Shown here piece by piece: positions 1 through 64,000 of a DNA stretch of 64,000 nucleotides; within the stretch, counting starts at the first letter, position 1; every line of letters starts with the position of its first letter. The stretch is from a virus. The notes under the pieces were generated by a model. It was not told the origin of the DNA, did no database searches, and saw only the letters and a list, made by a program, of their open reading frames with translations. The stretch spans positions 4,421 to 68,420 of IMG/VR virus record IMGVR_UViG_3300025141_012093; one strand, written 5' to 3'. Position numbers and translations under genes: made by a program.

Positions 1-2110
1 ACTCAAATTTATCGTAATTTCTTTGGCCTAGTTGTGGTTTGAGTGGGAATAAAACTTCTGATTCAAAAGTCCAAGCTAGCCCATTGGCTTCTTTAACTCC
101 AGTTCCAGATCCACTAATAAAGGAAACAGAGTCGGCGTCGTTTGAAGCGGACATCTGAAATATAACACCGCTGCGGTTTTCGACTCGGCCAAAGTCAGCG
201 AGGCGAGAATATTGGTTAGTTGTTAAAACATTGTCTCTAATGTCGTATGTAATATTATCAGCGTAAGTGTTAATGCTGATAATATCTTCATTAATTCCAA
301 GACAATGTAGTAAGTTTCTGAAAGCTGTCGATGTACCTTTGAGCCTGTTGATCTCGTTTAGGTTATTGTATATGTTACTGTACAATAAGTTTTTGATATC
401 ACTTACTTTTTTAGCATAAGTGATGTCTTCGTTTTTCTCACCGATTTGTTCAATCATCGTAGCAGCAGTAAAAAGTTCATCATATTTGAAGCCATAATTA
501 CGCAGCAAACGGCTCGCAAAAGGAAGCGGTTTGTTGCTTCCACTGTTATAACTCTTGTCTTTTATTTTAGGCAAATATTCAATGTAAGAAGTCAACTCAT
601 CAAAGTAAGAAGACAATATATGTGTCAAGTCCGATAATAGAGGATTTCCGGTAACTTCTTCGTCTTCAAAGATCCAAGAAGGAATCATATTATTCAAGCG
701 AGCCGTGTTATTGGCGTCGTGAACACTTCCAGATTTTTCATAAGATTCTTTAGCTGCAATAACCAGCGGATTTGTGGCATATATGATTGGGTCCTTAGTC
801 TCTCGATATCCTGCTGAAACAATTGCAGATCCGGTATTACGAGAATCCGACGAATAACCAACCCAAGTACCGTTAGACATTCGGCCTGAATAGTCTAGAA
901 CTTTTTTATCGCTGTTAGTTGCACCGACAATACCTTCATTAAACTTGAAATAAACACCTAGATCAGTATTGGCTGTATCCGTGTTAGTACCGCCGTTAAC
1001 TTGCGAAAACCAATTAAGGCCAATTTGTTTTGGGTTTCTTTTTGTTTTCCAATAACGAAACTCATCAACAGAACCCGAAAGCTTTCCCCATCCAGCCCAA
1101 GTAGGCGTACCTGGGAAACTGTGAGTTCCTGAAACTTCTGTAACCAAACCGCCGACATTGGCTTTCATCGAACCAGTGACAGTTCCAAGCGAAGAGCCAG
1201 TCGTAAGTGTCTGAAGTAATTCACCATTTTTGTACAGTTCAACATCGACATTCGAGCCGTTATTTTTGAAAGTAAAAGCCCAGTGAGCCCAATCTCCCGT
1301 GTTGACAGTCAAGGCTGTTAGCGTGTTACCAATTGGCGCTCGTTGAAATCCGCTGGTTCCAGACAATGCCGTAACCAAGAAAGGATTATTCGTTCCTGCT
1401 GCGCCGGTCATTTCAATTCTTAAGCGTCCATAATCAGCCCTTTGTGCGCCCGCTACCGAGGAAGTGGCCTGGTTCCACATATCAAAAATAACTTCTTTGT
1501 CAGAACCGGAAAGAAAAGGTTTATTGAGCCAAAATTCTACCGTCACACCGTCGTTTGATAAGTCAAATTTTAAGTTGTTGTTTCTGTTTTGAGTGACGTT
1601 GTAGACATTGGCATTGCCGCCTTCGCTCGGAAAGATTTTATCGAGGGCTGTATTGTTGCGATCTTTGTGTGGCCCACCATAAAAATTAATATATTCTTTA
1701 GTGCTCGGATTTCCGTATCCATCAGTTGATACTTGGGTGGTAGCAATGCTTGATGGTGAAAACATACCATAGCCTGTGGTGCGGGGGTATATGTTTTCAA
1801 ATACCCAGTTCTCTAAATTAGATGCACTGTTGTGCCACTGAATCTTTTCGAAAGATGATCCATCATACGGGTATTCATCATAAATATATTCAAAACTATC
1901 CGTGTAATATTTTTTTGCTGATCCAAATTTTGCAAAAGCGGAAGGATCATAATAGTCTACGGGAGGCCTTACTGTCTCCTGCTCTTGAATAAAAGCCGAA
2001 ACTTGCTTTTGCGATTCAATTTCAGACGCAGATATGAATGTAGAAAAACTAGCATTAGCTAGTTTCTGCACTTTTTTGCCTGGTTTGTTAAATAAATCGC
2101 TAATGGACAT
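1..2110 (-). CDS. Large virion/baseplate-associated protein with LamG/concanavalin-like domain; 3' end runs off the window
   Basis: Not in the ORF track. ATG at 2110 (MSISDLFNK...), open to the left edge by manual translation. LamG-like motifs VTVEFW, WAHWAFTF, LYKNG, GSVDEFRYW, YFKFNEG; later LKGTSTAFRNLL motif typical of baseplate wedge proteins. Confidence 0.7.
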   Translation of the reverse strand, partial: MSISDLFNKPGKKVQKLANASFSTFISASEIESQKQVSAFIQEQETVRPPVDYYDPSAFAKFGSAKKYYTDSFEYIYDEYPYDGSSFEKIQWHNSASNLENWVFENIYPRTTGYGMFSPSSIATTQVSTDGYGNPSTKEYINFYGGPHKDRNNTALDKIFPSEGGNANVYNVTQNRNNNLKFDLSNDGVTVEFWLNKPFLSGSDKEVIFDMWNQATSSVAGAQRADYGRLRIEMTGAAGTNNPFLVTALSGTSGFQRAPIGNTLTALTVNTGDWAHWAFTFKNNGSNVDVELYKNGELLQTLTTGSSLGTVTGSMKANVGGLVTEVSGTHSFPGTPTWAGWGKLSGSVDEFRYWKTKRNPKQIGLNWFSQVNGGTNTDTANTDLGVYFKFNEGIVGATNSDKKVLDYSGRMSNGTWVGYSSDSRNTGSAIVSAGYRETKDPIIYATNPLVIAAKESYEKSGSVHDANNTARLNNMIPSWIFEDEEVTGNPLLSDLTHILSSYFDELTSYIEYLPKIKDKSYNSGSNKPLPFASRLLRNYGFKYDELFTAATMIEQIGEKNEDITYAKKVSDIKNLLYSNIYNNLNEINRLKGTSTAFRNLLHCLGINEDIISINTYADNITYDIRDNVLTTNQYSRLADFGRVENRSGVIFQMSASNDADSVSFISGSGTGVKEANGLAWTFESEVLFPLKPQLGQRNYDKFE

Positions 2111-2112
2111 GA

Positions 2113-3708
2113 TTATTTCTCTATTCTAAACTTAAACAACTCGGGTTGTTCAACATATTCGCCGCCAATATTGTAAGCCAAGGTAATTCCATACATTGCA
2201 TCGGCTTTCAGAAGGGACAGGTCAAGCTCAAAATAATTTCCAGACACATCATAAGACAATCGCGTAAAATCTAAATTTGAACTTCCTGTTCCATATTGAA
2301 CTGCTTCAGTATGGTCTGAAACTCTGAATACTCGATAATAAGCGTCTTCAATGATTTTTGTTTCAATATTCTCTGTAGCTTTTAGGTATACGTTAGGGGA
2401 CCAGTTCTGATCTCGGACAAAGACCCTAAACTCAGGAACTTCGTTAGTATTGTAGGCGCTTTTTAGATTTGTAATTTTAGAAACATACTTTGGAGTTGAG
2501 ACTATGGACGATGCGTATCGCGTAATAGGTCCGATAGCACCTGTGGCATATTGAATGTTAGAGGCTGCGCCTCCTGACCAGACATCAAAAATCTTGCTCA
2601 GTTTACCTGTTGCGGAGGCTGTCATACACACCGAAGCGCTGTAGATTCCTGTTGACACTAGTCCGCCTGTTACGTAAAACTTTTCTTCTTTCATCATTGA
2701 GCCGGTAGTAATAAGCAAATTTGTTCCACCAGGAGCGGAATTATCTGCTGAGCCTGAGAACATTTGCACATATATAAGGTTGTTGGTCAGGCCAGGAATG
2801 TTTTTAAGTTGCCCGTCGATGTAATTGTATAGATAAACCGTATTAAGATTATCTGCCGTATTTGCTAGAGAACTGCTGTAATAAAAATTACCTCTGTTGT
2901 CTTTTCGAGAAGAATCCCAGCGGGCTTCGATTACGGGTCTTTTAAAGAAATATTGAGTGCCACGGGCAAACATCTTCTTAGTATAATAAGATCTTTGAGC
3001 GCCGCTTTGATTGTTGATTTCGCCCGTATCATAATTGTCGGTGTTTTTAGAAGCAGAAAAATATGCTTCAAAGTTTGCCGCTAGACGGATACCTAAACCA
3101 TAGTTTTGTTTGGTTCCTGCAACCCATTCTTCAACCATTGAAGTAATGTCTACTTCAAAGTTTTCAGTTCCATTTGGCTGAATAACTGTGTAGGTTGGAA
3201 ACGTTACTCCAGGGTTATACGACCCAGACCAATAAGAGCCGCCAACTTCGCCCCAGCCTCTTCCGGCGCTTCGGGTTAGCCAGTTAGAAGATCCTAAATT
3301 GGTGTACTCTTCCATATCGAGGCCAGTACCTTCGGTCCAAGATTGTGAAACAGCCTGAATAAGGTAGCTCGCGTCCAGCGGTAACGTTTGGCCGTGGCGG
3401 GCATTAAAAACTTTAAGGTAAAAGTTGACACTTCCGCTGGCCGGTAATGTTCCTTGAGTACGATCATATTTTATTTGCCCCGTGGAAGAACCACTGACTG
3501 GGAATTCGTACAAAACACGCGATAATTCTTGTGTGTTCTTGCCTGCGTTTGGGCCGGTTCCTTGAACGACGGCTTGACCATAAATAGAGAAAACCTCTGC
3601 CACATCGGAATATCCCATATTAGAGCCAGTTCCTCTGGTGATAAGGTTTTGCTTAAACGCATTTGTTATCGTATTATCTTTTGTTGCTGTGTATCTTTTA
3701 ATGCCCAT
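2113..3708 (-). CDS. Virion structural protein, DNRLRE-like N-terminal domain
   Basis: 531 aa; KDNTI...SRVLYEF, SWTEGTG, DITSMVEEW, NYGLGI pattern; coupled to gp6-like gene. Confidence 0.55.
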   Translation of the reverse strand: MGIKRYTATKDNTITNAFKQNLITRGTGSNMGYSDVAEVFSIYGQAVVQGTGPNAGKNTQELSRVLYEFPVSGSSTGQIKYDRTQGTLPASGSVNFYLKVFNARHGQTLPLDASYLIQAVSQSWTEGTGLDMEEYTNLGSSNWLTRSAGRGWGEVGGSYWSGSYNPGVTFPTYTVIQPNGTENFEVDITSMVEEWVAGTKQNYGLGIRLAANFEAYFSASKNTDNYDTGEINNQSGAQRSYYTKKMFARGTQYFFKRPVIEARWDSSRKDNRGNFYYSSSLANTADNLNTVYLYNYIDGQLKNIPGLTNNLIYVQMFSGSADNSAPGGTNLLITTGSMMKEEKFYVTGGLVSTGIYSASVCMTASATGKLSKIFDVWSGGAASNIQYATGAIGPITRYASSIVSTPKYVSKITNLKSAYNTNEVPEFRVFVRDQNWSPNVYLKATENIETKIIEDAYYRVFRVSDHTEAVQYGTGSSNLDFTRLSYDVSGNYFELDLSLLKADAMYGITLAYNIGGEYVEQPELFKFRIEK

Positions 3709-5516
3709 TATACAATTGTACCTACAATGTCTGTGTCAAAATATTTTAATTCTAATATTACGTCTTCTGGAACGTATAGTGTTCTTCCATCCATAGACAT
3801 ATTTTCTTTGAAGTTTATGGTTGCGGAGCTATAGTTGGTGCTAAATTTTTGCGTAAGCTCAAGGTCTATTGTGTCTAAAACACCAGGAATCCTGTTGATA
3901 ACTTGATACAAACTAGTCCAATTGAATGGTTCTCCGATTCCCAAGTTAGCTATTTGAAGATAACTTCTGAGGGAGTCTCTAACTGATGACAAGATGGCAG
4001 CAGGAGAAACTCCTGATGTGGTTGTAACTTTATATTGTAAACCAAAATTAACGATTCTTGCATCGCGGATATCAATTGTATCGCTAAGCATCTTATGTCT
4101 TTCAAGCCACGTTTTTAAATTTTCTTTGACCACTACATTCGTGTTTAGCAAGGCTGATTGTGTCACGTTGTCCAGTTTAGAAACAACATACATATTCATA
4201 TTTCGACGTGTAGAATCAGGGTCTTGCACGATGCAGCACCTATAAATAGATCCAAGGCCAGGGGGCATTCTGTATGCTATTGATTCATAATCTTGTTTTG
4301 TAACTGCTCTATTCTGAGCAGAAAAGGCTCCCATTGCCCTGGATTTAAGATCTTCGACTGACAAGCCCGAACTGTCACCTATGATAGGATCTTCATTTAA
4401 AACGCTTAGGCTTTGTCTAACTTGTATTTTTGAACCTTGCAAGGTGCTGGCTGTTTCGCTTGGAAACTCCATCACCGATGCTCCAACATTAACAATAGTG
4501 CGAGCGAAAGCGTTAGAATTGTTAGGAGAATTGGTTCGATATCTAATATTTAAAGTTGTGTTTGATGGGGAAATTCCTAATTTGTCGTTTTCGTTAAGAC
4601 GAGACGGATCAAAATTAGAAGTTGTAATGTAGTTCTTTCCACTTACTTTCAAAACGACATTACTTGGATCTGGAACTGGGACGTTCTTTAGGCTAGAATC
4701 GGACCCGGCTCCAAACTGAAGGTAAGTAATACCTTCAAACCTTTCACAAGTGTATCTGCGCGGTACTGATAAAGGCTTTAGAACATAAATTGGAGCATTG
4801 GTTGAGGCATCCCTTCTATTTCTAATTCTTCTAAAGATAGTATCTTGAGATAAATTTTCAACTTCATAGTATCGATGACCTTCATTGTCTGACACGCTTA
4901 GCACCTCCGTAACATTTCTATTACTCAAGGTTATTGTAAGGTTTGGTTGATATTCTCCCACAACTATCTCTTCGTTGTCAATGTCGCCAGAAATAACAAT
5001 TCCATAAGCTTTAATAGCGTACTCCAAGACCACATTGTCCGTAGCAGTAGCTACAACAATTTCATTTTCAGGGTCGCTAAAATCTACGTCAATTGCTAGA
5101 GTAAAATTGACACCTTGCTGTGAGCTAAAAGTAGTTCCTGCTTTTAATATAGGAACTAAAGACGTGTCTGGGCCGGTGCCATTAGTGAGGCGAGGGACCT
5201 TGACAAATAACGCTACAGGGCCTGAAGATGCTCCTCGGCCTTTTTGTTTGAAACCCATTTGTCTCGCTAACCGAGTAACATTAGAGTATTCTATAGCTGA
5301 ATCTATGAACGTCTCGTTAACTTGATAATCTAAGTAAAAAGATAAATTGTCTCCGATGTAAGAGACCGCATCAATCATTAAGGCTCCAAAAGATGCCTCA
5401 TTGAAGTCCTTGAACGTATCAGGGAAATATCTTTTAGCGTGATCGACTAGACCTTGCTTGATAGTTTCAAAATCCCTGTTAAGATAGTTAACGGGTACGA
5501 TACGTTTTATTGCCAT
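3708..5516 (-). CDS. Baseplate wedge subunit (T4 gp6-like / baseplate J family)
   Basis: DFETIK...F.DFNEASFG...LSFY; AQNRAVTKQDYE hallmark motif. Confidence 0.9.
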   Translation of the reverse strand: MAIKRIVPVNYLNRDFETIKQGLVDHAKRYFPDTFKDFNEASFGALMIDAVSYIGDNLSFYLDYQVNETFIDSAIEYSNVTRLARQMGFKQKGRGASSGPVALFVKVPRLTNGTGPDTSLVPILKAGTTFSSQQGVNFTLAIDVDFSDPENEIVVATATDNVVLEYAIKAYGIVISGDIDNEEIVVGEYQPNLTITLSNRNVTEVLSVSDNEGHRYYEVENLSQDTIFRRIRNRRDASTNAPIYVLKPLSVPRRYTCERFEGITYLQFGAGSDSSLKNVPVPDPSNVVLKVSGKNYITTSNFDPSRLNENDKLGISPSNTTLNIRYRTNSPNNSNAFARTIVNVGASVMEFPSETASTLQGSKIQVRQSLSVLNEDPIIGDSSGLSVEDLKSRAMGAFSAQNRAVTKQDYESIAYRMPPGLGSIYRCCIVQDPDSTRRNMNMYVVSKLDNVTQSALLNTNVVVKENLKTWLERHKMLSDTIDIRDARIVNFGLQYKVTTTSGVSPAAILSSVRDSLRSYLQIANLGIGEPFNWTSLYQVINRIPGVLDTIDLELTQKFSTNYSSATINFKENMSMDGRTLYVPEDVILELKYFDTDIVGTIV

Positions 5517-5536
5517 GAAAGTAACCTCTTACCAAG

Positions 5537-5546
5537 ATAAATAGTT
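5537..5546 (-). promoter_or_regulatory. Candidate late-promoter motif AACTATTTAT upstream of gp6-like gene
   Basis: Same or similar motif ~20-25 nt before starts at 5965, 58331 and 60741, each followed by an SD-like sequence. Confidence 0.5.
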
Positions 5547-5563
5547 GAACATATTAATAATTG

Positions 5564-5965
5564 CTATAATTGAACGCTAGATACATTAAGTCTTAAAGAA
5601 TCGTTTATTCGAACCTTTGGAATGCTATAATCTATTATAATCGACACAGCATTAAAGTTTTGATTTTGTGATTTAGAATCAGAAGCGTTGAAGATTCTAA
5701 CGTTTGCGATTTTGACATAGGGCAGATATTTTTTGACTTGAGATATTATTCTTTCTTTGATCATCCCAAGGACGCCAGGAGATTGTTGCTCAAACAACAT
5801 TTGTCGTATTCCGGCTCCAAAGTCTGGTATCATAACCCGTTCGCCTGGGTTTGTTAAGACAATCATTCGCAAGTTTTGTTTTCCCACTTCTTGTATTGTT
5901 TGAGTCAGTGCAAATCCGTTTAAACTATCTAATGCCAACGGCACACGCGGTGAATATCCGGCCAT
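5564..5965 (-). CDS. Baseplate wedge/sheath initiator, GPW/gp25 family
   Basis: NLRMIVLTNPGERVMIPDFG...LFE; YLPYVKI; SD AGGAGG upstream. Confidence 0.93.
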   Translation of the reverse strand: MAGYSPRVPLALDSLNGFALTQTIQEVGKQNLRMIVLTNPGERVMIPDFGAGIRQMLFEQQSPGVLGMIKERIISQVKKYLPYVKIANVRIFNASDSKSQNQNFNAVSIIIDYSIPKVRINDSLRLNVSSVQL

Positions 5966-5984
5966 CTTTATCTCCTCCTGTGTA

Positions 5985-5994
5985 ATAAATAATC
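5985..5994 (-). promoter_or_regulatory. Candidate late-promoter motif GATTATTTAT upstream of gp25
   Basis: Variant of the recurring TATTTA motif, followed by AGGAGGA. Confidence 0.4.
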
Positions 5995-6007
5995 GCTAGT
6001 GAGTTTT

Positions 6008-9000
6008 TTAATCGTTATTTATTGTCTCTGAATCTGGTCCTTCATCATAATCCTTCTCAGGAGGCGGTAACAGCACCGTAGGATTTGGGAACGGGGAAGG
6101 GCAACCAGCCTTTCGCTTCTTTTGTGACGCACCTGAAGAGGATGCCGCGCTTGGCCGGTACTGGATGAGATCATCAGAAATAAGGCCGCTCGCCAGATAA
6201 GGAATGGCCAATGGCGTCATTGGTGGTCCGGTTCCAGGCCCGAACATAAACGGAGGTGGGAACCCTACTCCATAGGGCATCATAGAAGGCAACATCATAA
6301 TCGATAGGACAGGAGCTATGGCTGGGGAGATACTTATGTTTGTATCTGGAATCTCGCTATCGTTTTCCGCAGCCCACTGTTCAAAGGTTGGCTTATCCAT
6401 TGCGCTCATACCTTCAGTTTCATCTTCATAACCAGCCTCCATCACTTCTAATCTTAATTCGTTAGTGAGCCTTAGAGCTATATTTATCCCGTCGTAAATC
6501 ATTTTAGTTTGTTGAATATTAGGATCTATCTTTTCAGTAAGTGCTTTCAATATAAGCATAGGAGTCTCTCTGATAAGCTTTAAGATCATCTCTCGGAATG
6601 GATTAAATTCATCAAAACCTTGATTTGCAGCATTCCCACCGCTTAGCTTTAACCAGGGATCTTCGTATGCCTTATCGTTACCTGCACTGTGTAAGTCATA
6701 AGACCTTTTTATGAGATATTTTGTTGTAGTGAATACATCTTTTGATGGCAACGTTGCCTTTGTAGCCATCATACTGTATAAGGTAGACAAAGAAGCAAAT
6801 CTGTTTATAGGAAATACATATTTCATTAAAGCAGAGAACTCGTCTTTTTTAATAAGTTGTTTATAAAGATCTTTACGGTAAATGGCAAAGATATTTTCAT
6901 TTCCAATTACAGTTTGTAGAAGGTTCGTCGCTTGGCCTGTTGTTTTCTGAAAAGATATTTCCGAGGCTGCGAGCGGGACTGTGTAAATAAACCGGCCGCC
7001 ATTATCTACCTGCTCATAGTTGCGATATGAGATGACGCCGCCGGATGGTCGGCCATTTTTTGTTGTGGCAATTTTTTCCATAGTTTGATCAATAATTTTA
7101 CGATACTCAGTCGCGGCGGCGCTATCATCTTCTGGGCCTATTGCATAATTTACTCTTATTCCAATAGAGATCTCACTAAACAACTCGTATAAATTACTAT
7201 CAAGCAATTCTTTGAGCTTGTAAAAAACTTCCATTTCGTGAACGCCTTGACCAAGAAAATCTCCTGCAAGGTTATGAAGACGGCTTATGAAAGCAGTCCA
7301 ATCTGCAACGGATACAAATCCTCTCAAATGTTCTTTCCGCGTGCCATCTTCATTGTAGAAAGTATCGTCGCTTGCATCGGGGCCGGTAAGATATGGCAAT
7401 ATGCCTTTTTCAACTACAAGTTTATCTAACAACGCACTCCCTTCTTCATCATAATGATCTACAACTTTTATAAACTGTTCAACAAAATAATCACCAGCAG
7501 GGTTAAGTATAAAATTGCCATCTTTATAGAATCGAGGGTTTGTGTTTATTTGTAAAACATTCAAAAAACGACTTGCCGAACCCAGCACCCTCAAACTACG
7601 GAGGAACTTCATTTCTGCTGAGTCTGCCTTGTTTTTTAGAAGAAGACTAAACTTGTCATTGACTGGTTTTATACTCTCTCTAAACAAGAACCTTAAGCAT
7701 TCCATTTTAGACGTAGCATCAATAGCCTCGCCGGTTTGCCTTCTTCTGTCTACAATATTTGCGGCCCTATCTTTAAAGCTTGCATATAGGTTCAAACTTA
7801 AAAGATCGTCTTTCAGTTTCTTAAACAAGAAGCTTTCCATAAGTTTGTTTTTCATGATAGATTGAGGACTGTATTGCGTGAAAGCGAAGAAGCCATTAAG
7901 GATGTTTTCAGCAATCGAAACCCTCATAAACATATACAACGATGCATCACAAGCGGCTTCTTGCACCGGCCCAAGGGCTCCAGGCAGGCCACTTGAATGA
8001 GCGCCCAAATTGCAGACATCGTTCAAGTCATAAACTAAGTCTTTGGCGTTTTGCCTAATGTCGGCTAAATTTATTAAACTAGCATCAATAAAGCCCATCA
8101 TCATAGAAGCTTCGCAGTCTTTCATTAAATCAGATGTTGTAGGTGTAAAGTTAACGCTTTTCAATGCTTTTACGTCGAAGTATTTGGATTGCGAAACAAC
8201 ATGGAGACTTTTCTCAAGGGCTCGCTCAGTCATTACATCGAACAATTTCGGACAAGCGGTGTTGATTAAATCTAATTGAGGTTGGGCTCCTGAATCTGTT
8301 TCATTCAAAATGCCTCCAAAATCGCTTTTAAATCGTGCGCCGATGTAGTGAGTGAAGAAGCTTTTTTGAGGAGAATTAGCGCCTGGTGCCTGATCAATAG
8401 ATTTTAAATATTGCAATGCTTGCATATATTTGGCCGCCTTGGTCGGAACCTTTCCATTATTAGTAAATGTAATTGGTGCGGACAGACGCAAAATCCCTCG
8501 TTGATCTTTAGAGAACGTTCTAAAATTTAAATAGAACGAATCCGAATTGGACTTGGTTCGCAGTGTCTGGTAAGACATTTTAGCATCTTTAATATCTGGT
8601 ATATTGAAAGTGTACAAATCATTGTTCCTTTCAATTGTTTCAAGTGATTGAAGTGACTCTCTTAATGCTGGTGCTACTGGAGGGGTTGCTTTCTCAGCAA
8701 GGTCATTGGTAAAATCTTTTTTTGCAGGAACTTGCACTTCTTTAACTGGTCTGCCATAATATTTCTTGAGTTCATCCTGTACGGCTTTGGGTTTTTCTGC
8801 GGCATCCATTTGGGCTTGACTAAAAGCCAGCGGCATCGGATCCGTCACCGGCTTAGTATAGTATTCTGCCTTGCTTCGAGCATTAAACTGCCAGTCTTTA
8901 TCTGGATCTTCGGGATCTTTAAAGTATTCGGGTTTTAGATGGGTGCTGTTTTTTGTTTGAATCTTATAGGCCGGTATTGTTCTCATAGCCTCTGTAAACG

Positions 9001-12000
9001 CACCGGCTTGTTTTGTAGATTGGGAAGAGGTATTTCCTGCATTTTGTCCTGCCTTCGCTAGTTTTGCCATTGCAGCAGGATCAATTTTTCCATCTGCGCT
9101 TACAAGACCTTCCTCGTCAATCGGAACTTGATAAGCTTTTGGATCCATCAACTGAGGGATAAACTGGCGGGACTCTGCATTAAACATCATTTCGATTGGG
9201 GTAAAAACAGCATCAAGAGTTTGGTCCAACATACGCTCGACACCTTTGTTATTTTTCATAGCCTCATTTAATTGTTTACAAGGAGGCTCTGTATTGTTGT
9301 TGATAGCGTTTTCAAGATTATCTTGCAAGTTTTGAAGCTGGGAGAGTAATCTGAAGTTGTCTCCGATTTCTTTGGCAATTTGTTTTTCAGCTTGGTCAGC
9401 AGTTAAGCCAGCACTCACAAGCCTTTGAATGCGGTTGGAGCGATTGATATCTGTGACACACTCTCCATAAAGAATGGATGTATTAGCAGGAAAGTTGTTT
9501 GCTGATTTTGTTTGTGCTCGGTTATCTTCACAAATCTCTGGGTCTACGATATCAGTCATAGCATTGAAGAGCATTGTCATATTTTCTTTCTTTGAAAAGA
9601 ATTTGAAGTAAGCTGGATAGAATGTTGCAATTCGAGCTTGAATATATTCCAGTACATCATCACGGTATAGATCTCCGATCAAGATGGAGCATTTTTGACC
9701 TACGGAAAGACCACTCATTATAGTCTTTAAAAACAATACAAAATCAAAATCGCCAGATATGTTGCCAGATAAATTTGGGTCCAGTAAGCTGCCGTACTTT
9801 TTGCCTAAGTTGTTTAATTTATTAATAGTATCAGCATCAAACAAATCCAACGGACTTATGCGCGTTCCGTCATCTGCTGGCTCTACACAGTTTTCTTTTA
9901 TGAGACGAAGACACTCTTTAACGGCATTTAAAATTGTCTCCTTGGCTATCTTCTCAAAACTGTTCTTCATCTGCTTAGAGAATTCAGATCCTGTTGAATC
10001 AGTTTTAAGTCGTGGCATTTCTGGAGTGGTGAAACCTTTGAAGTTTGGAGTAGTTAACGCCGTCTCAGCCAAAGCAAGGGCTGCATCAATTGTAGTTCTA
10101 ATAACTTTGGCTCTCAAAGGAAAACGTTCTTCCGTTTGATCTAACATGATGTCCAGAAGCTTGTCGAATACAACTGAACAAGGCATTCTTTTAAAAGCTT
10201 GCAAGAAAGCAGCAGCCGTATCTTTTGGTTCATCGTGAATAAACTCGATATTATCTGGCCAGTCGTCCCACTGTGTCAGTTGGGTTACAAGCTGGTCAAA
10301 ATTTTGAGGCACTGGATAGTAAGCAAATTCTTTTCCTTCGTCCGCGGGCGGGTTTGCCTCAGTGTTTTCTTTTGCGTAAAGCTCGCTTGTGGATGTTATT
10401 GTAGATGGTTTGCCTTCCTGTTCAGCTAAAGCATCTTTTTCTGCTGCTTTCTTAAGGGCTTTTTCTTTTTCTTTAACTGTTTTAGAAATACAGCCTCTCC
10501 ACTTTTCAAATGCATCTTTTTGATCTTTTGTGGCATTGGCTTCTCCAGGCCACGTAAGACCTGTTTGTATGCCTGGGGGCGTGTTGGGATCTCCTCCAAG
10601 CGACGTAACCAAATCTTTATAGAGTTTATCGCACTCTTCTGAGACATTGGAACTGTTGAGCAAATATGCATCCGTTCTGAGGATCTGTTCAGTTGTTGGG
10701 TCGCCGCCAGACAAGAAGGTTCTTTTCTCACCGTATACCTTCGATTTATTTTTGCCCATACAGGTTTGATATGCAAGTTGTCTTTTGCTTAATTTCTTTT
10801 TCAGGCGAGCGATCTTGCCCTTGTTTTTCTTCTTTTTAGCAATCTCATATTCAGTAGCTGCTCGAACAACTGCCACATATTTCCAATCACACTTGGATCT
10901 CTTTCCAGTATAAAAGCCGGGAGGTGGATATGTAACTGCCCCCAACACTGTCATAGGCGTTGGAAGGCTTAGTTCTTCTTGAATCTCTGATAATTCTTTT
11001 TCAAACTTTTTAGTGTTGAAATTCTTAAAGAATTCGGCTGCGGGAGCAAAATCTTCGTTTGTTACAAAGTCTTTTTTATTTGTCGGATTCGGTTGGCCTT
11101 CGTTCTTTTCGCTGTCTTTATTGGCAAAATACATTTCAGTTAATTTTTCCGTTCTGTCTCCGAATAATTTCCCACTCTTTTCAGCGGCACCAAAGAAAGC
11201 CCACGAAAATTTCTTATTATATTTAGCTGGTAGTTTTTTGCCTGCTGAATTTGTGGAGCCTTTGGGAATATCTTTCAGGAAGTCGCGGACGCCGCCTTCT
11301 TCGACACTGTGTATCAAATACATTTGCCAGATAAACACCTCGTTAAACAAGCCGCTTTTCTTATCGGCTGCGCCTTTCTGTAGGAGGATTTTGGATGCAT
11401 TCACAGATTTTTTTGCTTCTTCAGAAAGGGGCTTTAAAAATGCAGTAGGGACCCATCCTTGTTTGCCATTCAGATTTTTACCAAGTGTCTCGTCAGGCCA
11501 CAACTCTGTCGGATTGCTTGGATTTGAAGCGTAAGCAACCTTTACTTCTACCTTGGTCCAAGTACCATCTTCAAAATATTTGGTGTCATCACTCGGATTT
11601 TTTAATTTATTTACCTGAGAACCATCTCTCAGGCAGCCAATTAAATTTGGTTGCGTGGCTACAATTGTTCGGGCGTCTACAAATCCCTTAAGATCTTTGT
11701 ATTTGCCATCAGATATAATCTGGACTTCACTAAAATAACCGTCAGGGGAAATTGAGAGAACTTTAACTTTGTTTCCTTGAACGCTTTGTGCAAGCTGTTC
11801 AGAATTTACGCTTGCATTCTTGTACATTATAACTGTTATATAAGCTAGAGTGCCTTCGTTTGGCACTTTTGGTAAAATTATTTCGTAAACCGGCTCTCCT
11901 GCCGTTGGTGATTCGCTTAAAGGAAGATAAGGAGGGCTCCCACCAAGGGTTCCGTCAACTATGAAGTCCGCAACTATTTCGTCTCCCGAAACGTTAGTAT

Positions 12001-15000
12001 AATCAGGTGGTCCTTGACCATTTATAATTTCACTTTGTTCTTCTTCGGGCACCGGTATGGGTTGAGGGATGGGTTCAACTTCGTTTTTAAATTGAATCGT
12101 TGAATTTAATACGTCCAGTAAACAATCGTACTCAACAGAAGTAAAGACATCGATCAAAAATTGTTTTGCATCTTTTGCATCCTGGCTTAGTTCATCGAAG
12201 CCAATGGCTTCTTCGCCAGTAATTTCTTCAATTAAAGGCTCAAGAATCATATTGTAAATCTGTTCTTCTATATCGAATGCTTCGCCGGTTAAACAAATAG
12301 CAATTTCGTCGATCATTGGTTGCAAACTACCTAGCTGATCGAGGACAAAATCATAGGCATCGCTCACTGTTTTAACCGTCTTTAAGGCTTTACCTATGTT
12401 TCTTGGTGACAAGATGTTATCTTTGTTGTCTTGTTTTTTATCTTTTTCTTTACTTGCTATTATTGTGTGAGTTTCTTCATCTGCTTCGAGAACTTCCTGT
12501 CCTTGAACATCTTGAGTTATTTTCACAGATGTTGCATTCATTTTTTTTATTCTTGTTTCTAAATCATTTTCTTTTTTCTCTTCGGGAGTTATGACAGAGG
12601 GAATAATGACAGCAGCAGGATAAACGTTCTTCTTAACCCACTCTTCGGGTGGGGCTTTTTTTCTTTTTCTGGAAAGGTAAGTCTTGTTTATTGCAGGCAT
12701 TCGATGAACAAATGCACTGGTTCTTTGTAGAGAGAAAGGTTCTGCTTGTGTAGCGCACTCAAAGCCAATCCTCAAATGCTGGCCATTAAACAAAACATAA
12801 AGTATTTCAAACTTTTCATTCCATCCAATTTCTATAATACTCTTTTTTGTTGGCGAGCTTGGTGAACCTTCATCGTTGCGATTAGCAGGTATTTTTGACT
12901 TGTAGGCGTAATTGTTAAGATCCAAGAACTCTTGAAGTTGTCCAAAAAATTCGTCAAGAATTTCAGCTTCACGATTTAGATCAAGAGGAGCAGAAAAGCC
13001 TGGGAATATATAAGATCTCTTTTCCTTAGCATTCTTGATTTTCTTGCCATAATATTTGAAGACTTGTTTAAGAGAACGAAGTTCCTTTTGCAGCTTTTTA
13101 ACGTAAAAGGTAGAAGAGAAAAATACCTTTTGACCCTCAAAGCGAGGGTTGTCTACGGCCAGGGCTTTCATCCTATTTATTTCTATTCTATTAACAACTT
13201 TTTGTATCTCTTCGTTTAAATCTTTTCCGTGGAACGTTTTGTATATCGAGGCACCAATTCCTTCAGTGCCCAATTTCTTTTCAAGCTTATTAAGGTCTTC
13301 TAAGGATTCAGCAACCTCTCTTTCCAAGTTTATTTCGTCAATATGCTCATCTAAACGAGAGTCTCGATCTAGCTGGAATGGGACTTGTTTCTGTGGTATA
13401 GCATCAAAGAAGCGCATTGGAACGCTAATAAAGAATTTTATGGGGCCTCTTGGAATATCGTCGTCTACATATACTCCACTTACTTTTACAAAATAAGGAA
13501 GCTTAGATAAGTGCATCACCGTGAGCAAGTCGTATTCTTTGTCGTAGAACTTTAACAAAGTCAAGAGACCAAGCGATCTTCCGGCGTCATAAGTTGTTTG
13601 TTGTTCTTCTGGTGTGTCTCCAAGGGCTGGCCATGTGGCATTAGCATCGTCGTATTCGAAGCCGGCCAGATGCGTTGCTCCTTCGGCTTCTATGGTTTCA
13701 GGGTCTTTTTTCTGATGTACATCGTCTTCAGGAGTTGGATTTTCAACATCTGCTAGGCGTTCAGCCCAGACACTATAAACTGTCTTTTCTTCTCCTGGTC
13801 GATTTATCCTAACGACAATGTTATATGCGCTCCTCCAGTAATTTCTATTGGTTTCGGATGCGTATTCGGTAATCCAAGGGGCACAAGTCGCAACCTTAGT
13901 CCAACGTTTTTCGACACCTGTCACTTGGCCGGTTTGGCGTGCTTGAGTGTCCTCTGGTGTTGGTACAACGTAGGGCAAGTTATAGTATGGGATATCAACA
14001 TCGTCGGCATTTTTAAAAACCGAATCTCTTAAAATCAATGTATAAGGAGCATATATATATACTGCTTGATCAAGAGATTTTATTTTTCCTTGTGTTTGTA
14101 AATTTAGAGCATTAATGGGCGACGTGTTACTTAATCGAATCTTATGCCATTCACAGGTTTTTCCCACATTTGGCTCAACAATTTCAATAGGCGTGTTGTT
14201 GTCTAAAAAGCCTATTTGGCGTCCGTAACCTGGCTTAGTGTATATAAGGGCTTTTCCTTGCGGATTTACGTCTCGGAGGCCAGCAAAATTTTGCGGGGTT
14301 CTTACAACATGAGTCGTATATTTGGGGTATTCGTCAGGGTTAAGGCTTAAAGATGGCCTCATTTTCTGAGTAGGTGGGATTCTTTTTCCGCTTTTGTCAA
14401 GCAATACAGGCGGCTCTGGGTCGTCATCAGCGAGGGTTCCGTCCTGTTTCATCATCCAGTCTTGTGATTGTTCTGGACTTAGAATCTCCAAGATTAACTC
14501 ATTATGATATGAGGATTGACTTTGTGCCCAACCAACTTGTCCTTTCATATCACCTTCGAGGATCTTTACTTTATACCACCACGCTTTATAGTTATTGGGG
14601 TCGAGGGCCGCAACAGACGCCGTTAAGCTGTCTTCGGCTTCTTTAGCGCCAAATCGCTCATCTAGCTGAACGCAGTGTACCGATGATGCAATGTATATTG
14701 TATTTTCATCTTCTTTATTAGGAGGGTTTTTCCAAGGTTGTGGGTAAAGGGGGTGTCCTTTCCAGTTTTCAGGCTCTTTTACAAGCTTTGTAAATTTTAA
14801 ATTTGGATAAGGAATTAATGCAGAAGTCACGTCTTTGCAGGGAGCAGTTGCAGAGGGGTCTATACAAGTTAAAACAGCGTCCTCTATCAATTTAGCTCGC
14901 AGGGTATCGGCCTGTATTTCTATTTTAACTGTTATTTGGGTCGATACTTGGGCATCTTCCATCGAGATGTTAGTGCTTAAGATGTCTGTCGGCCCAAATA

Positions 15001-15241
15001 TGTCAGTGATTTGAAGTAAATTTTGTATGGCTAAATCGTTAACAAAGCCGGTTTTTGGATCAAAAGTATTATTTGCAGTGAATGCAATGCGATCAAATAT
15101 TTCACCGGGCTGCACAAACTTCGAAGTATGCTCCAGACCTTGGTCGTATAGAACTGACTCTAGGACGCTGCGTTTGGCGTTTTTCAATGCATCATCTTCG
15201 GTGATGCCATATCCTGTGACTTCTATGTAAAAATTATCCAT
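6008..15241 (-). CDS. Giant (3077 aa) putative baseplate/tail-associated protein with SH3-like repeats
   Basis: Uninterrupted ORF between spike-like and gp25 genes; several W-x-K-V...G.. GW/FV SH3-like segments; Pro/Gly-rich hydrophobic C-terminus. Confidence 0.55.
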   Translation of the reverse strand: MDNFYIEVTGYGITEDDALKNAKRSVLESVLYDQGLEHTSKFVQPGEIFDRIAFTANNTFDPKTGFVNDLAIQNLLQITDIFGPTDILSTNISMEDAQVSTQITVKIEIQADTLRAKLIEDAVLTCIDPSATAPCKDVTSALIPYPNLKFTKLVKEPENWKGHPLYPQPWKNPPNKEDENTIYIASSVHCVQLDERFGAKEAEDSLTASVAALDPNNYKAWWYKVKILEGDMKGQVGWAQSQSSYHNELILEILSPEQSQDWMMKQDGTLADDDPEPPVLLDKSGKRIPPTQKMRPSLSLNPDEYPKYTTHVVRTPQNFAGLRDVNPQGKALIYTKPGYGRQIGFLDNNTPIEIVEPNVGKTCEWHKIRLSNTSPINALNLQTQGKIKSLDQAVYIYAPYTLILRDSVFKNADDVDIPYYNLPYVVPTPEDTQARQTGQVTGVEKRWTKVATCAPWITEYASETNRNYWRSAYNIVVRINRPGEEKTVYSVWAERLADVENPTPEDDVHQKKDPETIEAEGATHLAGFEYDDANATWPALGDTPEEQQTTYDAGRSLGLLTLLKFYDKEYDLLTVMHLSKLPYFVKVSGVYVDDDIPRGPIKFFISVPMRFFDAIPQKQVPFQLDRDSRLDEHIDEINLEREVAESLEDLNKLEKKLGTEGIGASIYKTFHGKDLNEEIQKVVNRIEINRMKALAVDNPRFEGQKVFFSSTFYVKKLQKELRSLKQVFKYYGKKIKNAKEKRSYIFPGFSAPLDLNREAEILDEFFGQLQEFLDLNNYAYKSKIPANRNDEGSPSSPTKKSIIEIGWNEKFEILYVLFNGQHLRIGFECATQAEPFSLQRTSAFVHRMPAINKTYLSRKRKKAPPEEWVKKNVYPAAVIIPSVITPEEKKENDLETRIKKMNATSVKITQDVQGQEVLEADEETHTIIASKEKDKKQDNKDNILSPRNIGKALKTVKTVSDAYDFVLDQLGSLQPMIDEIAICLTGEAFDIEEQIYNMILEPLIEEITGEEAIGFDELSQDAKDAKQFLIDVFTSVEYDCLLDVLNSTIQFKNEVEPIPQPIPVPEEEQSEIINGQGPPDYTNVSGDEIVADFIVDGTLGGSPPYLPLSESPTAGEPVYEIILPKVPNEGTLAYITVIMYKNASVNSEQLAQSVQGNKVKVLSISPDGYFSEVQIISDGKYKDLKGFVDARTIVATQPNLIGCLRDGSQVNKLKNPSDDTKYFEDGTWTKVEVKVAYASNPSNPTELWPDETLGKNLNGKQGWVPTAFLKPLSEEAKKSVNASKILLQKGAADKKSGLFNEVFIWQMYLIHSVEEGGVRDFLKDIPKGSTNSAGKKLPAKYNKKFSWAFFGAAEKSGKLFGDRTEKLTEMYFANKDSEKNEGQPNPTNKKDFVTNEDFAPAAEFFKNFNTKKFEKELSEIQEELSLPTPMTVLGAVTYPPPGFYTGKRSKCDWKYVAVVRAATEYEIAKKKKNKGKIARLKKKLSKRQLAYQTCMGKNKSKVYGEKRTFLSGGDPTTEQILRTDAYLLNSSNVSEECDKLYKDLVTSLGGDPNTPPGIQTGLTWPGEANATKDQKDAFEKWRGCISKTVKEKEKALKKAAEKDALAEQEGKPSTITSTSELYAKENTEANPPADEGKEFAYYPVPQNFDQLVTQLTQWDDWPDNIEFIHDEPKDTAAAFLQAFKRMPCSVVFDKLLDIMLDQTEERFPLRAKVIRTTIDAALALAETALTTPNFKGFTTPEMPRLKTDSTGSEFSKQMKNSFEKIAKETILNAVKECLRLIKENCVEPADDGTRISPLDLFDADTINKLNNLGKKYGSLLDPNLSGNISGDFDFVLFLKTIMSGLSVGQKCSILIGDLYRDDVLEYIQARIATFYPAYFKFFSKKENMTMLFNAMTDIVDPEICEDNRAQTKSANNFPANTSILYGECVTDINRSNRIQRLVSAGLTADQAEKQIAKEIGDNFRLLSQLQNLQDNLENAINNNTEPPCKQLNEAMKNNKGVERMLDQTLDAVFTPIEMMFNAESRQFIPQLMDPKAYQVPIDEEGLVSADGKIDPAAMAKLAKAGQNAGNTSSQSTKQAGAFTEAMRTIPAYKIQTKNSTHLKPEYFKDPEDPDKDWQFNARSKAEYYTKPVTDPMPLAFSQAQMDAAEKPKAVQDELKKYYGRPVKEVQVPAKKDFTNDLAEKATPPVAPALRESLQSLETIERNNDLYTFNIPDIKDAKMSYQTLRTKSNSDSFYLNFRTFSKDQRGILRLSAPITFTNNGKVPTKAAKYMQALQYLKSIDQAPGANSPQKSFFTHYIGARFKSDFGGILNETDSGAQPQLDLINTACPKLFDVMTERALEKSLHVVSQSKYFDVKALKSVNFTPTTSDLMKDCEASMMMGFIDASLINLADIRQNAKDLVYDLNDVCNLGAHSSGLPGALGPVQEAACDASLYMFMRVSIAENILNGFFAFTQYSPQSIMKNKLMESFLFKKLKDDLLSLNLYASFKDRAANIVDRRRQTGEAIDATSKMECLRFLFRESIKPVNDKFSLLLKNKADSAEMKFLRSLRVLGSASRFLNVLQINTNPRFYKDGNFILNPAGDYFVEQFIKVVDHYDEEGSALLDKLVVEKGILPYLTGPDASDDTFYNEDGTRKEHLRGFVSVADWTAFISRLHNLAGDFLGQGVHEMEVFYKLKELLDSNLYELFSEISIGIRVNYAIGPEDDSAAATEYRKIIDQTMEKIATTKNGRPSGGVISYRNYEQVDNGGRFIYTVPLAASEISFQKTTGQATNLLQTVIGNENIFAIYRKDLYKQLIKKDEFSALMKYVFPINRFASLSTLYSMMATKATLPSKDVFTTTKYLIKRSYDLHSAGNDKAYEDPWLKLSGGNAANQGFDEFNPFREMILKLIRETPMLILKALTEKIDPNIQQTKMIYDGINIALRLTNELRLEVMEAGYEDETEGMSAMDKPTFEQWAAENDSEIPDTNISISPAIAPVLSIMMLPSMMPYGVGFPPPFMFGPGTGPPMTPLAIPYLASGLISDDLIQYRPSAASSSGASQKKRKAGCPSPFPNPTVLLPPPEKDYDEGPDSETINND

Positions 15242-15252
15242 AAGTTTATAAT

Positions 15253-16230
15253 TTAATTAGTTTTATTATGCCTACTGCCAACATAATGTGGTCCATTTTT
15301 TTGCAAATAGTTATCTTGTACAACGGCTATGTTATTAGATAGCGCTACAAGACTATTTATTGTTTTTTCCCAATGATAAGCAGCGGTTTTTGGACCTTTG
15401 ATGGTCAACACCTGAGAAGGCAATGTAGGCTTTCCAAAGAAAGGAGAATGATGTGTGTGACTTGCAACATTACTATTAAACTCACTTTGTTTCTCCACGA
15501 AACCGTGGAAGGCATTTTTTAAAGCCAAGACTTCAATTATGAGCGCGTCAATTGCCGACGCAGTGTTCTCTCCGCGAGCAATTGATTGAACTTGGTCACC
15601 TTCTTCTCCAGCAGAGCCTGCAATCAAATAGATGCCGCCCACAGATTGTATGGAGCCATTTTGAGAATTCAAAGGGTCCATAGCTGTACATAACTTAATC
15701 GTTTCTCGGGCGAGCAGACGTATGTCATCGGCTTTAAGGGCCACAGCAGATCTCGCTACAGAATCAGGAACCTTTGGGATTCCATCTATATTAAAATTAT
15801 CATCTACATTGGTTTTCTGAGAAATATAGACTCTTGCTGCATCGTTAACAAAATCTGGATCTATAAACACTGCTTCTCCATTGTCAGTTTCTGTTCTTGG
15901 AGTTAGACAAGACATACGACCTGTTACAATATCGATAGAGCCTGCGCCGGTATGTCCTTTACCTCCATAACCAGAAAAAACACTTTTAGGCCGGTCGCGG
16001 CCAAAAACAAGGAAGGTGTTGTTATCGCCTTTAACAACTTTTTCACACTTTGCTTTAATGTATTTCGGAATAGGTTCAAATAATTTGCCGCAGCCAGCGC
16101 CTTTGGTGAATTTGGCAGAACTTTTAGCAATAGCTTCTTTTTCTTTCTGAGGAAGATTGCTGATGTCCACAACCTTTTTGGGCTTTAGCTTCTTTAAATC
16201 TTTTAGTTTTTGTGATAATTTTTGTGTCAT
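15253..16230 (-). CDS. Baseplate spike-like protein (gp5/gpV C-terminal-like)
   Basis: Beta-rich repeats (LKADDIRLLARETIKL) and SHTHH motif like metal-binding spike tips; baseplate context. Confidence 0.55.
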   Translation of the reverse strand: MTQKLSQKLKDLKKLKPKKVVDISNLPQKEKEAIAKSSAKFTKGAGCGKLFEPIPKYIKAKCEKVVKGDNNTFLVFGRDRPKSVFSGYGGKGHTGAGSIDIVTGRMSCLTPRTETDNGEAVFIDPDFVNDAARVYISQKTNVDDNFNIDGIPKVPDSVARSAVALKADDIRLLARETIKLCTAMDPLNSQNGSIQSVGGIYLIAGSAGEEGDQVQSIARGENTASAIDALIIEVLALKNAFHGFVEKQSEFNSNVASHTHHSPFFGKPTLPSQVLTIKGPKTAAYHWEKTINSLVALSNNIAVVQDNYLQKNGPHYVGSRHNKTN

Positions 16231-16245
16231 ATTGTCATCTTTGTT

Positions 16246-19179
16246 TTAAGCAGGAGTGAACCAGTCCTTGCCGCCAGATGTATTAGACCCAGGAGCAGGT
16301 GGGCCAACAGAGGCTACTGTTGGTGGGCCGCCTGTACCAACAGGCATGGGAGTAGACCGGCCTGCACGCAGCGCTTGTGCCAGTTTGCTAAGAGGGGGGT
16401 TATACATGTTTCCAACAGAAGCCATTGGACCTGTTCCATTACCATAGTAATAAGCCACCCACGTTGGTTTAACTTCACCTTTAGATAGTGAAAGCACACC
16501 TTGATGTCCTGCCTCATCATTTGCCCAGCCCCAAACATTATGTTTTGCAATAGGCTGGCCGCTGTCGTTTTTGGTTTGAATTCGACCAGTTCCAATCATT
16601 GGACAAAAAGGAGTCCCTTGGGCTGCTGATCTTTTTCCTCTTGTGACCCATTTTTTAACCACAGTCTTTGGAGTTGTTGCATAAATCATTGGGGCGAACG
16701 CATCCATCGCTGCAATCAAGAAAGGCATCAAGCCAGGTACATGAGGTCTGCCAGGGACTTTTTCCCAACTCCAGCAGTTGCCAATTACAGGGATACCGGG
16801 GGCATTCTTTTTAAAGACATGCATAAATTGCATTCCGGCTCCTGATGGATCCATAACTGGTGGCACACTGCTGGAGCCAAACCAGTTTTTCTCTGCATTC
16901 CACCAGTACGCTTTTAGACCCATCTTTTTACATATGGCCGCAGCCGCTTTGGCTTCTTTGGTGGCTTCTACAATATCTCTGCAATAATGAAAACCCCAGC
17001 CGTGTACAGGTATCCCCAGGCCTTGAACGTATTTAACAAACTCATGGTTGCCGCCGCCTTTGAAGTAGCGGGATCCGTCAAGGACCTTGATAGAAACCGC
17101 GTCCATAGAAGATAGCGCCGACTGCCAACCAGGATCTGAACCCTTATAAACGGACGCCTTGTGGATAGTTAAAATGCTTTTAACATTTCCAGGGCGTTGA
17201 TTTACGGCCTTGCTTAAAGGAGTCCTTGGAAGAACTTTTGGACCTGCATATGTAGAGCCAGGAGGAACTGGCGCTCCTGCCATTGCAGCGCCGAAGCCAA
17301 CTGCGGAGCCACAACCGGCTGCGAGACCCATTGCAGGCGAAGGCATCGTTGCGGCGGTGGCGGCGGCGGCGGTGCTGGCAGCGGATGATGCCGCTTCTTG
17401 TTTCTTGACAGCAGTGGCTGCAAGATCAAGGCGTTCGCCTAGTTGTTGGATTAATAAGCTGGTTGTTTGTTCGTCGGGAAAATCCGTTGATGCGGCAGGG
17501 ACCGCGTTGGGTGGCGATGAAGTTGTATTTTCGGTTGCTTCGCTACTCATAGCGATAGGGGGTGGTCCAAAACCGGCCAACGTTCCCAACTCAGTTTTGG
17601 TTAGTGGGGTGGTGGAATAATTTCGTGTCAGTAAGCTTTTCCAATGAAGAGATCCGTCAGTTGGAGGTGTATTCGATGTGTTGTAGCCCAATCGGGACGC
17701 TACTTGTAAAATATAGTCGCGACCTTCTTCTCCGCTTTTTATTTCTGGCAATAAGCCTTGTAGTGCAGCGTGTCCTTCGGGTTGTACAGGATTCGATTTT
17801 TCAGGTTCAGGAGGAGGGGGGCCTTTAACATCGATAACTCCTTTAGATATGTATGTATCAATAGCCTTTGTTGCCAATGTTGATTGTGTGGGTTGACTAA
17901 AGCCGCCGTCAAGTTTCGTACTTGAAATGCCCTTTAATGGATCAATTACAATACTGGTGCCTCCTCCAAGGACCATACTCACTTCCAGTCTCTCTCTGAC
18001 TGAAGCGTTGCCCATCCAGTCGTTTGGATTAGCTCCTGAACTGACTATTGCGTCTTTTTCGGGCGCTATAAATTCAACAGCACCAATAAAAAATATTTTT
18101 TGGGCTCCTGTCATAGTCTTAAGGAGTGAAGCTGTCTTATCTAAGTTGTCTATTTTTTCAGAAGTTCGCTGGAAGGTGGCGCTTGCTTGCTGCAACGCAT
18201 TGTCAAATTGAAAGACCACCACATCAGGCTTCCCAAATTGAGTAAACATTTCTTTAAGGGCTGGCCCTTCTGAACCCATAACTTGATCAGGCAATGTTTT
18301 GCCAAGTTGAAGAGTTCTAAAATTTTTACTCGTAGGTTCTTTAAGATCAACAGGGGAATACCCACCTGGGCCTAACAGAGAGTATCCTTGACTAAAGAAA
18401 TATTCTTGAATCATGTCCCCAAATTTACTCGCCATACCTTGGCCGCCGATGAGGGCGACGCTTTTCCTAGAATCGCGGGCACGTAATGACACGGCGTTTT
18501 CACCAGTATGGCCAGTTGCATTCGGTGTTGTACCAAGCGATTGACCTCCTGGGGCTGCTACGTATGTGGCGTTACAGGTGATATTTGTAATATTCTGTGG
18601 GATAGCTCGAATAATCGGACCCAAAAGAGCGCCTGCTTTTTGATTTTCAGGATCTTGAAAAGTTACGTTAACAATGTCTCCTACTTCGTAAGTTTCATTA
18701 CCAGAAATATTATCAATTGTTGTAAAAGTAGGGTAGAGTTTAATAGTTTCAACATCGTTAGGATCAGCCGGGATAGGCCGAAGCTGGTGAAGTTCTGGTA
18801 TTCTGGCCGTGACAGTAACAATCTTTAGTGGATCTTTTACATTCAGTCGTCCCATAGACATTAAATCACCTAAAACGGTGGGGGTGATGGCCTGTATATC
18901 AGTTCCTGTTTCTGTTATTTCAACACTTAGGACAATCGCTCTATAGAAATTGCTACTTGTCTTTCTCTTAGTCTGAGTGGAGTCTCTTACTTGCTTTTTG
19001 AGGAGCGATGTAAATGTGCTACTTATATTCCTTGGATCTGGCACTGGGCCAGATGTTTCAACCTGAGTTGTAGGGTTTAACATACCTGGAGGTATTGCAA
19101 AAATGTTTTCTGGCTGTGCGAGCCTTGCAGCTAGAGGAGACGCAGGTTTTTTTTGTTCTTTAGCACTTTCTTCGGCCAT
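16246..19179 (-). CDS. Putative baseplate hub/gp5-like protein with C-terminal GH25-like TIM-barrel hydrolase
   Basis: N-terminal OB-like region (YRAIVL...ARIPELH...VGDIVNVTF); central degenerate SGNH-like segment; C-terminal IKVLDG...VHGWGF...EA...YWWNAE. Confidence 0.5.
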   Translation of the reverse strand: MAEESAKEQKKPASPLAARLAQPENIFAIPPGMLNPTTQVETSGPVPDPRNISSTFTSLLKKQVRDSTQTKRKTSSNFYRAIVLSVEITETGTDIQAITPTVLGDLMSMGRLNVKDPLKIVTVTARIPELHQLRPIPADPNDVETIKLYPTFTTIDNISGNETYEVGDIVNVTFQDPENQKAGALLGPIIRAIPQNITNITCNATYVAAPGGQSLGTTPNATGHTGENAVSLRARDSRKSVALIGGQGMASKFGDMIQEYFFSQGYSLLGPGGYSPVDLKEPTSKNFRTLQLGKTLPDQVMGSEGPALKEMFTQFGKPDVVVFQFDNALQQASATFQRTSEKIDNLDKTASLLKTMTGAQKIFFIGAVEFIAPEKDAIVSSGANPNDWMGNASVRERLEVSMVLGGGTSIVIDPLKGISSTKLDGGFSQPTQSTLATKAIDTYISKGVIDVKGPPPPEPEKSNPVQPEGHAALQGLLPEIKSGEEGRDYILQVASRLGYNTSNTPPTDGSLHWKSLLTRNYSTTPLTKTELGTLAGFGPPPIAMSSEATENTTSSPPNAVPAASTDFPDEQTTSLLIQQLGERLDLAATAVKKQEAASSAASTAAAATAATMPSPAMGLAAGCGSAVGFGAAMAGAPVPPGSTYAGPKVLPRTPLSKAVNQRPGNVKSILTIHKASVYKGSDPGWQSALSSMDAVSIKVLDGSRYFKGGGNHEFVKYVQGLGIPVHGWGFHYCRDIVEATKEAKAAAAICKKMGLKAYWWNAEKNWFGSSSVPPVMDPSGAGMQFMHVFKKNAPGIPVIGNCWSWEKVPGRPHVPGLMPFLIAAMDAFAPMIYATTPKTVVKKWVTRGKRSAAQGTPFCPMIGTGRIQTKNDSGQPIAKHNVWGWANDEAGHQGVLSLSKGEVKPTWVAYYYGNGTGPMASVGNMYNPPLSKLAQALRAGRSTPMPVGTGGPPTVASVGPPAPGSNTSGGKDWFTPA

Positions 19180-19182
19180 TAC

Positions 19183-19473
19183 TTACCCCTCGTTAATAAT
19201 ATCGTATATCTCTTCTCTATCTTGAACTGATAGGCCAGCGGCGGCTTCCTTCTTCTTAGATAACAATGAAGTAATTTTTACAAGCTGCTCGTTAGAACGC
19301 TGCAACACTTCTAAATATTTAGCGGCAACTTGACCTGAATATTGATGTCGAGCGTCGTCCTGCTTGATGTGATTCATCAGGTCAACGAGCAAATTAGACG
19401 CGACGGCTCGGTCGTTGCGAATATTATCAATCGCTTCTTCTACATAACCTTCTATATCTTTCCTTGATGCCAT
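19183..19473 (-). CDS. Hypothetical helical phage protein
   Basis: ORF; start at MASRKD, overlapping the sigma gene stop region. Confidence 0.65.
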   Translation of the reverse strand: MASRKDIEGYVEEAIDNIRNDRAVASNLLVDLMNHIKQDDARHQYSGQVAAKYLEVLQRSNEQLVKITSLLSKKKEAAAGLSVQDREEIYDIINEG

Positions 19474-20138
19474 TCTTTTTTCCACTCCCTATATCTAAGT
19501 CGCATTTTATTGAGATTGTTTACAACTTGTTTGGTGTTTAATCCAGTAATCTCGCGAATGTATAAGTATATAGCTTTTTTATTAAAAATTTCAATGTCAT
19601 CAGCGCTTTCAAAAAGTATTTTAACTGCTTGCAAAACTTTCTTCTCGTTTTCTTTTAGCTTCAGTTTCTCCCAAGATCTAACTTCTTTCCATAGGAAATA
19701 CCAAAACTCCGCAGTTTCGCGATCGTTTTCATAAGAAGTCTCGATCGTTAGATAAGTGTTGATTCTTTCATAATCTGCTGATGAATTGCTTAAGTCGTCT
19801 AGATGAACTTCGCGCTTCATAGATCTAGAGTTTTTCTTGACCTTGTGAATAAACCAGTTTTTGGTAATAACACTAAAATAAGAAAAAGCTTTTGATTTCT
19901 TCGAAGGATCAAATTTGTCTAAAATAGTAGTAAGCCAACTCTTACATTCTTCTTTTAAAGAATCAATGTTTGGCAAGTTGGTGAATTTGTAAGTATATAC
20001 AATTTTATCCACCATTTCACTAAAAGCCGGTTCAATCCACTGAACGTATAATTGTGTTCTTACTTTATTGTCTGTTGTGTTAGCATATGCAACGATGGCA
20101 TTTTCGTGATCTTTGGTAAAATAAATTTTCTTCTTCAA
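19452..20138 (-). CDS. Phage late sigma factor, T4 gp55-like
   Basis: KFDPSKKSKAFSYFSVITKNWF resembles gp55/sigma region 2 (FDPEK...FAYFT.I..NAF); TTG start. Confidence 0.75.
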   Translation of the reverse strand: MKKKIYFTKDHENAIVAYANTTDNKVRTQLYVQWIEPAFSEMVDKIVYTYKFTNLPNIDSLKEECKSWLTTILDKFDPSKKSKAFSYFSVITKNWFIHKVKKNSRSMKREVHLDDLSNSSADYERINTYLTIETSYENDRETAEFWYFLWKEVRSWEKLKLKENEKKVLQAVKILFESADDIEIFNKKAIYLYIREITGLNTKQVVNNLNKMRLRYREWKKEWHQGKI

Positions 20139-20139
20139 A

Positions 20140-20511
20140 CTAAATTTCCTCTTGTTCTTCGTCTTCTTCCGCTAAGAGTGGCCGAGAATCAAGAGAATAT
20201 TTTTGTCTACAAGTTTCTAAATCCGTAACAACCATCTTGGTATGTTCGATCATGCTTTGAAGAGTTGGGTCGCCATAAAACATTTCCATTTGATGAACAG
20301 AAATTAAATGTTCTTCTAGCTCAAAAGTTTTTCGCATCAAGTCTTCAAGATCGTCATCTAATTCACGGTATTCTCGGAAGGCTGCTACGATATACCAGAC
20401 CAAGGTGACGTTGGCCGTTAACGACAGAAAAAAGAAAAACGGGAGGGCACCTGTAACGGTTATTATCAAAATTGAATTTAATACGGCAGAAGCGCCGAGT
20501 GCCCATCTCAT
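20140..20511 (-). CDS. Hypothetical membrane protein (two N-terminal hydrophobic helices plus coiled coil)
   Basis: Hydrophobic first ~45 aa. Confidence 0.6.
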   Translation of the reverse strand: MRWALGASAVLNSILIITVTGALPFFFFLSLTANVTLVWYIVAAFREYRELDDDLEDLMRKTFELEEHLISVHQMEMFYGDPTLQSMIEHTKMVVTDLETCRQKYSLDSRPLLAEEDEEQEEI

Positions 20512-20771
20512 TTTTTCTCATACTCCTGTTCTTTCAAGCGTTCTTTTTCTTCTTTAAGGTCTTCGCGAAATTGCTCGATGTTTGATTTTACAACACTTCC
20601 AACCTTTTGTTTATCTTTAGTTTTTTGATCTTTTTTAACCGTAAAATTAGGAGGGAGGCGCACGAGTCCTTGTGAACCACAAGAGGTGCATTTTGTCTTA
20701 ACCTCTTTCACCGAATGCCAAACGGAAATAATACATTCGCATTTATAGCATTCGTAATTATAACGGGGCAT
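20508..20771 (-). CDS. FmdB-family zinc-ribbon protein
   Basis: MPRYNYECYKC...CTSCGS. Confidence 0.85.
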   Translation of the reverse strand: MPRYNYECYKCECIISVWHSVKEVKTKCTSCGSQGLVRLPPNFTVKKDQKTKDKQKVGSVVKSNIEQFREDLKEEKERLKEQEYEKK

Positions 20772-20774
20772 TGT

Positions 20775-20999
20775 TTATTTTTCCTCTAGGGATTCATATT
20801 CTTCAGGATTTTGAGCCAGATCGATCATAGCTAGATCGTCATGATTGAACTTAACAGTAGGCGGGTTCTTAATCATAAGACCGTCTTTTGTATTTTGAAA
20901 TTCAAAGTTTTTTAAAGTTGTTGTAATATCACTCTGTTCCATTAAAGATTTTTGAAGTGCCATCATTAGTGCGCCGAGTGCTTGATTAGAAAGTTTCAT
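20775..20999 (-). CDS. Hypothetical protein
   Basis: 74-aa ORF with SD AGGAG, overlapping the gmd end. Confidence 0.65.
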
Positions 21000-21978
21000 T
21001 GGTTTCTCCTTTTACCTTTTCGTAATCCGAATTATACATTAATTCAGCAAGTTTTTTAAATTTTGTTTTAGGCTCCCATCCTAACTTCTCTTGGGCCTTG
21101 GTTGAGTCACCAAGAAGGTAAGGAACCTCGTGGGGGCGAAAGAGTCTCTCGTCTGTCTCCACGTACTTTTGAGGGTCTAGGTTGGCTGCATCAAATACAT
21201 GATGCAAAAATTCTTCCACCGTGTGAGTTTCCCCTGTAGAAATAACATAATCTTCTGGATGATCTTGTTGCAACATTAACCACATCGCCTTAACGTAGTC
21301 AGCGGCATAGCCCCAATCCCGGTGAGCCTCTAAATTTCCTAAATAGAGTTTGTCTTGAAGGCCAAGTTTGATTCGGGCGGCGGCCAAAGTAATTTTTCGT
21401 GTTACAAACGTTTCTCCACGTCGAGGTGATTCGTGATTAAAAAGAATACCGCTGGAGACGTGTAGGCCGTAAGACTCTCTATAATTTCTTATGAGGTTGT
21501 GAGCAAAGACTTTGGCACAAGCATATGGGGAAGCGGGCATTAGTCGAGAATGTTCATCAAAAGGGTATTCAGGATTGTCTCCAAACATCTCAGAAGATGA
21601 GGCCTGATAGAACCTTGCATTGGGTACAATGTGTCTCATTGCTTCAAGAAGTCGCAAAGTCCCTAACGCAACACCGTCTACGGTGTTTTCTGGGACATCA
21701 AAGGAGACCCTAACGTGGGATTGTGCAGCTAGATTGTAAATTTCTGTTGGCTTGTGTTTGGAAAGCAACTTCCACATACAAGAAGAATCGTTAAGATCAA
21801 AATATTCTAAGATAAGGTTGGGATCTTCGTAGATGTGATCTATCCTTTCAGTGCAAATGGTCGAAGTTCGGCGTTTGCATCCAACAACCTTGTACTGCTT
21901 GGATAACAACAACTCAGCCAAGTACGAGCCATCTTGACCCGTAATGCCTGTTATGAGAGCTACTCTTTCTTTCCCCAT
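20986..21978 (-). CDS. gmd: GDP-mannose 4,6-dehydratase
   Basis: [49 protein letters not shown]. Confidence 0.97.
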
Positions 21979-22190
21979 CTTATTCCATTCCATATTCTTT
22001 CGTGAGCAATAAATAATGTAAACATTAAAATATGATAAGCAAGTGACAAAATCACAAACGAATCAGTTTCCATAGAAAAACAATCATTTTCTATCTGTGA
22101 GAAAGTCGCGATGGCGACGACGGGTAGCATTATGAAGCCAAGCAACTTCCAGGTTATTGCCTTGGCAATACTTCTTGTTTTACTATCCAT
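21960..22190 (-). CDS. DUF2061-like small membrane protein
   Basis: [14 protein letters not shown]...[11 protein letters not shown]. Confidence 0.75.
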
Positions 22191-22872
22191 TAAACCCTCT
22201 TAGGTGAGATCTAATCATCAAGCGACTGTGATTATCCTCAACGCGACCGCCAAGGTGGAAAACGTCTGTATCGAATACAATCAAGGTGCCTGCTGGTCCG
22301 CATATAGGAACGATATCTTCTTCAGAATAACCTAGTTCAGGGTAATCAATAAGTGGCCAGTTTTTGATACTTGCGTAAGGGACGTTTGGATCGGTGGTAG
22401 CTTGTGTTCTTAAATAAGAACCATCGATGTGTGTGCCAGGAATAATACTCAAGGGTGCGTCTTCTTTTTCCACATCTGTCAAATAAAGCATGTATTTAAA
22501 AGTAAGAATACGGTCAAAATGCAAGATACCATTGCGACTTACACCTTTATCATTACGAAAATCATTTTGAACAAAAATTTCAGTAAACCGTACATATTTG
22601 CCAGTATATTCATGGAACTGCTGAAACATCCAAGGTTGACTAAAGAACGCAGCGAGTTCTGGATTTGGGACTCTGTTTCCATCAATCGAGCCGATTCTGG
22701 CTACTTTTCCAAATAGGTAATCGGACTCTTCAGTATCTTCGATAATCTTCTCTGCTTCTTTTTTTATGGAAGAAACATCATCCAAGTATCCTTTACAAAC
22801 GGCGAAGCCATATTCTTGGAGTGTTTCCACCGCTTTATTTTCAAAATCATCTTTAGCTAGTTCAAAATCCAT
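22183..22872 (-). CDS. PhyH-family Fe(II)/2-oxoglutarate dioxygenase
   Basis: HFD, YLTDV, IPGTH, AGTLIVFD...HLGG...R. Confidence 0.85.
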   Translation of the reverse strand: MDFELAKDDFENKAVETLQEYGFAVCKGYLDDVSSIKKEAEKIIEDTEESDYLFGKVARIGSIDGNRVPNPELAAFFSQPWMFQQFHEYTGKYVRFTEIFVQNDFRNDKGVSRNGILHFDRILTFKYMLYLTDVEKEDAPLSIIPGTHIDGSYLRTQATTDPNVPYASIKNWPLIDYPELGYSEEDIVPICGPAGTLIVFDTDVFHLGGRVEDNHSRLMIRSHLRGFNG

Positions 22873-22873
22873 T

Positions 22874-23836
22874 TTATTTCTCCTTGCTTTTTTGCTTGTC
22901 CATAAAATATCTAATAGTTTCTTTTAAATTCTCTTCAAATCTTTGATTTCCATCCAGGGCAAAACCTAAATTGCTTAGTCTGTTTGCATCCACTGAATAT
23001 CTGAAATCATGTCCTAAGCGATCAGGGACAAATTCTATTGATGATTTAAAATCCCTGTTTAAGATCGCAGTAATTTTTTTGACAATTTCTAAGTTTTCTT
23101 GCTCATTGGAGGAAGAAATGTTGTATATCTTGTTAAATTCTGAATTGAGGAGTATGTGTTCAATAGCTCGGGGCGTATCTTTAACATAAGTCCACTCACG
23201 AATGTTTCGACCTGTGCCATAGATTGGTATTTTCTCATCATTTAATAATTTACGCATAATGGTAGGAAGAAACTTTTCCTCGTGCTGGCGGGGGCCAAAG
23301 TTGTTAGATGGCCGCACCATTAAGTATTCTACTCCGTAAGTATTTGCATATGCTTTAATCATATGTTCTGCTGCTGCTTTTGTTGCTGAATAGGGATTCT
23401 TAGGATTAAGGTGATCAGTTTCGGTAAACGACCCAGCTTTAATGTCTCCATAAACTTCATCCGTCGAAAGGTGGAACAAGCGAGTGTCAGCTTGGCGGCA
23501 GACTTCAAGAAGCGATCTAACTCCGTCAATATTACTTTTGATGAAAGCATCACAAGAGCGGATAGAATTATCAACGTGAGTTTCAGCAGCAAAGTTAATT
23601 ATCCACTTAATATCGCGCAATTGACAAATTTCTAACATCTTAGAAGTATCGCAGATGTTGGCATTAAAAAGTTTAAAATTGTGATTATCGTAATGATCTC
23701 GTATATTTGAGGCGCTTCCGGCATATGTAAAACAATCTACGCCATCGACCTTGTATCCTTTTTCTAAAAAATAATCTACGGCGTGGCTTCCAATAAACCC
23801 GGCGCAGCCAGTAATCAACAAGTTTGGCTTACTCAA
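22874..23836 (-). CDS. rmlB: dTDP-glucose 4,6-dehydratase
   Basis: TGCAGFIG, FAAETHVDNSI, STDEVYG, YSATK, DRLGHDFRY. Confidence 0.95.
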   Translation of the reverse strand: MSKPNLLITGCAGFIGSHAVDYFLEKGYKVDGVDCFTYAGSASNIRDHYDNHNFKLFNANICDTSKMLEICQLRDIKWIINFAAETHVDNSIRSCDAFIKSNIDGVRSLLEVCRQADTRLFHLSTDEVYGDIKAGSFTETDHLNPKNPYSATKAAAEHMIKAYANTYGVEYLMVRPSNNFGPRQHEEKFLPTIMRKLLNDEKIPIYGTGRNIREWTYVKDTPRAIEHILLNSEFNKIYNISSSNEQENLEIVKKITAILNRDFKSSIEFVPDRLGHDFRYSVDANRLSNLGFALDGNQRFEENLKETIRYFMDKQKSKEK

Positions 23837-24716
23837 TTAGTTCTCCTTTGGCTAGCTTGAAAAGATAGTCACTATAATTTGTTTTGCCCAGGTCGATGGC
23901 CAACTCAACTAGCTCTTCTTGAGTTATGTAACCCATTCGATAGGCAATCTCCTCCACACAGGCTATTTTAAGACCTTGACGGTTCTCAACTGTCTGTACG
24001 AATTGAGACGCATCCAGTAATGAATCATGGGACCCAGCGTCAAACCAGGCATACCCACGGCCCATAATTTGCAATTTAAGGCGATTTTTCTTTAAATATT
24101 CTTCATTAATTGAGGTTATCTCAAGTTCTCCGCGCTGTGATGGCTTAATGGTCTTTGCAAGTTGAATAACGTCATTATTATAATAATAAAGTCCCACTGC
24201 TGCACAATTAGAGCGGGGGTTCTCTGGCTTCTCTTCAACACTGAGGACATTCTTTTGTTCGTCGTATTCTACGATGCCATATTTTTCAGGATCGGAGACG
24301 TAATATCCAAAGATAACCGCGTTATTATTTTCTGTTGTTTCTTTGACACCTTCTTGCAGAAGATCGATCAGTTCGTTTCCGTAAAAAATGTTATCACCCA
24401 GAATCAAACACACATCATCATCACCAATGAATTCCTCGCCAATCAAAAAACATTCAGCGATTCCATTGGCTTGTTCTTGAGGAGCGTAGCTTATTTGCAG
24501 GCCCAACTTTGATCCGTCGCCAAATAGGGACTGAAACAAAGATAGGTGTTCTGGACGGCTGATGATAAGAATGTCTCGGATTCCAGAAAGCATCAAAGTA
24601 GACAGTGAATAATAAATCATTGGTTTATCATACACTGGTAAGAGTTGCTTCGTCGTTATTTTGGTCAAAGGATATAGACGAGTTCCTAGACCACCTGCTA
24701 AAATAATTCCTTTCAT
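23829..24716 (-). CDS. rmlA: Glucose-1-phosphate thymidylyltransferase
   Basis: MKGIILAGGLGTRLYP, KQLLPVYDKPMIYY, RGELEIT, WFDAG. Confidence 0.97.
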   Translation of the reverse strand: MKGIILAGGLGTRLYPLTKITTKQLLPVYDKPMIYYSLSTLMLSGIRDILIISRPEHLSLFQSLFGDGSKLGLQISYAPQEQANGIAECFLIGEEFIGDDDVCLILGDNIFYGNELIDLLQEGVKETTENNNAVIFGYYVSDPEKYGIVEYDEQKNVLSVEEKPENPRSNCAAVGLYYYNNDVIQLAKTIKPSQRGELEITSINEEYLKKNRLKLQIMGRGYAWFDAGSHDSLLDASQFVQTVENRQGLKIACVEEIAYRMGYITQEELVELAIDLGKTNYSDYLFKLAKGELIE

Positions 24717-25624
24717 TTTACACAATCAATTATATAGTTGACCTCTTTATCTGTTAAGGCTTCATTGAATGGAATGCTCAATGTTGTAGTGGCGATGGCC
24801 TCGGAGAGAGGGCACGCAAACTTATGGCCGTTGTTATAGACCGGATTGAGGTGACTGGCTTCATAATGAATGCCGGTTACAATTCCTTTTTCCTTTAACT
24901 CTTTCATCTTTTCTTTGTTATCTTTGGTTACAATGCGATAAAGATGTGAGCTAGTGTTGTTGTATCCGAGTGCCTCGTTGTACATCTCTCTAACCTCTTG
25001 TAATCTTTGCATTTTTGCAGGTAATTTCTTGAGGTTTTCTGATACCACTGTGGCCTGGAATGAGTTCAGATACATTTTCCAACCAGGGAATTTAATTTTT
25101 CTTTCCCAATTATTGTCAGCATAGCTCATCCCGTTCAGAACGGCCTCTTTATAATAAGCTATCTTATCATAATCGTCTGAAACAATCATTCCGCCGTCGA
25201 TTCCACCAACAGGCTTTGTAGGGTAGAAGCTAAAGAACATAAGATCTTCTGGGTTTGCTTCTTTCTTGAATTGACCTTTCTCGACTTTTTGGGCCGAGTC
25301 GATGACCTTGTAGTCGTCAAAGCGATGCAAGACGTAAGAATCGCCCACCCAATCAACATTATCCACAAAGTTGACCTTGTTACCGCCGTTTACAACAGCG
25401 TTAAGAACCACAGGCGGAATAACGCTTGGGATATCAACCGTAGTGTTTTTATTTAATAATATCAAGAAGATAGCATTAGTGGCACTACAAATCGAACAAG
25501 CGTATTTGGCGCCGACATATTCAGCAAATTTTTGTTCTAGCTCTGTTACGATAGGATCGTGTAAGATGTGCTTGAAATCTGCTGTGTTTACAGAATAATT
25601 ATTCAGATGAAACAGGTTGATCAT
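24713..25624 (-). CDS. DegT/DnrJ/EryC1/StrS PLP sugar aminotransferase (compact)
   Basis: IDSAQ, FSFYPTKP...GG, GIHY, LSIP. Confidence 0.85.
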   Translation of the reverse strand: MINLFHLNNYSVNTADFKHILHDPIVTELEQKFAEYVGAKYACSICSATNAIFLILLNKNTTVDIPSVIPPVVLNAVVNGGNKVNFVDNVDWVGDSYVLHRFDDYKVIDSAQKVEKGQFKKEANPEDLMFFSFYPTKPVGGIDGGMIVSDDYDKIAYYKEAVLNGMSYADNNWERKIKFPGWKMYLNSFQATVVSENLKKLPAKMQRLQEVREMYNEALGYNNTSSHLYRIVTKDNKEKMKELKEKGIVTGIHYEASHLNPVYNNGHKFACPLSEAIATTTLSIPFNEALTDKEVNYIIDCVK

Positions 25625-26690
25625 TTGTATTAGTTCCTAAAAATAGTGATACCATTTGCAATTCTTGATGGCTCTTGGTGAGAACCTGAAAGGGTGTAGG
25701 TGATGAATGATTTTTTAAATCGTATTTATCCAGCGTCTCTAATGTTTTAGCAATTAAATCACTGTTGTCAATTTTTTTACACTCTTCATACTTCTCGCGC
25801 AGCAGGTCCTCTTGGTTGGGTAACTTGTGGACATATGCCGAGCGAAAGCTTTCTTGAGCCGTGGCGATGTCTATGCCATCGCAATGACTCATAGCCGCAG
25901 CTATAACGTCAGTCATCCGTGAAAAATCGTTAACCCAGTAATCAGAGTTTATCCACTCTTTCTGCGGTGGGAAGTGATTTCCTTTGGTGGTTCGAGGAGT
26001 TGCTATCTGATGTAAAAGAAACAAGTCCCCTTGGCGGTTACCGTTGCCCCACAATATATTTAAATAAGATATAATTTGCTCTGTAAATCTAAAATTGGAA
26101 GGATTGGCCAGAGCATTTAATTTGTACGCTACTTGAATATATTCACTTCGCGTTACATTGTGCCAGTTGCTATGAAAGTGTTTGGATTGATCTAAAATCC
26201 TTTCGGCGGCGGTGGTGCCTGTAATTGAATCTGGATAAAGGGTGTATAGATCTGGCCCCAGCCTAAGCTTCCCATAAACTTTTTCTGAAACCCCAATTTG
26301 ATTCAGTGCTCCACGAGAAGACGCATAGCCAGGATTGTTGATAAGGAAATTCATATTTTCATAAGCGGCTGTAATAAAAAAGAAATCATCATTATCCATT
26401 ACAAGCGCAAAAGGCGTGTCAATTTTATCCACTACATCAGCCATCTTTGTATGGTAATCAGTCAGGTCTTCATCATATGGATATTCCACATATCCATAGT
26501 GCAATGAGTCAAGAAATTCTTGTTTTCTTAGAATCTCACGAAGAGGCTCATGAGAACCTCCATCAGCAATTAAAAATTTAAAAGGACACTGTAAGGTGTT
26601 GTAATATCCTAGCATCCTTGCCGTATAGTGTGCCCTATCTTTTAGCGGCATTAGAATAGTCAAGCTTGTATCCAAATGGGATTTAGCCAC
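25599..26690 (-). CDS. GT-A glycosyltransferase, TIGR00180-like
   Basis: TILMPLKDR, IADGGS, DNDDFF. Confidence 0.75.
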   Translation of the reverse strand: MAKSHLDTSLTILMPLKDRAHYTARMLGYYNTLQCPFKFLIADGGSHEPLREILRKQEFLDSLHYGYVEYPYDEDLTDYHTKMADVVDKIDTPFALVMDNDDFFFITAAYENMNFLINNPGYASSRGALNQIGVSEKVYGKLRLGPDLYTLYPDSITGTTAAERILDQSKHFHSNWHNVTRSEYIQVAYKLNALANPSNFRFTEQIISYLNILWGNGNRQGDLFLLHQIATPRTTKGNHFPPQKEWINSDYWVNDFSRMTDVIAAAMSHCDGIDIATAQESFRSAYVHKLPNQEDLLREKYEECKKIDNSDLIAKTLETLDKYDLKNHSSPTPFQVLTKSHQELQMVSLFLGTNTNDQPVSSE

Positions 26691-27804
26691 TTAGCACCTT
26701 CTTTATTTTGTCACAAACGAAGCTCATCTGGTCTACAGTGAGATTAGCTGCGCCAGGTAAGTTAACTCCTCTGTTTGAGATGTCGTATGCATTTACGTTT
26801 TTATTTTCGTATATGCTGAACTCATTGTAAGCCGGAAGTTTTGACAAAGGATAAAAGAAAGGCCGTACAGGAGCGCCTTCCTTCGCCAGTTTGTTTATGA
26901 ACTCGTTCTTGGTGAGTCCGTGAGATTTACCCAGGACCATAGCTGTAATCCAATAACTGTTGAAAACATTTTCGGGCTCAATGTTGAATTCCAAATCTGG
27001 GATGTCTTTTAAATTCTCTTTGTAAAAATTAAATTGTTGTCTCTTCTTGTCAACCAACTCGTCAAGCCTTAAGAACTGAGCATATCCAAGGGCAGCTTGA
27101 ACATTAAATGGCATATATTTATGAGCTACCTCTAAAATGTAATAAGGAATTGAATTAGACCTTCCGTGATCCCGTAAAAACATACATCTTTCATAAAGTT
27201 CAGGATTATCGATAAGAAGCATCCCCCCTTCGCCACTTGTAATAGTCTTCGTTCGATGAAAGCTAAAGGTTGATCCTACGCCAAACTTGCCAGACCTAAC
27301 GCCGTCAAGCGTGGACCCTAAAGACTCGGCTGCGTCTTCGATAAGGTAGAGGTTGTGATCTTCAGCGATCTTCTCTAATCGCTGCATATCGCTCATATTA
27401 CCAAAAAGATTAACTGTGATAATAGCCTTTGTCTTTGGAGTTATGTTCTCAAGAACAGAATCAGGATCAATGCACCAAGAATCCTTTTCAATATCACAGA
27501 AGACCGGCTTGGCCCCAAGCCAAGAAATGCCTGCGGTGCTTCCAATCCAAGTACATTCAGGAACCAAAACCTCGTCCCCTTCTTCGATTCCGAGGGCCTT
27601 GAGTAAAAGATGGATGGCTGTTGTGCAGTTTGGTGTCATAATCCCGTATTTGCGATCATGATATTCAGCAAATTTATCTTGAAAAAGCTCACAATAATAA
27701 TACGCCTTGTCGCCATACCAGCCGTTTTTCATAGCGTCCATCACGATATCAATTTCATGTTGCGTAATATCCGGTCCTGCTGCGTATATGGGGCCATCTA
27801 CCAC
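26683..27804 (-). CDS. DegT-family aminotransferase, perosamine synthase-like
   Basis: NCTTAIHL, IEDAAESLG, FSFHRTKTITSGEGG; GTG start at 27804 after SD AGGGAGG. Confidence 0.9.
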   Translation of the reverse strand: MVDGPIYAAGPDITQHEIDIVMDAMKNGWYGDKAYYYCELFQDKFAEYHDRKYGIMTPNCTTAIHLLLKALGIEEGDEVLVPECTWIGSTAGISWLGAKPVFCDIEKDSWCIDPDSVLENITPKTKAIITVNLFGNMSDMQRLEKIAEDHNLYLIEDAAESLGSTLDGVRSGKFGVGSTFSFHRTKTITSGEGGMLLIDNPELYERCMFLRDHGRSNSIPYYILEVAHKYMPFNVQAALGYAQFLRLDELVDKKRQQFNFYKENLKDIPDLEFNIEPENVFNSYWITAMVLGKSHGLTKNEFINKLAKEGAPVRPFFYPLSKLPAYNEFSIYENKNVNAYDISNRGVNLPGAANLTVDQMSFVCDKIKKVLSG

Positions 27805-28088
27805 GGAAACCTCCCTGTAATGATATGCCAAATCATCAACCAATCCGATAACTTAGCTCGAATCGGATCTGTCCAAGCTGCTGGTTTGTTCTTTTCGAAG
27901 AATAAGTGGCCAGTCCACGCAAATGGATAAATAATAAAAGGGGTCAACAACAAGGCAAACCAATGCTGATTGTAAATCGCCCAGAACACAAACATCAAAG
28001 TTATCACGTTTCCAATTACGTGTAATCTGCGATTGTATTTGTTTTGATGTAGAGTCAAATATTTGACGTAATATTTTTTAAAAGTCAT
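27798..28088 (-). CDS. Mpo1/DUF962-like membrane protein
   Basis: YLTLHQ...RRLHVIG...YPFAWTGHLFFEKNKPA. Confidence 0.85.
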   Translation of the reverse strand: MTFKKYYVKYLTLHQNKYNRRLHVIGNVITLMFVFWAIYNQHWFALLLTPFIIYPFAWTGHLFFEKNKPAAWTDPIRAKLSDWLMIWHIITGRFPW

Positions 28089-28815
28089 TTCTATCCACCG
28101 ATAAAGGGTTGTCGCCTTTTTCTACCACACAAGTACCCTTATAAAAAGACAATCCTATCACATTTCTATCAAAATAGGAAGCGTTAACTTCGCTATCGTC
28201 AGGAATTCCTACATATTCTTGGCGGCCACCTTTGTGGAACCTGAAGTTAACACCATCAATCAAGTCTTTGAGATATTCAATAGCTGTTGTAGGCTTTTTT
28301 AAACCGCCGCCCCACTTGGGCCAGTAAGATGTACCTAAGTCCTCAATAATGTAAAGGCCGCCGTCTCTTAGGCCATTCTTAAAAAGGTATTCAAAACTAA
28401 TGATTTGATGCTCTACGATATGGCTGGCGTCGTCGATGATGACATCGAATGGGCCAGCTTCTTCGCAGACTCTTTGCAACAAATTTAAATCTGTTTGGTC
28501 TCCAATAAAAACTTTAACTCTTTCTGCTTTAAATTCCCTTAGAGGATCGGCGTTGTATTCAAGGCCGTAAATATGTCCCATAGGAAAATAATCCTTCCAC
28601 ATATTCAAAGAATCGCCCTCTTTGACCCCAATTTCTAAGACCCTCGGCGCTTGAGTCTTTAAGTGAGACAAGTGGCGATGATAGAAGTGACAATACTGCA
28701 CACATTCTGGGTCGGTGATCTTGGTGCTATTATAGCGTGTGGCAATTTGGATAAGCTCATTGTTACTGTTTCCAAACTTTTCTAAAACCTCTTGGTGGGT
28801 GTATCTCTTGTTCAT
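28078..28815 (-). CDS. SAM-dependent sugar O-methyltransferase (MycE/ElmM-like)
   Basis: VLEIGV..GDSL.MW, GDQTD, FDVIIDDASH, GGLYIIEDLGTSYW. Confidence 0.85.
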   Translation of the reverse strand: MNKRYTHQEVLEKFGNSNNELIQIATRYNSTKITDPECVQYCHFYHRHLSHLKTQAPRVLEIGVKEGDSLNMWKDYFPMGHIYGLEYNADPLREFKAERVKVFIGDQTDLNLLQRVCEEAGPFDVIIDDASHIVEHQIISFEYLFKNGLRDGGLYIIEDLGTSYWPKWGGGLKKPTTAIEYLKDLIDGVNFRFHKGGRQEYVGIPDDSEVNASYFDRNVIGLSFYKGTCVVEKGDNPLSVDRNDF

Positions 28816-28829
28816 TTTTTACCTCGGAG

Positions 28830-29594
28830 TTAATCGTATTGTCCCTGATCTTCCTCTATTTGAAGCCGGACAAAATATTTCTTTTCATTGTGAATAAAAT
28901 AAGCAGACTTGTTATTTTTAAACGTTCTAGCTCTTATGATGTTTATTAAATCTTTACCAATATAAGAACGATTCAGATCAATGCAAGAATGAGTCTCAAT
29001 TTCTTTAGATAAATGAAAATCGCCTGCTTCCAGATCTGGCTTCTTAAGCGCGTAAGAGCCCTCTAATATATTGACATAATTTTTCTTAAACAAGTATACC
29101 ATATGATTTAAAGATTTTTCATATATTTCGTCACCTGTGTCGCTGATATTTGTGGTATAAAGCTCTTGAAATAAGATGCTTCCTTCGTCCACGTTCTCAT
29201 TGATAAAGTGAAGTGTGCTTCCTGTAGGGTTTTCGTTTACAGTAGCCCAGTAATATGGGTGTTTTCCTCGATTTAGCGGAATAAGACTTGGATGCGTATT
29301 GATAAAGCCTGTGTTGACACTTTCAATAATTTCTTTTTTAAGGATAGTTGGCCACCATAAGAGCATCCCGATGTCAATATTTTCCTCTTGAAGTAGGAAT
29401 TTGAATTCAGGGGTATTGCATCTTATGTTGGTGTAACACGGGATCTCATTTTCTAAACAAAGAGTCTTGATTTTGTCTTTATAGGGTGAGTCTTGCTGGG
29501 CTATGACAAATCTAACCGGATCTTTTTTTGTCTTAAAGATAAAGTCTAGCAGTTCATAGCCAACCCACTTGTCCGCGCACACCGCAATGTTCAA
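28830..29594 (-). CDS. Sugar N-formyltransferase (N10-formyl-THF dependent)
   Basis: INTHPSLIP.NRG, GSTLHFI...VDEGSI, IRART. Confidence 0.88.
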   Translation of the reverse strand: MNIAVCADKWVGYELLDFIFKTKKDPVRFVIAQQDSPYKDKIKTLCLENEIPCYTNIRCNTPEFKFLLQEENIDIGMLLWWPTILKKEIIESVNTGFINTHPSLIPLNRGKHPYYWATVNENPTGSTLHFINENVDEGSILFQELYTTNISDTGDEIYEKSLNHMVYLFKKNYVNILEGSYALKKPDLEAGDFHLSKEIETHSCIDLNRSYIGKDLINIIRARTFKNNKSAYFIHNEKKYFVRLQIEEDQGQYD

Positions 29595-30496
29595 CTCTGA
29601 CCTCCAGATAACAACTTCATAGCATCCCCAATTGCATCCCGTAGGCTATCTTTTGGCGCAAACCCAAGATTCTTGATCTTGTCAAAGTTCACATAGTAGC
29701 TGAATTGATTTAAAAGGGGCGTATCCACATATTCAACATTTGTTTTCTTCTTCTCTTGGATAAATCCTACAATTTCTGACAGCTTGTAATTCTCAGTCAA
29801 TACATTGTAAATTTGATTGTAACTTTTTGGATTTTTTAAAATGATTTCAATAGCTTGCGTCGCATCGTCGAGGCCAAGATAGGGCCGGTACTGATTGACG
29901 TTTTCTTTCCACACCGTGAGTGATTGGCCAAATGCAGCCTGATAACAAAATTTATTTATGGCAGTGTGGAATCTCATACCAACGCTTGTACCAAATATTG
30001 TACCAAAACGCAAAATGACATAATTTAAATTATCTGTTTTCTTAATGTGTTTTTCAATGCTTATCTTGGAACGCGCATAGGGGCTCTGCGGATTTACATT
30101 GTCGTCATCCTCGTACATTACATCCCTAGCTTTCCCATAAACACTGGTGGATGAAGGAAAAATAAAAACTGGACCATTAGATTGGGACACTGTATCGATG
30201 AGTCTTTTGGTCTCAACAATGTTCGTGTATTCCAATTCTTCTCGGTTTTTAAAACTAGCCGCTGCATTGGTGATGGCACCAAGGTGGATGATTGCATCGA
30301 ACTTGTTGATGTGTTCGACAGTTAGATCTCCAAAAGAAGTATCGTCAAAGGTAATCTTTCTCTTCATATCAAACAAGGTGCAGTACCTCTGACTATGGAG
30401 ATTGTCAACTACCGTTAAATCGTAACTTGGGTCTAGGGTTTTTATAAGGTGGGAGCCAATATGACCAAGACCACCTGTTATTAAAATTTGTTTCAA
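29591..30496 (-). CDS. NAD-dependent sugar epimerase/reductase (extended SDR)
   Basis: TGGLGHIG, SSTSVYG, YARSK. Confidence 0.88.
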   Translation of the reverse strand: MKQILITGGLGHIGSHLIKTLDPSYDLTVVDNLHSQRYCTLFDMKRKITFDDTSFGDLTVEHINKFDAIIHLGAITNAAASFKNREELEYTNIVETKRLIDTVSQSNGPVFIFPSSTSVYGKARDVMYEDDDNVNPQSPYARSKISIEKHIKKTDNLNYVILRFGTIFGTSVGMRFHTAINKFCYQAAFGQSLTVWKENVNQYRPYLGLDDATQAIEIILKNPKSYNQIYNVLTENYKLSEIVGFIQEKKKTNVEYVDTPLLNQFSYYVNFDKIKNLGFAPKDSLRDAIGDAMKLLSGGQS

Positions 30497-30918
30497 GTCT
30501 TCTTCAACTCCAGAAATTGCTGGTAGTCCGTAATGTAATCTTTTGGATCATACGAAGTGCTTGATAATACCAGCAAAACGGAGTTTTGTAAAGTGTAAAC
30601 ACATTCATCCCATATCATCGAAGGGATATATAAGCCCTGAGTTGGGCTTTCAAGACTATAAATTCTTTTGGACTTACCATCGCGACAGTGTACGTCAATG
30701 CGTCCACTTAGACAAATTAAAATTTGTTCAGTTGTGTGATGAGCGTGTTTCCCTCTGATGGAGTCTTTGGGTGTGTCAAAAACGTAGAACATTCGCTTGG
30801 GAACGAAAGGCAAGTCCGAGTCCAATTCGAAAGGAAGCAAAGCTCCGTCCTTATAACCATCTTTAAAGCTGTACTTGGCAGTAAACCACAGTCTCTGTAT
30901 ATCATTCAGCCTAGTCAT
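30493..30918 (-). CDS. dTDP-sugar 3,4-ketoisomerase, FdtA/QdtA (WxcM-like) cupin
   Basis: PFVPKRMFY, RGKHAH, GLYIP..W, LLVLSS..YD..DYI. Confidence 0.9.
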   Translation of the reverse strand: MTRLNDIQRLWFTAKYSFKDGYKDGALLPFELDSDLPFVPKRMFYVFDTPKDSIRGKHAHHTTEQILICLSGRIDVHCRDGKSKRIYSLESPTQGLYIPSMIWDECVYTLQNSVLLVLSSTSYDPKDYITDYQQFLELKKT

Positions 30919-31343
30919 TTGCTTTTGGTATCCCAACACTCGCCAAAATGGCCCGGTAAAGCTTTTTTTTCATCAGGGTTTTCCATATCGTATTTTTCAT
31001 CTAAATAATACATCATTATAGAGTTAGGTTCTAGAGCTTTGTAGCCGTGATAAATACCAGGCGGAATTTTTAAAACTCTAAGATTCTTATCAGAAATATA
31101 TTCCCACTCAACGTTATAACTTCCGTCCTTTTGCGGATAAGCCAGTCCTACCTTGAAAGAGCCTTTTGGGCAAAACCAATAGTCAGTTTGTCTGTCGTGA
31201 CTGTGCCAAGCAACAACATGCTCTGTAGAATTAACGTAAGATATGTTAATCTGGCCGCGTATTTCATCAAAGATATCAAACAACCTCTGGGCTCTATCGT
31301 CTTCGTGAAAAGCCACTCTTCTGAAAGAAACTTTAGTAGTCAC
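30915..31343 (-). CDS. RmlC-like dTDP-sugar 3,5-epimerase cupin
   Basis: HEDDR, AWHSH..QTD, IPPGIYHGYK. Confidence 0.8.
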   Translation of the reverse strand: MTTKVSFRRVAFHEDDRAQRLFDIFDEIRGQINISYVNSTEHVVAWHSHDRQTDYWFCPKGSFKVGLAYPQKDGSYNVEWEYISDKNLRVLKIPPGIYHGYKALEPNSIMMYYLDEKYDMENPDEKKALPGHFGECWDTKSK

Positions 31344-32092
31344 TTTTGAACCACTGCAATGAAACTACAATAATCCCCCCAATTAGACTTGAAGATTGGA
31401 TAATTTCTTTTAGTGGCATATTCGTACAAGGCCCTATGCTCTCCCTGGAGAGGGTCATCGGGGTGTAGAAAGCCAGAATCTACTATCAAAATTGTGTTAT
31501 TTACGAAGTATTTTTCTAAGTTAAAAAGACCTTCTATTCCTGGCTTGTACACATTAGTGTCAATATTGACCATTGAAATCATTTTGCTACGAGGCATAAA
31601 ATTTTTAGTTGTTTCGCAAATATCTCCCTTTATGAGTTCGACATCAACAAAATCAACAAGAGAGTTCAATTCCTCCTGTAAATCATCCCTAGAGTGAAGC
31701 CATCGATCAGAATCTTGATTTTCTCTCAGCGCTTCAGCAAGCCGATTACCTTCATCTTTAATATGCTCTTCAAGATATCCTTCAAATGTATCAAAGCCAT
31801 AAATTGCAACATTTTTTCGATTAAGTTCTTGAAGACACCAAGAAAAAACTGCCACATTATGCCCAGGACCGGATCCTAATTCTACAATATCGCCAGGAGG
31901 ACAGCGCATTATCAACTCAGATTGTATTTTAATTCTTCCTATTCTTCGACCGTGGATTTCAGGAAAATACCAATACTTATTTGCGCCCGGATAAGGAAGG
32001 GAATCACAAATATCTGTTTCAGCACGTTCGGCTGATCGAGCGTTCTTGAAATCTTCTAAAGAATAGATTTGTTGAAAGAGTCTGTTGTTCAT
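31340..32092 (-). CDS. TylF/MycF/NovP-family O-methyltransferase
   Basis: PGDIVELG, YGFDTFEG, LIKGDI.ET, NIDT..Y. Confidence 0.85.
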   Translation of the reverse strand: MNNRLFQQIYSLEDFKNARSAERAETDICDSLPYPGANKYWYFPEIHGRRIGRIKIQSELIMRCPPGDIVELGSGPGHNVAVFSWCLQELNRKNVAIYGFDTFEGYLEEHIKDEGNRLAEALRENQDSDRWLHSRDDLQEELNSLVDFVDVELIKGDICETTKNFMPRSKMISMVNIDTNVYKPGIEGLFNLEKYFVNNTILIVDSGFLHPDDPLQGEHRALYEYATKRNYPIFKSNWGDYCSFIAVVQK

Positions 32093-32835
32093 TATTGGTC
32101 TGCCTTTTTAAAGAAAACGTGATCATAATAAGTAACAATAGGGTTCGATGGATCTCTATCTCTTACTTTGAAAACAAGTGGAGGGGGTACAGAGCCAGGG
32201 GCCTTTCCTGTGTTACTCCACGTAAGATGCGTTAACTCGTAGCCCCTTCCAATAAAAGATTGATTAAAAACAAGATAGTTACAAATATTGAAATAGCGTG
32301 CGTCTTTAGGCCCAGGATGCTTGGCGTAAGTGTAAAAAGATTGATCTTCTCCTTGTACTGCCAAAATAGAGCGTGTTAATAAAATACAGGTGGCATCAGT
32401 GTTACAAAAGTTTTTAATGTTCTCTTCTACTGAATCTTCTGTCAAGTTGATTGTGGCGTCGCTATAGAATATATGTGGACTCTTGGGGGCGTCGTCCAGA
32501 GATGTGAAGTATTTCACTTCATCGCCAAGATCTTTTCCGACACCAGGAAGCTCGATAATATTGTAATCGAATTCTTTGTCGGTGGCCCTTTTCAATGTGG
32601 CATAAGCCTTGCCGTTTCCTCCTCCATAATCAACGATAGTTAGCTTTTTATCGGGAAAAGCCTTGACAACATCAATTAGTTTTTGCACTGACATATTGGA
32701 AACGGGCTTTCCATCGTCACGGTGAGATCCGTAAGACGACCTTGGGCGTGGGATTTCTTCTTCGGTGGAATAATGGCCTTCAAATACCACTGGGTGTATC
32801 CTAACTTCATATTCAGCTTGGTCTTGTTCATTCAT
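32092..32835 (-). CDS. Methyltransferase, TIGR04325-like
   Basis: IVDYGGGNG, YNIIELP. Confidence 0.65.
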   Translation of the reverse strand: MNEQDQAEYEVRIHPVVFEGHYSTEEEIPRPRSSYGSHRDDGKPVSNMSVQKLIDVVKAFPDKKLTIVDYGGGNGKAYATLKRATDKEFDYNIIELPGVGKDLGDEVKYFTSLDDAPKSPHIFYSDATINLTEDSVEENIKNFCNTDATCILLTRSILAVQGEDQSFYTYAKHPGPKDARYFNICNYLVFNQSFIGRGYELTHLTWSNTGKAPGSVPPPLVFKVRDRDPSNPIVTYYDHVFFKKADQ

Positions 32836-34016
32836 TTTATCACCTGTACTATTGGAACGTGGGTTATAAAATAACCTCCTCTGTCAATAAAGTTAACCTC
32901 TTTTTTAAGAATCTCGTCTTTAAAATTCCAAGCGCCCAGATAAGCAACATCAACACTGTCATCGAATCCTTGTTCCGGTGAGATTACGGGAATATGAGAG
33001 CCAGGGGCCAGTTTCCCTTGTTTGTGAGGTGTTGTGTCAACAATGTAATCAATGTGGTCAGTTGAGATACCGCAATAGTTAAATACCGTTGTTGATTTAG
33101 AAGTCGCGCCATAACTAACAATCTTTTTACCTTGATCCCTCAAGCTTTCAAGAATTATAACCAATTCATCTTTGGACTGCTTTACTTTTTCGCCAAATTT
33201 TATATAAGTATTAAAACTTTCTAGGCCCATCTCCTGTTCCTTTTGGAGATTAAGGTCTACGTCAATCGTAGGGAAAATTTTATTATTGTTCTTATGTTTT
33301 ACGTAGATCCTGTTGCTTCCACCGTGAACCGAGAGGTTTGCAACGTGAAAGATCTCCAGTCCGTTTCTCTCAAGAATGTTTTTAAGCGCCATAACGGAAA
33401 AAATATGAGCGTGTTCGTCGTATATCTGGTCATATGAATTTCTTTCAATCATCTTATCCAAAGCTGGATCTTCAAACACAAAGACGCCTTCATCGGTTAG
33501 CAACGTTCTAATGGCTGTAAAGGCATCATCCAGATCTTGAATGTGACACATACAGTTTGCAGAAAAGATTAAATCTTGCTTTCCGTGTTCAATCAAGATC
33601 TTCTTAGATAATTCTGTGTTCCAGAATTTAGGAAAAGTATGATAACCTTTTTTGTTTGTAATCTCAGCGAAGTTGGAGCAAGGCTCAACAGCGATAGTGG
33701 TGGCTGAATCAAAGTTCTTAATGAATACGCCGTCATTGCTGCCAATTTCCATCACCTTGGTCGGATTGTAAGCCTCCTTGAATTCAGAAGCTGCTGACGC
33801 AAAATGATCTCTCATGGTTTGAGACATTGAAGACACATAAACGTATGAATCGTTGAACATTAACTCGGGCTTGACGAACTCGGCCAAAGAAACAAGCTTT
33901 GTTTCATCGTCAAATACAACACGAAGATTAAAGAAGAATTCATCTTCAGGCGGTTCTCCTTCAATAAATCCATTTGCGATAGGCTGTTGGCCTAAATCAA
34001 GAAATAATTTTTTCAT
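32832..34016 (-). CDS. NDP-hexose C-methyltransferase (TylCIII/NovU/TcaB9 family)
   Basis: LDLGQQPIANGF, EIGSNDG, YDQIYDEH, HGGS.R, YGATSK, AWNF..EI. Confidence 0.93.
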   Translation of the reverse strand: MKKLFLDLGQQPIANGFIEGEPPEDEFFFNLRVVFDDETKLVSLAEFVKPELMFNDSYVYVSSMSQTMRDHFASAASEFKEAYNPTKVMEIGSNDGVFIKNFDSATTIAVEPCSNFAEITNKKGYHTFPKFWNTELSKKILIEHGKQDLIFSANCMCHIQDLDDAFTAIRTLLTDEGVFVFEDPALDKMIERNSYDQIYDEHAHIFSVMALKNILERNGLEIFHVANLSVHGGSNRIYVKHKNNNKIFPTIDVDLNLQKEQEMGLESFNTYIKFGEKVKQSKDELVIILESLRDQGKKIVSYGATSKSTTVFNYCGISTDHIDYIVDTTPHKQGKLAPGSHIPVISPEQGFDDSVDVAYLGAWNFKDEILKKEVNFIDRGGYFITHVPIVQVIK

Positions 34017-35071
34017 TTTTCAATCCTTCTGAAAATAAAATCAGATAAGTATCTGTCACTTTGTCGCCACGTTCCATTAACCTGAAAAGCGTGCTTTGCT
34101 GGTCTCTCAGTGTGGAATACAGCTTCATAACCACATTTTTGCAGAAATGATGTCAATTCATTAGAATTATAGATCACATAAGGAGTCATATATTTTATGT
34201 CCCACCTCTGAGTTGTTAAATAGGAGGCGTCTTCTTTACTAGTGTACAGTTCTCCAATACAAATAGTGGCGGGCTTCACGAGTGTTATTTTTTTAAATAA
34301 ATTCTTCCAATGATTACCAACAGGATCTAGATCTTGATCTGGCGCAACTTTGGGACCATCAGGATATTGGAGGCCGCCCCTGGAGAAGAATATGTCTAAT
34401 TTGTTTGTCTTATCAGGAATTTCGTTTATAAATTTTATTTTATAATCCCCAATAGATTGCCAATAATCGTTACATAAACCGACTATGCTGCCTAATTCAA
34501 CAACAGTGTAATCAACGCCAGAAAAATTAAGATCTTCTTCAACAAGAGACGCATAGTGAAGACCTACATTTCCACCGTAGTCTATGATCTTAAGATTTTC
34601 TTGATTTGGATGATATTCTTTGATTGTGTTGATAAGGTGATAGTTTCTTTCTTTTTCTTCAAAAAGAATCTCTCTATCATTATCAAGTATATCAGTTATT
34701 CTTTGATGATCTGCCGTTAATTCATCAAAGCTCCTAATATACCCAATTTTATTGTAACTGGTTGAGAGGCCCAATTTAATGCCATTCGTTTTTTCCTCAG
34801 TATCAAGATAATTAATAAGTTTTCGTAGCACTGTTTCGGGGTCTCCCTCAAATTCAAAACCCTCAAATTGTAATACGCCGCCTACCCTTCGTGGGTCGCG
34901 GAAAGACTCTTCCTCGGTAAAAGCAATAAATTTTGTATTCTGAGCCAGCCACTCAGTAACATTCTTTATTCTTCCAGCAGTCATCAAAATGTCTTCGTGA
35001 CTTTTGTATGAACCCACGAAGCTCAAAACAGAATCAAATTCATCAGAAGTGTTTTCATCAAATTCAGACAT
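34013..35071 (-). CDS. Methyltransferase, TIGR04325-like, with N-terminal extension
   Basis: IIDYGGNVGLHY, YTVVEL, GGLQY. Confidence 0.65.
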   Translation of the reverse strand: MSEFDENTSDEFDSVLSFVGSYKSHEDILMTAGRIKNVTEWLAQNTKFIAFTEEESFRDPRRVGGVLQFEGFEFEGDPETVLRKLINYLDTEEKTNGIKLGLSTSYNKIGYIRSFDELTADHQRITDILDNDREILFEEKERNYHLINTIKEYHPNQENLKIIDYGGNVGLHYASLVEEDLNFSGVDYTVVELGSIVGLCNDYWQSIGDYKIKFINEIPDKTNKLDIFFSRGGLQYPDGPKVAPDQDLDPVGNHWKNLFKKITLVKPATICIGELYTSKEDASYLTTQRWDIKYMTPYVIYNSNELTSFLQKCGYEAVFHTERPAKHAFQVNGTWRQSDRYLSDFIFRRIEK

Positions 35072-35743
35072 CTATAACTCTCCCAATATCAACTCGGCAC
35101 GGTGGATATCGCTTATGTCATCAATATCGACGTACCTGTCTTTTGGGAATTCGGTGCCTCTTACATTACCAATAAAAAAGTTCTTGTTTTTTTCCAGCTT
35201 ATTCCACCAAGACATATAGTATGCACCAGTTGGTTTGTGATGTTTTTGAATAAAACGACTGTTTGTCATCCCAGCAGTCAAATTATCAAACACTGGGATA
35301 AGATCATCGCCTTTCTTAATCATAGCAAGCTGAATTGGTTCTGAGTATTCTACGACAGAAACCACAGAATCTGTGCTGGTGGTTAGAAGACTCAATCCAT
35401 TGATAATATGCTTAGGAGTAACCAGCGGACACGTAGGTAAGAAATAGCTAAAAACATCGTGTTTAGGTATATCCTCCATCATAGCGATGAGGGCCTCCAA
35501 CACAGTCATACGATCAGTGGCGTATTCAGGAGGGCGTTCATATACTTGCACACCGTAACCTTCTGCAATCTTTGCAATATCTTCACTGTCGGTGGAGACC
35601 ATAATTGTATCAAAACAATTTGTCTCTAAAACGGCTTCGATAGCATAACCAATCAGCGGCTTGCCATTAAGGGGATGAAAGTTTTTATTTTTTAATCTTT
35701 TTGATCCTGCTCGTGCTGGAATTATCGCTAGTTTCGTAGTCAT
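35072..35743 (-). CDS. neuA: Acylneuraminate (CMP-nonulosonate) cytidylyltransferase
   Basis: AIIPARAGSKRLKNKN, VSTDS, PTCP, VDIDD..D. Confidence 0.92.
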   Translation of the reverse strand: MTTKLAIIPARAGSKRLKNKNFHPLNGKPLIGYAIEAVLETNCFDTIMVSTDSEDIAKIAEGYGVQVYERPPEYATDRMTVLEALIAMMEDIPKHDVFSYFLPTCPLVTPKHIINGLSLLTTSTDSVVSVVEYSEPIQLAMIKKGDDLIPVFDNLTAGMTNSRFIQKHHKPTGAYYMSWWNKLEKNKNFFIGNVRGTEFPKDRYVDIDDISDIHRAELILGEL

Positions 35744-35750
35744 TTGTCTC

Positions 35751-36701
35751 CTAATCTCTGTAATATTTTGACTGCTGTATCTGTTTTAATGTCTTCATAA
35801 GCTCTTTATGATCTTCGTCAGAAATAGATACCAAGGGTGGCCGCTCAACACGGCTCATAATCCCTAGCTCGTCCATCGCAGACTTAAGAGCCGGGTGCCA
35901 ACCGCAAGACATTGCGGCCCCGAGAAACGGGCGCTCAATTTCATTGATAATACCCCAAGATGTTTGGATGTCATCATCGACACAAGCTTTATAAAAATCC
36001 AAAGCAACTCGTGGAGCAAAGCTCCCTACACCAACCAAATAGGCGTGGCACCCCATTCTATGGAAGTGGACAAATTGTCGTTTGCCTCTTCCTGAAATGA
36101 TAACGTTTAACCGATCACCAAGTCTTTCAATGATCTTTTCTGAGAAGACTGGCTGCTTGCTGTCTTCTTTAATGGCGATAACGTTATCAATATCAGCAAT
36201 TCTATCCAACAAATCTAAAGGATAAAGAACATCCCCTCCTGCTTTAGAAGGAAGTTTCTGTTCGTGGATAAGAATTCCAATATTTGAGTTCTGAGCTACT
36301 GTATTAAAGTGATTGAATACTTGATCGTCACTGTAATAACGCTCCATAAAAATCATACTAAGTATGTCTGCTCCGCAGTCTTCAGCGTGTTTTGCAAAAT
36401 CTACGCTGACACTTGTTGGATTTGTAAGGGGATCGGCCACAATAGATATGCAATCTTCAGGTTTATCTTTAATCCTGCGTGTGACCACCTCATTGAGCTT
36501 CTTCATTTCATCCCATGACAGCAAGCTAAAGCGGCTGTTATAGGTCATAATATAAAAATTTCTTACTCCCTTGTCATAAAGAAAATCTACATACTCACAG
36601 GCTGCGTCGTAATCAACCTCGTAAGAGGGAGCGCCTTTAAAGGGCGTTATGATGGGAAATATTGGCCCTTTAAGGTTATTTTTAATCTTATTATAATTCA
36701 T
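35751..36701 (-). CDS. DHDPS/N-acetylneuraminate-lyase superfamily aldolase
   Basis: PIITPF, VD, IAIKED Schiff-base Lys, RPPL. Confidence 0.82.
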   Translation of the reverse strand: MNYNKIKNNLKGPIFPIITPFKGAPSYEVDYDAACEYVDFLYDKGVRNFYIMTYNSRFSLLSWDEMKKLNEVVTRRIKDKPEDCISIVADPLTNPTSVSVDFAKHAEDCGADILSMIFMERYYSDDQVFNHFNTVAQNSNIGILIHEQKLPSKAGGDVLYPLDLLDRIADIDNVIAIKEDSKQPVFSEKIIERLGDRLNVIISGRGKRQFVHFHRMGCHAYLVGVGSFAPRVALDFYKACVDDDIQTSWGIINEIERPFLGAAMSCGWHPALKSAMDELGIMSRVERPPLVSISDEDHKELMKTLKQIQQSKYYRD

Positions 36702-37056
36702 CTTGATTCGGTCCTCCTATGACTATTACCTTGGGATCGCTCAATTCAGCAAAAAAATCATCAGCATTAATGGCTTTATCGTCAATAAAAAGGTCATAAT
36801 ATGGCTTCTGAAGGGATACTTTTGTGTATTTTGCACCCCAAGAGTTTAATTGTTGAACTGTAAGTTCTGTCCAATCTTTTTTGGTTAGGGATCCTCGGGC
36901 CGTCCAGTAAACAATGGTATGCCCTAGATCGTATAACTCGTTTACTCTTCCAATGTTTTCTTCAATTGGTATTGCTTTCGCATAATCACGCTCCTGTGTT
37001 ACATCAGCGTTTTTATGATAGCAAATTGTCTCGTCAATATCAACATATATTACCAT
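36691..37056 (-). CDS. Small HAD-superfamily phosphatase
   Basis: DIDETIC, WTARG, KP.YDLFIDDK. Confidence 0.85.
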   Translation of the reverse strand: MVIYVDIDETICYHKNADVTQERDYAKAIPIEENIGRVNELYDLGHTIVYWTARGSLTKKDWTELTVQQLNSWGAKYTKVSLQKPYYDLFIDDKAINADDFFAELSDPKVIVIGGPNQDEL

Positions 37057-37895
37057 TATTTACCTCGCAAGCTCTTTCTTTTTGATAATTCAGAGGGAAA
37101 CAAAATTCTCTCCGTTTGTTCTTCTGGTCCTAATGACTGCTCCAAAATCCTTATGCCACGGAGCAACTTAATTGTCCCCACTGGATCTACAGAGGATGCT
37201 TGATCGCTGCCCCACATTGTCCTATCAAGAGTAACGTGGCGCTCGATCCAGTTGGCACCCAGCGTAACGGCTGCAAAGGTGGTGACAAGGCCGTATTCGT
37301 GGCCGCTGTAACCAATAGCAGCATCAGGATATTTCTTCCTTAAGTGCTTGATATAATTAAGGTTTAGCTCTTCATAAGCAGACGGATAAGAAGAGTTAGT
37401 GTGCATTATAACATCAGGCTTACCCACACGAACTGCCTCTTCAATCTCATCTTCTGTACTCATACCCGTAGAAATAATCAAAAAATTAAATTTCTCTCTG
37501 GCGTATTTGAGAAGCTCTAGGTCAGTGATGAGCGCAGAAGGTATCTTTCCAACGTCTGTGTAAGACGCCATAAAGTCAGTTGAGGCCAAATCCCAAACAG
37601 ATGCAAACCATTTGATACCTTGATCTTTACAGTATCGATCAATCTCATCGTATTCCTCTTTGCCAAACTCAATACGTTTCTTGTAGTCAATGTATTTTAT
37701 TGTGCCCCAAGGAGTCTCTCTCAACTTGTCCTTTTGGGCTTCTGGGACACATATATCTGGCTCTCTTTTCTGGAACTTAACATAATCGCAGCCAGCTATG
37801 TTGGCAGCGTCGATAAGTCTTTTGGCCAGGTCTAAAGACCCATTGTGGTTAATTCCAATTTCAGCGATAACATTGGTGTGATTAGTCTCTACCAT
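37056..37895 (-). CDS. neuB: N-acetylneuraminate/nonulosonate(-9-phosphate) synthase, lacking the C-terminal antifreeze-like domain
   Basis: IAEIGINHNG, KFQKR, ISTGMS, HTNSSYP, GYSGHE, IERHVTLDR; start at MVETNH. Confidence 0.93.
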   Translation of the reverse strand: MVETNHTNVIAEIGINHNGSLDLAKRLIDAANIAGCDYVKFQKREPDICVPEAQKDKLRETPWGTIKYIDYKKRIEFGKEEYDEIDRYCKDQGIKWFASVWDLASTDFMASYTDVGKIPSALITDLELLKYAREKFNFLIISTGMSTEDEIEEAVRVGKPDVIMHTNSSYPSAYEELNLNYIKHLRKKYPDAAIGYSGHEYGLVTTFAAVTLGANWIERHVTLDRTMWGSDQASSVDPVGTIKLLRGIRILEQSLGPEEQTERILFPSELSKRKSLRGK

Positions 37896-38575
37896 ATCGT
37901 ATAACCTCCATCCACTACGAACTCTGATCCCGTGCAATACGAAGAATCATCAGAACATAAAAATTTAACTAAACCGTTAAGCTCTCCCACCTTCATCATT
38001 CGTTGAGAAGGGGATTTTGTTGAATACTTGTCCATAAACTCAGTGCCTTGATTGTTCTCCACGCCGCCAGGTATAACACAATTTACTCTTATCTTGGGAG
38101 CCAGATGAACAGCAAGATATTTGGTTAGCTGGATCACAGAGGCTTTTGATACGGAGTACCCAGCGTGCTTGTGCTTGCCGTCCCTGTAAATGCGAGGATC
38201 GGGAGACTTAAGACCATAAATGGAAGAAAAATTAATAATGTTACCTTTGGGATTATTTCGAGCATACTCGCGACAAACAGAGAACAAGCTTGTTACATTA
38301 GTTCTCATATACTGATCAAAAGAATCTAGCGAAACATTGAACAGAGTTGATACATTTTCGTTATCTTTGTCGATGTGTTCATTCATAGCAAATAAATTAA
38401 TAAGATGATTAGCCTTGTTTTCCTTAAACCAAGCCTTCACGAAGCTTTCATCAGTCAAATCGTGACCAAGACTCCGAGAACACTTTATTATATCATAGCC
38501 AGATTTCTCAAGAAAGCAAGTAATTTCTTTACCAATTAGCCCTTGAGAGCCAGTTATTATAACCCTGTCGCTCAT
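37889..38575 (-). CDS. Short-chain dehydrogenase/reductase (PtmA-like)
   Basis: TGSQGLIG, SSIYG, YSVSK, VVDGG. Confidence 0.88.
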   Translation of the reverse strand: MSDRVIITGSQGLIGKEITCFLEKSGYDIIKCSRSLGHDLTDESFVKAWFKENKANHLINLFAMNEHIDKDNENVSTLFNVSLDSFDQYMRTNVTSLFSVCREYARNNPKGNIINFSSIYGLKSPDPRIYRDGKHKHAGYSVSKASVIQLTKYLAVHLAPKIRVNCVIPGGVENNQGTEFMDKYSTKSPSQRMMKVGELNGLVKFLCSDDSSYCTGSEFVVDGGYTIW

Positions 38576-38576
38576 T

Positions 38577-39701
38577 TTACCCCGCTAATTGGCCCATCTT
38601 GGGCATATCGCATTCTTTAGTGCATTTGATGCAAGGATTTAAATCGAAGTGATCCAAGCGGAATTTGCTGTATAATTCACCATTCCAGATGTCGTATAGG
38701 GAATTTTTACGAGCGTTGCCAAGGAAGATCTCATTATTGAAGTCTTCCATACACATATGAATCTCACCGTCTGACTTGACAGTTATCGACATCCAAGGGT
38801 GTTTGCAAACCTCTCTCCAGTGAATAGCGTTTGTGCCGTAAAAGTCCTGTTCTTGCTCAGGAGCATCGCGGCCTTTTTTATCAAGATAATTAAGAAGAGT
38901 CTCGTCTTTTCTATACCACTGTTGGTCTTCACTTTTAAGATAGATGTATACGTCCATATCTCTGAAGGCTTTGCTTAGCCTGCGGAATTCTTCTTGCTGT
39001 TCTTCATCGTGGCCAACGTCGATCATCGTAATGACAATCTTTGTGTCGTATCCTTTCTCTTCTTTAATACGCATAATTTCTTTAGTCTTTTCAAAGGCTT
39101 CGGTGAAATTGGCAGCATTGCCACGGATGTCTTTGAACTTCATATCATCGGTACTTTCAAAAGAATATTTAAGATAGGTCAGGCCAGCTTCCATTTGCTC
39201 AACTGTGCTTTCCACATCAATGTTGGCAGGATTACAGCTAAAGTATGATTCAAAGCCGTGCTCAGTCAAGCCTCTGACGACATTTGAGAGGTTTTTATCA
39301 AGCAGAGGGTCACCATAGCCGTGAAGCTGGATTACGCGAGGAATAATATATAAAAAGAAGTGATTCTCGCTAGGCTCAGAATCAGGGGCAATACCGTAGG
39401 TTTCTGTACAGAACTTCTCCCATTCGGCCCAAAGCTCATCACTATGGGGTTTTATTTGTTCGAAGATTCCATTGTAGAACTCTTGTTCTAAGTATGTAAT
39501 TCGACGTGTCATCTTGGTTGTGCGTGGGCACATCTTGCATCGCATATTACAGTTATTGGTCGTTTCAATGTTGTAAATAATAGGCTCTTTTGACCTAAAT
39601 TCTTCCCATAGTTTAATAAGTTTTTCTCTTGGGACCTCTTCGCCTTGGTCGAGCTTCTTGAGCCACGGATAAGACTTCATATAGAAATTAATATCATACA
39701 T
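38577..39701 (-). CDS. Radical SAM enzyme with SPASM/Twitch domain
   Basis: CNMRCKMC; C-terminal CKHPW...CMED...CIKC..EC. Confidence 0.9.
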   Translation of the reverse strand: MYDINFYMKSYPWLKKLDQGEEVPREKLIKLWEEFRSKEPIIYNIETTNNCNMRCKMCPRTTKMTRRITYLEQEFYNGIFEQIKPHSDELWAEWEKFCTETYGIAPDSEPSENHFFLYIIPRVIQLHGYGDPLLDKNLSNVVRGLTEHGFESYFSCNPANIDVESTVEQMEAGLTYLKYSFESTDDMKFKDIRGNAANFTEAFEKTKEIMRIKEEKGYDTKIVITMIDVGHDEEQQEEFRRLSKAFRDMDVYIYLKSEDQQWYRKDETLLNYLDKKGRDAPEQEQDFYGTNAIHWREVCKHPWMSITVKSDGEIHMCMEDFNNEIFLGNARKNSLYDIWNGELYSKFRLDHFDLNPCIKCTKECDMPKMGQLAG

Positions 39702-39716
39702 TTTTGTTACCTCTGA

Positions 39717-40340
39717 TTAATTTAGCTTAACTCTGCCTTGATTAGATAGTTCTGATATGAATTGCTTCTCAAAACTCACACCGTGATATGAGCTAGCGTC
39801 TGGTCTAGATCTCTCGTAATAATGATCACGGCTGCGATTGGTTGTGTCAAAGCCATATAAAGATGGCACAATATCCAGTAAAACACACAAACATATGAAA
39901 CCCACACCTAGAGTGGGGTATTTTTCTTCTGGAAAGCCAAAGTGAGACTTTATAGCTTCGGTGGCTCCATACTCATATAGAAACAATTCATTGCTGGAAT
40001 GGGTGTTTGTATCTCTTCTGCGCCAAGGATCTAGGTCAGAAGCAAAATATAAAATCTTGGTATCTCGCAAGTTTCTTACAAAATCTTTTGGTTGATCGCT
40101 GTATCCTTCGTGCAGGATATCGTTGTTATTAAATACGTGGTTGTTGATCACACGCAAGGTTGTTTTGGCACCAACATCGCTTTCAAAGCCCACAACCGGG
40201 GCACGGTTGAACCTAATGACATCGGTATGAGAATCGATGATTTTACCACACTCTGATCCTCTTAGGATACCAGATGAACCCACTATAGCAACATTGTCTG
40301 ATATTGTCAAGCTTGGATTAACAAAAGGTATCTTTTTCAT
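39717..40340 (-). CDS. GT29-family sialyltransferase-like glycosyltransferase
   Basis: Sialylmotif L (VAIVGSSGIL...G..IDSH..VIRFN.AP...DVG.KT), S (PTLG...LYGF), III (HYYE), VS (HxxxxE). Confidence 0.88.
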   Translation of the reverse strand: MKKIPFVNPSLTISDNVAIVGSSGILRGSECGKIIDSHTDVIRFNRAPVVGFESDVGAKTTLRVINNHVFNNNDILHEGYSDQPKDFVRNLRDTKILYFASDLDPWRRRDTNTHSSNELFLYEYGATEAIKSHFGFPEEKYPTLGVGFICLCVLLDIVPSLYGFDTTNRSRDHYYERSRPDASSYHGVSFEKQFISELSNQGRVKLN

Positions 40341-41153
40341 TTACGACCTCGCAAAAGACGGAATAAGAGCCTTAGCTGGCTGGCCTTGGAAGTGAATACA
40401 ATTAAATTTAATTTCTCTATCAAGCCAAAGCTTCTTGCAGTAAGGTTTGTTGTCCCTCCAGAAAAACTTTTTTATACCGTTCTCAGTTTCGTATCCGTCG
40501 TCTCCATTGATATTGTGATCAAATGTAGAGTCGTCGATAATTGCTGACGTTTCACCATAGTCGCCTGGATTTCCGATGTTGCGATAGATACTCCAGATTG
40601 TCATATCACATACGCCGCCTTGTCGGCCAGCGTTTTGTAAGTTCCTGTAATGGAGTTTACACTTGTTGAAATTGAACATATCTTCTTTGCTATAGATGCT
40701 ATTGCACAAAGCGTGGAATTCATCTAACACACTTAAATCATTGATGAAAGTGATGCCAGCACTAATGTTGTGAGTCATTGTGCAGCGATAGTTAGCAAAT
40801 TTCTTTTGCTCCTCTGCAATGTCACAATAAAGCATCACATCTGAATCGCAGTAAAAGAACTTATCAATGTTTTTCTTCTTGCAAAATCGATTCATAATGA
40901 ACCAGCGAACGATGCAAATCATTTCATATCCTGCATCATTGGTGCTCAGGTGAGTGTAAATCTTTTTAAAGCCCCAGACATCTTCAAAAAAGTTGTCATA
41001 GGCATAATACTTCACATCCGTTGCATATTTCTCGTTACCTTCGTCACCAAGAAGATATATGTCAGAATCAGGATTTGAGTTAACTGCCTGTTTAAGAGTA
41101 TGCTCTAGATATGACGAGTCTCCTGCGTGGAAAAATATAATTGGAATGCTCAT
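40341..41153 (-). CDS. Putative GT-A glycosyltransferase
   Basis: CIVRWF, FYCDSDVML (DxD), CDMT, IHFQG. Confidence 0.65.
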   Translation of the reverse strand: MSIPIIFFHAGDSSYLEHTLKQAVNSNPDSDIYLLGDEGNEKYATDVKYYAYDNFFEDVWGFKKIYTHLSTNDAGYEMICIVRWFIMNRFCKKKNIDKFFYCDSDVMLYCDIAEEQKKFANYRCTMTHNISAGITFINDLSVLDEFHALCNSIYSKEDMFNFNKCKLHYRNLQNAGRQGGVCDMTIWSIYRNIGNPGDYGETSAIIDDSTFDHNINGDDGYETENGIKKFFWRDNKPYCKKLWLDREIKFNCIHFQGQPAKALIPSFARS

Positions 41154-41815
41154 TTGTGCCTCATTAATATACTGCGTGTGTAATTTTCTTTTGTAAAAGC
41201 GCTTGTTTCATATCCAGGCGGCGGGCCATAATGTAATGGCAATTCTTTCACTATTTCAAATTCTTTTTCTTCCAAAAGTTTTGAGAATTCATCTCGATTG
41301 ATGACAGATTGATAACTGTCCACGCCGCCATAAGAGGGATACCTATACAAGTGTGTCTCTCTTTTGTCGCTAAAAGCTTGTCTATGCAATATAACATATT
41401 TAGGAGAGAATGTTAAGATCTTAGACAGACATAAAACGGGCTTTTGTAGAACATCTATAAAGGCGTTCATTACAATCACATCATAATCTTTGATAAACTC
41501 GGGTGAATCCTCATAAATATCAAACGGAATGTAAGAATTTTGAGGATGCATCTTCATAGATACTTCTTTGATTATATTAGGTAAATCGGCCCCAGTGTAA
41601 TAAAAGTTAGGATACAATCTCGATAGTTCGGCGGCACCACAACCTATGTCCAGCAAGGTGAAAGCATCATCTTTTGTCTCCACGATCAAAGAATTAAGAA
41701 CAGGAAAGTGGTCACTCTCCTCAAGCACTGGCCATAGAATTCCTTTTGCTCCCAAGAGCATTTGTTCAGGAACTTTAGATGAATCATACCAACATGTATC
41801 TTTCTTAACATTCAT
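41150..41815 (-). CDS. Class I SAM-dependent methyltransferase
   Basis: LLDIGCG, YTGAD. Confidence 0.8.
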   Translation of the reverse strand: MNVKKDTCWYDSSKVPEQMLLGAKGILWPVLEESDHFPVLNSLIVETKDDAFTLLDIGCGAAELSRLYPNFYYTGADLPNIIKEVSMKMHPQNSYIPFDIYEDSPEFIKDYDVIVMNAFIDVLQKPVLCLSKILTFSPKYVILHRQAFSDKRETHLYRYPSYGGVDSYQSVINRDEFSKLLEEKEFEIVKELPLHYGPPPGYETSAFTKENYTRSILMRHK

Positions 41816-42695
41816 ATTGAGTTAATTCCTTGTCGAAGCGTGCTTTAAGTTCTTCGAAATTGTCTTGAATTGATTTAGGGTGAGTTCCTGTAAACGGTTC
41901 TGTCTTGGCAGGTGGACGATATTCTGGCTTGAATTCGTGTACGCCGTTCCAGAAAGATTCTACAAATATCCTATTTTGTTCATCGCCTTGCACCCAGTTA
42001 AGATACACCAAATCAAAATAATTGTCAATACATTTTGACATACTTACCTTAGCACGATAATAAAAAATTTTATTACGCACTTGTTCAGGAAAAACATATG
42101 AATAATGGTACATTTGAACGCCGTGTTTATCGTACAAAGTGTCTCCATCGAGATGTTTAAGCGGGAGCGTCTTAGTTCCTCGACGATGAGCCATCGTGGG
42201 GGGCCTGTGTGTCTGCCAATAAGAGCCAGGATAGACCTTAAAAATGCGATGAAAATTGCCCTTTTGGCGCTCAAAACCTCCAATATATCGGTCAAATCCG
42301 CCATAAAACGAGCAACTCTTCACATCCACCGAGGTATACCTTTCTTTCTCCAAAACCTTAATTATTTTTTTTATGTCTTCAGCTTTCCATAATTCATCTG
42401 AATCAATTTGCCAGAAATAATCCACATCATCGTTTAAGAACTGCATATATGCGTTGCATTGTTCGTCCTTCTCAGAAAATTGACCGTGGACAATTTTAAT
42501 TTTATTGTCAGGGTCTGGGAAGTTGTGCAGTATATCATTGGTGTTATCTTCAGATGTTGTCTTTCCTTGTTCTTGCCAGAACCTAACAGGCCCTTCAGCA
42601 ATCAAAATTTGATCAGCAAAAGGATAAACACACTCAAGGCACTCCTTAAGAACATAATCTCCTTCAAACACAATCATTCCAAACGCAATTTTCAT
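41805..42695 (-). CDS. GT2-like glycosyltransferase
   Basis: GMIVFEG, IAEG, QIDSDE, HYSYV. Confidence 0.78.
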   Translation of the reverse strand: MKIAFGMIVFEGDYVLKECLECVYPFADQILIAEGPVRFWQEQGKTTSEDNTNDILHNFPDPDNKIKIVHGQFSEKDEQCNAYMQFLNDDVDYFWQIDSDELWKAEDIKKIIKVLEKERYTSVDVKSCSFYGGFDRYIGGFERQKGNFHRIFKVYPGSYWQTHRPPTMAHRRGTKTLPLKHLDGDTLYDKHGVQMYHYSYVFPEQVRNKIFYYRAKVSMSKCIDNYFDLVYLNWVQGDEQNRIFVESFWNGVHEFKPEYRPPAKTEPFTGTHPKSIQDNFEELKARFDKELTQYEC

Positions 42696-43606
42696 TTTAT
42701 CATTTCCTTAGTTTTTTTGAGAGACTCAAAATACTCGTTACAAACTCTTTGAATCAGAGGAGGCATCTGAGGAGTAGTGTCTCTTGTAAATCCGTGACGG
42801 GGGCCAATCTCATAATAATTCTTCTCGTAATTGACCTTGAAGTCAGAATAGTGGTAGTAGACAAGCGGTTGGACGTTTTGTTCCCAAACAACACTATTGT
42901 CTGTGTACCTATGATAAGCCAGATTCCAAGGAGCTAAGTGCCCTACCTTCTTATCGATAACGCGAACATTATCCTCTCCAGATAATGGAGAGAAAAGTTC
43001 TAAGTATTTTTGGTCGCCACACATACCGTGGGTGTCGTAATATTTGTTTTCAATGTCGAGAAGACAGTCTTTCCAAAAAGTTGAACAGGAGTAACCAGAC
43101 AAGTCTTTTTTAAAATAAACGATTCCCACGTTGAATTCTCCCACCGCAGCAGAATAAGGGATTCGATGGCGGACAATTCCAATGCTTTTAGAATCGATCT
43201 CCTCAAAGATCACGTTCCAATCGTGATAAAAATAAATATCAGGATCGATGTATAACACATCATCTGTGTCATCAAGATCAAGAACATACCACGTAAAGTA
43301 TGAGCTAAGGCACCAGAAAAATTGAACTTTCTTGGGATCACAGTTGGTCTTGTTCCCTACATTAACGGCCTCGTAAGAAGGTTCATTATTCTGCGCTTCT
43401 TTAAGATCTGGATCTGTTTTAAAAAGGTCCTCTAAAGAAACAGGGACAACACGGTCCAAATCTAACTCTTTTAATTTCTGATATGATTCTTCATCAGAAC
43501 ACAAATAAAAAAGTTCAAAATTATCATTGTGTTTGTTTAATGATTCATAAAGAGACAGTCCGCGATGAAGAAAGTTTATATCAGAGGTTGTGCAAAACCT
43601 CTTCAC
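42692..43606 (-). CDS. GT-A glycosyltransferase (GT8-like)
   Basis: FCTT.D.NFL.RG, YIDPDIYF, FNVG, DQKYL, APWN, YHYS. Confidence 0.82.
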   Translation of the reverse strand: MKRFCTTSDINFLHRGLSLYESLNKHNDNFELFYLCSDEESYQKLKELDLDRVVPVSLEDLFKTDPDLKEAQNNEPSYEAVNVGNKTNCDPKKVQFFWCLSSYFTWYVLDLDDTDDVLYIDPDIYFYHDWNVIFEEIDSKSIGIVRHRIPYSAAVGEFNVGIVYFKKDLSGYSCSTFWKDCLLDIENKYYDTHGMCGDQKYLELFSPLSGEDNVRVIDKKVGHLAPWNLAYHRYTDNSVVWEQNVQPLVYYHYSDFKVNYEKNYYEIGPRHGFTRDTTPQMPPLIQRVCNEYFESLKKTKEMIK

Positions 43607-45588
43607 TTTTTTAAACTCATCATTAATTTTTGATATTTTTTGAAGATCTCAATCTCTTCTTTTCGTTTCCAACCATCGTGCTCGGGGTTGGTAGACATCC
43701 CAGTGGGGTTAAAATAGTATAACCCTACGACATCATTAAACTTTTTGAATACACTGCCTTGTGAAGCGGCGCGTAACCACATTTCCCAATCAGCAGCAGA
43801 TCGATACTTTTCTTCAAAATATCCATACTCATCGTGAACAGTCTTGCGCCACATCGGAGAAGCGTGAGGCATATTTCCTCTCAAGAGATTTTCAAAAGAG
43901 AAATCAGGGAAATTATATTTTTCACCATTCGATGAGTTATTTTCAAATGTCTCATTAGGCTTGTGTGTAATAAGCATATTAGAATAGACTAAATCAACTT
44001 CTGGATTGGCGTAAAGTTCAATAGCGTGGCGTTCTAAAGCGTTTGCGGCCTTGCGATCGTCTAAATTAGCATTCGTTAGAAACTGACCTGTAGCCATTTT
44101 AGCAGCCATATTCCACACAGCGTAGATACCTGGATCTTCTTCCAATCTTTTGTAGACAATGTTGTTGGGATATTTTTCCAAATATTCGTTGATAACTTCT
44201 TCTTCATTGCCTGGTGAGTTAGCGTTGATAAGAATAAGCTCGCATTTTTCTTCAAAGATGGATTGTCGAGTAATATCTTCCAAGAATGAGCGAATATATT
44301 CATCACCATTATAAACAGATGTAAGAATTGAAATTTTAGGTATTTCTTCAATCATTCCATTAAGTTGAGCAAATTCTGCTTCGCCAACAATAGACCTAAC
44401 GAATACGTCATATTGTTTTTGTTCTTCAAAGTTCTTAAGAACGTGTTTTTTAAGCTTTTTGGCCATCCCTGTAAATCGAGAGTAGTCACTATACACCTCA
44501 TACAATCGCCTCTTATAGGAATTCTTGTCAGAGTACGCCCATTGAGATCCGCGTTGCAACACACCGTCCCAAACAACGGGTTCGGGAATAGGTGCAAGGT
44601 TGTAATCAACTGTTGCAAACATAGGCTTATTCCTTGTTTTGCCTTTTTTATCTTTCACGGGCATACAAAGAAAATCCAAATGGCCACTCCATTCAGGAGC
44701 AACCACAGGCAGACCAGAGTAAGCAGCTTCAAAAAGGGGCAGCCCGAAGCCTTCGCCGTGAGTCAACGATACAATTGCTTTAATCTGTGGATGCACATAG
44801 AGAGCGTGAATTTCTTCTTCTTTCATATTGCCATGAACAAGATGGATCTTGCACTGACAGTCTGGTACACTAGCGTGCAGGTTTTTAAGGTGCTCTTTGA
44901 CTCCCTGTCTATCCTGATAGCTATTATTAATTTTAAAAGCTTTCAGAACAAGACCAACATCAGGGTTGTCTTTAAATTCTTCCAAGAACCACATAACAGT
45001 CTCATCTAGAGCTTTTCTAGGTCCCCATTGAGCTACTGCCAAGAAATTAAACTTTGTTGAGAACTCAATATTTAGGTCTTCTGTTTTTTTATTCCTCACA
45101 GGATAATGGACAATATCGATAGGAGTTGTACAGCGAGCAACGAACTGCTCATTAGTGTCGTTGTTAGTGGCCTCATAAGTAGTGTTTTCATAAACGGTCT
45201 TGGAGTGCTGGGATATGGTAATGATCTTATCCATATTCCAAGCCTTTTCTAACCACTGAGGGGCTACCATTGTAGTTTCAATCCCAGCAGTAACACCTAT
45301 ATTTATATCAGCATACTTTTCCCATTCGTTAGGTATGGTCACCTGCAAAGACATATCAAATGTACCTTTTTCAGCTTTATATCTTTGGGTTTTGTCAACG
45401 ATACTATCGATCCATTTTCGCTCTTCATTGTCTTCGACTTCCCAGCCAGTATTTCCCCAACCAGTTGGATCGGCGTAGATATCGAACAATCTTCCTTCAT
45501 ATTTTCTCAATGCACGCAGCAAAAATCGTGCGTGTTCACCATAACCCGAGCGGGTCAAAAATGGACCTTTTACAAATACTTTTTTCAT
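43603..45588 (-). CDS. Bifunctional glycosyltransferase: N-terminal GT4 plus C-terminal GT2
   Basis: SGYGEHAR...HGEGFGLPLFEAA (GT-B); KISILTSVYN...NLDD...DWEMWLR (GT-A). Confidence 0.9.
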   Translation of the reverse strand: MKKVFVKGPFLTRSGYGEHARFLLRALRKYEGRLFDIYADPTGWGNTGWEVEDNEERKWIDSIVDKTQRYKAEKGTFDMSLQVTIPNEWEKYADINIGVTAGIETTMVAPQWLEKAWNMDKIITISQHSKTVYENTTYEATNNDTNEQFVARCTTPIDIVHYPVRNKKTEDLNIEFSTKFNFLAVAQWGPRKALDETVMWFLEEFKDNPDVGLVLKAFKINNSYQDRQGVKEHLKNLHASVPDCQCKIHLVHGNMKEEEIHALYVHPQIKAIVSLTHGEGFGLPLFEAAYSGLPVVAPEWSGHLDFLCMPVKDKKGKTRNKPMFATVDYNLAPIPEPVVWDGVLQRGSQWAYSDKNSYKRRLYEVYSDYSRFTGMAKKLKKHVLKNFEEQKQYDVFVRSIVGEAEFAQLNGMIEEIPKISILTSVYNGDEYIRSFLEDITRQSIFEEKCELILINANSPGNEEEVINEYLEKYPNNIVYKRLEEDPGIYAVWNMAAKMATGQFLTNANLDDRKAANALERHAIELYANPEVDLVYSNMLITHKPNETFENNSSNGEKYNFPDFSFENLLRGNMPHASPMWRKTVHDEYGYFEEKYRSAADWEMWLRAASQGSVFKKFNDVVGLYYFNPTGMSTNPEHDGWKRKEEIEIFKKYQKLMMSLKK

Positions 45589-46853
45589 CCTATTTCACTT
45601 AACTCCCATCGTTTATAACCTTTTCGATTAGACCAGGACCCGTATTTTTCGTGGACCCCTAACAGTAGATCAACCCATTTTTTATGAAAATCTTCAAAGT
45701 TATAATTCTTTTCAATATGTTGACGACCTTTCTTGCCCAATTCTTTAAGTTCTTCGGGTGTCTTGTTATACATATCTAAAAACGCTTGGACGACTACCTC
45801 TTTTGAAAGCCTATCTTCATAGATATAAGGTACGTCTTGAGAGCCAATGATGGCTTTTGATACTGGATCTAGGCCAATGCCGAACCAATCTTCCCCATCA
45901 GTTACCTGTTCTTGGAGGCCACCTGTCATATTAACAATAATAGGAGTTTCGCAAGATAAAGATTCTAAAGTGGCGAGGCCGAAGCCTTCAGCATCAGATA
46001 TGTTGACAGTGCAATCTGCCATATTGTAAAGCATAGCAAGCTGGTCTGGTGGGAGCTTCTCTTTTGAGATAAATACCTGACCGTTGTCTAATCCAAGCTC
46101 TTTAACAATCAATTCTAGATCTTGGCCGTGTACATCTTTAGGATCTGTGTGGAGTAAAAGTGTAGCGTTATCGTGGCCCACTTTATCCAAGAACTCTTTA
46201 AACCAAAAGATCAAACTTCCACTTTGTTTGCGGCGGGCATTTCGATTATTCCAGAAAAACACAAATCTATCGCTTTTTTCTCCCACCTTTGACAAATGAG
46301 CTTCTTTAAAATTCTTTACAGCTTTATCATCTAGTTTCTTAAAAATCTCAGAATCAACTGCGTGGGGCAAATAATGAGATTCTATATCTGGAGCTACTTT
46401 TTGAACGATATCGTAAGTAAGCCTAGAAATACAAGCGATAACATCAGTCGAATTATAATATTTTGCATTAAATTTGGGGGCCGGATAATTGTCCCATACG
46501 TGATAATATATCATCGGGCACAAAGTTCGGACCTCATCTTCGATATCCCAAAGCCACGTAAAGAATCTGGGATCGGTCATAAACCACAACATATCAGGTC
46601 GCTGTTGTCTCATAAAAGAGCGGATCATATCGGAATTACCATATCCGTCTACTGGGAAGATTACAAAATCATCGCCCCATTCTTGAGTTTTTTGCGGTTT
46701 GTAATCTTGATGTTTGATTGCGCCGCCGAAACACGTAAACCTAAATTTACCTGTTTTTAACAATCCCTCAATAACATAGCGTGTCTGTGTTCCGACGCCC
46801 GATGGGCTCATAGGATGGTCAGACAAGACCAACACATTAATTTTTTTATCCAA
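45585..46853 (-). CDS. GT4 glycosyltransferase
   Basis: SGVGTQ, NRNARRK, AEGFGLATLES, TGGLQEQ. Confidence 0.9.
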   Translation of the reverse strand: MDKKINVLVLSDHPMSPSGVGTQTRYVIEGLLKTGKFRFTCFGGAIKHQDYKPQKTQEWGDDFVIFPVDGYGNSDMIRSFMRQQRPDMLWFMTDPRFFTWLWDIEDEVRTLCPMIYYHVWDNYPAPKFNAKYYNSTDVIACISRLTYDIVQKVAPDIESHYLPHAVDSEIFKKLDDKAVKNFKEAHLSKVGEKSDRFVFFWNNRNARRKQSGSLIFWFKEFLDKVGHDNATLLLHTDPKDVHGQDLELIVKELGLDNGQVFISKEKLPPDQLAMLYNMADCTVNISDAEGFGLATLESLSCETPIIVNMTGGLQEQVTDGEDWFGIGLDPVSKAIIGSQDVPYIYEDRLSKEVVVQAFLDMYNKTPEELKELGKKGRQHIEKNYNFEDFHKKWVDLLLGVHEKYGSWSNRKGYKRWELSEIG

Positions 46854-46862
46854 AATTGTTCC

Positions 46863-47651
46863 TCACTTACAATGCTTAGTATTAAAAAACTCGCATCGAG
46901 AACAGGATAACCTGTTCTTAACAAAAAGCTTTGAATCAATATTATAAAGCGCTTTTTGCAATAAGTTAAGGGCATTTTTGGTTTTTTTAGGGCCGCTGGT
47001 TACGCGGAACAACTCTATGAAGTCTTTTTTGGCCGTTCTCTTGACCAAAGCAAAGTGAGTTTCTATGTTCTTTGGCTCAATATTGTACTTCTGTGCATAG
47101 TACTTCTTATAATATGTTAATTGGTACGTAATCATCGGATCGGAACGTTTCCTTGCGTCCCAGCCCCAACTACAAGTTTTCCAATCAATAATATGAATTT
47201 TACCATCAGGCGTCTTTACGACGAGATCGATGAAGCCTTTGAACTGATATGGGTTATCTTCATACTCCACAATATCTTCAAAGATATCTTCTTCAGCTTT
47301 TACAATTTCAAACTCTCCAAAGTATTCTTTCAAGGCGTCTGAAGAGAGACTTGCGAGGACTTCTCCTTGTACTTTTAAATCGGTGACAAGCTCTTTTTTT
47401 AACTCTGTCCCTTTCTCTTTAAGTTGTAAAAGCTCTTCAAGGAAATTCTCTTTAAAGCGTATGTGGAGATCTTTTGTCTCTTCATTGTTTTTAAGACAAT
47501 TGGCAGTATGCTCATATACTTCGTGTATGGCCTTTCCAAAGGCTGTGTATTCATTACCATTAAACAACCTAAGTCTGTCCAAATAGGTTAGTTTATGGTA
47601 GTAAGCGCACTGATCCCACGCTTTTAATTCTGAGAATGAAATATGAGGCAT
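46863..47651 (-). CDS. PD-(D/E)XK Cas4/RecB-like exonuclease
   Basis: ISFS...C; G.AIH; GFIDLV, IIDWKT, QLTYY; terminal CSRCEF...C Fe-S ligands. Confidence 0.88.
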   Translation of the reverse strand: MPHISFSELKAWDQCAYYHKLTYLDRLRLFNGNEYTAFGKAIHEVYEHTANCLKNNEETKDLHIRFKENFLEELLQLKEKGTELKKELVTDLKVQGEVLASLSSDALKEYFGEFEIVKAEEDIFEDIVEYEDNPYQFKGFIDLVVKTPDGKIHIIDWKTCSWGWDARKRSDPMITYQLTYYKKYYAQKYNIEPKNIETHFALVKRTAKKDFIELFRVTSGPKKTKNALNLLQKALYNIDSKLFVKNRLSCSRCEFFNTKHCK

Positions 47652-47652
47652 A

Positions 47653-48105
47653 TTATCTATCTGATCGACGTTTCATCGTTTTAGTAGTTTTTTGTGTAGG
47701 AAGCGGCGTAGGTTCTTTTTTATTGTCTTTAACCTTCGGGCTTGCTTTCTCTTTAGAAACGACAGGTGTGTCTTCTTTTTTGGCTTCAACCTTTGGTGGC
47801 TCGGGTTTCTTCTCAGAAGCTTTTTTAGCGGGTGGTGGAGTTTTTTTCTCAACACGAGGAGCGGCTTTGGGAGACGCCTTTTTATAAAAAGTATAAGTTC
47901 CACTTGTTTCTCCTCTCATATTTCTTAAATTTGGGCCGGAACCTTCGCCCAATTCGTAACCTAATGATTCTAAACGCATTCTTACATATTCAGTATTGAC
48001 GCGAATATCCAGGGCCGTTTGACCTCCAGAACCTCCGTGCTTAGGTAATGTCACATCAGCAATTATTTGTTCTTTCTCTTCTCTTAATCGTATTTCAACA
48101 CTCAT
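47653..48105 (-). CDS. Hypothetical protein with Lys/Pro/Ala-rich tail
   Basis: KKASPKAAP...PAKKASEKK low-complexity C-terminus. Confidence 0.65.
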   Translation of the reverse strand: MSVEIRLREEKEQIIADVTLPKHGGSGGQTALDIRVNTEYVRMRLESLGYELGEGSGPNLRNMRGETSGTYTFYKKASPKAAPRVEKKTPPPAKKASEKKPEPPKVEAKKEDTPVVSKEKASPKVKDNKKEPTPLPTQKTTKTMKRRSDR

Positions 48106-48109
48106 TTTG

Positions 48110-48793
48110 CTACTCCATATTGTTAAGTTCTTCTAGTACCTTATAAAGTTGAGGACTTGCCTCTCTAATATAATCACCATTGTTTAAATAGTAATCTTCA
48201 AAACCAGTTGCAAAATACTCTCTTAAGGAAGTGACAGCATAAGGATTAATAAAAAGACCTATTGTTAATGATTCTATTATATCGTAGCCGACATCTTTAA
48301 GCAAGAAAAAATCAAACTTTTTTCGATATTGCGGGTTCTCAAAATCATAAAGGTGAGTGTCGTAGTTCATATAGCGCAATAATCTTTCTAATTTTTTGCG
48401 CTTGCCGAGGAATTCTTGTTCAATCTGCCCATTTAAATAAAGCTCGCTGCCATAATGTTCTTCTACTGCGTGGGCCAGTTCGTGAATTATATCGTCAATG
48501 ATATCGTCATCGTTTGTTTGATCATTAGTTAGATATATGGTTCCATCCGAATACATAGCATTTATATGTCGGTCTTCTAACTTTTGATATTTACCAATAC
48601 GTACCGATTCTACTAGTTCTAAAATGTAGGGAGGGACGCGCTCATTGATAAACAAAAAGACGTTATTAAGATCAATAGTGTCAGGCAGCGGGGCATCTAT
48701 AAAAACTTCAATACTAGAAAAATTATGATATTTAGCCTGCTGCTGCCTTTCTCTATGAGCTTCTTTAATCAGTTTTTGTATCGGATTGTTCAT
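48110..48793 (-). CDS. Putative zinc metallopeptidase-like protein (HExxH)
   Basis: IHELAHAVE plus downstream REYFA..FE; start at MNNPIQ. Confidence 0.6.
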   Translation of the reverse strand: MNNPIQKLIKEAHRERQQQAKYHNFSSIEVFIDAPLPDTIDLNNVFLFINERVPPYILELVESVRIGKYQKLEDRHINAMYSDGTIYLTNDQTNDDDIIDDIIHELAHAVEEHYGSELYLNGQIEQEFLGKRKKLERLLRYMNYDTHLYDFENPQYRKKFDFFLLKDVGYDIIESLTIGLFINPYAVTSLREYFATGFEDYYLNNGDYIREASPQLYKVLEELNNME

Positions 48794-49076
48794 CAGTGTC
48801 TTGGGGCTCCTGTTCAGATAAATACTCTTCATAGGCTTTTTGTCCAGTTTCTACGTCAGTTAAAGCTTGTCGATAGCCTCTAATCCAATTCTCTTCAGCA
48901 ACAACTGCTAAAAATTCTGGAAATTCTTCAGCCACTGTATTAACAATCATTTGTACTGTTACTTCATCTTCATCGGGTTCTGTCTTATCTCCCACATAGG
49001 TAACAAGCATCTCTTTAAGAGGTGTTTCGCCGTCAACGGTTTCCTCTAATTGTGGGTTTTGATCTTCTAGTAACAT
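48765..49076 (-). CDS. Hypothetical acidic phage protein
   Basis: 103 aa; SD AGGAG. Confidence 0.7.
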   Translation of the reverse strand: MLLEDQNPQLEETVDGETPLKEMLVTYVGDKTEPDEDEVTVQMIVNTVAEEFPEFLAVVAEENWIRGYRQALTDVETGQKAYEEYLSEQEPQDTDEQSDTKTD

Positions 49077-49102
49077 TTTAATAATCTCCTGTTATGCCCC
49101 TT

Positions 49103-49131
49103 ATCGTAACATTTTTTGGGCATTTTGTTAA
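49103..49131 (-). promoter_or_regulatory. Sigma70-like promoter TTAACA-N17-TACGAT with extended -10 TG
   Basis: Read directly in the 49077-49132 spacer. Confidence 0.5.
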
Positions 49132-49132
49132 A

Positions 49133-50446
49133 TTATAAAACTTTGGCCGCTAATGTGGCAACTTTAGATCGTTCTCCCTTTGTCAGAGAAATATGACCGG
49201 CAAGATCAAAATCCTTAAATTTTTCAATTGCATAAGTCAATCCATTTGAAGTTGAATCTAAAAATGCATTATCAATTTGTTCAACATCTCCAGTTAAAAT
49301 AATTTTAGTATTTTCCCCAACTCGGGTCACAATGGTTTTTAATTCGTGAGGACTTAAATTTTGTACCTCGTCGATAATAACATATGCGTTAGAAATGGAA
49401 CGGCCTCGAATATAACTCAATGCTTCGATTTCAATTGTGCCGTCATCGTATAAGTGTTCAATATTTTTAGTGTTTCCGCTCATTAGGAAGTCCAAGTTAT
49501 CTTGAATTGGCATTAACCAAGGGCGCATTTTTTCTTCCAAAGTGCCGGGTAAAAATCCAATATCTTGGGAGCCCATAGCTTGTACTGGCTTTGATACTAT
49601 TAATTTTTTATATATGTTCTTTTCTAAAACTTGTTCCAATCCAGCGGCCAAAGCAAGGAGAGTCTTCCCTGTGCCAGCTTTGCCTGTTATTGTTACAATA
49701 GGAATATTTGGATCGCTTAATAAATCTAAAGCAAATTTTTGTTCCTTGTTGCGAGGATGGACGCCCCAAGCTTCATTTTTATAATCGTTAATATTAACAA
49801 TTGGTGATTGATAATTTGTAAACTTTGCAAGAGCAGTCTTCTTTTCATTCTCGTTCGAAACTAACATAATATATTGATTGGGGTAAAAGCTTCCCTCATC
49901 AGGCTCAAGGGATAATTTTTCTTTTCCAATATAAAACTGGTCAATAAATTGGTCATCTACCAAGTGAGTAGCAATACCTGAGAATAGTTCATCGTGTGTG
50001 TCAATAAGTTTATTAGTCTTGTATTCTTCGCTCGGGAAACCCAGCGAATCACATTTAACGCGCATATTGATATCTTGAGTAACAAGAATCACTTTTTTTC
50101 TTTTGTATTTTGCTTTTTCTTTTAAAGCTGTGGAGATGATTTGATTATCTGCATCCTCTTTTTCGAGGCCATCTGGCATATAGATAGGGTCAAAGGCCCT
50201 AACAGATAATTTGCCGTGGCCATCAGGGATTTTTACTCCTGTGTGTAAATCGCCGTGGGCTCTCAAATCATCCAAAATGCGGATAAAGTGTCGAGCGTTT
50301 GCGCCGACGCCATCTTGACGTTTTTTATGCTTGTCGATCTCTTCTAACACCTTCAATGGAATGATGATATCGTGATCTTTAAAAGTGAATAAAGCCGTTG
50401 AATCAGCCAAATGAACATTGGTATCCAACACATATGTTTTTTTCAT
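49133..50446 (-). CDS. phoH: PIN-domain PhoH family ATPase (PhoH2/YlaK-like)
   Basis: YVLDTNV PIN domain; GKAGTGKT, GFLPG, RGRS, DEVQN, GDVEQID. Confidence 0.93.
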   Translation of the reverse strand: MKKTYVLDTNVHLADSTALFTFKDHDIIIPLKVLEEIDKHKKRQDGVGANARHFIRILDDLRAHGDLHTGVKIPDGHGKLSVRAFDPIYMPDGLEKEDADNQIISTALKEKAKYKRKKVILVTQDINMRVKCDSLGFPSEEYKTNKLIDTHDELFSGIATHLVDDQFIDQFYIGKEKLSLEPDEGSFYPNQYIMLVSNENEKKTALAKFTNYQSPIVNINDYKNEAWGVHPRNKEQKFALDLLSDPNIPIVTITGKAGTGKTLLALAAGLEQVLEKNIYKKLIVSKPVQAMGSQDIGFLPGTLEEKMRPWLMPIQDNLDFLMSGNTKNIEHLYDDGTIEIEALSYIRGRSISNAYVIIDEVQNLSPHELKTIVTRVGENTKIILTGDVEQIDNAFLDSTSNGLTYAIEKFKDFDLAGHISLTKGERSKVATLAAKVL

Positions 50447-50508
50447 TAATCATCCTTGCTTAAATTAAATGAACCAAAAAGTTACACCTTATATATATTT
50501 ACTTTAAG

Positions 50509-51261
50509 ATGAGAGTCTCGTTAATCATATTTTTTCTTTCTATAATATTTAGCTCCTGTAGTAAGAATAATGACAATAATTTTATAAATGCTCGTGATTC
50601 ATTTGTAAATGTAATAATTGAAGAAAAGGTTACGATATGCGATGAGGGCGCCTGTTATCAAAGAACTTTTAAGGCGTCAAGTAGTGGCGTAGTTGTTATG
50701 TTTAAAAATAACAAGGTGGTTCTAACAGCAGGACATTCCTGCACTCCAAAAGATCCTAAAGAGATGCAAAAGCATGTTGATGGTGACATAAAGATCGAGG
50801 TTGCAATGTATGGGTATGATATCCACAAGATGAAGCATCTTTTTGAAGTTGAGAAAATCGACATCGGAGAAGATATATGTGTTTTATCTGCTAACACGCT
50901 TTGGCAAGATGCTGTTCCGGTGGCTACTAAAATCCCGAAATACAATGAGAAGCTTTATAATTTTGCTGCTCCTCACGGTATTTTTACAAACCATATGGTT
51001 CCATTATTAACTGGATATTATGTAGGACAAAGAAGCGAAATGGCCGCTTTCACGATACCAGCAGCAGCAGGTTCTTCGGGATCTATGATACTGAACAAGA
51101 AGGGGCAATTAGTGGGGATGATCCATTCAGTTCATAGTGAATTTAATCATTTTGCACTGTCACCTACTCTAGTTTCTTTAAAATATTTTTTAGAAATCAG
51201 TAACAAAGAAAGAGTAGACTATTTTATTCAAAACATAGAATCATCAAGCATACTTCCGTAG
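50509..51261 (+). CDS. Trypsin-like serine protease, predicted lipoprotein
   Basis: Lipobox FSSC; LTAGH, D, GSSGS triad motifs. Confidence 0.82.
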   Translation: MRVSLIIFFLSIIFSSCSKNNDNNFINARDSFVNVIIEEKVTICDEGACYQRTFKASSSGVVVMFKNNKVVLTAGHSCTPKDPKEMQKHVDGDIKIEVAMYGYDIHKMKHLFEVEKIDIGEDICVLSANTLWQDAVPVATKIPKYNEKLYNFAAPHGIFTNHMVPLLTGYYVGQRSEMAAFTIPAAAGSSGSMILNKKGQLVGMIHSVHSEFNHFALSPTLVSLKYFLEISNKERVDYFIQNIESSSILP

Positions 51262-51566
51262 TCTTGGCGGCCAAGGCGGGAATCAAGCACTTTTTGATAA
51301 GATTGATAAAGAGCAGATAACCTACGGCCAGCGTCGATGGGTCCGTCGTATTGCCTTTTTAATTCGTACTCATCTTCTTGGAGAGGAGGGAAAGACGGTT
51401 TAAGTTCCCAACGGCCTGATAGCGATTGTTCTACGGTTCCAATCGAGCGGCCATCTACTATAATTTCAGTTTTGTAAGAATCTATTTTAGTAAACTTGGT
51501 AACTGTTTTATCTTTCTTTTTCTTCTTAAGATAAGAGTCCAACATTTGCTTACTTTTCTTTTTCAT
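51228..51566 (-). CDS. Hypothetical protein
   Basis: 112-aa ORF coupled to the upstream gene. Confidence 0.55.
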   Translation of the reverse strand: MKKKSKQMLDSYLKKKKKDKTVTKFTKIDSYKTEIIVDGRSIGTVEQSLSGRWELKPSFPPLQEDEYELKRQYDGPIDAGRRLSALYQSYQKVLDSRLGRQDYGSMLDDSMF

Positions 51567-51996
51567 TTTCCGTGTTTCCTATGGCCATCGCGACGATTTC
51601 TCCAGCAGATGGTTGAAAATTCTTGCCTAAAAAGAAGAGCATTCCTATGCCAAGTTCTTTGCATACTTCAACTTCGGGAGTGTTATCGATGGTGCGGCCA
51701 CCGCCGTTTCCAAAAAAGTCCGGTTTTAATTCTCTAAGAGTTGTGCAAACAGTTCCATCTTCATCTTCAGCGGGCACGACGCTAACGACGCCAGGGATTT
51801 GCATAAGAATGCTTCTCCTTTTTCTAAAAGGAAGGAAGTTTTTGCCGTCCCATCTTCTTTCAGCGCACCATTTATCGCTATTAAGAATTATAACCACATC
51901 TCCCAATTCAGTTGCTTCTTGAATCATTGCTATCTGTCCTCTGGTTGGCGGATCAAAGCCTCCGCTTAGGACAATAGTTGGTTGTTTCACATCCAT
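51550..51996 (-). CDS. Cytidylyltransferase-like protein (TagD/RfaE-type)
   Basis: SGGFDP, LNSD, PDFFGNGG.R...NTPE; HxGH is altered to TRGQ. Confidence 0.8.
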   Translation of the reverse strand: MDVKQPTIVLSGGFDPPTRGQIAMIQEATELGDVVIILNSDKWCAERRWDGKNFLPFRKRRSILMQIPGVVSVVPAEDEDGTVCTTLRELKPDFFGNGGGRTIDNTPEVEVCKELGIGMLFFLGKNFQPSAGEIVAMAIGNTENEKEK

Positions 51997-52054
51997 TTTG
52001 GTTTTCTACCTCTAGTTACATATAGCCAATAACATTAAAAGGATACCACAAATC

Positions 52055-52954
52055 ATGCTAAAATTTAAAATGTATTTATTCAGCTTAGTCAGTTTATTGT
52101 TCCTTGTTTCCTGCTCATCTTGCAGTCACATCCCTATCAAAAGTCAGTACAAGTTAGGCGATTTGATCAATATCGATTCAATGGTTAAAGTTGAATCGGT
52201 ATATATTATTGAGCACTGTATTGGTGAAAGTTGTAATACATATAAAATGATGTCTACTTCTTCAGGATCGGCTGTTGCTAAATCTGAAGGCGGCAAATAC
52301 ATTTTAACAACAGGCCATACTTGCAATCCTGCATTTGGCGTCCCTTATGGACTTACAAACGTCAAGGTCACGCAACACACATTTGTTGTTGACTCAGAGG
52401 GCAAGAGGCACGCTACAGTAACTGTTGATTTTGATCAATCACAAGATGTGTGTATACTGCACTCTAAAACCTTGGATGTGCCGCTATTGCCAATTGCTTG
52501 GGATGATGCGCCAGATGTGGGAGACAAAGTATATAATTTTGCCGCTTCCCTTGGTGTATTTGGAGAAAAAACAATCCCTGTTCTTGAAGGAAGATATTCC
52601 GGTAAATATTGGGGGATGTCTCTGTACACAATTCCTACTATTGGAGGAAGCTCAGGGTCACCGATATTCGATGTTCGTGGCAGATTAATTGGTATGATTC
52701 ACTCGGTACATAGTCGATATCATCATTTGTCGTTTGGGCCGAGGCACAAGGACCTAATGAAATATATTAAAATGAACACTTCTCACAATGTTCCAAGAGG
52801 CATTCGAACTGAGTGGACAGATATTCCTGAAAAGAAATCAAAGAAGATTTATCTTGATGAAGTAGGGCTTAAAAAATACCTAGACAAAATTAAAACTCAA
52901 GAATGTGATTGCGAAGGTCCTGAGTGTTTATCTAAATGTATTAACTTTAAGTAA
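52055..52954 (+). CDS. Trypsin-like serine protease, predicted lipoprotein (paralog of 50509-51261)
   Basis: Lipobox LVSC; LTTGH, DVC, GGSSGSP. Confidence 0.85.
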   Translation: MLKFKMYLFSLVSLLFLVSCSSCSHIPIKSQYKLGDLINIDSMVKVESVYIIEHCIGESCNTYKMMSTSSGSAVAKSEGGKYILTTGHTCNPAFGVPYGLTNVKVTQHTFVVDSEGKRHATVTVDFDQSQDVCILHSKTLDVPLLPIAWDDAPDVGDKVYNFAASLGVFGEKTIPVLEGRYSGKYWGMSLYTIPTIGGSSGSPIFDVRGRLIGMIHSVHSRYHHLSFGPRHKDLMKYIKMNTSHNVPRGIRTEWTDIPEKKSKKIYLDEVGLKKYLDKIKTQECDCEGPECLSKCINFK

Positions 52955-53579
52955 CGATCTCATCTACAAGGCCATATTTTAAACACGTTTTGGCATTCCA
53001 CCATAAATCGTGCTTAAGCATTTTAGCAAGTTCTTTTTGAGGAATTTTGGTATGCTTCATATAGATATCTTTAATGGTTTTCATTAAGAGTTCATTATTA
53101 GTCATATCATCCTTTAGTTCCTCATACTTACCCCAGGCCCCAGCAGATAGTTGATGTATAAGCATAAAAGAGTGCTCGTGTATCATTCGATGCTCACCCA
53201 CAACGCTCATCATTGTTGCTGCTGATGCGGCACAACCATCAATGACAGTTGTGACCGGGACTTCCGATGTCCTAATATAATCAACGGCTGAAAAGCCAGC
53301 AAAAACGCTACCTCCATAGGAATTGATATGAAGGTATAAATCTCCAATAGCTGTGGATTGTAGAGCATTCGCTTTATTCAACATATTGATTTCTAGATTC
53401 TTTAAAGACTTATTCAAAGCAAGAATTTTAGGACGAGTAACTTCTGAGTAAAAATATATTCTATTGTTAGCTGAAGTTACTTGATCTTTTTCTGAGTTAC
53501 CACCAGCTTCATCTCCCCCTCGGGTGGCATTGGGTTGTTCGTCCGAATCTACTTCGGAAATCCACTTAGTTGAAATCAT
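52947..53579 (-). CDS. clpP: ClpP-like protease subunit
   Basis: HINSYGGSV, GCAASAAT, LIHQ, YGLVDEI. Confidence 0.9.
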   Translation of the reverse strand: MISTKWISEVDSDEQPNATRGGDEAGGNSEKDQVTSANNRIYFYSEVTRPKILALNKSLKNLEINMLNKANALQSTAIGDLYLHINSYGGSVFAGFSAVDYIRTSEVPVTTVIDGCAASAATMMSVVGEHRMIHEHSFMLIHQLSAGAWGKYEELKDDMTNNELLMKTIKDIYMKHTKIPQKELAKMLKHDLWWNAKTCLKYGLVDEIVT

Positions 53580-53588
53580 CTTATTCCT

Positions 53589-53747
53589 TTATTTCTTTTT
53601 TAGTTCAGTAACGATTTTAGTCATATCAGATTCGATCTTTCGAACGACATTAGCAAGCTCGCTTTGCAAAGCTACCATTTCATCACGCAAACTACTGATT
53701 CGTGTAGAAATGTGATTTACTTTTTCTTCAAGTTTCTTTGTAGACAT
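53589..53747 (-). CDS. Small coiled-coil hypothetical protein
   Basis: True start MSTKKL after SD AAGGAG; the track start lies inside the tRNA. Confidence 0.65.
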   Translation of the reverse strand: MSTKKLEEKVNHISTRISSLRDEMVALQSELANVVRKIESDMTKIVTELKKK

Positions 53748-53763
53748 TTTATCTCCTTTTTTT

Positions 53764-53830
<67 letters not shown>

Positions 53831-53840
<10 letters not shown>

Positions 53841-54592
53841 GTATACTCATTCAGAAGCAACACTTTCCAAGTATCTCTCCAGCTTTTAACGTTAGTAATC
53901 TGATGTCGATACTTTGATTGTTTTATTGCAGAAGCAAGGGCAAAGTCGTTTCCTCCAGGCTCAGTTCGGTCACCAAAAAAATTGATGACCGTGTTATCAC
54001 AGATCATATCATTAGATTCCAGATATGTTAAGACTTGAGATTTATCTTTGCCAGGATTAAAGATATCAATGCTAATCTCGCCTCCGACTACGGCAGTAAT
54101 CTTATCTTCATATTTGGTATTTAAAACTGATGTAAACAACCTTCTTTCACTTTCTTTCTTATCAAATAAAGAATATTCTTTACGATCCTCTTGAGTGGCG
54201 TTGCGACCGACGACGGAAAAATTAATCATCCCTATGCGGTCTTCAATGTGATTCCCACGACGCTTAGGATATTTTGAAGAAAGAATCTTTTCTTTTAAAT
54301 CTTCTCGGAGGCCATCAGGCTCAACAAAATCGTTTTGATAGATTTGCTTTCCATATTGATAGAAACAATTGCCCATACAAGTAAAGACGCCGTGGACAGT
54401 TTTAAGGACACTTTCGGGTAATTGGGCCTTAATCTTCTCAAAATCGCTCCCAGAAGCAAGATAAACTTGATGTTTTGAGGCAAATTCTGTAAAGAATGAA
54501 GCAAAATTTGGATGTACAAGCTGACGAGGTGGGGTAAGAGTCCCATCAACGTCAAAGATGTATATTTCTTTTATTTTAGCGGTTGAATTCAT
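53831..54592 (-). CDS. Eukaryote-type phosphomannomutase (PMM2/Sec53-like, HAD IIB)
   Basis: FDVDGTLTPPR, IEDRIGMINFSVVGR, GGEISIDIF, FFGDRTEPGGND. Confidence 0.88.
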
Positions 54593-54770
54593 TTAATAAC
54601 ACCAAGTTCTCTTTGCACCAGTCAAAAGTCTGGACTCTGACATCTCCTACCTCCTTGTAAAATAAGGTAGCGTTCTTCTTGCGATAATCTACGTTCATCA
54701 AGACAACACGCTGAGTTGGAGTGTTTTTACAATAATATTCACGCAGGGGTTTTAGATCCTCGTCTATCAT
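54576..54770 (-). CDS. Hypothetical protein
   Basis: 64-aa ORF in a packed operon. Confidence 0.55.
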   Translation of the reverse strand: MIDEDLKPLREYYCKNTPTQRVVLMNVDYRKKNATLFYKEVGDVRVQTFDWCKENLVLLNEFNR

Positions 54771-54771
54771 T

Positions 54772-54957
54772 TTAACCTAACAAAAGCTTAAGTTGCTTTT
54801 CGTCAATCTTGACTGCGCGGCCTTTCGCTTTTCCTTGCTCTTGTAAAATTTCTTCGTGTTGAAGTTCAGCAAGAAATGGATATTTTTCAAATACTTGCTT
54901 CAGCGTTAAATTTTGGGCTGCTTGTATTTCTTTTATTTTTTCGGTTATTATTCCCAT
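54772..54957 (-). CDS. Hypothetical protein
   Basis: 61-aa ORF with SD AAGGAG. Confidence 0.55.
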   Translation of the reverse strand: MGIITEKIKEIQAAQNLTLKQVFEKYPFLAELQHEEILQEQGKAKGRAVKIDEKQLKLLLG

Positions 54958-55183
54958 TTTTAGTCTCCTTGGTAGTAAAAGCAGGGTCCTTGCGATATTT
55001 CACAATAAAGCGGCCATCGGCCTTTCGCTTTACCTTGGTCTGCATATTTTCTTGTTTCTTCTTTACCCACTCTTCTTTTAATTTTTCAACTCTGGTCAGA
55101 GCTTCCAAATGTGTAGAACAAACATTGTCATTTGTCCACTTTGGGCCTGGTTTTATTTTAGTTGTCGTAGTTTCTTCGCTCAT
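54887..55183 (-). CDS. Hypothetical basic protein
   Basis: 98-aa ORF with SD GGAG; overlaps next gene by ~70 nt. Confidence 0.55.
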   Translation of the reverse strand: MSEETTTTKIKPGPKWTNDNVCSTHLEALTRVEKLKEEWVKKKQENMQTKVKRKADGRFIVKYRKDPAFTTKETKNGNNNRKNKRNTSSPKFNAEASI

Positions 55184-55195
55184 TTAAAACTCCAA

Positions 55196-55459
55196 TTATA
55201 ATATAAATTCGTTAAAATCAATTTTCTTCTTCATAGCCAGTTGAACAAGTTCATACTGAGTTGCTTCTTTGTTGAATTTGATTTTTCTTCTTTTCAATTC
55301 TTTTTTTAAGCACGCTCTTTCTTCAAAGGATGAAAAAAGTCCCTTATGAACAAGAAGCCCGATAAGGTCTCGTCGCTTAATCTGCTTTTTCTTTAATAAG
55401 TTATTGTCTTGTCCAAGAAAGTGTTTAGACTCTTCTAAAATTTGATCTTTAGTAAGCAT
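55196..55459 (-). CDS. Hypothetical basic protein
   Basis: 87-aa ORF with SD AGAGG. Confidence 0.55.
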   Translation of the reverse strand: MLTKDQILEESKHFLGQDNNLLKKKQIKRRDLIGLLVHKGLFSSFEERACLKKELKRRKIKFNKEATQYELVQLAMKKKIDFNEFIL

Positions 55460-55474
55460 TGTTACCTCTTTGAA

Positions 55475-55663
55475 TTATTTACAGTCATTGATACAAGGGC
55501 ATTCTTGTTCAGCATTACTTGGCTTGTCTTGATCACCGTACCATCTTTTTTCAACAGCATCTCTTTGACATTCTTGGTATGAGATAGCCACTCCCAAGAA
55601 CATCAAGATTATACTACATATGAAACCAAGTTTTAATAGTTTATCTTTTGTTTCCCATTTCAT
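55475..55663 (-). CDS. Small single-pass membrane protein
   Basis: Hydrophobic helix LGFICSIILMFLGVAI; SD AAGGAG. Confidence 0.55.
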   Translation of the reverse strand: MKWETKDKLLKLGFICSIILMFLGVAISYQECQRDAVEKRWYGDQDKPSNAEQECPCINDCK

Positions 55664-55680
55664 AGCATTTATCTCCTTTA

Positions 55681-55708
55681 ATATTAGTCATAATTAGACT
55701 AAAGTCAA
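55681..55708 (-). promoter_or_regulatory. Sigma70-like promoter TTGACT-N16-TAATAT overlapped by inverted repeat TTAGTC-N7-GACTAA
   Basis: Read directly in the intergenic spacer. Confidence 0.45.
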
Positions 55709-55709
55709 G

Positions 55710-56180
55710 CTATTTCGAATGTTTATCGGCAATAGAACTAGCAGCAAAGGCATCTGGCTTGACCTTACACTCGAAGCCGACACCTCTGGCATAACCAATA
55801 AGCATATCAGCATATGAGCTTGTTTTGGCTTTCTTGTCTGAGGAAGATATATCTAAATGTATTTCAATGTTTGCTTCTGGGCATTCGTTGTGCAGCCTCA
55901 AAGACAGTTGAACTGATTTTTCGACTTCCAATGTGATTCGCTCCAGAATTGTTGGAAACTTGTAAGCATTGAATCTTGTTTTTTTAAAAAAATAACGACC
56001 TCCAGTCTGACTCTCTGCTCCGTGCAAGCATATAACTGTCGAAAAAATACATTCTCTTCGTTCTACGTGACTGTCAGTCCCAATGAATATTGTCCCTCTA
56101 TTTTGAGTGTGTATGCGAGCAAACTTCAAGATTTCGTGATAAGTTATTTCAGGTCCAGATCCGCAGTACCAATCCGACAC
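55710..56180 (-). CDS. RNase H-like YkuK (DUF458) family protein
   Basis: IGTDS, RI..EV..S, EIHLDI, KPDAFAASSIAD. Confidence 0.85.
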   Translation of the reverse strand: MSDWYCGSGPEITYHEILKFARIHTQNRGTIFIGTDSHVERRECIFSTVICLHGAESQTGGRYFFKKTRFNAYKFPTILERITLEVEKSVQLSLRLHNECPEANIEIHLDISSSDKKAKTSSYADMLIGYARGVGFECKVKPDAFAASSIADKHSK

Positions 56181-56536
56181 TATTTGGCTCCTGAGATAAC
56201 TTCTAAATTCTCACAGAACTCCCATCGTGTAAAAGTCTTCTGGCCATAATTCCATCTGACTTCTACGATATATCGAACATTATCATACACACCCACAACT
56301 CCATATGCTGTGATTACACGCTTAGGTTCGTTAAGCACGATGCCGTGATACTTCTTCAAAGTCAGCTTGTGCTTCAAACAAACAAGGTTTCCAGTAGCGA
56401 TATGTGTAGGTGTAAGGTCGTTCCACAAATAGGGAATGATGTGATCAGTCAAAAAAGAATCAAAACGAAAATAGGCCCTATAATACAGGTTACGTACTTT
56501 TTCTTTTACTTTTTTTATGGGTTGGCTTAGATTCAT
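56180..56536 (-). CDS. Hypothetical protein
   Basis: True start MNLSQP just downstream of tRNA-Asn. Confidence 0.55.
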   Translation of the reverse strand: MNLSQPIKKVKEKVRNLYYRAYFRFDSFLTDHIIPYLWNDLTPTHIATGNLVCLKHKLTLKKYHGIVLNEPKRVITAYGVVGVYDNVRYIVEVRWNYGQKTFTRWEFCENLEVISGAK

Positions 56537-56551
56537 ATTTTTTTGACCTGA

Positions 56552-56624
56552 CTGTGGAGGCAGGTCTCGAACCTGCAACCCCCTGGTTAACAGCCAGGTG
56601 TACTACCAGTTGTACTACTCCACA
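56552..56624 (-). tRNA. tRNA-Asn (anticodon GTT), CCA not encoded
   Basis: TGTGGAG...GTAC D-stem...CCTGG-CTGTTAA-CCAGG...GCAGG-TTCGAGA-CCTGC-CTCCACA-G. Confidence 0.92.
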
Positions 56625-56638
56625 CTAAGAAACATCTG

Positions 56639-56667
56639 ATTATAACTAGTAGAGGTGCTGAAGTCAA
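56639..56667 (-). promoter_or_regulatory. Near-consensus sigma70 promoter TTGACT-N17-TATAAT driving tRNA-Asn
   Basis: Read directly; -10 box ends 14 nt upstream of the tRNA. Confidence 0.75.
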
Positions 56668-56669
56668 TA

Positions 56670-56796
56670 AAGAAATATTTCTTACTGAGTAAGTTCTTAG
56701 AAGAATTAGAGAATTAATTTATATTAAAAATAAGAATTTACTTACTTAAAGAAATATGTTATTATTTATATATCTTAAGATAAGTTATTAAAAATA
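56670..56796. other. Very AT-rich non-coding tract with several palindromes
   Basis: AAGAAATATTTCTT (56670-56683), CTTACT-G-AGTAAG (56681-56693), TATCTTAAGATA (56771-56782). Confidence 0.6.
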
Positions 56797-57162
56797 TTAA
56801 GTTTTATTAAAATATTCTTTAATTCTAAACTTCTTAATTAATTGAAGAAATTCAATTCTAGATAAACCTAAGAAACTAGCTGCTTCTCCATTAGTTCTAG
56901 CAGCACTATAGACATATTTTAATACTGCATCTTTAGCAATATTAGGTAAGTCTTGCCAAATCTTTAGTCCATAGAGATTATTGTTAACTGATCTTGCAGC
57001 TAACTCTAACTTCAAACCAATTATATCTTCCAAGGTAAGATTAGAAAGCATAATTTCAAATTCGTCGTTAGATTTAGCTTGATTTTTAAGTTTGTTGGAG
57101 ATAGAATAGTATTGGCCTTCTTTCTTCTTGGGGTTATATCGAACCCTCTTCTTGTACCACAT
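56797..57162 (-). CDS. Putative DNA-binding protein with C-terminal Fis-like HTH
   Basis: TNGEAASFLGLSRIEFLQLIKKF. Confidence 0.6.
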   Translation of the reverse strand: MWYKKRVRYNPKKKEGQYYSISNKLKNQAKSNDEFEIMLSNLTLEDIIGLKLELAARSVNNNLYGLKIWQDLPNIAKDAVLKYVYSAARTNGEAASFLGLSRIEFLQLIKKFRIKEYFNKT

Positions 57163-57977
57163 TACAGGCCTAATTCATCTTCTAGACGTTCATCATCTAT
57201 TTCAACTTCTTCACTACCAGTGTCATCTAATTCGGTTTCTTGTCCGAGTTCTTCATCGCCACCTTCATCTGGAATAATATCAGGAACTTCAGGAACAGCT
57301 TCAAGTTCAGTCTCAAACTTATCAAAATACAAATCAAGATTTTTTAACAAATAATCAAAAAATAGGTCTTGGTCTTGGTCATCAGAAAGAACATCATATG
57401 CGTCAACAATTTGATTTTCAACTTTCTTAAAAGCTTCAAATGCAACATTGCGGCCAGTTAAATTCTGTCCTTCAACTCCAAAATCTTCTCTCTCGTCAGG
57501 TTCTTCAACCTCTTCAGGTTCTTCTTTATCGTCTTCAATGTCAATAAAAGCGGGATCAGGATCATCAGAAACATTAATATCAATTTGTTCCTCAAGTTCA
57601 GTGTCCTCTTCGGCGTCCATTTTGTTTAGTTCTACTGGTTTAAGAGACTTCTCAGCGGCAGCTAAAATATGGGCACGAAAACTATTGCGTTGTTCTACGC
57701 TAGTTGTAAGTTTTTTGTAATCATCTTCCAAAGAAGGAATGATCTTTTTAAGCAAATCTTCAAGAACGTTAATACCAGTAGATCTTTCAGGAGATACTTC
57801 AACATCCGGTACACCAACTTCTGTGATAAGTTTCCTGATTTGGTTCCTCAGTTGTTTCTCTTCATTGAGGGATTCAACAATTTTTTGTTTCTCTTCCGTA
57901 AAGAGATCTCTAATCCCCTCACGAATAACTTTTCTTAATTTTAGTTCTTCATAGAACTCGTGTCGATCAAAATTCAT
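57162..57977 (-). CDS. Highly acidic hypothetical protein (possible scaffold/head-associated)
   Basis: 271 aa, Glu/Asp-rich, LRKVIRE repeats. Confidence 0.6.
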   Translation of the reverse strand: MNFDRHEFYEELKLRKVIREGIRDLFTEEKQKIVESLNEEKQLRNQIRKLITEVGVPDVEVSPERSTGINVLEDLLKKIIPSLEDDYKKLTTSVEQRNSFRAHILAAAEKSLKPVELNKMDAEEDTELEEQIDINVSDDPDPAFIDIEDDKEEPEEVEEPDEREDFGVEGQNLTGRNVAFEAFKKVENQIVDAYDVLSDDQDQDLFFDYLLKNLDLYFDKFETELEAVPEVPDIIPDEGGDEELGQETELDDTGSEEVEIDDERLEDELGL

Positions 57978-58331
57978 CTACTGGTTCTCCTTGTTAAGCA
58001 GCGTGTCCAAGATCATTTCAGCCAGCGCTTCTTTGTCAATTTTCTTTTTTTTCTTCTTCTTCTTAGGTTCTACGGGCAAAATCTTAGGTTCTACGGGCAA
58101 AAAGCTGGTGCTTTTGCCTTTCATATCTGTTGCATTTGCAGTGTCGCGGTGAGGGTTATCAGACTCTTTTTTAACTACCCTTAAGGGGGCGCTAAAGCCG
58201 CCATTGCTTCCCCCTGAGCCTGAAGAAGTTTCTTTTTTAACGTGTTTGTTAGAGCACGCTTCTTCATATAGCTCTTTTTGGAGCTTGTAATGTTCTTCTT
58301 CTATCATTTGTTTTATTTGATCAATAGTCAT
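57978..58331 (-). CDS. Hypothetical protein with poly-Lys tract
   Basis: 117 aa; PVEPKILPVEPKKKKKKK. Confidence 0.55.
   Translation of the reverse strand: MTIDQIKQMIEEEHYKLQKELYEEACSNKHVKKETSSGSGGSNGGFSAPLRVVKKESDNPHRDTANATDMKGKSTSFLPVEPKILPVEPKKKKKKKKIDKEALAEMILDTLLNKENQ
58061..58102. repeat. Exact 21-bp in-frame tandem duplication (TCTTAGGTTCTACGGGCAAAA x2)
   Basis: Seen directly; encodes the repeated LPVEPK. Confidence 0.85.
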
Positions 58332-58352
58332 TATAACATAACCCTCTAAATA

Positions 58353-58362
58353 TTAAATAGTT
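58353..58362 (-). promoter_or_regulatory. Candidate late-promoter motif AACTATTTAA
   Basis: Recurring motif upstream of 58331. Confidence 0.45.
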
Positions 58363-58365
58363 CTT

Positions 58366-59163
58366 TTAACCTTTAGTCACTTGATAAATGGAGTTTCTTT
58401 GTCTCAAAAAAGCTGGACCTGGAATGGCCGTAGCAAATGGTAGCTGCTGGACATTTCTGTCTTTTTGATTAACTCCAACCTCAGAAGCTCTAATAACAAA
58501 GTCTTCGCCCACAGGATATTCATTTCCTCTTTTATCGATAAACCAAGGTTTATTAACAGTAATATAAGGTACATTAACTTCCGATGACCCTTGAGCGTTG
58601 ACATATCTTGATGTTGCACCTGGAGACGAATTTAAATAATCGTTATCATATTCCACCCAGGCTATCGTTATGTAACGTTTTGTTATCAAGTGATATTTTA
58701 TAAGTTGGTCATTAGTCAGCGGAATATGATTCCATCCAGCGGAAGTAATATTGTAAGGAGAACCGGTCATATACACAGCGCCAACAGAGAACTGGACTGA
58801 GTTCCACGCATTACTTGCAGTCCAACCACTCCAAGGATTTGCAAAATTGGTATAGTCTACGCTAATAGCTACAGTTTTCAAAGAAGCAACTCCAACAAAA
58901 GCGGACACATAAAAACTTGCTACAACTGACCCGTCGATTCGACTAAGATTTTCTGGTACTTCAAATTGTAAGAATCCTCTTTGAAGGCGATAAGCGCCTG
59001 CATATTTAAGACCAATACTCAACTGTCCTATAGAGTCACCTGTGGCTGCACCGCTTCTCGCATCAGCCCAAGACATAGCTACCCCTTCAGCAAAGCCAGT
59101 TTGATTAGTAATCATAGTCTTTACAAAAGGCTGTCCTATACCGCTAATTGGATAATTGGCCAT
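58366..59163 (-). CDS. Putative virion structural protein (DNRLRE-like beta-rich)
   Basis: QRGFLQFE, AGWNHIPL, PYITV; Ser/Gly/aromatic-rich. Confidence 0.45.
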   Translation of the reverse strand: MANYPISGIGQPFVKTMITNQTGFAEGVAMSWADARSGAATGDSIGQLSIGLKYAGAYRLQRGFLQFEVPENLSRIDGSVVASFYVSAFVGVASLKTVAISVDYTNFANPWSGWTASNAWNSVQFSVGAVYMTGSPYNITSAGWNHIPLTNDQLIKYHLITKRYITIAWVEYDNDYLNSSPGATSRYVNAQGSSEVNVPYITVNKPWFIDKRGNEYPVGEDFVIRASEVGVNQKDRNVQQLPFATAIPGPAFLRQRNSIYQVTKG

Positions 59164-59615
59164 TATTTACACCACTCTTTAACCAGCTTTTCATAAAGCT
59201 GTTCGGTTTTGATGCCATCTTCATAATCACGAAAGGTTATATTTCCTATAAGATAGGCTTCTTCTTCCATTTTTCTTAAATGTTCATCTGTTTGTGCATA
59301 GCCTTCTTGGGTTGTAAAATCACCATCAAACTCACCACGGCAGTTTTGAGTGTGATGCACCAACTCGTGAGACAAAGATCGAAGTAAATCTTTGTGATGT
59401 CGGCCATCAACATAAAGCACAATCTTCATTTCAGAAGGCGAGTAGTGAGCGGTCTTTCCGAAGTCTTTTTCAGAGTTTTCTTTGTCGGAATGAAGCTCAA
59501 CCACGACAGGCTTATTAAAACCAAGTCTTTCTTGAGAGAAAGGAAAAAATTCCTTAATCATTCTTTCAAGCCTTGTTAATACAACGCCAGATTTATTGTT
59601 TACGGAACATTTCAT
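59163..59615 (-). CDS. Small HExxH metallopeptidase-like protein
   Basis: LRSLSHELVHHTQ...MEEEAY. Confidence 0.7.
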   Translation of the reverse strand: MKCSVNNKSGVVLTRLERMIKEFFPFSQERLGFNKPVVVELHSDKENSEKDFGKTAHYSPSEMKIVLYVDGRHHKDLLRSLSHELVHHTQNCRGEFDGDFTTQEGYAQTDEHLRKMEEEAYLIGNITFRDYEDGIKTEQLYEKLVKEWCK

Positions 59616-60741
59616 TTAGTTTTTGAGCGATTTCATTATCAGCCCATCCTCGTCTTTTAAGTTGTCTTTTCAGGATATTATTGACATTTTGGAGCATTTT
59701 CTGTTGTTCTTTGGGATCTAGTTTGGAAAATTTTTCAATAAATTCCATATCTTCTGCACCACCTTTCAAAGCGTAGTTGTACATAATAGTTCCAATTAGG
59801 CCGTACTGTTTACCCTTAAGTCCTTTAATCAATTCTTTTTTGTCAAATTTCTCTTCAGTCTTAGCAAGAGGAAGATCGTCCATTTTTTGTTTGACGATAT
59901 CCTTGCCTTGCCCAAGAATAAACCAGTTTTGAGCTTTTTTAACCCAAGAGCCACCATCTTTAAGTTTTTGTTTAAATACACCTTTTTGATAGAGTTCATC
60001 AGAACCTTCAGGAGCTTTTCCAAGTTTTAAAGCCTTCTTGAATGCAATAACATCCTCTTTGGTTTTCAAAGTTCCCAAAGTTTTAGTTAAGCTGTCAATC
60101 AGGTCTCCTTCTTGAGCACTTCCTTGGAAACGTCTGGTCGCGCTTCCTATTCTCCTCGCTTCGGGATCTTCACCACGAGCTTGCTTTCTTCTTTGATTTT
60201 TTTCTGATTTTTTCGCTGCTGCCTGCCTTTGTTTTTTGGTTCTTTTTTCTTGAAAAATATCAAATGCTTCCATTAAAACACTTTCAGCAATGTTTAAACC
60301 TTTAGCTTTCAAACCTTTCTCAAGAGCTTTGGTAATCTTTTGCACTGCTTGTTGAGGCAGGCCCAAGTTTTTAATCATATAGGACTGCAAAGGCATTTCG
60401 GTGGTGCCTTTTTCATTTTTCAAGGCAGGATTATCTTTTTGCTTTTTAAACACAGAAAGAGGTGTGTCTTTTTCAGGTTTGCCTTTTGCATCTTCTGGCG
60501 CTTCTCTGTCAGCACCTTGCTTTTGATCAAAGTGATTCATCAGCTTATCATATTTATCTTGATACTCATCTTGATACTTCTTCTTCAGAGTTTCGTCATC
60601 AGTCTGCTCAGCTTTCTTAAGCAAAGACCCTAGAAAGGCTTTAACTTTACCATCCCACTCGGCACGGGACTTGGCCTCGTCCCTTTCCATTAAGATTAGA
60701 AGAGCTTCTTCCAAGACAATCCGTTTTAATTCGATATCCAT
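59593..60741 (-). CDS. Lys/Glu-rich hypothetical protein
   Basis: 382-aa ORF with SD GAGG. Confidence 0.65.
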   Translation of the reverse strand: MDIELKRIVLEEALLILMERDEAKSRAEWDGKVKAFLGSLLKKAEQTDDETLKKKYQDEYQDKYDKLMNHFDQKQGADREAPEDAKGKPEKDTPLSVFKKQKDNPALKNEKGTTEMPLQSYMIKNLGLPQQAVQKITKALEKGLKAKGLNIAESVLMEAFDIFQEKRTKKQRQAAAKKSEKNQRRKQARGEDPEARRIGSATRRFQGSAQEGDLIDSLTKTLGTLKTKEDVIAFKKALKLGKAPEGSDELYQKGVFKQKLKDGGSWVKKAQNWFILGQGKDIVKQKMDDLPLAKTEEKFDKKELIKGLKGKQYGLIGTIMYNYALKGGAEDMEFIEKFSKLDPKEQQKMLQNVNNILKRQLKRRGWADNEIAQKLNEMFRKQ

Positions 60742-60764
60742 TCGTAAATCCTCAAAATGATATA

Positions 60765-60774
60765 ATAAATAGTT
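60765..60774 (-). promoter_or_regulatory. Candidate late-promoter motif AACTATTTAT
   Basis: Identical to the motif upstream of the gp6-like gene. Confidence 0.5.
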
Positions 60775-60780
60775 TACTGT

Positions 60781-61722
60781 CTAGGAACCGCCGAATCCGA
60801 CAGGCGCGTTACCTCTTTTATAAGAAGGTTTCTCTAGATAAGGCCCACTGTTGGGTTCGCCGCCCATACCAATCAACCTTTTTTTAGCACCAGGGTGACT
60901 GCGAGTAACATCTTGTTGATAATCCTCTTCCAGTTCTTTTTTGAACTTTTTCCAATGTTCATCATAATCGCCATTCATCGACATTGCCTTATCATAAGCC
61001 TTTGTGGCCAGATCAGACATCTTTTTAAGATACCCATTTCTTCGGAGCACTTTGAAGGACAAGTTCTCAACGGAAAACTCACCACCCGTGTCAAGACCAG
61101 CTTTCCTAAACTTTCTCAATTTCTCCCTCATTTTTTCTACATATACTATAGTTTTTTCATAATCCCTGTCACAATACATCTCACAGGCTTTATCAATCTC
61201 TGCCATAAGAAAATTTGCTTTAGCATTAATACTTTTGAAGTCAATTTTGGGATCTATTTGGGAGGGCTCAATGTCCCAATCATCGTCAAGGATCGAATAC
61301 ACGGCTGTAGCAGCGTGTGGCTCGTTTGTATCTTGAACATATATCTCAACTTCGTGCCCGTGGATCATAATATCGTGTTTTTTGTTCCAAACTGCCTGTT
61401 TTGCCCTAAAATAGTCCTTTAAAGTGTCCTCATCGATCTCTAGTTTGTCAAAATCAACCAAGATGTGTAGATCAACATCGGAAAATTCAGACCAATTATA
61501 GTTGGATAAGGACCCTGTAAGGGTAATATCTTCCAATTCAATACCCTCTATTTCAAGGGAATTAAAGAAATCTTCGGCAATTTCGAGCAGTTTTTCACGT
61601 ACTTTGGGCTCTAACTCGTTGTTTTCATTCCAAAATCTGGGATTTAGCTCTTTTTTGACGATAAAGCTTGATAAATCATAGTCTTTTGAGTCATTTAAGA
61701 AGGTTTTCCACGTTTTATTCAT
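60781..61722 (-). CDS. Pol-beta superfamily nucleotidyltransferase
   Basis: LTGSLSNYNWSEFSDVDLHI; third acid in VEIYVQD. Confidence 0.85.
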   Translation of the reverse strand: MNKTWKTFLNDSKDYDLSSFIVKKELNPRFWNENNELEPKVREKLLEIAEDFFNSLEIEGIELEDITLTGSLSNYNWSEFSDVDLHILVDFDKLEIDEDTLKDYFRAKQAVWNKKHDIMIHGHEVEIYVQDTNEPHAATAVYSILDDDWDIEPSQIDPKIDFKSINAKANFLMAEIDKACEMYCDRDYEKTIVYVEKMREKLRKFRKAGLDTGGEFSVENLSFKVLRRNGYLKKMSDLATKAYDKAMSMNGDYDEHWKKFKKELEEDYQQDVTRSHPGAKKRLIGMGGEPNSGPYLEKPSYKRGNAPVGFGGS

Positions 61723-61725
61723 AAT

Positions 61726-61929
61726 TTAGTGCATTCCTGCGAGTACAGACTCGTCAATATGGCCACAACGGTCGCATTTTACGATTTGAACCGGAAAAAC
61801 GACCTCCTGACCAGTGGGAGACATAATAGCGCTTATTTTTTTGATTCTAACAAGCTGAGTAAAGTAAACTCCACTACATTCAGGGCAACAAACATCATCA
61901 GCATCTGTAATATCAATAACTTTCTTCAT
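61726..61929 (-). CDS. Small zinc-finger protein
   Basis: CPEC...CDRCGH. Confidence 0.7.
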   Translation of the reverse strand: MKKVIDITDADDVCCPECSGVYFTQLVRIKKISAIMSPTGQEVVFPVQIVKCDRCGHIDESVLAGMH

Positions 61930-62165
61930 TTAAACACCTTTTCCTTGGCAGTATCGTATAATTGTGGCAAAAAACTCTTCTTTAACTTCAATAATCTTTC
62001 AAATTTAACTCTATCACGCGCATCTGTATAAAGTGCAGTCGGTTTTTGTATCTGGCCATCAATCAATTGATCGGAAAAGTCATAAAATTTAGATTTGGGG
62101 GTCTTTCCAAACACTTGACTGATTGTCAAGATAAAAATAATTACAAAAAGAACAACTTTTTTCAT
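61926..62165 (-). CDS. Secreted small protein resembling myxobacterial gliding-motility protein CglF/GltF
   Basis: Signal peptide, then YDFSDQLIDGQIQKP...ARDRVKFERLLKLKKSFLPQL. Confidence 0.65.
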   Translation of the reverse strand: MKKVVLFVIIFILTISQVFGKTPKSKFYDFSDQLIDGQIQKPTALYTDARDRVKFERLLKLKKSFLPQLYDTAKEKVFK

Positions 62166-62171
62166 TCATAG

Positions 62172-62579
62172 CTACCTCACTGTATTAAATAGCTTTTTAA
62201 TTCTCTTTTTTACAACTGGAACTACATCATAATGATCTAAATCTTCTTCGTTGGCCCAAAGCCAGCCCGTATGTTCGTTATTTAGACGAATTTTTCCTTC
62301 AAATTCCGTGACAATGTAATAATGTAGATGACCATCAGACTCAAAGTGTTCCATATTGATCACATCAAGCTGAGTTTCCTCTTTTAACTCACGAATAGCG
62401 CCTTTTTCAAAATCTTCTCCGATTTCAATATGACCACCAGGAAGAGCCCATTGCTTTGGAGCCCACGCCATCCAATCTGACCTCTGTAAGATTAATATCT
62501 TGTCGTCTTTAAGTACATATACCTGTGCTACTTGATCAGAATCGTTTGGGTCTCTCCAAGAAGAACTATCTACTTTCAT
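62172..62579 (-). CDS. NUDIX hydrolase
   Basis: PGGHIEIGEDFEKGAIRELKEETQL Nudix box; start MKVDSS after SD GAGGAG. Confidence 0.92.
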   Translation of the reverse strand: MKVDSSSWRDPNDSDQVAQVYVLKDDKILILQRSDWMAWAPKQWALPGGHIEIGEDFEKGAIRELKEETQLDVINMEHFESDGHLHYYIVTEFEGKIRLNNEHTGWLWANEEDLDHYDVVPVVKKRIKKLFNTVR

Positions 62580-62967
62580 TTTTCTCCTCAAACTCTCTTT
62601 TAACGTCCTTGTTGATTGGAACTGGATCTCCGTCGCCATCAATTCTTACAAAAGTCATATCCGTCGTGCATACAATCTTTTGAGAACCGTTATATGGACT
62701 GTGCCTACGGGCTTCTAACTTGATTGTTACAGAAGTGTTACCAAACCTGACTACGTGGCCATAAATTTTAATTATTTGCCCTGGCCTTACTGGCTTCCTG
62801 AAAATAACTTCGGTAATTTTAACAGTGACTACTCGTGGAGTCCCTGAGACTTCGGCTGCGAAGGCCGCTCCGGCTTCATCAAGCCACGAAAGCATCACAC
62901 CACCAAACAAATTGCCGTGAAAACCAACATTTTGTGTTTTACATACGTGCGTAGAAATTAAATTCAT
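62566..62967 (-). CDS. Hotdog-fold acyl-CoA thioesterase (YciA-like)
   Basis: GNLFGGVMLSWLDEAG, VVTV, GNTSV, FVRID..G.P. Confidence 0.9.
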   Translation of the reverse strand: MNLISTHVCKTQNVGFHGNLFGGVMLSWLDEAGAAFAAEVSGTPRVVTVKITEVIFRKPVRPGQIIKIYGHVVRFGNTSVTIKLEARRHSPYNGSQKIVCTTDMTFVRIDGDGDPVPINKDVKREFEEKNESR

Positions 62968-62968
62968 A

Positions 62969-64000
62969 TTAAGAAGCGTCAAACTTCTTATAGAATACCA
63001 CAACATCCACTATTGGTTCAGTGCTAATTCCGTTATCTGAATAAACTAATTTCACATCGGCAGTCGAAGAAAGAAGCATTGTAGCCCGACCAGCCGGGAA
63101 GCTTGGATCAACGTTACCTAACACATACTGTGTCCCTGCTGCGACGCCTTGAGATGGATTTGATATCAAACTCAATCCACTAGGAAAGGAACTTCCTTTA
63201 ATATTGTTGGTTTGCGAGTTCGCAGTTAAAGCAACATTCTCAAGATTGTGAGATGTACCAACACCAGGAGTTTTAATCGTAATAAGCACATCAGTAATCA
63301 TCGATCTTGCTGGCAAGTCCAGCGTTGTATCCAAAGGGGAACCGCCATCTGTAAGGGTAAGACTTTCTTTAACAAGCTGGCCATAAGTTACAGCGTAGGC
63401 AGTTGTATTCTCCATTTTAAAAATATCACCAGCAGCTTCTTTGACGTGAAGACGAGCGTCTGCGGCCTGCACTGCATCTCCAATTGCAATCCTACCACCA
63501 GTAGCGATAGAAAAACGAGACGATACGTCACCACCATCGTCAGTTGCAATCTGAAAAGTACGAAGCCCTTGCTGTTCAGAATTCTTTGAAAGAATAAACG
63601 GTTGATTGGTATAAGAACCTACGTAACTTAAATCGGCGGTCCCTTCAATGCCCATCAAGAACTGATAGGCACCGGCTGTTGAGGTTTCCTGTGACATATA
63701 AATACTAGGGTTTTGATCTTCTCCTCCTGTGTTGTCGGTATCTGCGACCAATCCGATTGTAACGTCTTGCTTACCTTGTACAATCAAGCTGGTGTCGCCT
63801 GAACTAGCAGCGATTTTAACGTCGCCATCAACATGCAATTCACATTCGGGAGAACCTACGCCATTGATTCCTACTCTACCTGTAGATGCATCACATATTA
63901 GAAGCGGATTTCCTTCGTTGGAGCCGTTGCCCTTAACAATAAAGTCAACATTGTTGCCTCCGTCATTAATGGTAACATCGTGAGGAGCAGAACCTTTTTC
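62969..64000 (-). CDS. Tail-fibre/decoration-like beta-repeat protein; 5' end outside the window
   Basis: Frame stays open to 64000 (...DASTGRVGINGVGSPECELHVDG...); GRVGI...LHV repeats typical of phage fibres. Confidence 0.6.
   Translation of the reverse strand, partial: EKGSAPHDVTINDGGNNVDFIVKGNGSNEGNPLLICDASTGRVGINGVGSPECELHVDGDVKIAASSGDTSLIVQGKQDVTIGLVADTDNTGGEDQNPSIYMSQETSTAGAYQFLMGIEGTADLSYVGSYTNQPFILSKNSEQQGLRTFQIATDDGGDVSSRFSIATGGRIAIGDAVQAADARLHVKEAAGDIFKMENTTAYAVTYGQLVKESLTLTDGGSPLDTTLDLPARSMITDVLITIKTPGVGTSHNLENVALTANSQTNNIKGSSFPSGLSLISNPSQGVAAGTQYVLGNVDPSFPAGRATMLLSSTADVKLVYSDNGISTEPIVDVVVFYKKFDAS

Follow-up and report, generated by a model that had tools for sequence, protein, structure and literature searches.

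Seven consecutive genes on a viral contig raised the question of whether a phage carries its own line for making, activating and transferring a sugar acid. The source, a viral record in IMG/VR, is a linear fragment of 68,420 bases, approximately 38% complete, of which the last 64,000 nucleotides (the window) were analysed. The genes are tightly packed on the minus strand at 35072–40340 and encode, in order of transcription, a GT29-family glycosyltransferase, a radical SAM/SPASM enzyme, an SDR, NeuB, a HAD-type phosphatase, a DHDPS-like enzyme and NeuA. All seven were located where a preliminary description of the DNA had placed them, in the same strand and order. We give a probability of roughly 0.65 to the joint reading that the window is part of the genome of an uncultured marine T4-like myophage and that the seven genes form a self-contained make, activate and transfer line for a nine-carbon 2-keto-3-deoxy sugar acid, for which we infer the chemical steps, the sugar and the acceptor.

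The cassette lies in a larger island of sugar genes that is flanked by phage genes on both sides. On one side, the gp6 baseplate wedge (3708–5516) and gp25 (5564–5965) were both found, as the preliminary description had it; on the other are a head maturation protease (52947–53579), PhoH (49133–50446) and an exonuclease. The gp55-like gene that it also named was not seen among the ORFs scanned with Pfam or PHROGs, a scan that stopped short of every small ORF. The window has two tRNAs, and amino-acid identity to its closest cultured relatives is only 30% for gp6 and 37% for PhoH. As the sugar genes have bacterial relatives and the record is an incomplete linear fragment, the island might be bacterial DNA misjoined to a phage contig, or the whole record a piece of bacterial DNA wrongly classed as viral. 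For the junction test an independent metagenome run, X2, was used. One X2 contig of 1,351 bases spans 19867–21217 and bridges the left edge of the island, and another of 4,274 bases spans 32651–36924, each with 0 mismatches. X2 depth was ~5–7 outside the island (18500–19166) and through most of it. Homologues of gp6 (44% and 41% identity) share a contig with the cassette in two of the five records of relatives searched, the order PhoH, glycosyltransferases, GT29, NeuB holds in three UViGs (L003, L006 and L007), and GC across the island is flat (0.38–0.41). Together with the phage genes on either flank, these observations answer the objection of a chimera, and a bacterial origin, already largely refuted, is highly improbable.

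The GT29 gene (39717–40340, minus strand) encodes a minimal soluble protein of 207 aa. It matched PF00777 (E = 6e-30, 105 bits, cut-off 23) and the animal sialyltransferases in the PDB (4e-13 to 1e-9). Across 28 sequences the sialylmotifs L, S, III (HYYE) and VS (HxxxxE) are conserved and H173, H186 and E191 are invariant, and the alignment to ST6Gal1 agrees motif for motif. The AF2 model (pLDDT 95.4, pTM 0.92) was searched against the PDB with Foldseek; listed ranks 1 to 30 were all GT29 sialyltransferases (TMq 0.56–0.75), and the GT42 enzymes CstII and Cst-I came after them. The assignment therefore passes at the levels of sequence, motif and fold. With eukaryotic GT29 (ST3Gal, ST6Gal, ST6GalNAc, ST8Sia) the phage protein shares the Pfam family, the four sialylmotifs and the fold, at about 20–24% identity in structural alignments. 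It differs in its short length, in lacking a transmembrane (TM) anchor or stem, in being phage-encoded and operon-linked to donor synthesis, and in its possible donors, C8 or C9 ulosonates. Val and Leu stand where ST6Gal1 has the two cysteines that link motifs L and S, and no N-terminal TM segment was found; both features fit a cytoplasmic enzyme. The protein is predicted to transfer a CMP-ulosonic acid.

The six genes that follow are also on the minus strand. The radical SAM/SPASM enzyme (38577–39701; PF04055, 33 bits; PF13186, 52 bits) has a visible CX3CX2C motif and a weak match to BtrN (7e-7). The SDR (37889–38575; PF13561, 108 bits) matched PRK09186 (124 bits) and PtmA (77 bits) best in NCBIfam, both below cut-off. 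In related loci the radical SAM gene is essentially absent (one tblastn match, 18% identity) and the SDR gave only a weak 26% match, in L006. Tailoring steps are proposed for both. The NeuB-family PEP-condensing nonulosonate synthase (37056–37937) matched PF03102 (E = 1e-63), with 6ncs, a sialic acid synthetase of 290 aa, as its top PDB match (1.7e-29). Its scores against NeuB_NnaB (202 bits, cut-off 400) and PseI (150 bits) fell below cut-off, and Pfam gave no match to a C-terminal SAF domain. The listed TTG start produces a 49-base overlap with the SDR gene, and the true start may be the in-frame ATG 14 codons downstream.

The small HAD-type phosphatase (36691–37056, 121 aa) showed weak profile matches (PF25109, 1e-3; TIGR01689 capsule phosphatase, 5e-5), a DxDxT motif visible as DIDET, and a match to PDB entry 9iqw, a 'capsule biosynthesis protein' (2e-12). 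Homologues with 51–64% identity occur in both NeuB-type cassettes and those with KdsA (Kdo-8-P synthase), and in L011 the HAD is fused to the DHDPS-like gene, so that it belongs to the pathway; it is predicted to be an ulosonate-phosphate phosphatase. The divergent DHDPS/NAL-superfamily enzyme (35751–36701; PF00701, E = 5.5e-21, 75 bits) had KdgD and DapA (64–71 bits) and NAL (37 bits) as its best NCBIfam matches, all far below cut-off. It keeps the Schiff-base lysine, with K178-E179 invariant, while H146 replaces the catalytic Tyr and the GTTGE sequence (GxxGE motif) is replaced; a tailoring role is a guess. The NeuA-type CMP-ulosonate synthetase (cytidylyltransferase; 35072–35743) matched PF02348 (E = 6e-25, 89 bits), so that both this and the NeuB profile expected from the preliminary description were recovered. 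It scored 146 bits against PseF, below the cut-off of 206, and in the PDB 85–90 bits against CMP-Neu5Ac synthetases compared with 30–37 bits against KdsB. The NCBIfam equivalog cut-off was reached by no enzyme of the cassette.

The run of co-oriented genes exceeds the cassette, and the interval first described is thus a sub-module rather than the whole feature. The island comprises 26 kb with 29 minus-strand ORFs of at least 100 aa (20986–46853), between the baseplate/fibre genes and PhoH, and its packing is operon-like, without any gap above 40 bases over 28078–46853. Immediately upstream of GT29, searches with Pfam and PHROGs outlined a gapless, co-oriented run of six minus-strand genes (40341–46853) for an unknown protein of 270 aa, a methyltransferase, a GT2, an unknown protein of 304 aa, a GT4-GT2 fusion (661 aa) and a GT4. 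These are presumed to build the acceptor glycan, and they share 75–89% aa identity with their counterparts in L003. Among the atlas look-alikes of the 270 aa protein, those that have a name are called 'glycosyl transferase', which is a lead only, and a relative of the 304 aa protein in L033 matched GT8 at threshold (E = 3e-5, 24.0 bits, cut-off 24.3). In the downstream part (20986–35071, minus strand), Pfam and NCBIfam identified nucleotide-sugar genes (GDP-mannose 4,6-dehydratase, RmlA/RmlB-like, FdtA) and modifying genes (two DegT aminotransferases, an N-formyltransferase, a C-methyltransferase and TIGR04325-type methyltransferases).

The short GT29 form is widespread in marine viral DNA, and the family is found mainly on viral contigs. 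A library of 1.84 billion proteins contained 194 clusters (50% identity) at E<=1e-30, and 29 GT29 loci were present in IMG/VR, compared with 3 of about 186,000 species genomes (two Opitutales MAGs and one Flavobacteriaceae MAG). To speak of only scattered prokaryotic members, as had been done, was therefore an understatement. In tblastn against 50,697 phage records, the phage GT29 matched one record only.

The neighbourhood of GT29 was surveyed in 22 loci from IMG/VR whose GT29 match was strong; they represent 18 distinct GT29 sequences. A PEP-condensing ulosonate synthase lies on the same strand within about 10 kb in 18 of the 22, being NeuB in 12 and KdsA in six; of the four loci that show none, two end 2.4 and 4.8 kb past GT29. 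A NeuA-type cytidylyltransferase is present in 19 loci and a DHDPS-like gene in 13. The HAD occurs in only five, so a phosphorylated intermediate is not general. The GT29 tree is unsorted with respect to the adjoining synthase: the six KdsA rows need six changes, a count equalled or undercut in 500 of 500 shuffles. Either synthase can be found beside GT29 genes that are nearly identical. L009 (NeuB) and L023 (KdsA) run collinear, with 83% nucleotide identity, as far as the stop codon of GT29, where the synthase block is replaced. Either GT29 is promiscuous and accepts both C8 and C9 donors, or its function is uncoupled from the adjacent synthase. By this comparison the cassette is a swappable module. 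The cytidylyltransferase of the KdsA-type loci is NeuA/PseF-like, not KdsB-like, which points to common downstream steps that accept sugars of either chain length. As the synthase beside the same GT29 may be of either type, the enzyme is best called a CMP-ulosonate transferase and not a proven sialyltransferase.

Based on the gene identities, the make, activate and transfer set is real and phage-borne, and the following route is postulated. The SAF-less NeuB would condense PEP and a hexose, which is probably phosphorylated at position 6 (mannose-6-P, for example), to give a Kdn-like 9-phosphate, from which the small HAD would take off the phosphate. A link to mannose phosphate is provided by a eukaryote-type phosphomannomutase (53831–54592) and the GDP-mannose dehydratase in the window. 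The sugar would then be tailored by the DHDPS-like Schiff-base enzyme, the SDR and the radical SAM enzyme and linked to CMP by the NeuA-type enzyme. Finally, the disulfide-free, cytoplasmic GT29 would transfer it with inversion to a glycan made by the neighbouring glycosyltransferases. The name sialic acid, used in the preliminary description, goes beyond the evidence, given the NeuB (202 against 400 bits) and NeuA (146 against 206 bits) scores, the KdsA beside GT29 in six of 22 loci, and the island, in which no NeuC-, PseG- or LegG-type gene was detected.

GT29 could instead use CMP-Kdo, made by host or phage, or another CMP-sugar, with an unassigned glycosyltransferase handling the nonulosonate. 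For plant GT29-like proteins, CMP-Kdo or another CMP-sugar has been proposed as donor, and to our knowledge CMP-Kdo is available in every Gram-negative host; the pairing of near-identical GT29 genes with KdsA or NeuB also points this way. Against it, GT29 is directly followed by a block containing one synthase or the other in 18 of 22 loci, the KdsA-type loci keep the NeuA/PseF-like cytidylyltransferase, and GT29 is the only CMP-sugar-dependent glycosyltransferase family that Pfam found in the island. Such a donor is accordingly unlikely, and transfer of the cassette's own ulosonate is preferred.

For the acceptor two possibilities were weighed. Chloroviruses, mimiviruses and some mycobacteriophages glycosylate their virions with their own glycosyltransferases. 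The preliminary description had likewise thought of the virion, and the GT29-capped glycan may be placed, in the cytoplasm before lysis, on the phage's own capsid, tail fibres or giant 3077 aa protein, which we regard as plausible at somewhat under even odds. The island abuts baseplate and large structural genes (3708–19179), and a review describes autonomous virion glycosylation in giant viruses (PMC9614988). TM-like segments were absent from the 29 island ORFs, except for a core hydrophobic strand in GT29, and no flippase, polymerase, ligase, ABC exporter or polyprenyl-phosphate initiating transferase was detected among them. Peripheral glycosyltransferases acting on host undecaprenyl-linked intermediates likewise have no TM segments, so the missing export genes do not discriminate between acceptors, and no protein-glycosylating transferase family (e.g. 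Maf-like) was recognised. A comparable chance, also short of one in two, is given to remodelling of the infected cell's surface polysaccharide through the host lipid carrier, flippase and ligase, by which superinfection would be blocked, progeny adsorption changed or grazers deterred. This is the standard view of phage 'LPS' islands, proposed for the LPS clusters of P-SSM2 (PMC1079782), Lake Biwa viral genomes with neuA/B/C (10.1101/655167) and the kdsA/kdsB of S-SCSM2R (PMC12801897), and the bacterial GT29 relatives have GT8-like, GT2 and methyltransferase genes as neighbours, an arrangement resembling that of a cell-surface glycan locus. However, the host export machinery would have to accept repeat units foreign to it, and the remodelling by a lytic myophage would have to be complete inside one latent period.

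The preliminary description knew of no characterised phage system like this. NeuA/NeuB(/NeuC) genes in viral genomes are already known (10.1101/655167, PMC3877843), none of them characterised as far as these accounts go, and no paper on a phage GT29 was found. Petit et al. 2018 described 23 bacterial GT29 proteins, mostly alpha-proteobacterial, and proposed that they are both the outgroup to eukaryotic GT29 and its origin (PMC5811610). They are prokaryotic and marine and carry sialylmotifs, as does the phage family, but that family is mainly viral, and the article, supplementary lists aside, never mentions phage or virus. Myxoma virus encodes an alpha-2,3-sialyltransferase (cited in PMC9614988), likewise a virus-encoded GT29; unlike the phage, this eukaryotic virus, in the review's account, draws on the host CMP-sialic acid pool and Golgi and has no donor-synthesis genes. 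The Kdo pathways predicted for CroV and Fadolivirus, known in silico only (PMC9614988, section 3.1.2.4), share with the phage an ulosonate synthase, phosphatase and cytidylyltransferase in a large glycan cluster, and the cytidylyltransferase of CroV clusters with CMP-NeuAc synthetases rather than KdsB, as in KdsA-type phage loci. These are eukaryotic giant viruses with fused bifunctional genes, and that section reports no GT29. The marine and freshwater myophages P-SSM2, Lake Biwa LBVG_26 and S-SCSM2R also have large nucleotide-sugar and glycosyltransferase islands, in which neuA/B/C or kdsA/B were annotated as auxiliary genes; in contrast to the cassette, the available text of these accounts includes no dedicated CMP-sugar transferase, GT29, DHDPS-like or HAD partners, or synthase swap (PMC1079782, 10.1101/655167, PMC12801897).

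A further likeness was to the uncultured huge phage LR756508 (484 kb, unannotated), for whose GT29-like ORFs no literature was found. Its NeuB is 54% identical to that of the cassette and its gp6 28% identical, and GT29-like ORFs, a HAD and a cytidylyltransferase lie within 19 kb. It differs from the cassette in having five GT29-like ORFs, three of them in tandem.

The preliminary description had proposed seven consecutive sugar-enzyme genes at 35072-40340 of the window. A Pfam search recovered all seven on the minus strand in that order, with the ORFs separated by overlaps or gaps of only a few bases. The first in transcription order encodes a GT29 glycosyltransferase, as had been claimed: it matched Glyco_transf_29 (PF00777) at E 6e-30 with 105 bits against a cut-off of 23, over profile positions 58-271 of 272, and in a six-frame search of the whole record the same profile scored 100.8 bits. 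The second is a radical-SAM/SPASM enzyme, matching both Radical_SAM (PF04055, 33 bits against 29.5) and SPASM (PF13186, 52 bits against 21.5), with a CX3CX2C motif visible in the translation. These are followed by an SDR (adh_short_C2), a NeuB (PF03102, E 1e-63, 215 bits), a small HAD-like protein with weak profile matches only, a DHDPS-like protein (E 5.5e-21, 75 bits) and a cytidylyltransferase (CTP_transf_3, PF02348, E 6e-25, 89 bits).

The cassette lies within an island of 29 minus-strand ORFs of at least 100 aa (20986-46853), in which all intergenic gaps are 40 bases or less across 28078-46853. The island also encodes a GDP-mannose 4,6-dehydratase, a sugar C-methyltransferase, GT2 and GT4 glycosyltransferases, and an RmlA/RmlB/FdtA/DegT/N-formyltransferase set typical of the dTDP-3-formamido-3,6-dideoxyhexose route. 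The genes of this set, at 22874-30939, comprise an RmlB-like dehydratase, an RmlA-like nucleotidyltransferase, an FdtA 3,4-ketoisomerase, a DegT aminotransferase and an N-formyltransferase with a dimerisation C-domain, and look like a complete phage-encoded pathway to that sugar. Three paralogous TIGR04325 (LIC12133) methyltransferases (32092-32835, 34013-35071 and 41150-41815) frame the cassette, which suggests methylated sugars. Two island ORFs, 25599-26690 and 28078-28815, gave no family match at all, and the atlas look-alikes of a 270 aa protein and of the DHDPS-like protein carried generic labels only.

The island has phage genes to either side: gp6 baseplate wedge (3708-5516) and gp25 (5564-5965) on one, and a PD-(D/E)XK exonuclease, PhoH, a head maturation protease and two tRNAs on the other. 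A gp55-like gene, which had been listed as part of this phage context, was not found among the ORFs scanned in the window. The window corresponds to positions 4421-68420 of an IMG/VR viral record (68,420 bases) estimated to be about 38% complete, the whole genome being roughly 180 kb, and the GC content of the island is flat at 0.38-0.41. The region 33000-42999 shared words with 24 marine or seawater metagenome runs. Three runs other than the possible source run, X2, X3 and X4, contained 93%, 58% and 37% of its sampled words, respectively. Contigs from these and a further such run, X5, were aligned to 18500-38499. A 1,351-base X2 contig matched 19867-21217 with 0 mismatches, spanning the 474-base gap at the left edge of the island, and a 4,274-base X2 contig matched 32651-36924, also with 0 mismatches. 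X2 depth was 5.7 just outside the island, 17.6 and 29.4 in the two bins at its left edge (20501-21834) and about 3.5-13 in the bins across 21835-38499. Five records of relatives were searched for gp6. In two of them a homologue (44% and 41% identity) shares its contig with the cassette, and the remaining three were fragments or more distant lineages. In three related viral loci (L003, L006 and L007), PhoH, GT4, a GT4-GT2 fusion, GT29 and NeuB were syntenic with the window. The objection that the contig is a chimera with host DNA is thus answered by the X2 contigs, including the one across the left junction, by the gp6-cassette linkage in relatives and by the PhoH-to-NeuB synteny, and the cassette is phage-borne.

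Adjacent to the island, X2 contigs over the segment 19167-20500 added up to a depth of 267-697, compared with about 6 in the flanking sequence, and in four metagenome runs the segment showed dozens of alternative joints skipping about 230-250 or 1,000-1,300 bases. Its ORFs 19183-19485 and 19452-20138 had no Pfam or PHROG match. It looks like a segment common to many abundant phages, or a repeat-bearing variable region beside the island.

Regarding the affinity of the phage, megablast of window positions 1-20000 against 50,697 phage records returned no match. For gp6, identity was 30% with Flavobacterium phage immuto, 28% with the huge phage LR756508 and 25-26% with phages of Synechococcus. For PhoH, the best match (41%) came from an unannotated 'Bacteriophage sp.' record of 5.6 kb; among named phages, Bacillus phage vB_BauM_KLEB27-3 ranked first (37%). 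A distant search of the phage records with the cassette found only about 200 bases of HAD or NeuB, in Synechococcus phages Bellamy and S-SM2 and in a marine single-virus record. A cyanomyovirus reading was dropped on the basis of the gp6 and PhoH identities, and the window is not demonstrably from a cyanophage.

The 207 aa GT29 was compared with the solved sialyltransferases. When 28 members of the family were aligned, sialylmotifs L, S, III (H-Y-[YW]-E) and VS (H-x4-E) proved to be present and conserved throughout. Invariant in all 28 were H173 of motif III, H186 and E191 of motif VS, the RFN of motif L, and G145, P159 and G163 of motif S. The enzyme aligns motif for motif with ST6Gal1, and the two His residues presumably have the catalytic roles described in the ST3Gal-I literature. 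Sequence matches in the PDB were to ST6Gal1 (4e-13) and ST3Gal1 (1e-12), and also to ST6GalNAc2 and ST8Sia3. The AlphaFold model is confident (pLDDT 95.4, pTM 0.92) and has the GT-A variant fold of the solved sialyltransferases. Among the Foldseek matches listed, ranks 1-30 were all GT29 structures (E 6e-11 to 4e-7, TMq 0.56-0.75), with GT42 CstII/Cst-I coming after them, and identity to the solved sialyltransferases in the structural alignments was 20-24%. The type II topology, stem and conserved disulfide of the eukaryotic members were not found in the 207 aa protein. Unlike the Golgi sialyltransferases, it has no membrane anchor or stem and starts 16 residues before motif L, and the Cys residues that pair motifs L and S in the Golgi enzymes are replaced by Val (motif L) and Leu (motif S). 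These differences do not affect membership of CAZy GT29, since the features describe Golgi enzymes and not the family; together with the low identity, they fit a cytoplasmic enzyme.

The occurrence of this short GT29 was surveyed at several levels. A word-indexed search gave 76 clusters at E<=1e-3 among 118 candidates, all carrying PF00777, none with a functional name, and marine wherever the source was labelled (Tara, JGI, ENA). A profile search of 1.84 billion representatives returned 194 matches at E<=1e-30 and 2,609 at E<=1e-10, the best 150 being mostly 197-225 aa in length. Scanning IMG/VR with the single GT29 sequence detected no relative, and an alignment-based scan was needed to find 29 GT29 loci. 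The same alignment-based scan of about 186,000 prokaryotes, one genome per species, found three only (two Opitutales MAGs and one Flavobacteriaceae MAG). Among the 50,697 GenBank phage records, GT29 was present in LR756508 only, a published 484 kb huge-phage genome that is without annotation in the collection used; positions 308054-327189 hold NeuB, HAD and cytidylyltransferase genes within 19 kb, together with five GT29-like ORFs of which three stand in tandem.

HMMs built from the loci were used in a six-frame search of the 29 viral loci. Strong GT29 matches (at least 150 bits) were obtained in 22, representing 18 distinct sequences (L009, L010 and L012 are identical, as are L015, L016 and L017), and the remaining seven had weak GT29 matches and no cassette genes. 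For the 22 strong loci, a NeuA-type cytidylyltransferase was found in 19 and a DHDPS-like gene in 13. The synthase was NeuB in 12 and a DAHP_synth_1 (KdsA-type) protein in six; four had neither, two of which end 2.4 and 4.8 kb past the GT29. Four of the six DAHP_synth_1 proteins were scanned with NCBIfam and all were Kdo-8-P synthases (227-266 bits, three above the NF003543 cut-off of 242). The two partner cytidylyltransferases scanned, from L005 and L022, were NeuA/PseF-like and not KdsB-like. A DAHP_synth_1 protein from Opitutales, considered as a KdsA partner, proved to be an aromatic-pathway DAHP synthase (293 bits to PRK08673) and was left out of the count.

The GT29 clades had been expected to track synthase type, giving a coupling to the donor through phylogeny, and the tree contradicted this. 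The six KdsA rows required six changes, no better than shuffled labels, and one clade with support of 99/99 mixes the KdsA loci L013 and L023 with the NeuB loci L009, L010 and L012. The exchange could be followed between L009 and L023, which are collinear at 83% DNA identity up to the last base of the GT29. At that point L009 has a block of NeuB fusion, DHDPS-like protein and kinase, whereas L023 has DHDPS-like protein and KdsA, after which collinearity returns. Similarly, the window is 74.6% identical to L003 over 40119-50327, from PhoH to the first ~220 bases of the GT29, and is mosaic downstream: in L003 a cupin gene separates NeuB from the cytidylyltransferase, whereas in the window the radical-SAM and SDR genes separate GT29 from NeuB. 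Other relatives carry extra sulfotransferases, an ATP-grasp with a PLP enzyme, or methyltransferases. In L009, a single 617 aa protein encoded at 10630-12483 joins NeuB and SAF to a xylose-isomerase-like TIM barrel. After it come an APH-type kinase, a CmcI-type O-methyltransferase and a pair of sulfotransferases (15841-17636 also being noted), an arrangement that hints at sulfated or methylated nonulosonates in that phage.

The preliminary description had the phage synthesising, activating and transferring its own nine-carbon acid sugar, possibly onto the virion. That interpretation was partly supported: the genes for the three steps are real and phage-borne, and the nine-carbon sugar and its acceptor are putative. 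Gene context argues for a CMP-ulosonate as the predicted GT29 donor, which the pairing of GT29 with either NeuB or KdsA does not narrow further. Neither profiles nor PDB matches decided the identity of the sugar. NeuB scored 202 bits in the TIGR03569 equivalog test, below the NeuB_NnaB cut-off of 400, and 150 bits to PseI. It had no match to the C-terminal SAF/AFP-like domain, and its best PDB relative, 6ncs (290 aa), is likewise SAF-less. No NeuC/LegG (Epimerase_2) or PseG-like gene was detected among the island ORFs scanned, in which the two ORFs lacking any match could hide a divergent version. The cytidylyltransferase belongs to the PF02348 family and scored 146 bits to PseF against a cut-off of 206. 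Its PDB matches were 85-90 bits to NeuA enzymes and 30-37 bits to KdsB, so that by sequence it appears closer to CMP-Neu5Ac synthetases than to KdsB.

For the HAD protein, a DIDET sequence (DxDxT motif) was located at residues 6-10 and PDB entry 9iqw matched at 2e-12; its profile matches were below cut-off and the KdsC models returned no match. The most economical reading of the sugar route, which we rate at about even odds, has a phosphorylated intermediate: a hexose-6-P would be condensed with PEP and the product then acted on by the phosphatase. Such a route to Kdn is known from Bacteroides thetaiotaomicron. This reading is favoured because the HAD accompanies both NeuB-type and KdsA-type cassettes, because in the L011 locus (KdsA-type) a natural fusion at 10694-11890 encodes a 398 aa protein in which the small HAD phosphatase precedes the DHDPS-like enzyme at its N-terminus, linking the two steps in Rosetta-stone fashion, and because the window has both a phosphomannomutase and the GDP-mannose dehydratase. 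Against it, a HAD gene was found in only 5 of the 22 related loci. The phosphomannomutase (53831-54592) is of eukaryote type (PF03332, E 2e-34; phrog_29277), lies between a tRNA-Arg gene and small ORFs without family match, and may feed a mannose-phosphate/GDP-mannose pool for the island. The DHDPS-like protein matches its family profile (75 bits) and scored 37 bits to NAL against a cut-off of 281, and the full DHDPS/NAL catalytic set (Lys, Tyr and GxxGE) was not present. The Schiff-base Lys, K178, is kept and is invariant in 10 viral homologues, the catalytic Tyr is an invariant His146, and GTTGE is replaced by TYNSRF in the window protein. Its substrate is probably the free 2-keto-3-deoxy acid, on which it might catalyse C4 epimerisation or an elimination, though this is a guess.

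Two acceptors were weighed, and each was held to be possible at a little below even odds. Membrane segments are absent from all 29 island proteins, and the island yielded no flippase, polymerase, ligase, exporter or initiating phosphoglycosyl transferase. Such a set fits glycosylation of virion proteins in the cytoplasm, and fits equally well peripheral enzymes working on host lipid-linked intermediates, with the host envelope as the target. Between the baseplate genes and the island, two giant ORFs, 6008-15241 (3077 aa) and 16246-19179 (977 aa), had no PHROG match, the latter also no Pfam match; their products may be fibre or surface proteins and could be what is glycosylated.

Several components have precedents in published texts. 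Bacterial GT29 enzymes were reported by Petit et al. 2018, in whose text the words phage and virus do not occur (PMC5811610). Myxoma virus encodes a GT29, and CroV and Fadolivirus have predicted Kdo pathways (PMC9614988). CroV, like the KdsA-type phage loci, combines a Kdo-type synthase with a NeuA-like, non-KdsB cytidylyltransferase (PMC9614988). The genes neuA, neuB and neuC were noted in a Lake Biwa viral genome (10.1101/655167), neuA and neuB were tabulated for viral genomes (PMC3877843), and kdsA and kdsB were reported as a cyanophage first in S-SCSM2R (PMC12801897). A coral virome study lists 'GT29 (1)' among viral CAZymes, without comment (PMC11656804). The literature searched, in which subscription journals were largely outside scope, yielded no description of a phage GT29 or of its cassette. 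Glycan islands with NulO or Kdo genes are a known kind in phages, as are GT29 enzymes in prokaryotes and viruses. New are a minimal GT29 that is phage-borne and widespread, the fixed way in which it is coupled to a donor-synthesis line, the conserved divergent DHDPS-like partner and the sharply bounded NeuB/KdsA swap beside an unchanged transferase.

Animal cell surfaces are sialylated by members of GT29, and there is debate over where the family originated. The most novel interpretation, to which we give a probability of roughly 0.25, is that marine tailed phages carry a widespread GT29 family, not described before, of minimal cytoplasmic enzymes. Its members would cap phage-built glycans, plausibly on the virion, with C8 or C9 ulosonic acids from plug-in synthase cassettes, tolerating both lengths, and with their rare bacterial relatives would represent the prokaryotic and viral stock from which the eukaryotic Golgi sialyltransferases arose. 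The large phage pool of minimal, donor-wired GT29s adds a viral reservoir to the question of family origin, and the replacement of NeuB by KdsA at a conserved GT29 is a clean natural experiment in modular pathway evolution. The cassette would give phages everything needed, in portable form, to cap glycans with acidic sugars. With the virion as its target, it would be a bacterial-virus counterpart of giant-virus self-glycosylation; with the host envelope, a surface-conversion module of lytic marine phages. As small, soluble and disulfide-free proteins, these enzymes provide material for tests of donor range (C8 versus C9), and such soluble bacterial-type GT29s could serve as glycoengineering tools.

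Two further features were observed outside the island. A small cytidylyltransferase-like protein (PF01467; phrog_7878, 'heptose 1-phosphate adenylyltransferase') is encoded at 51550-51996, and two trypsin-like peptidase genes at 50509-51261 and 52055-52954 lie on the plus strand, opposite to nearly all else in the window.
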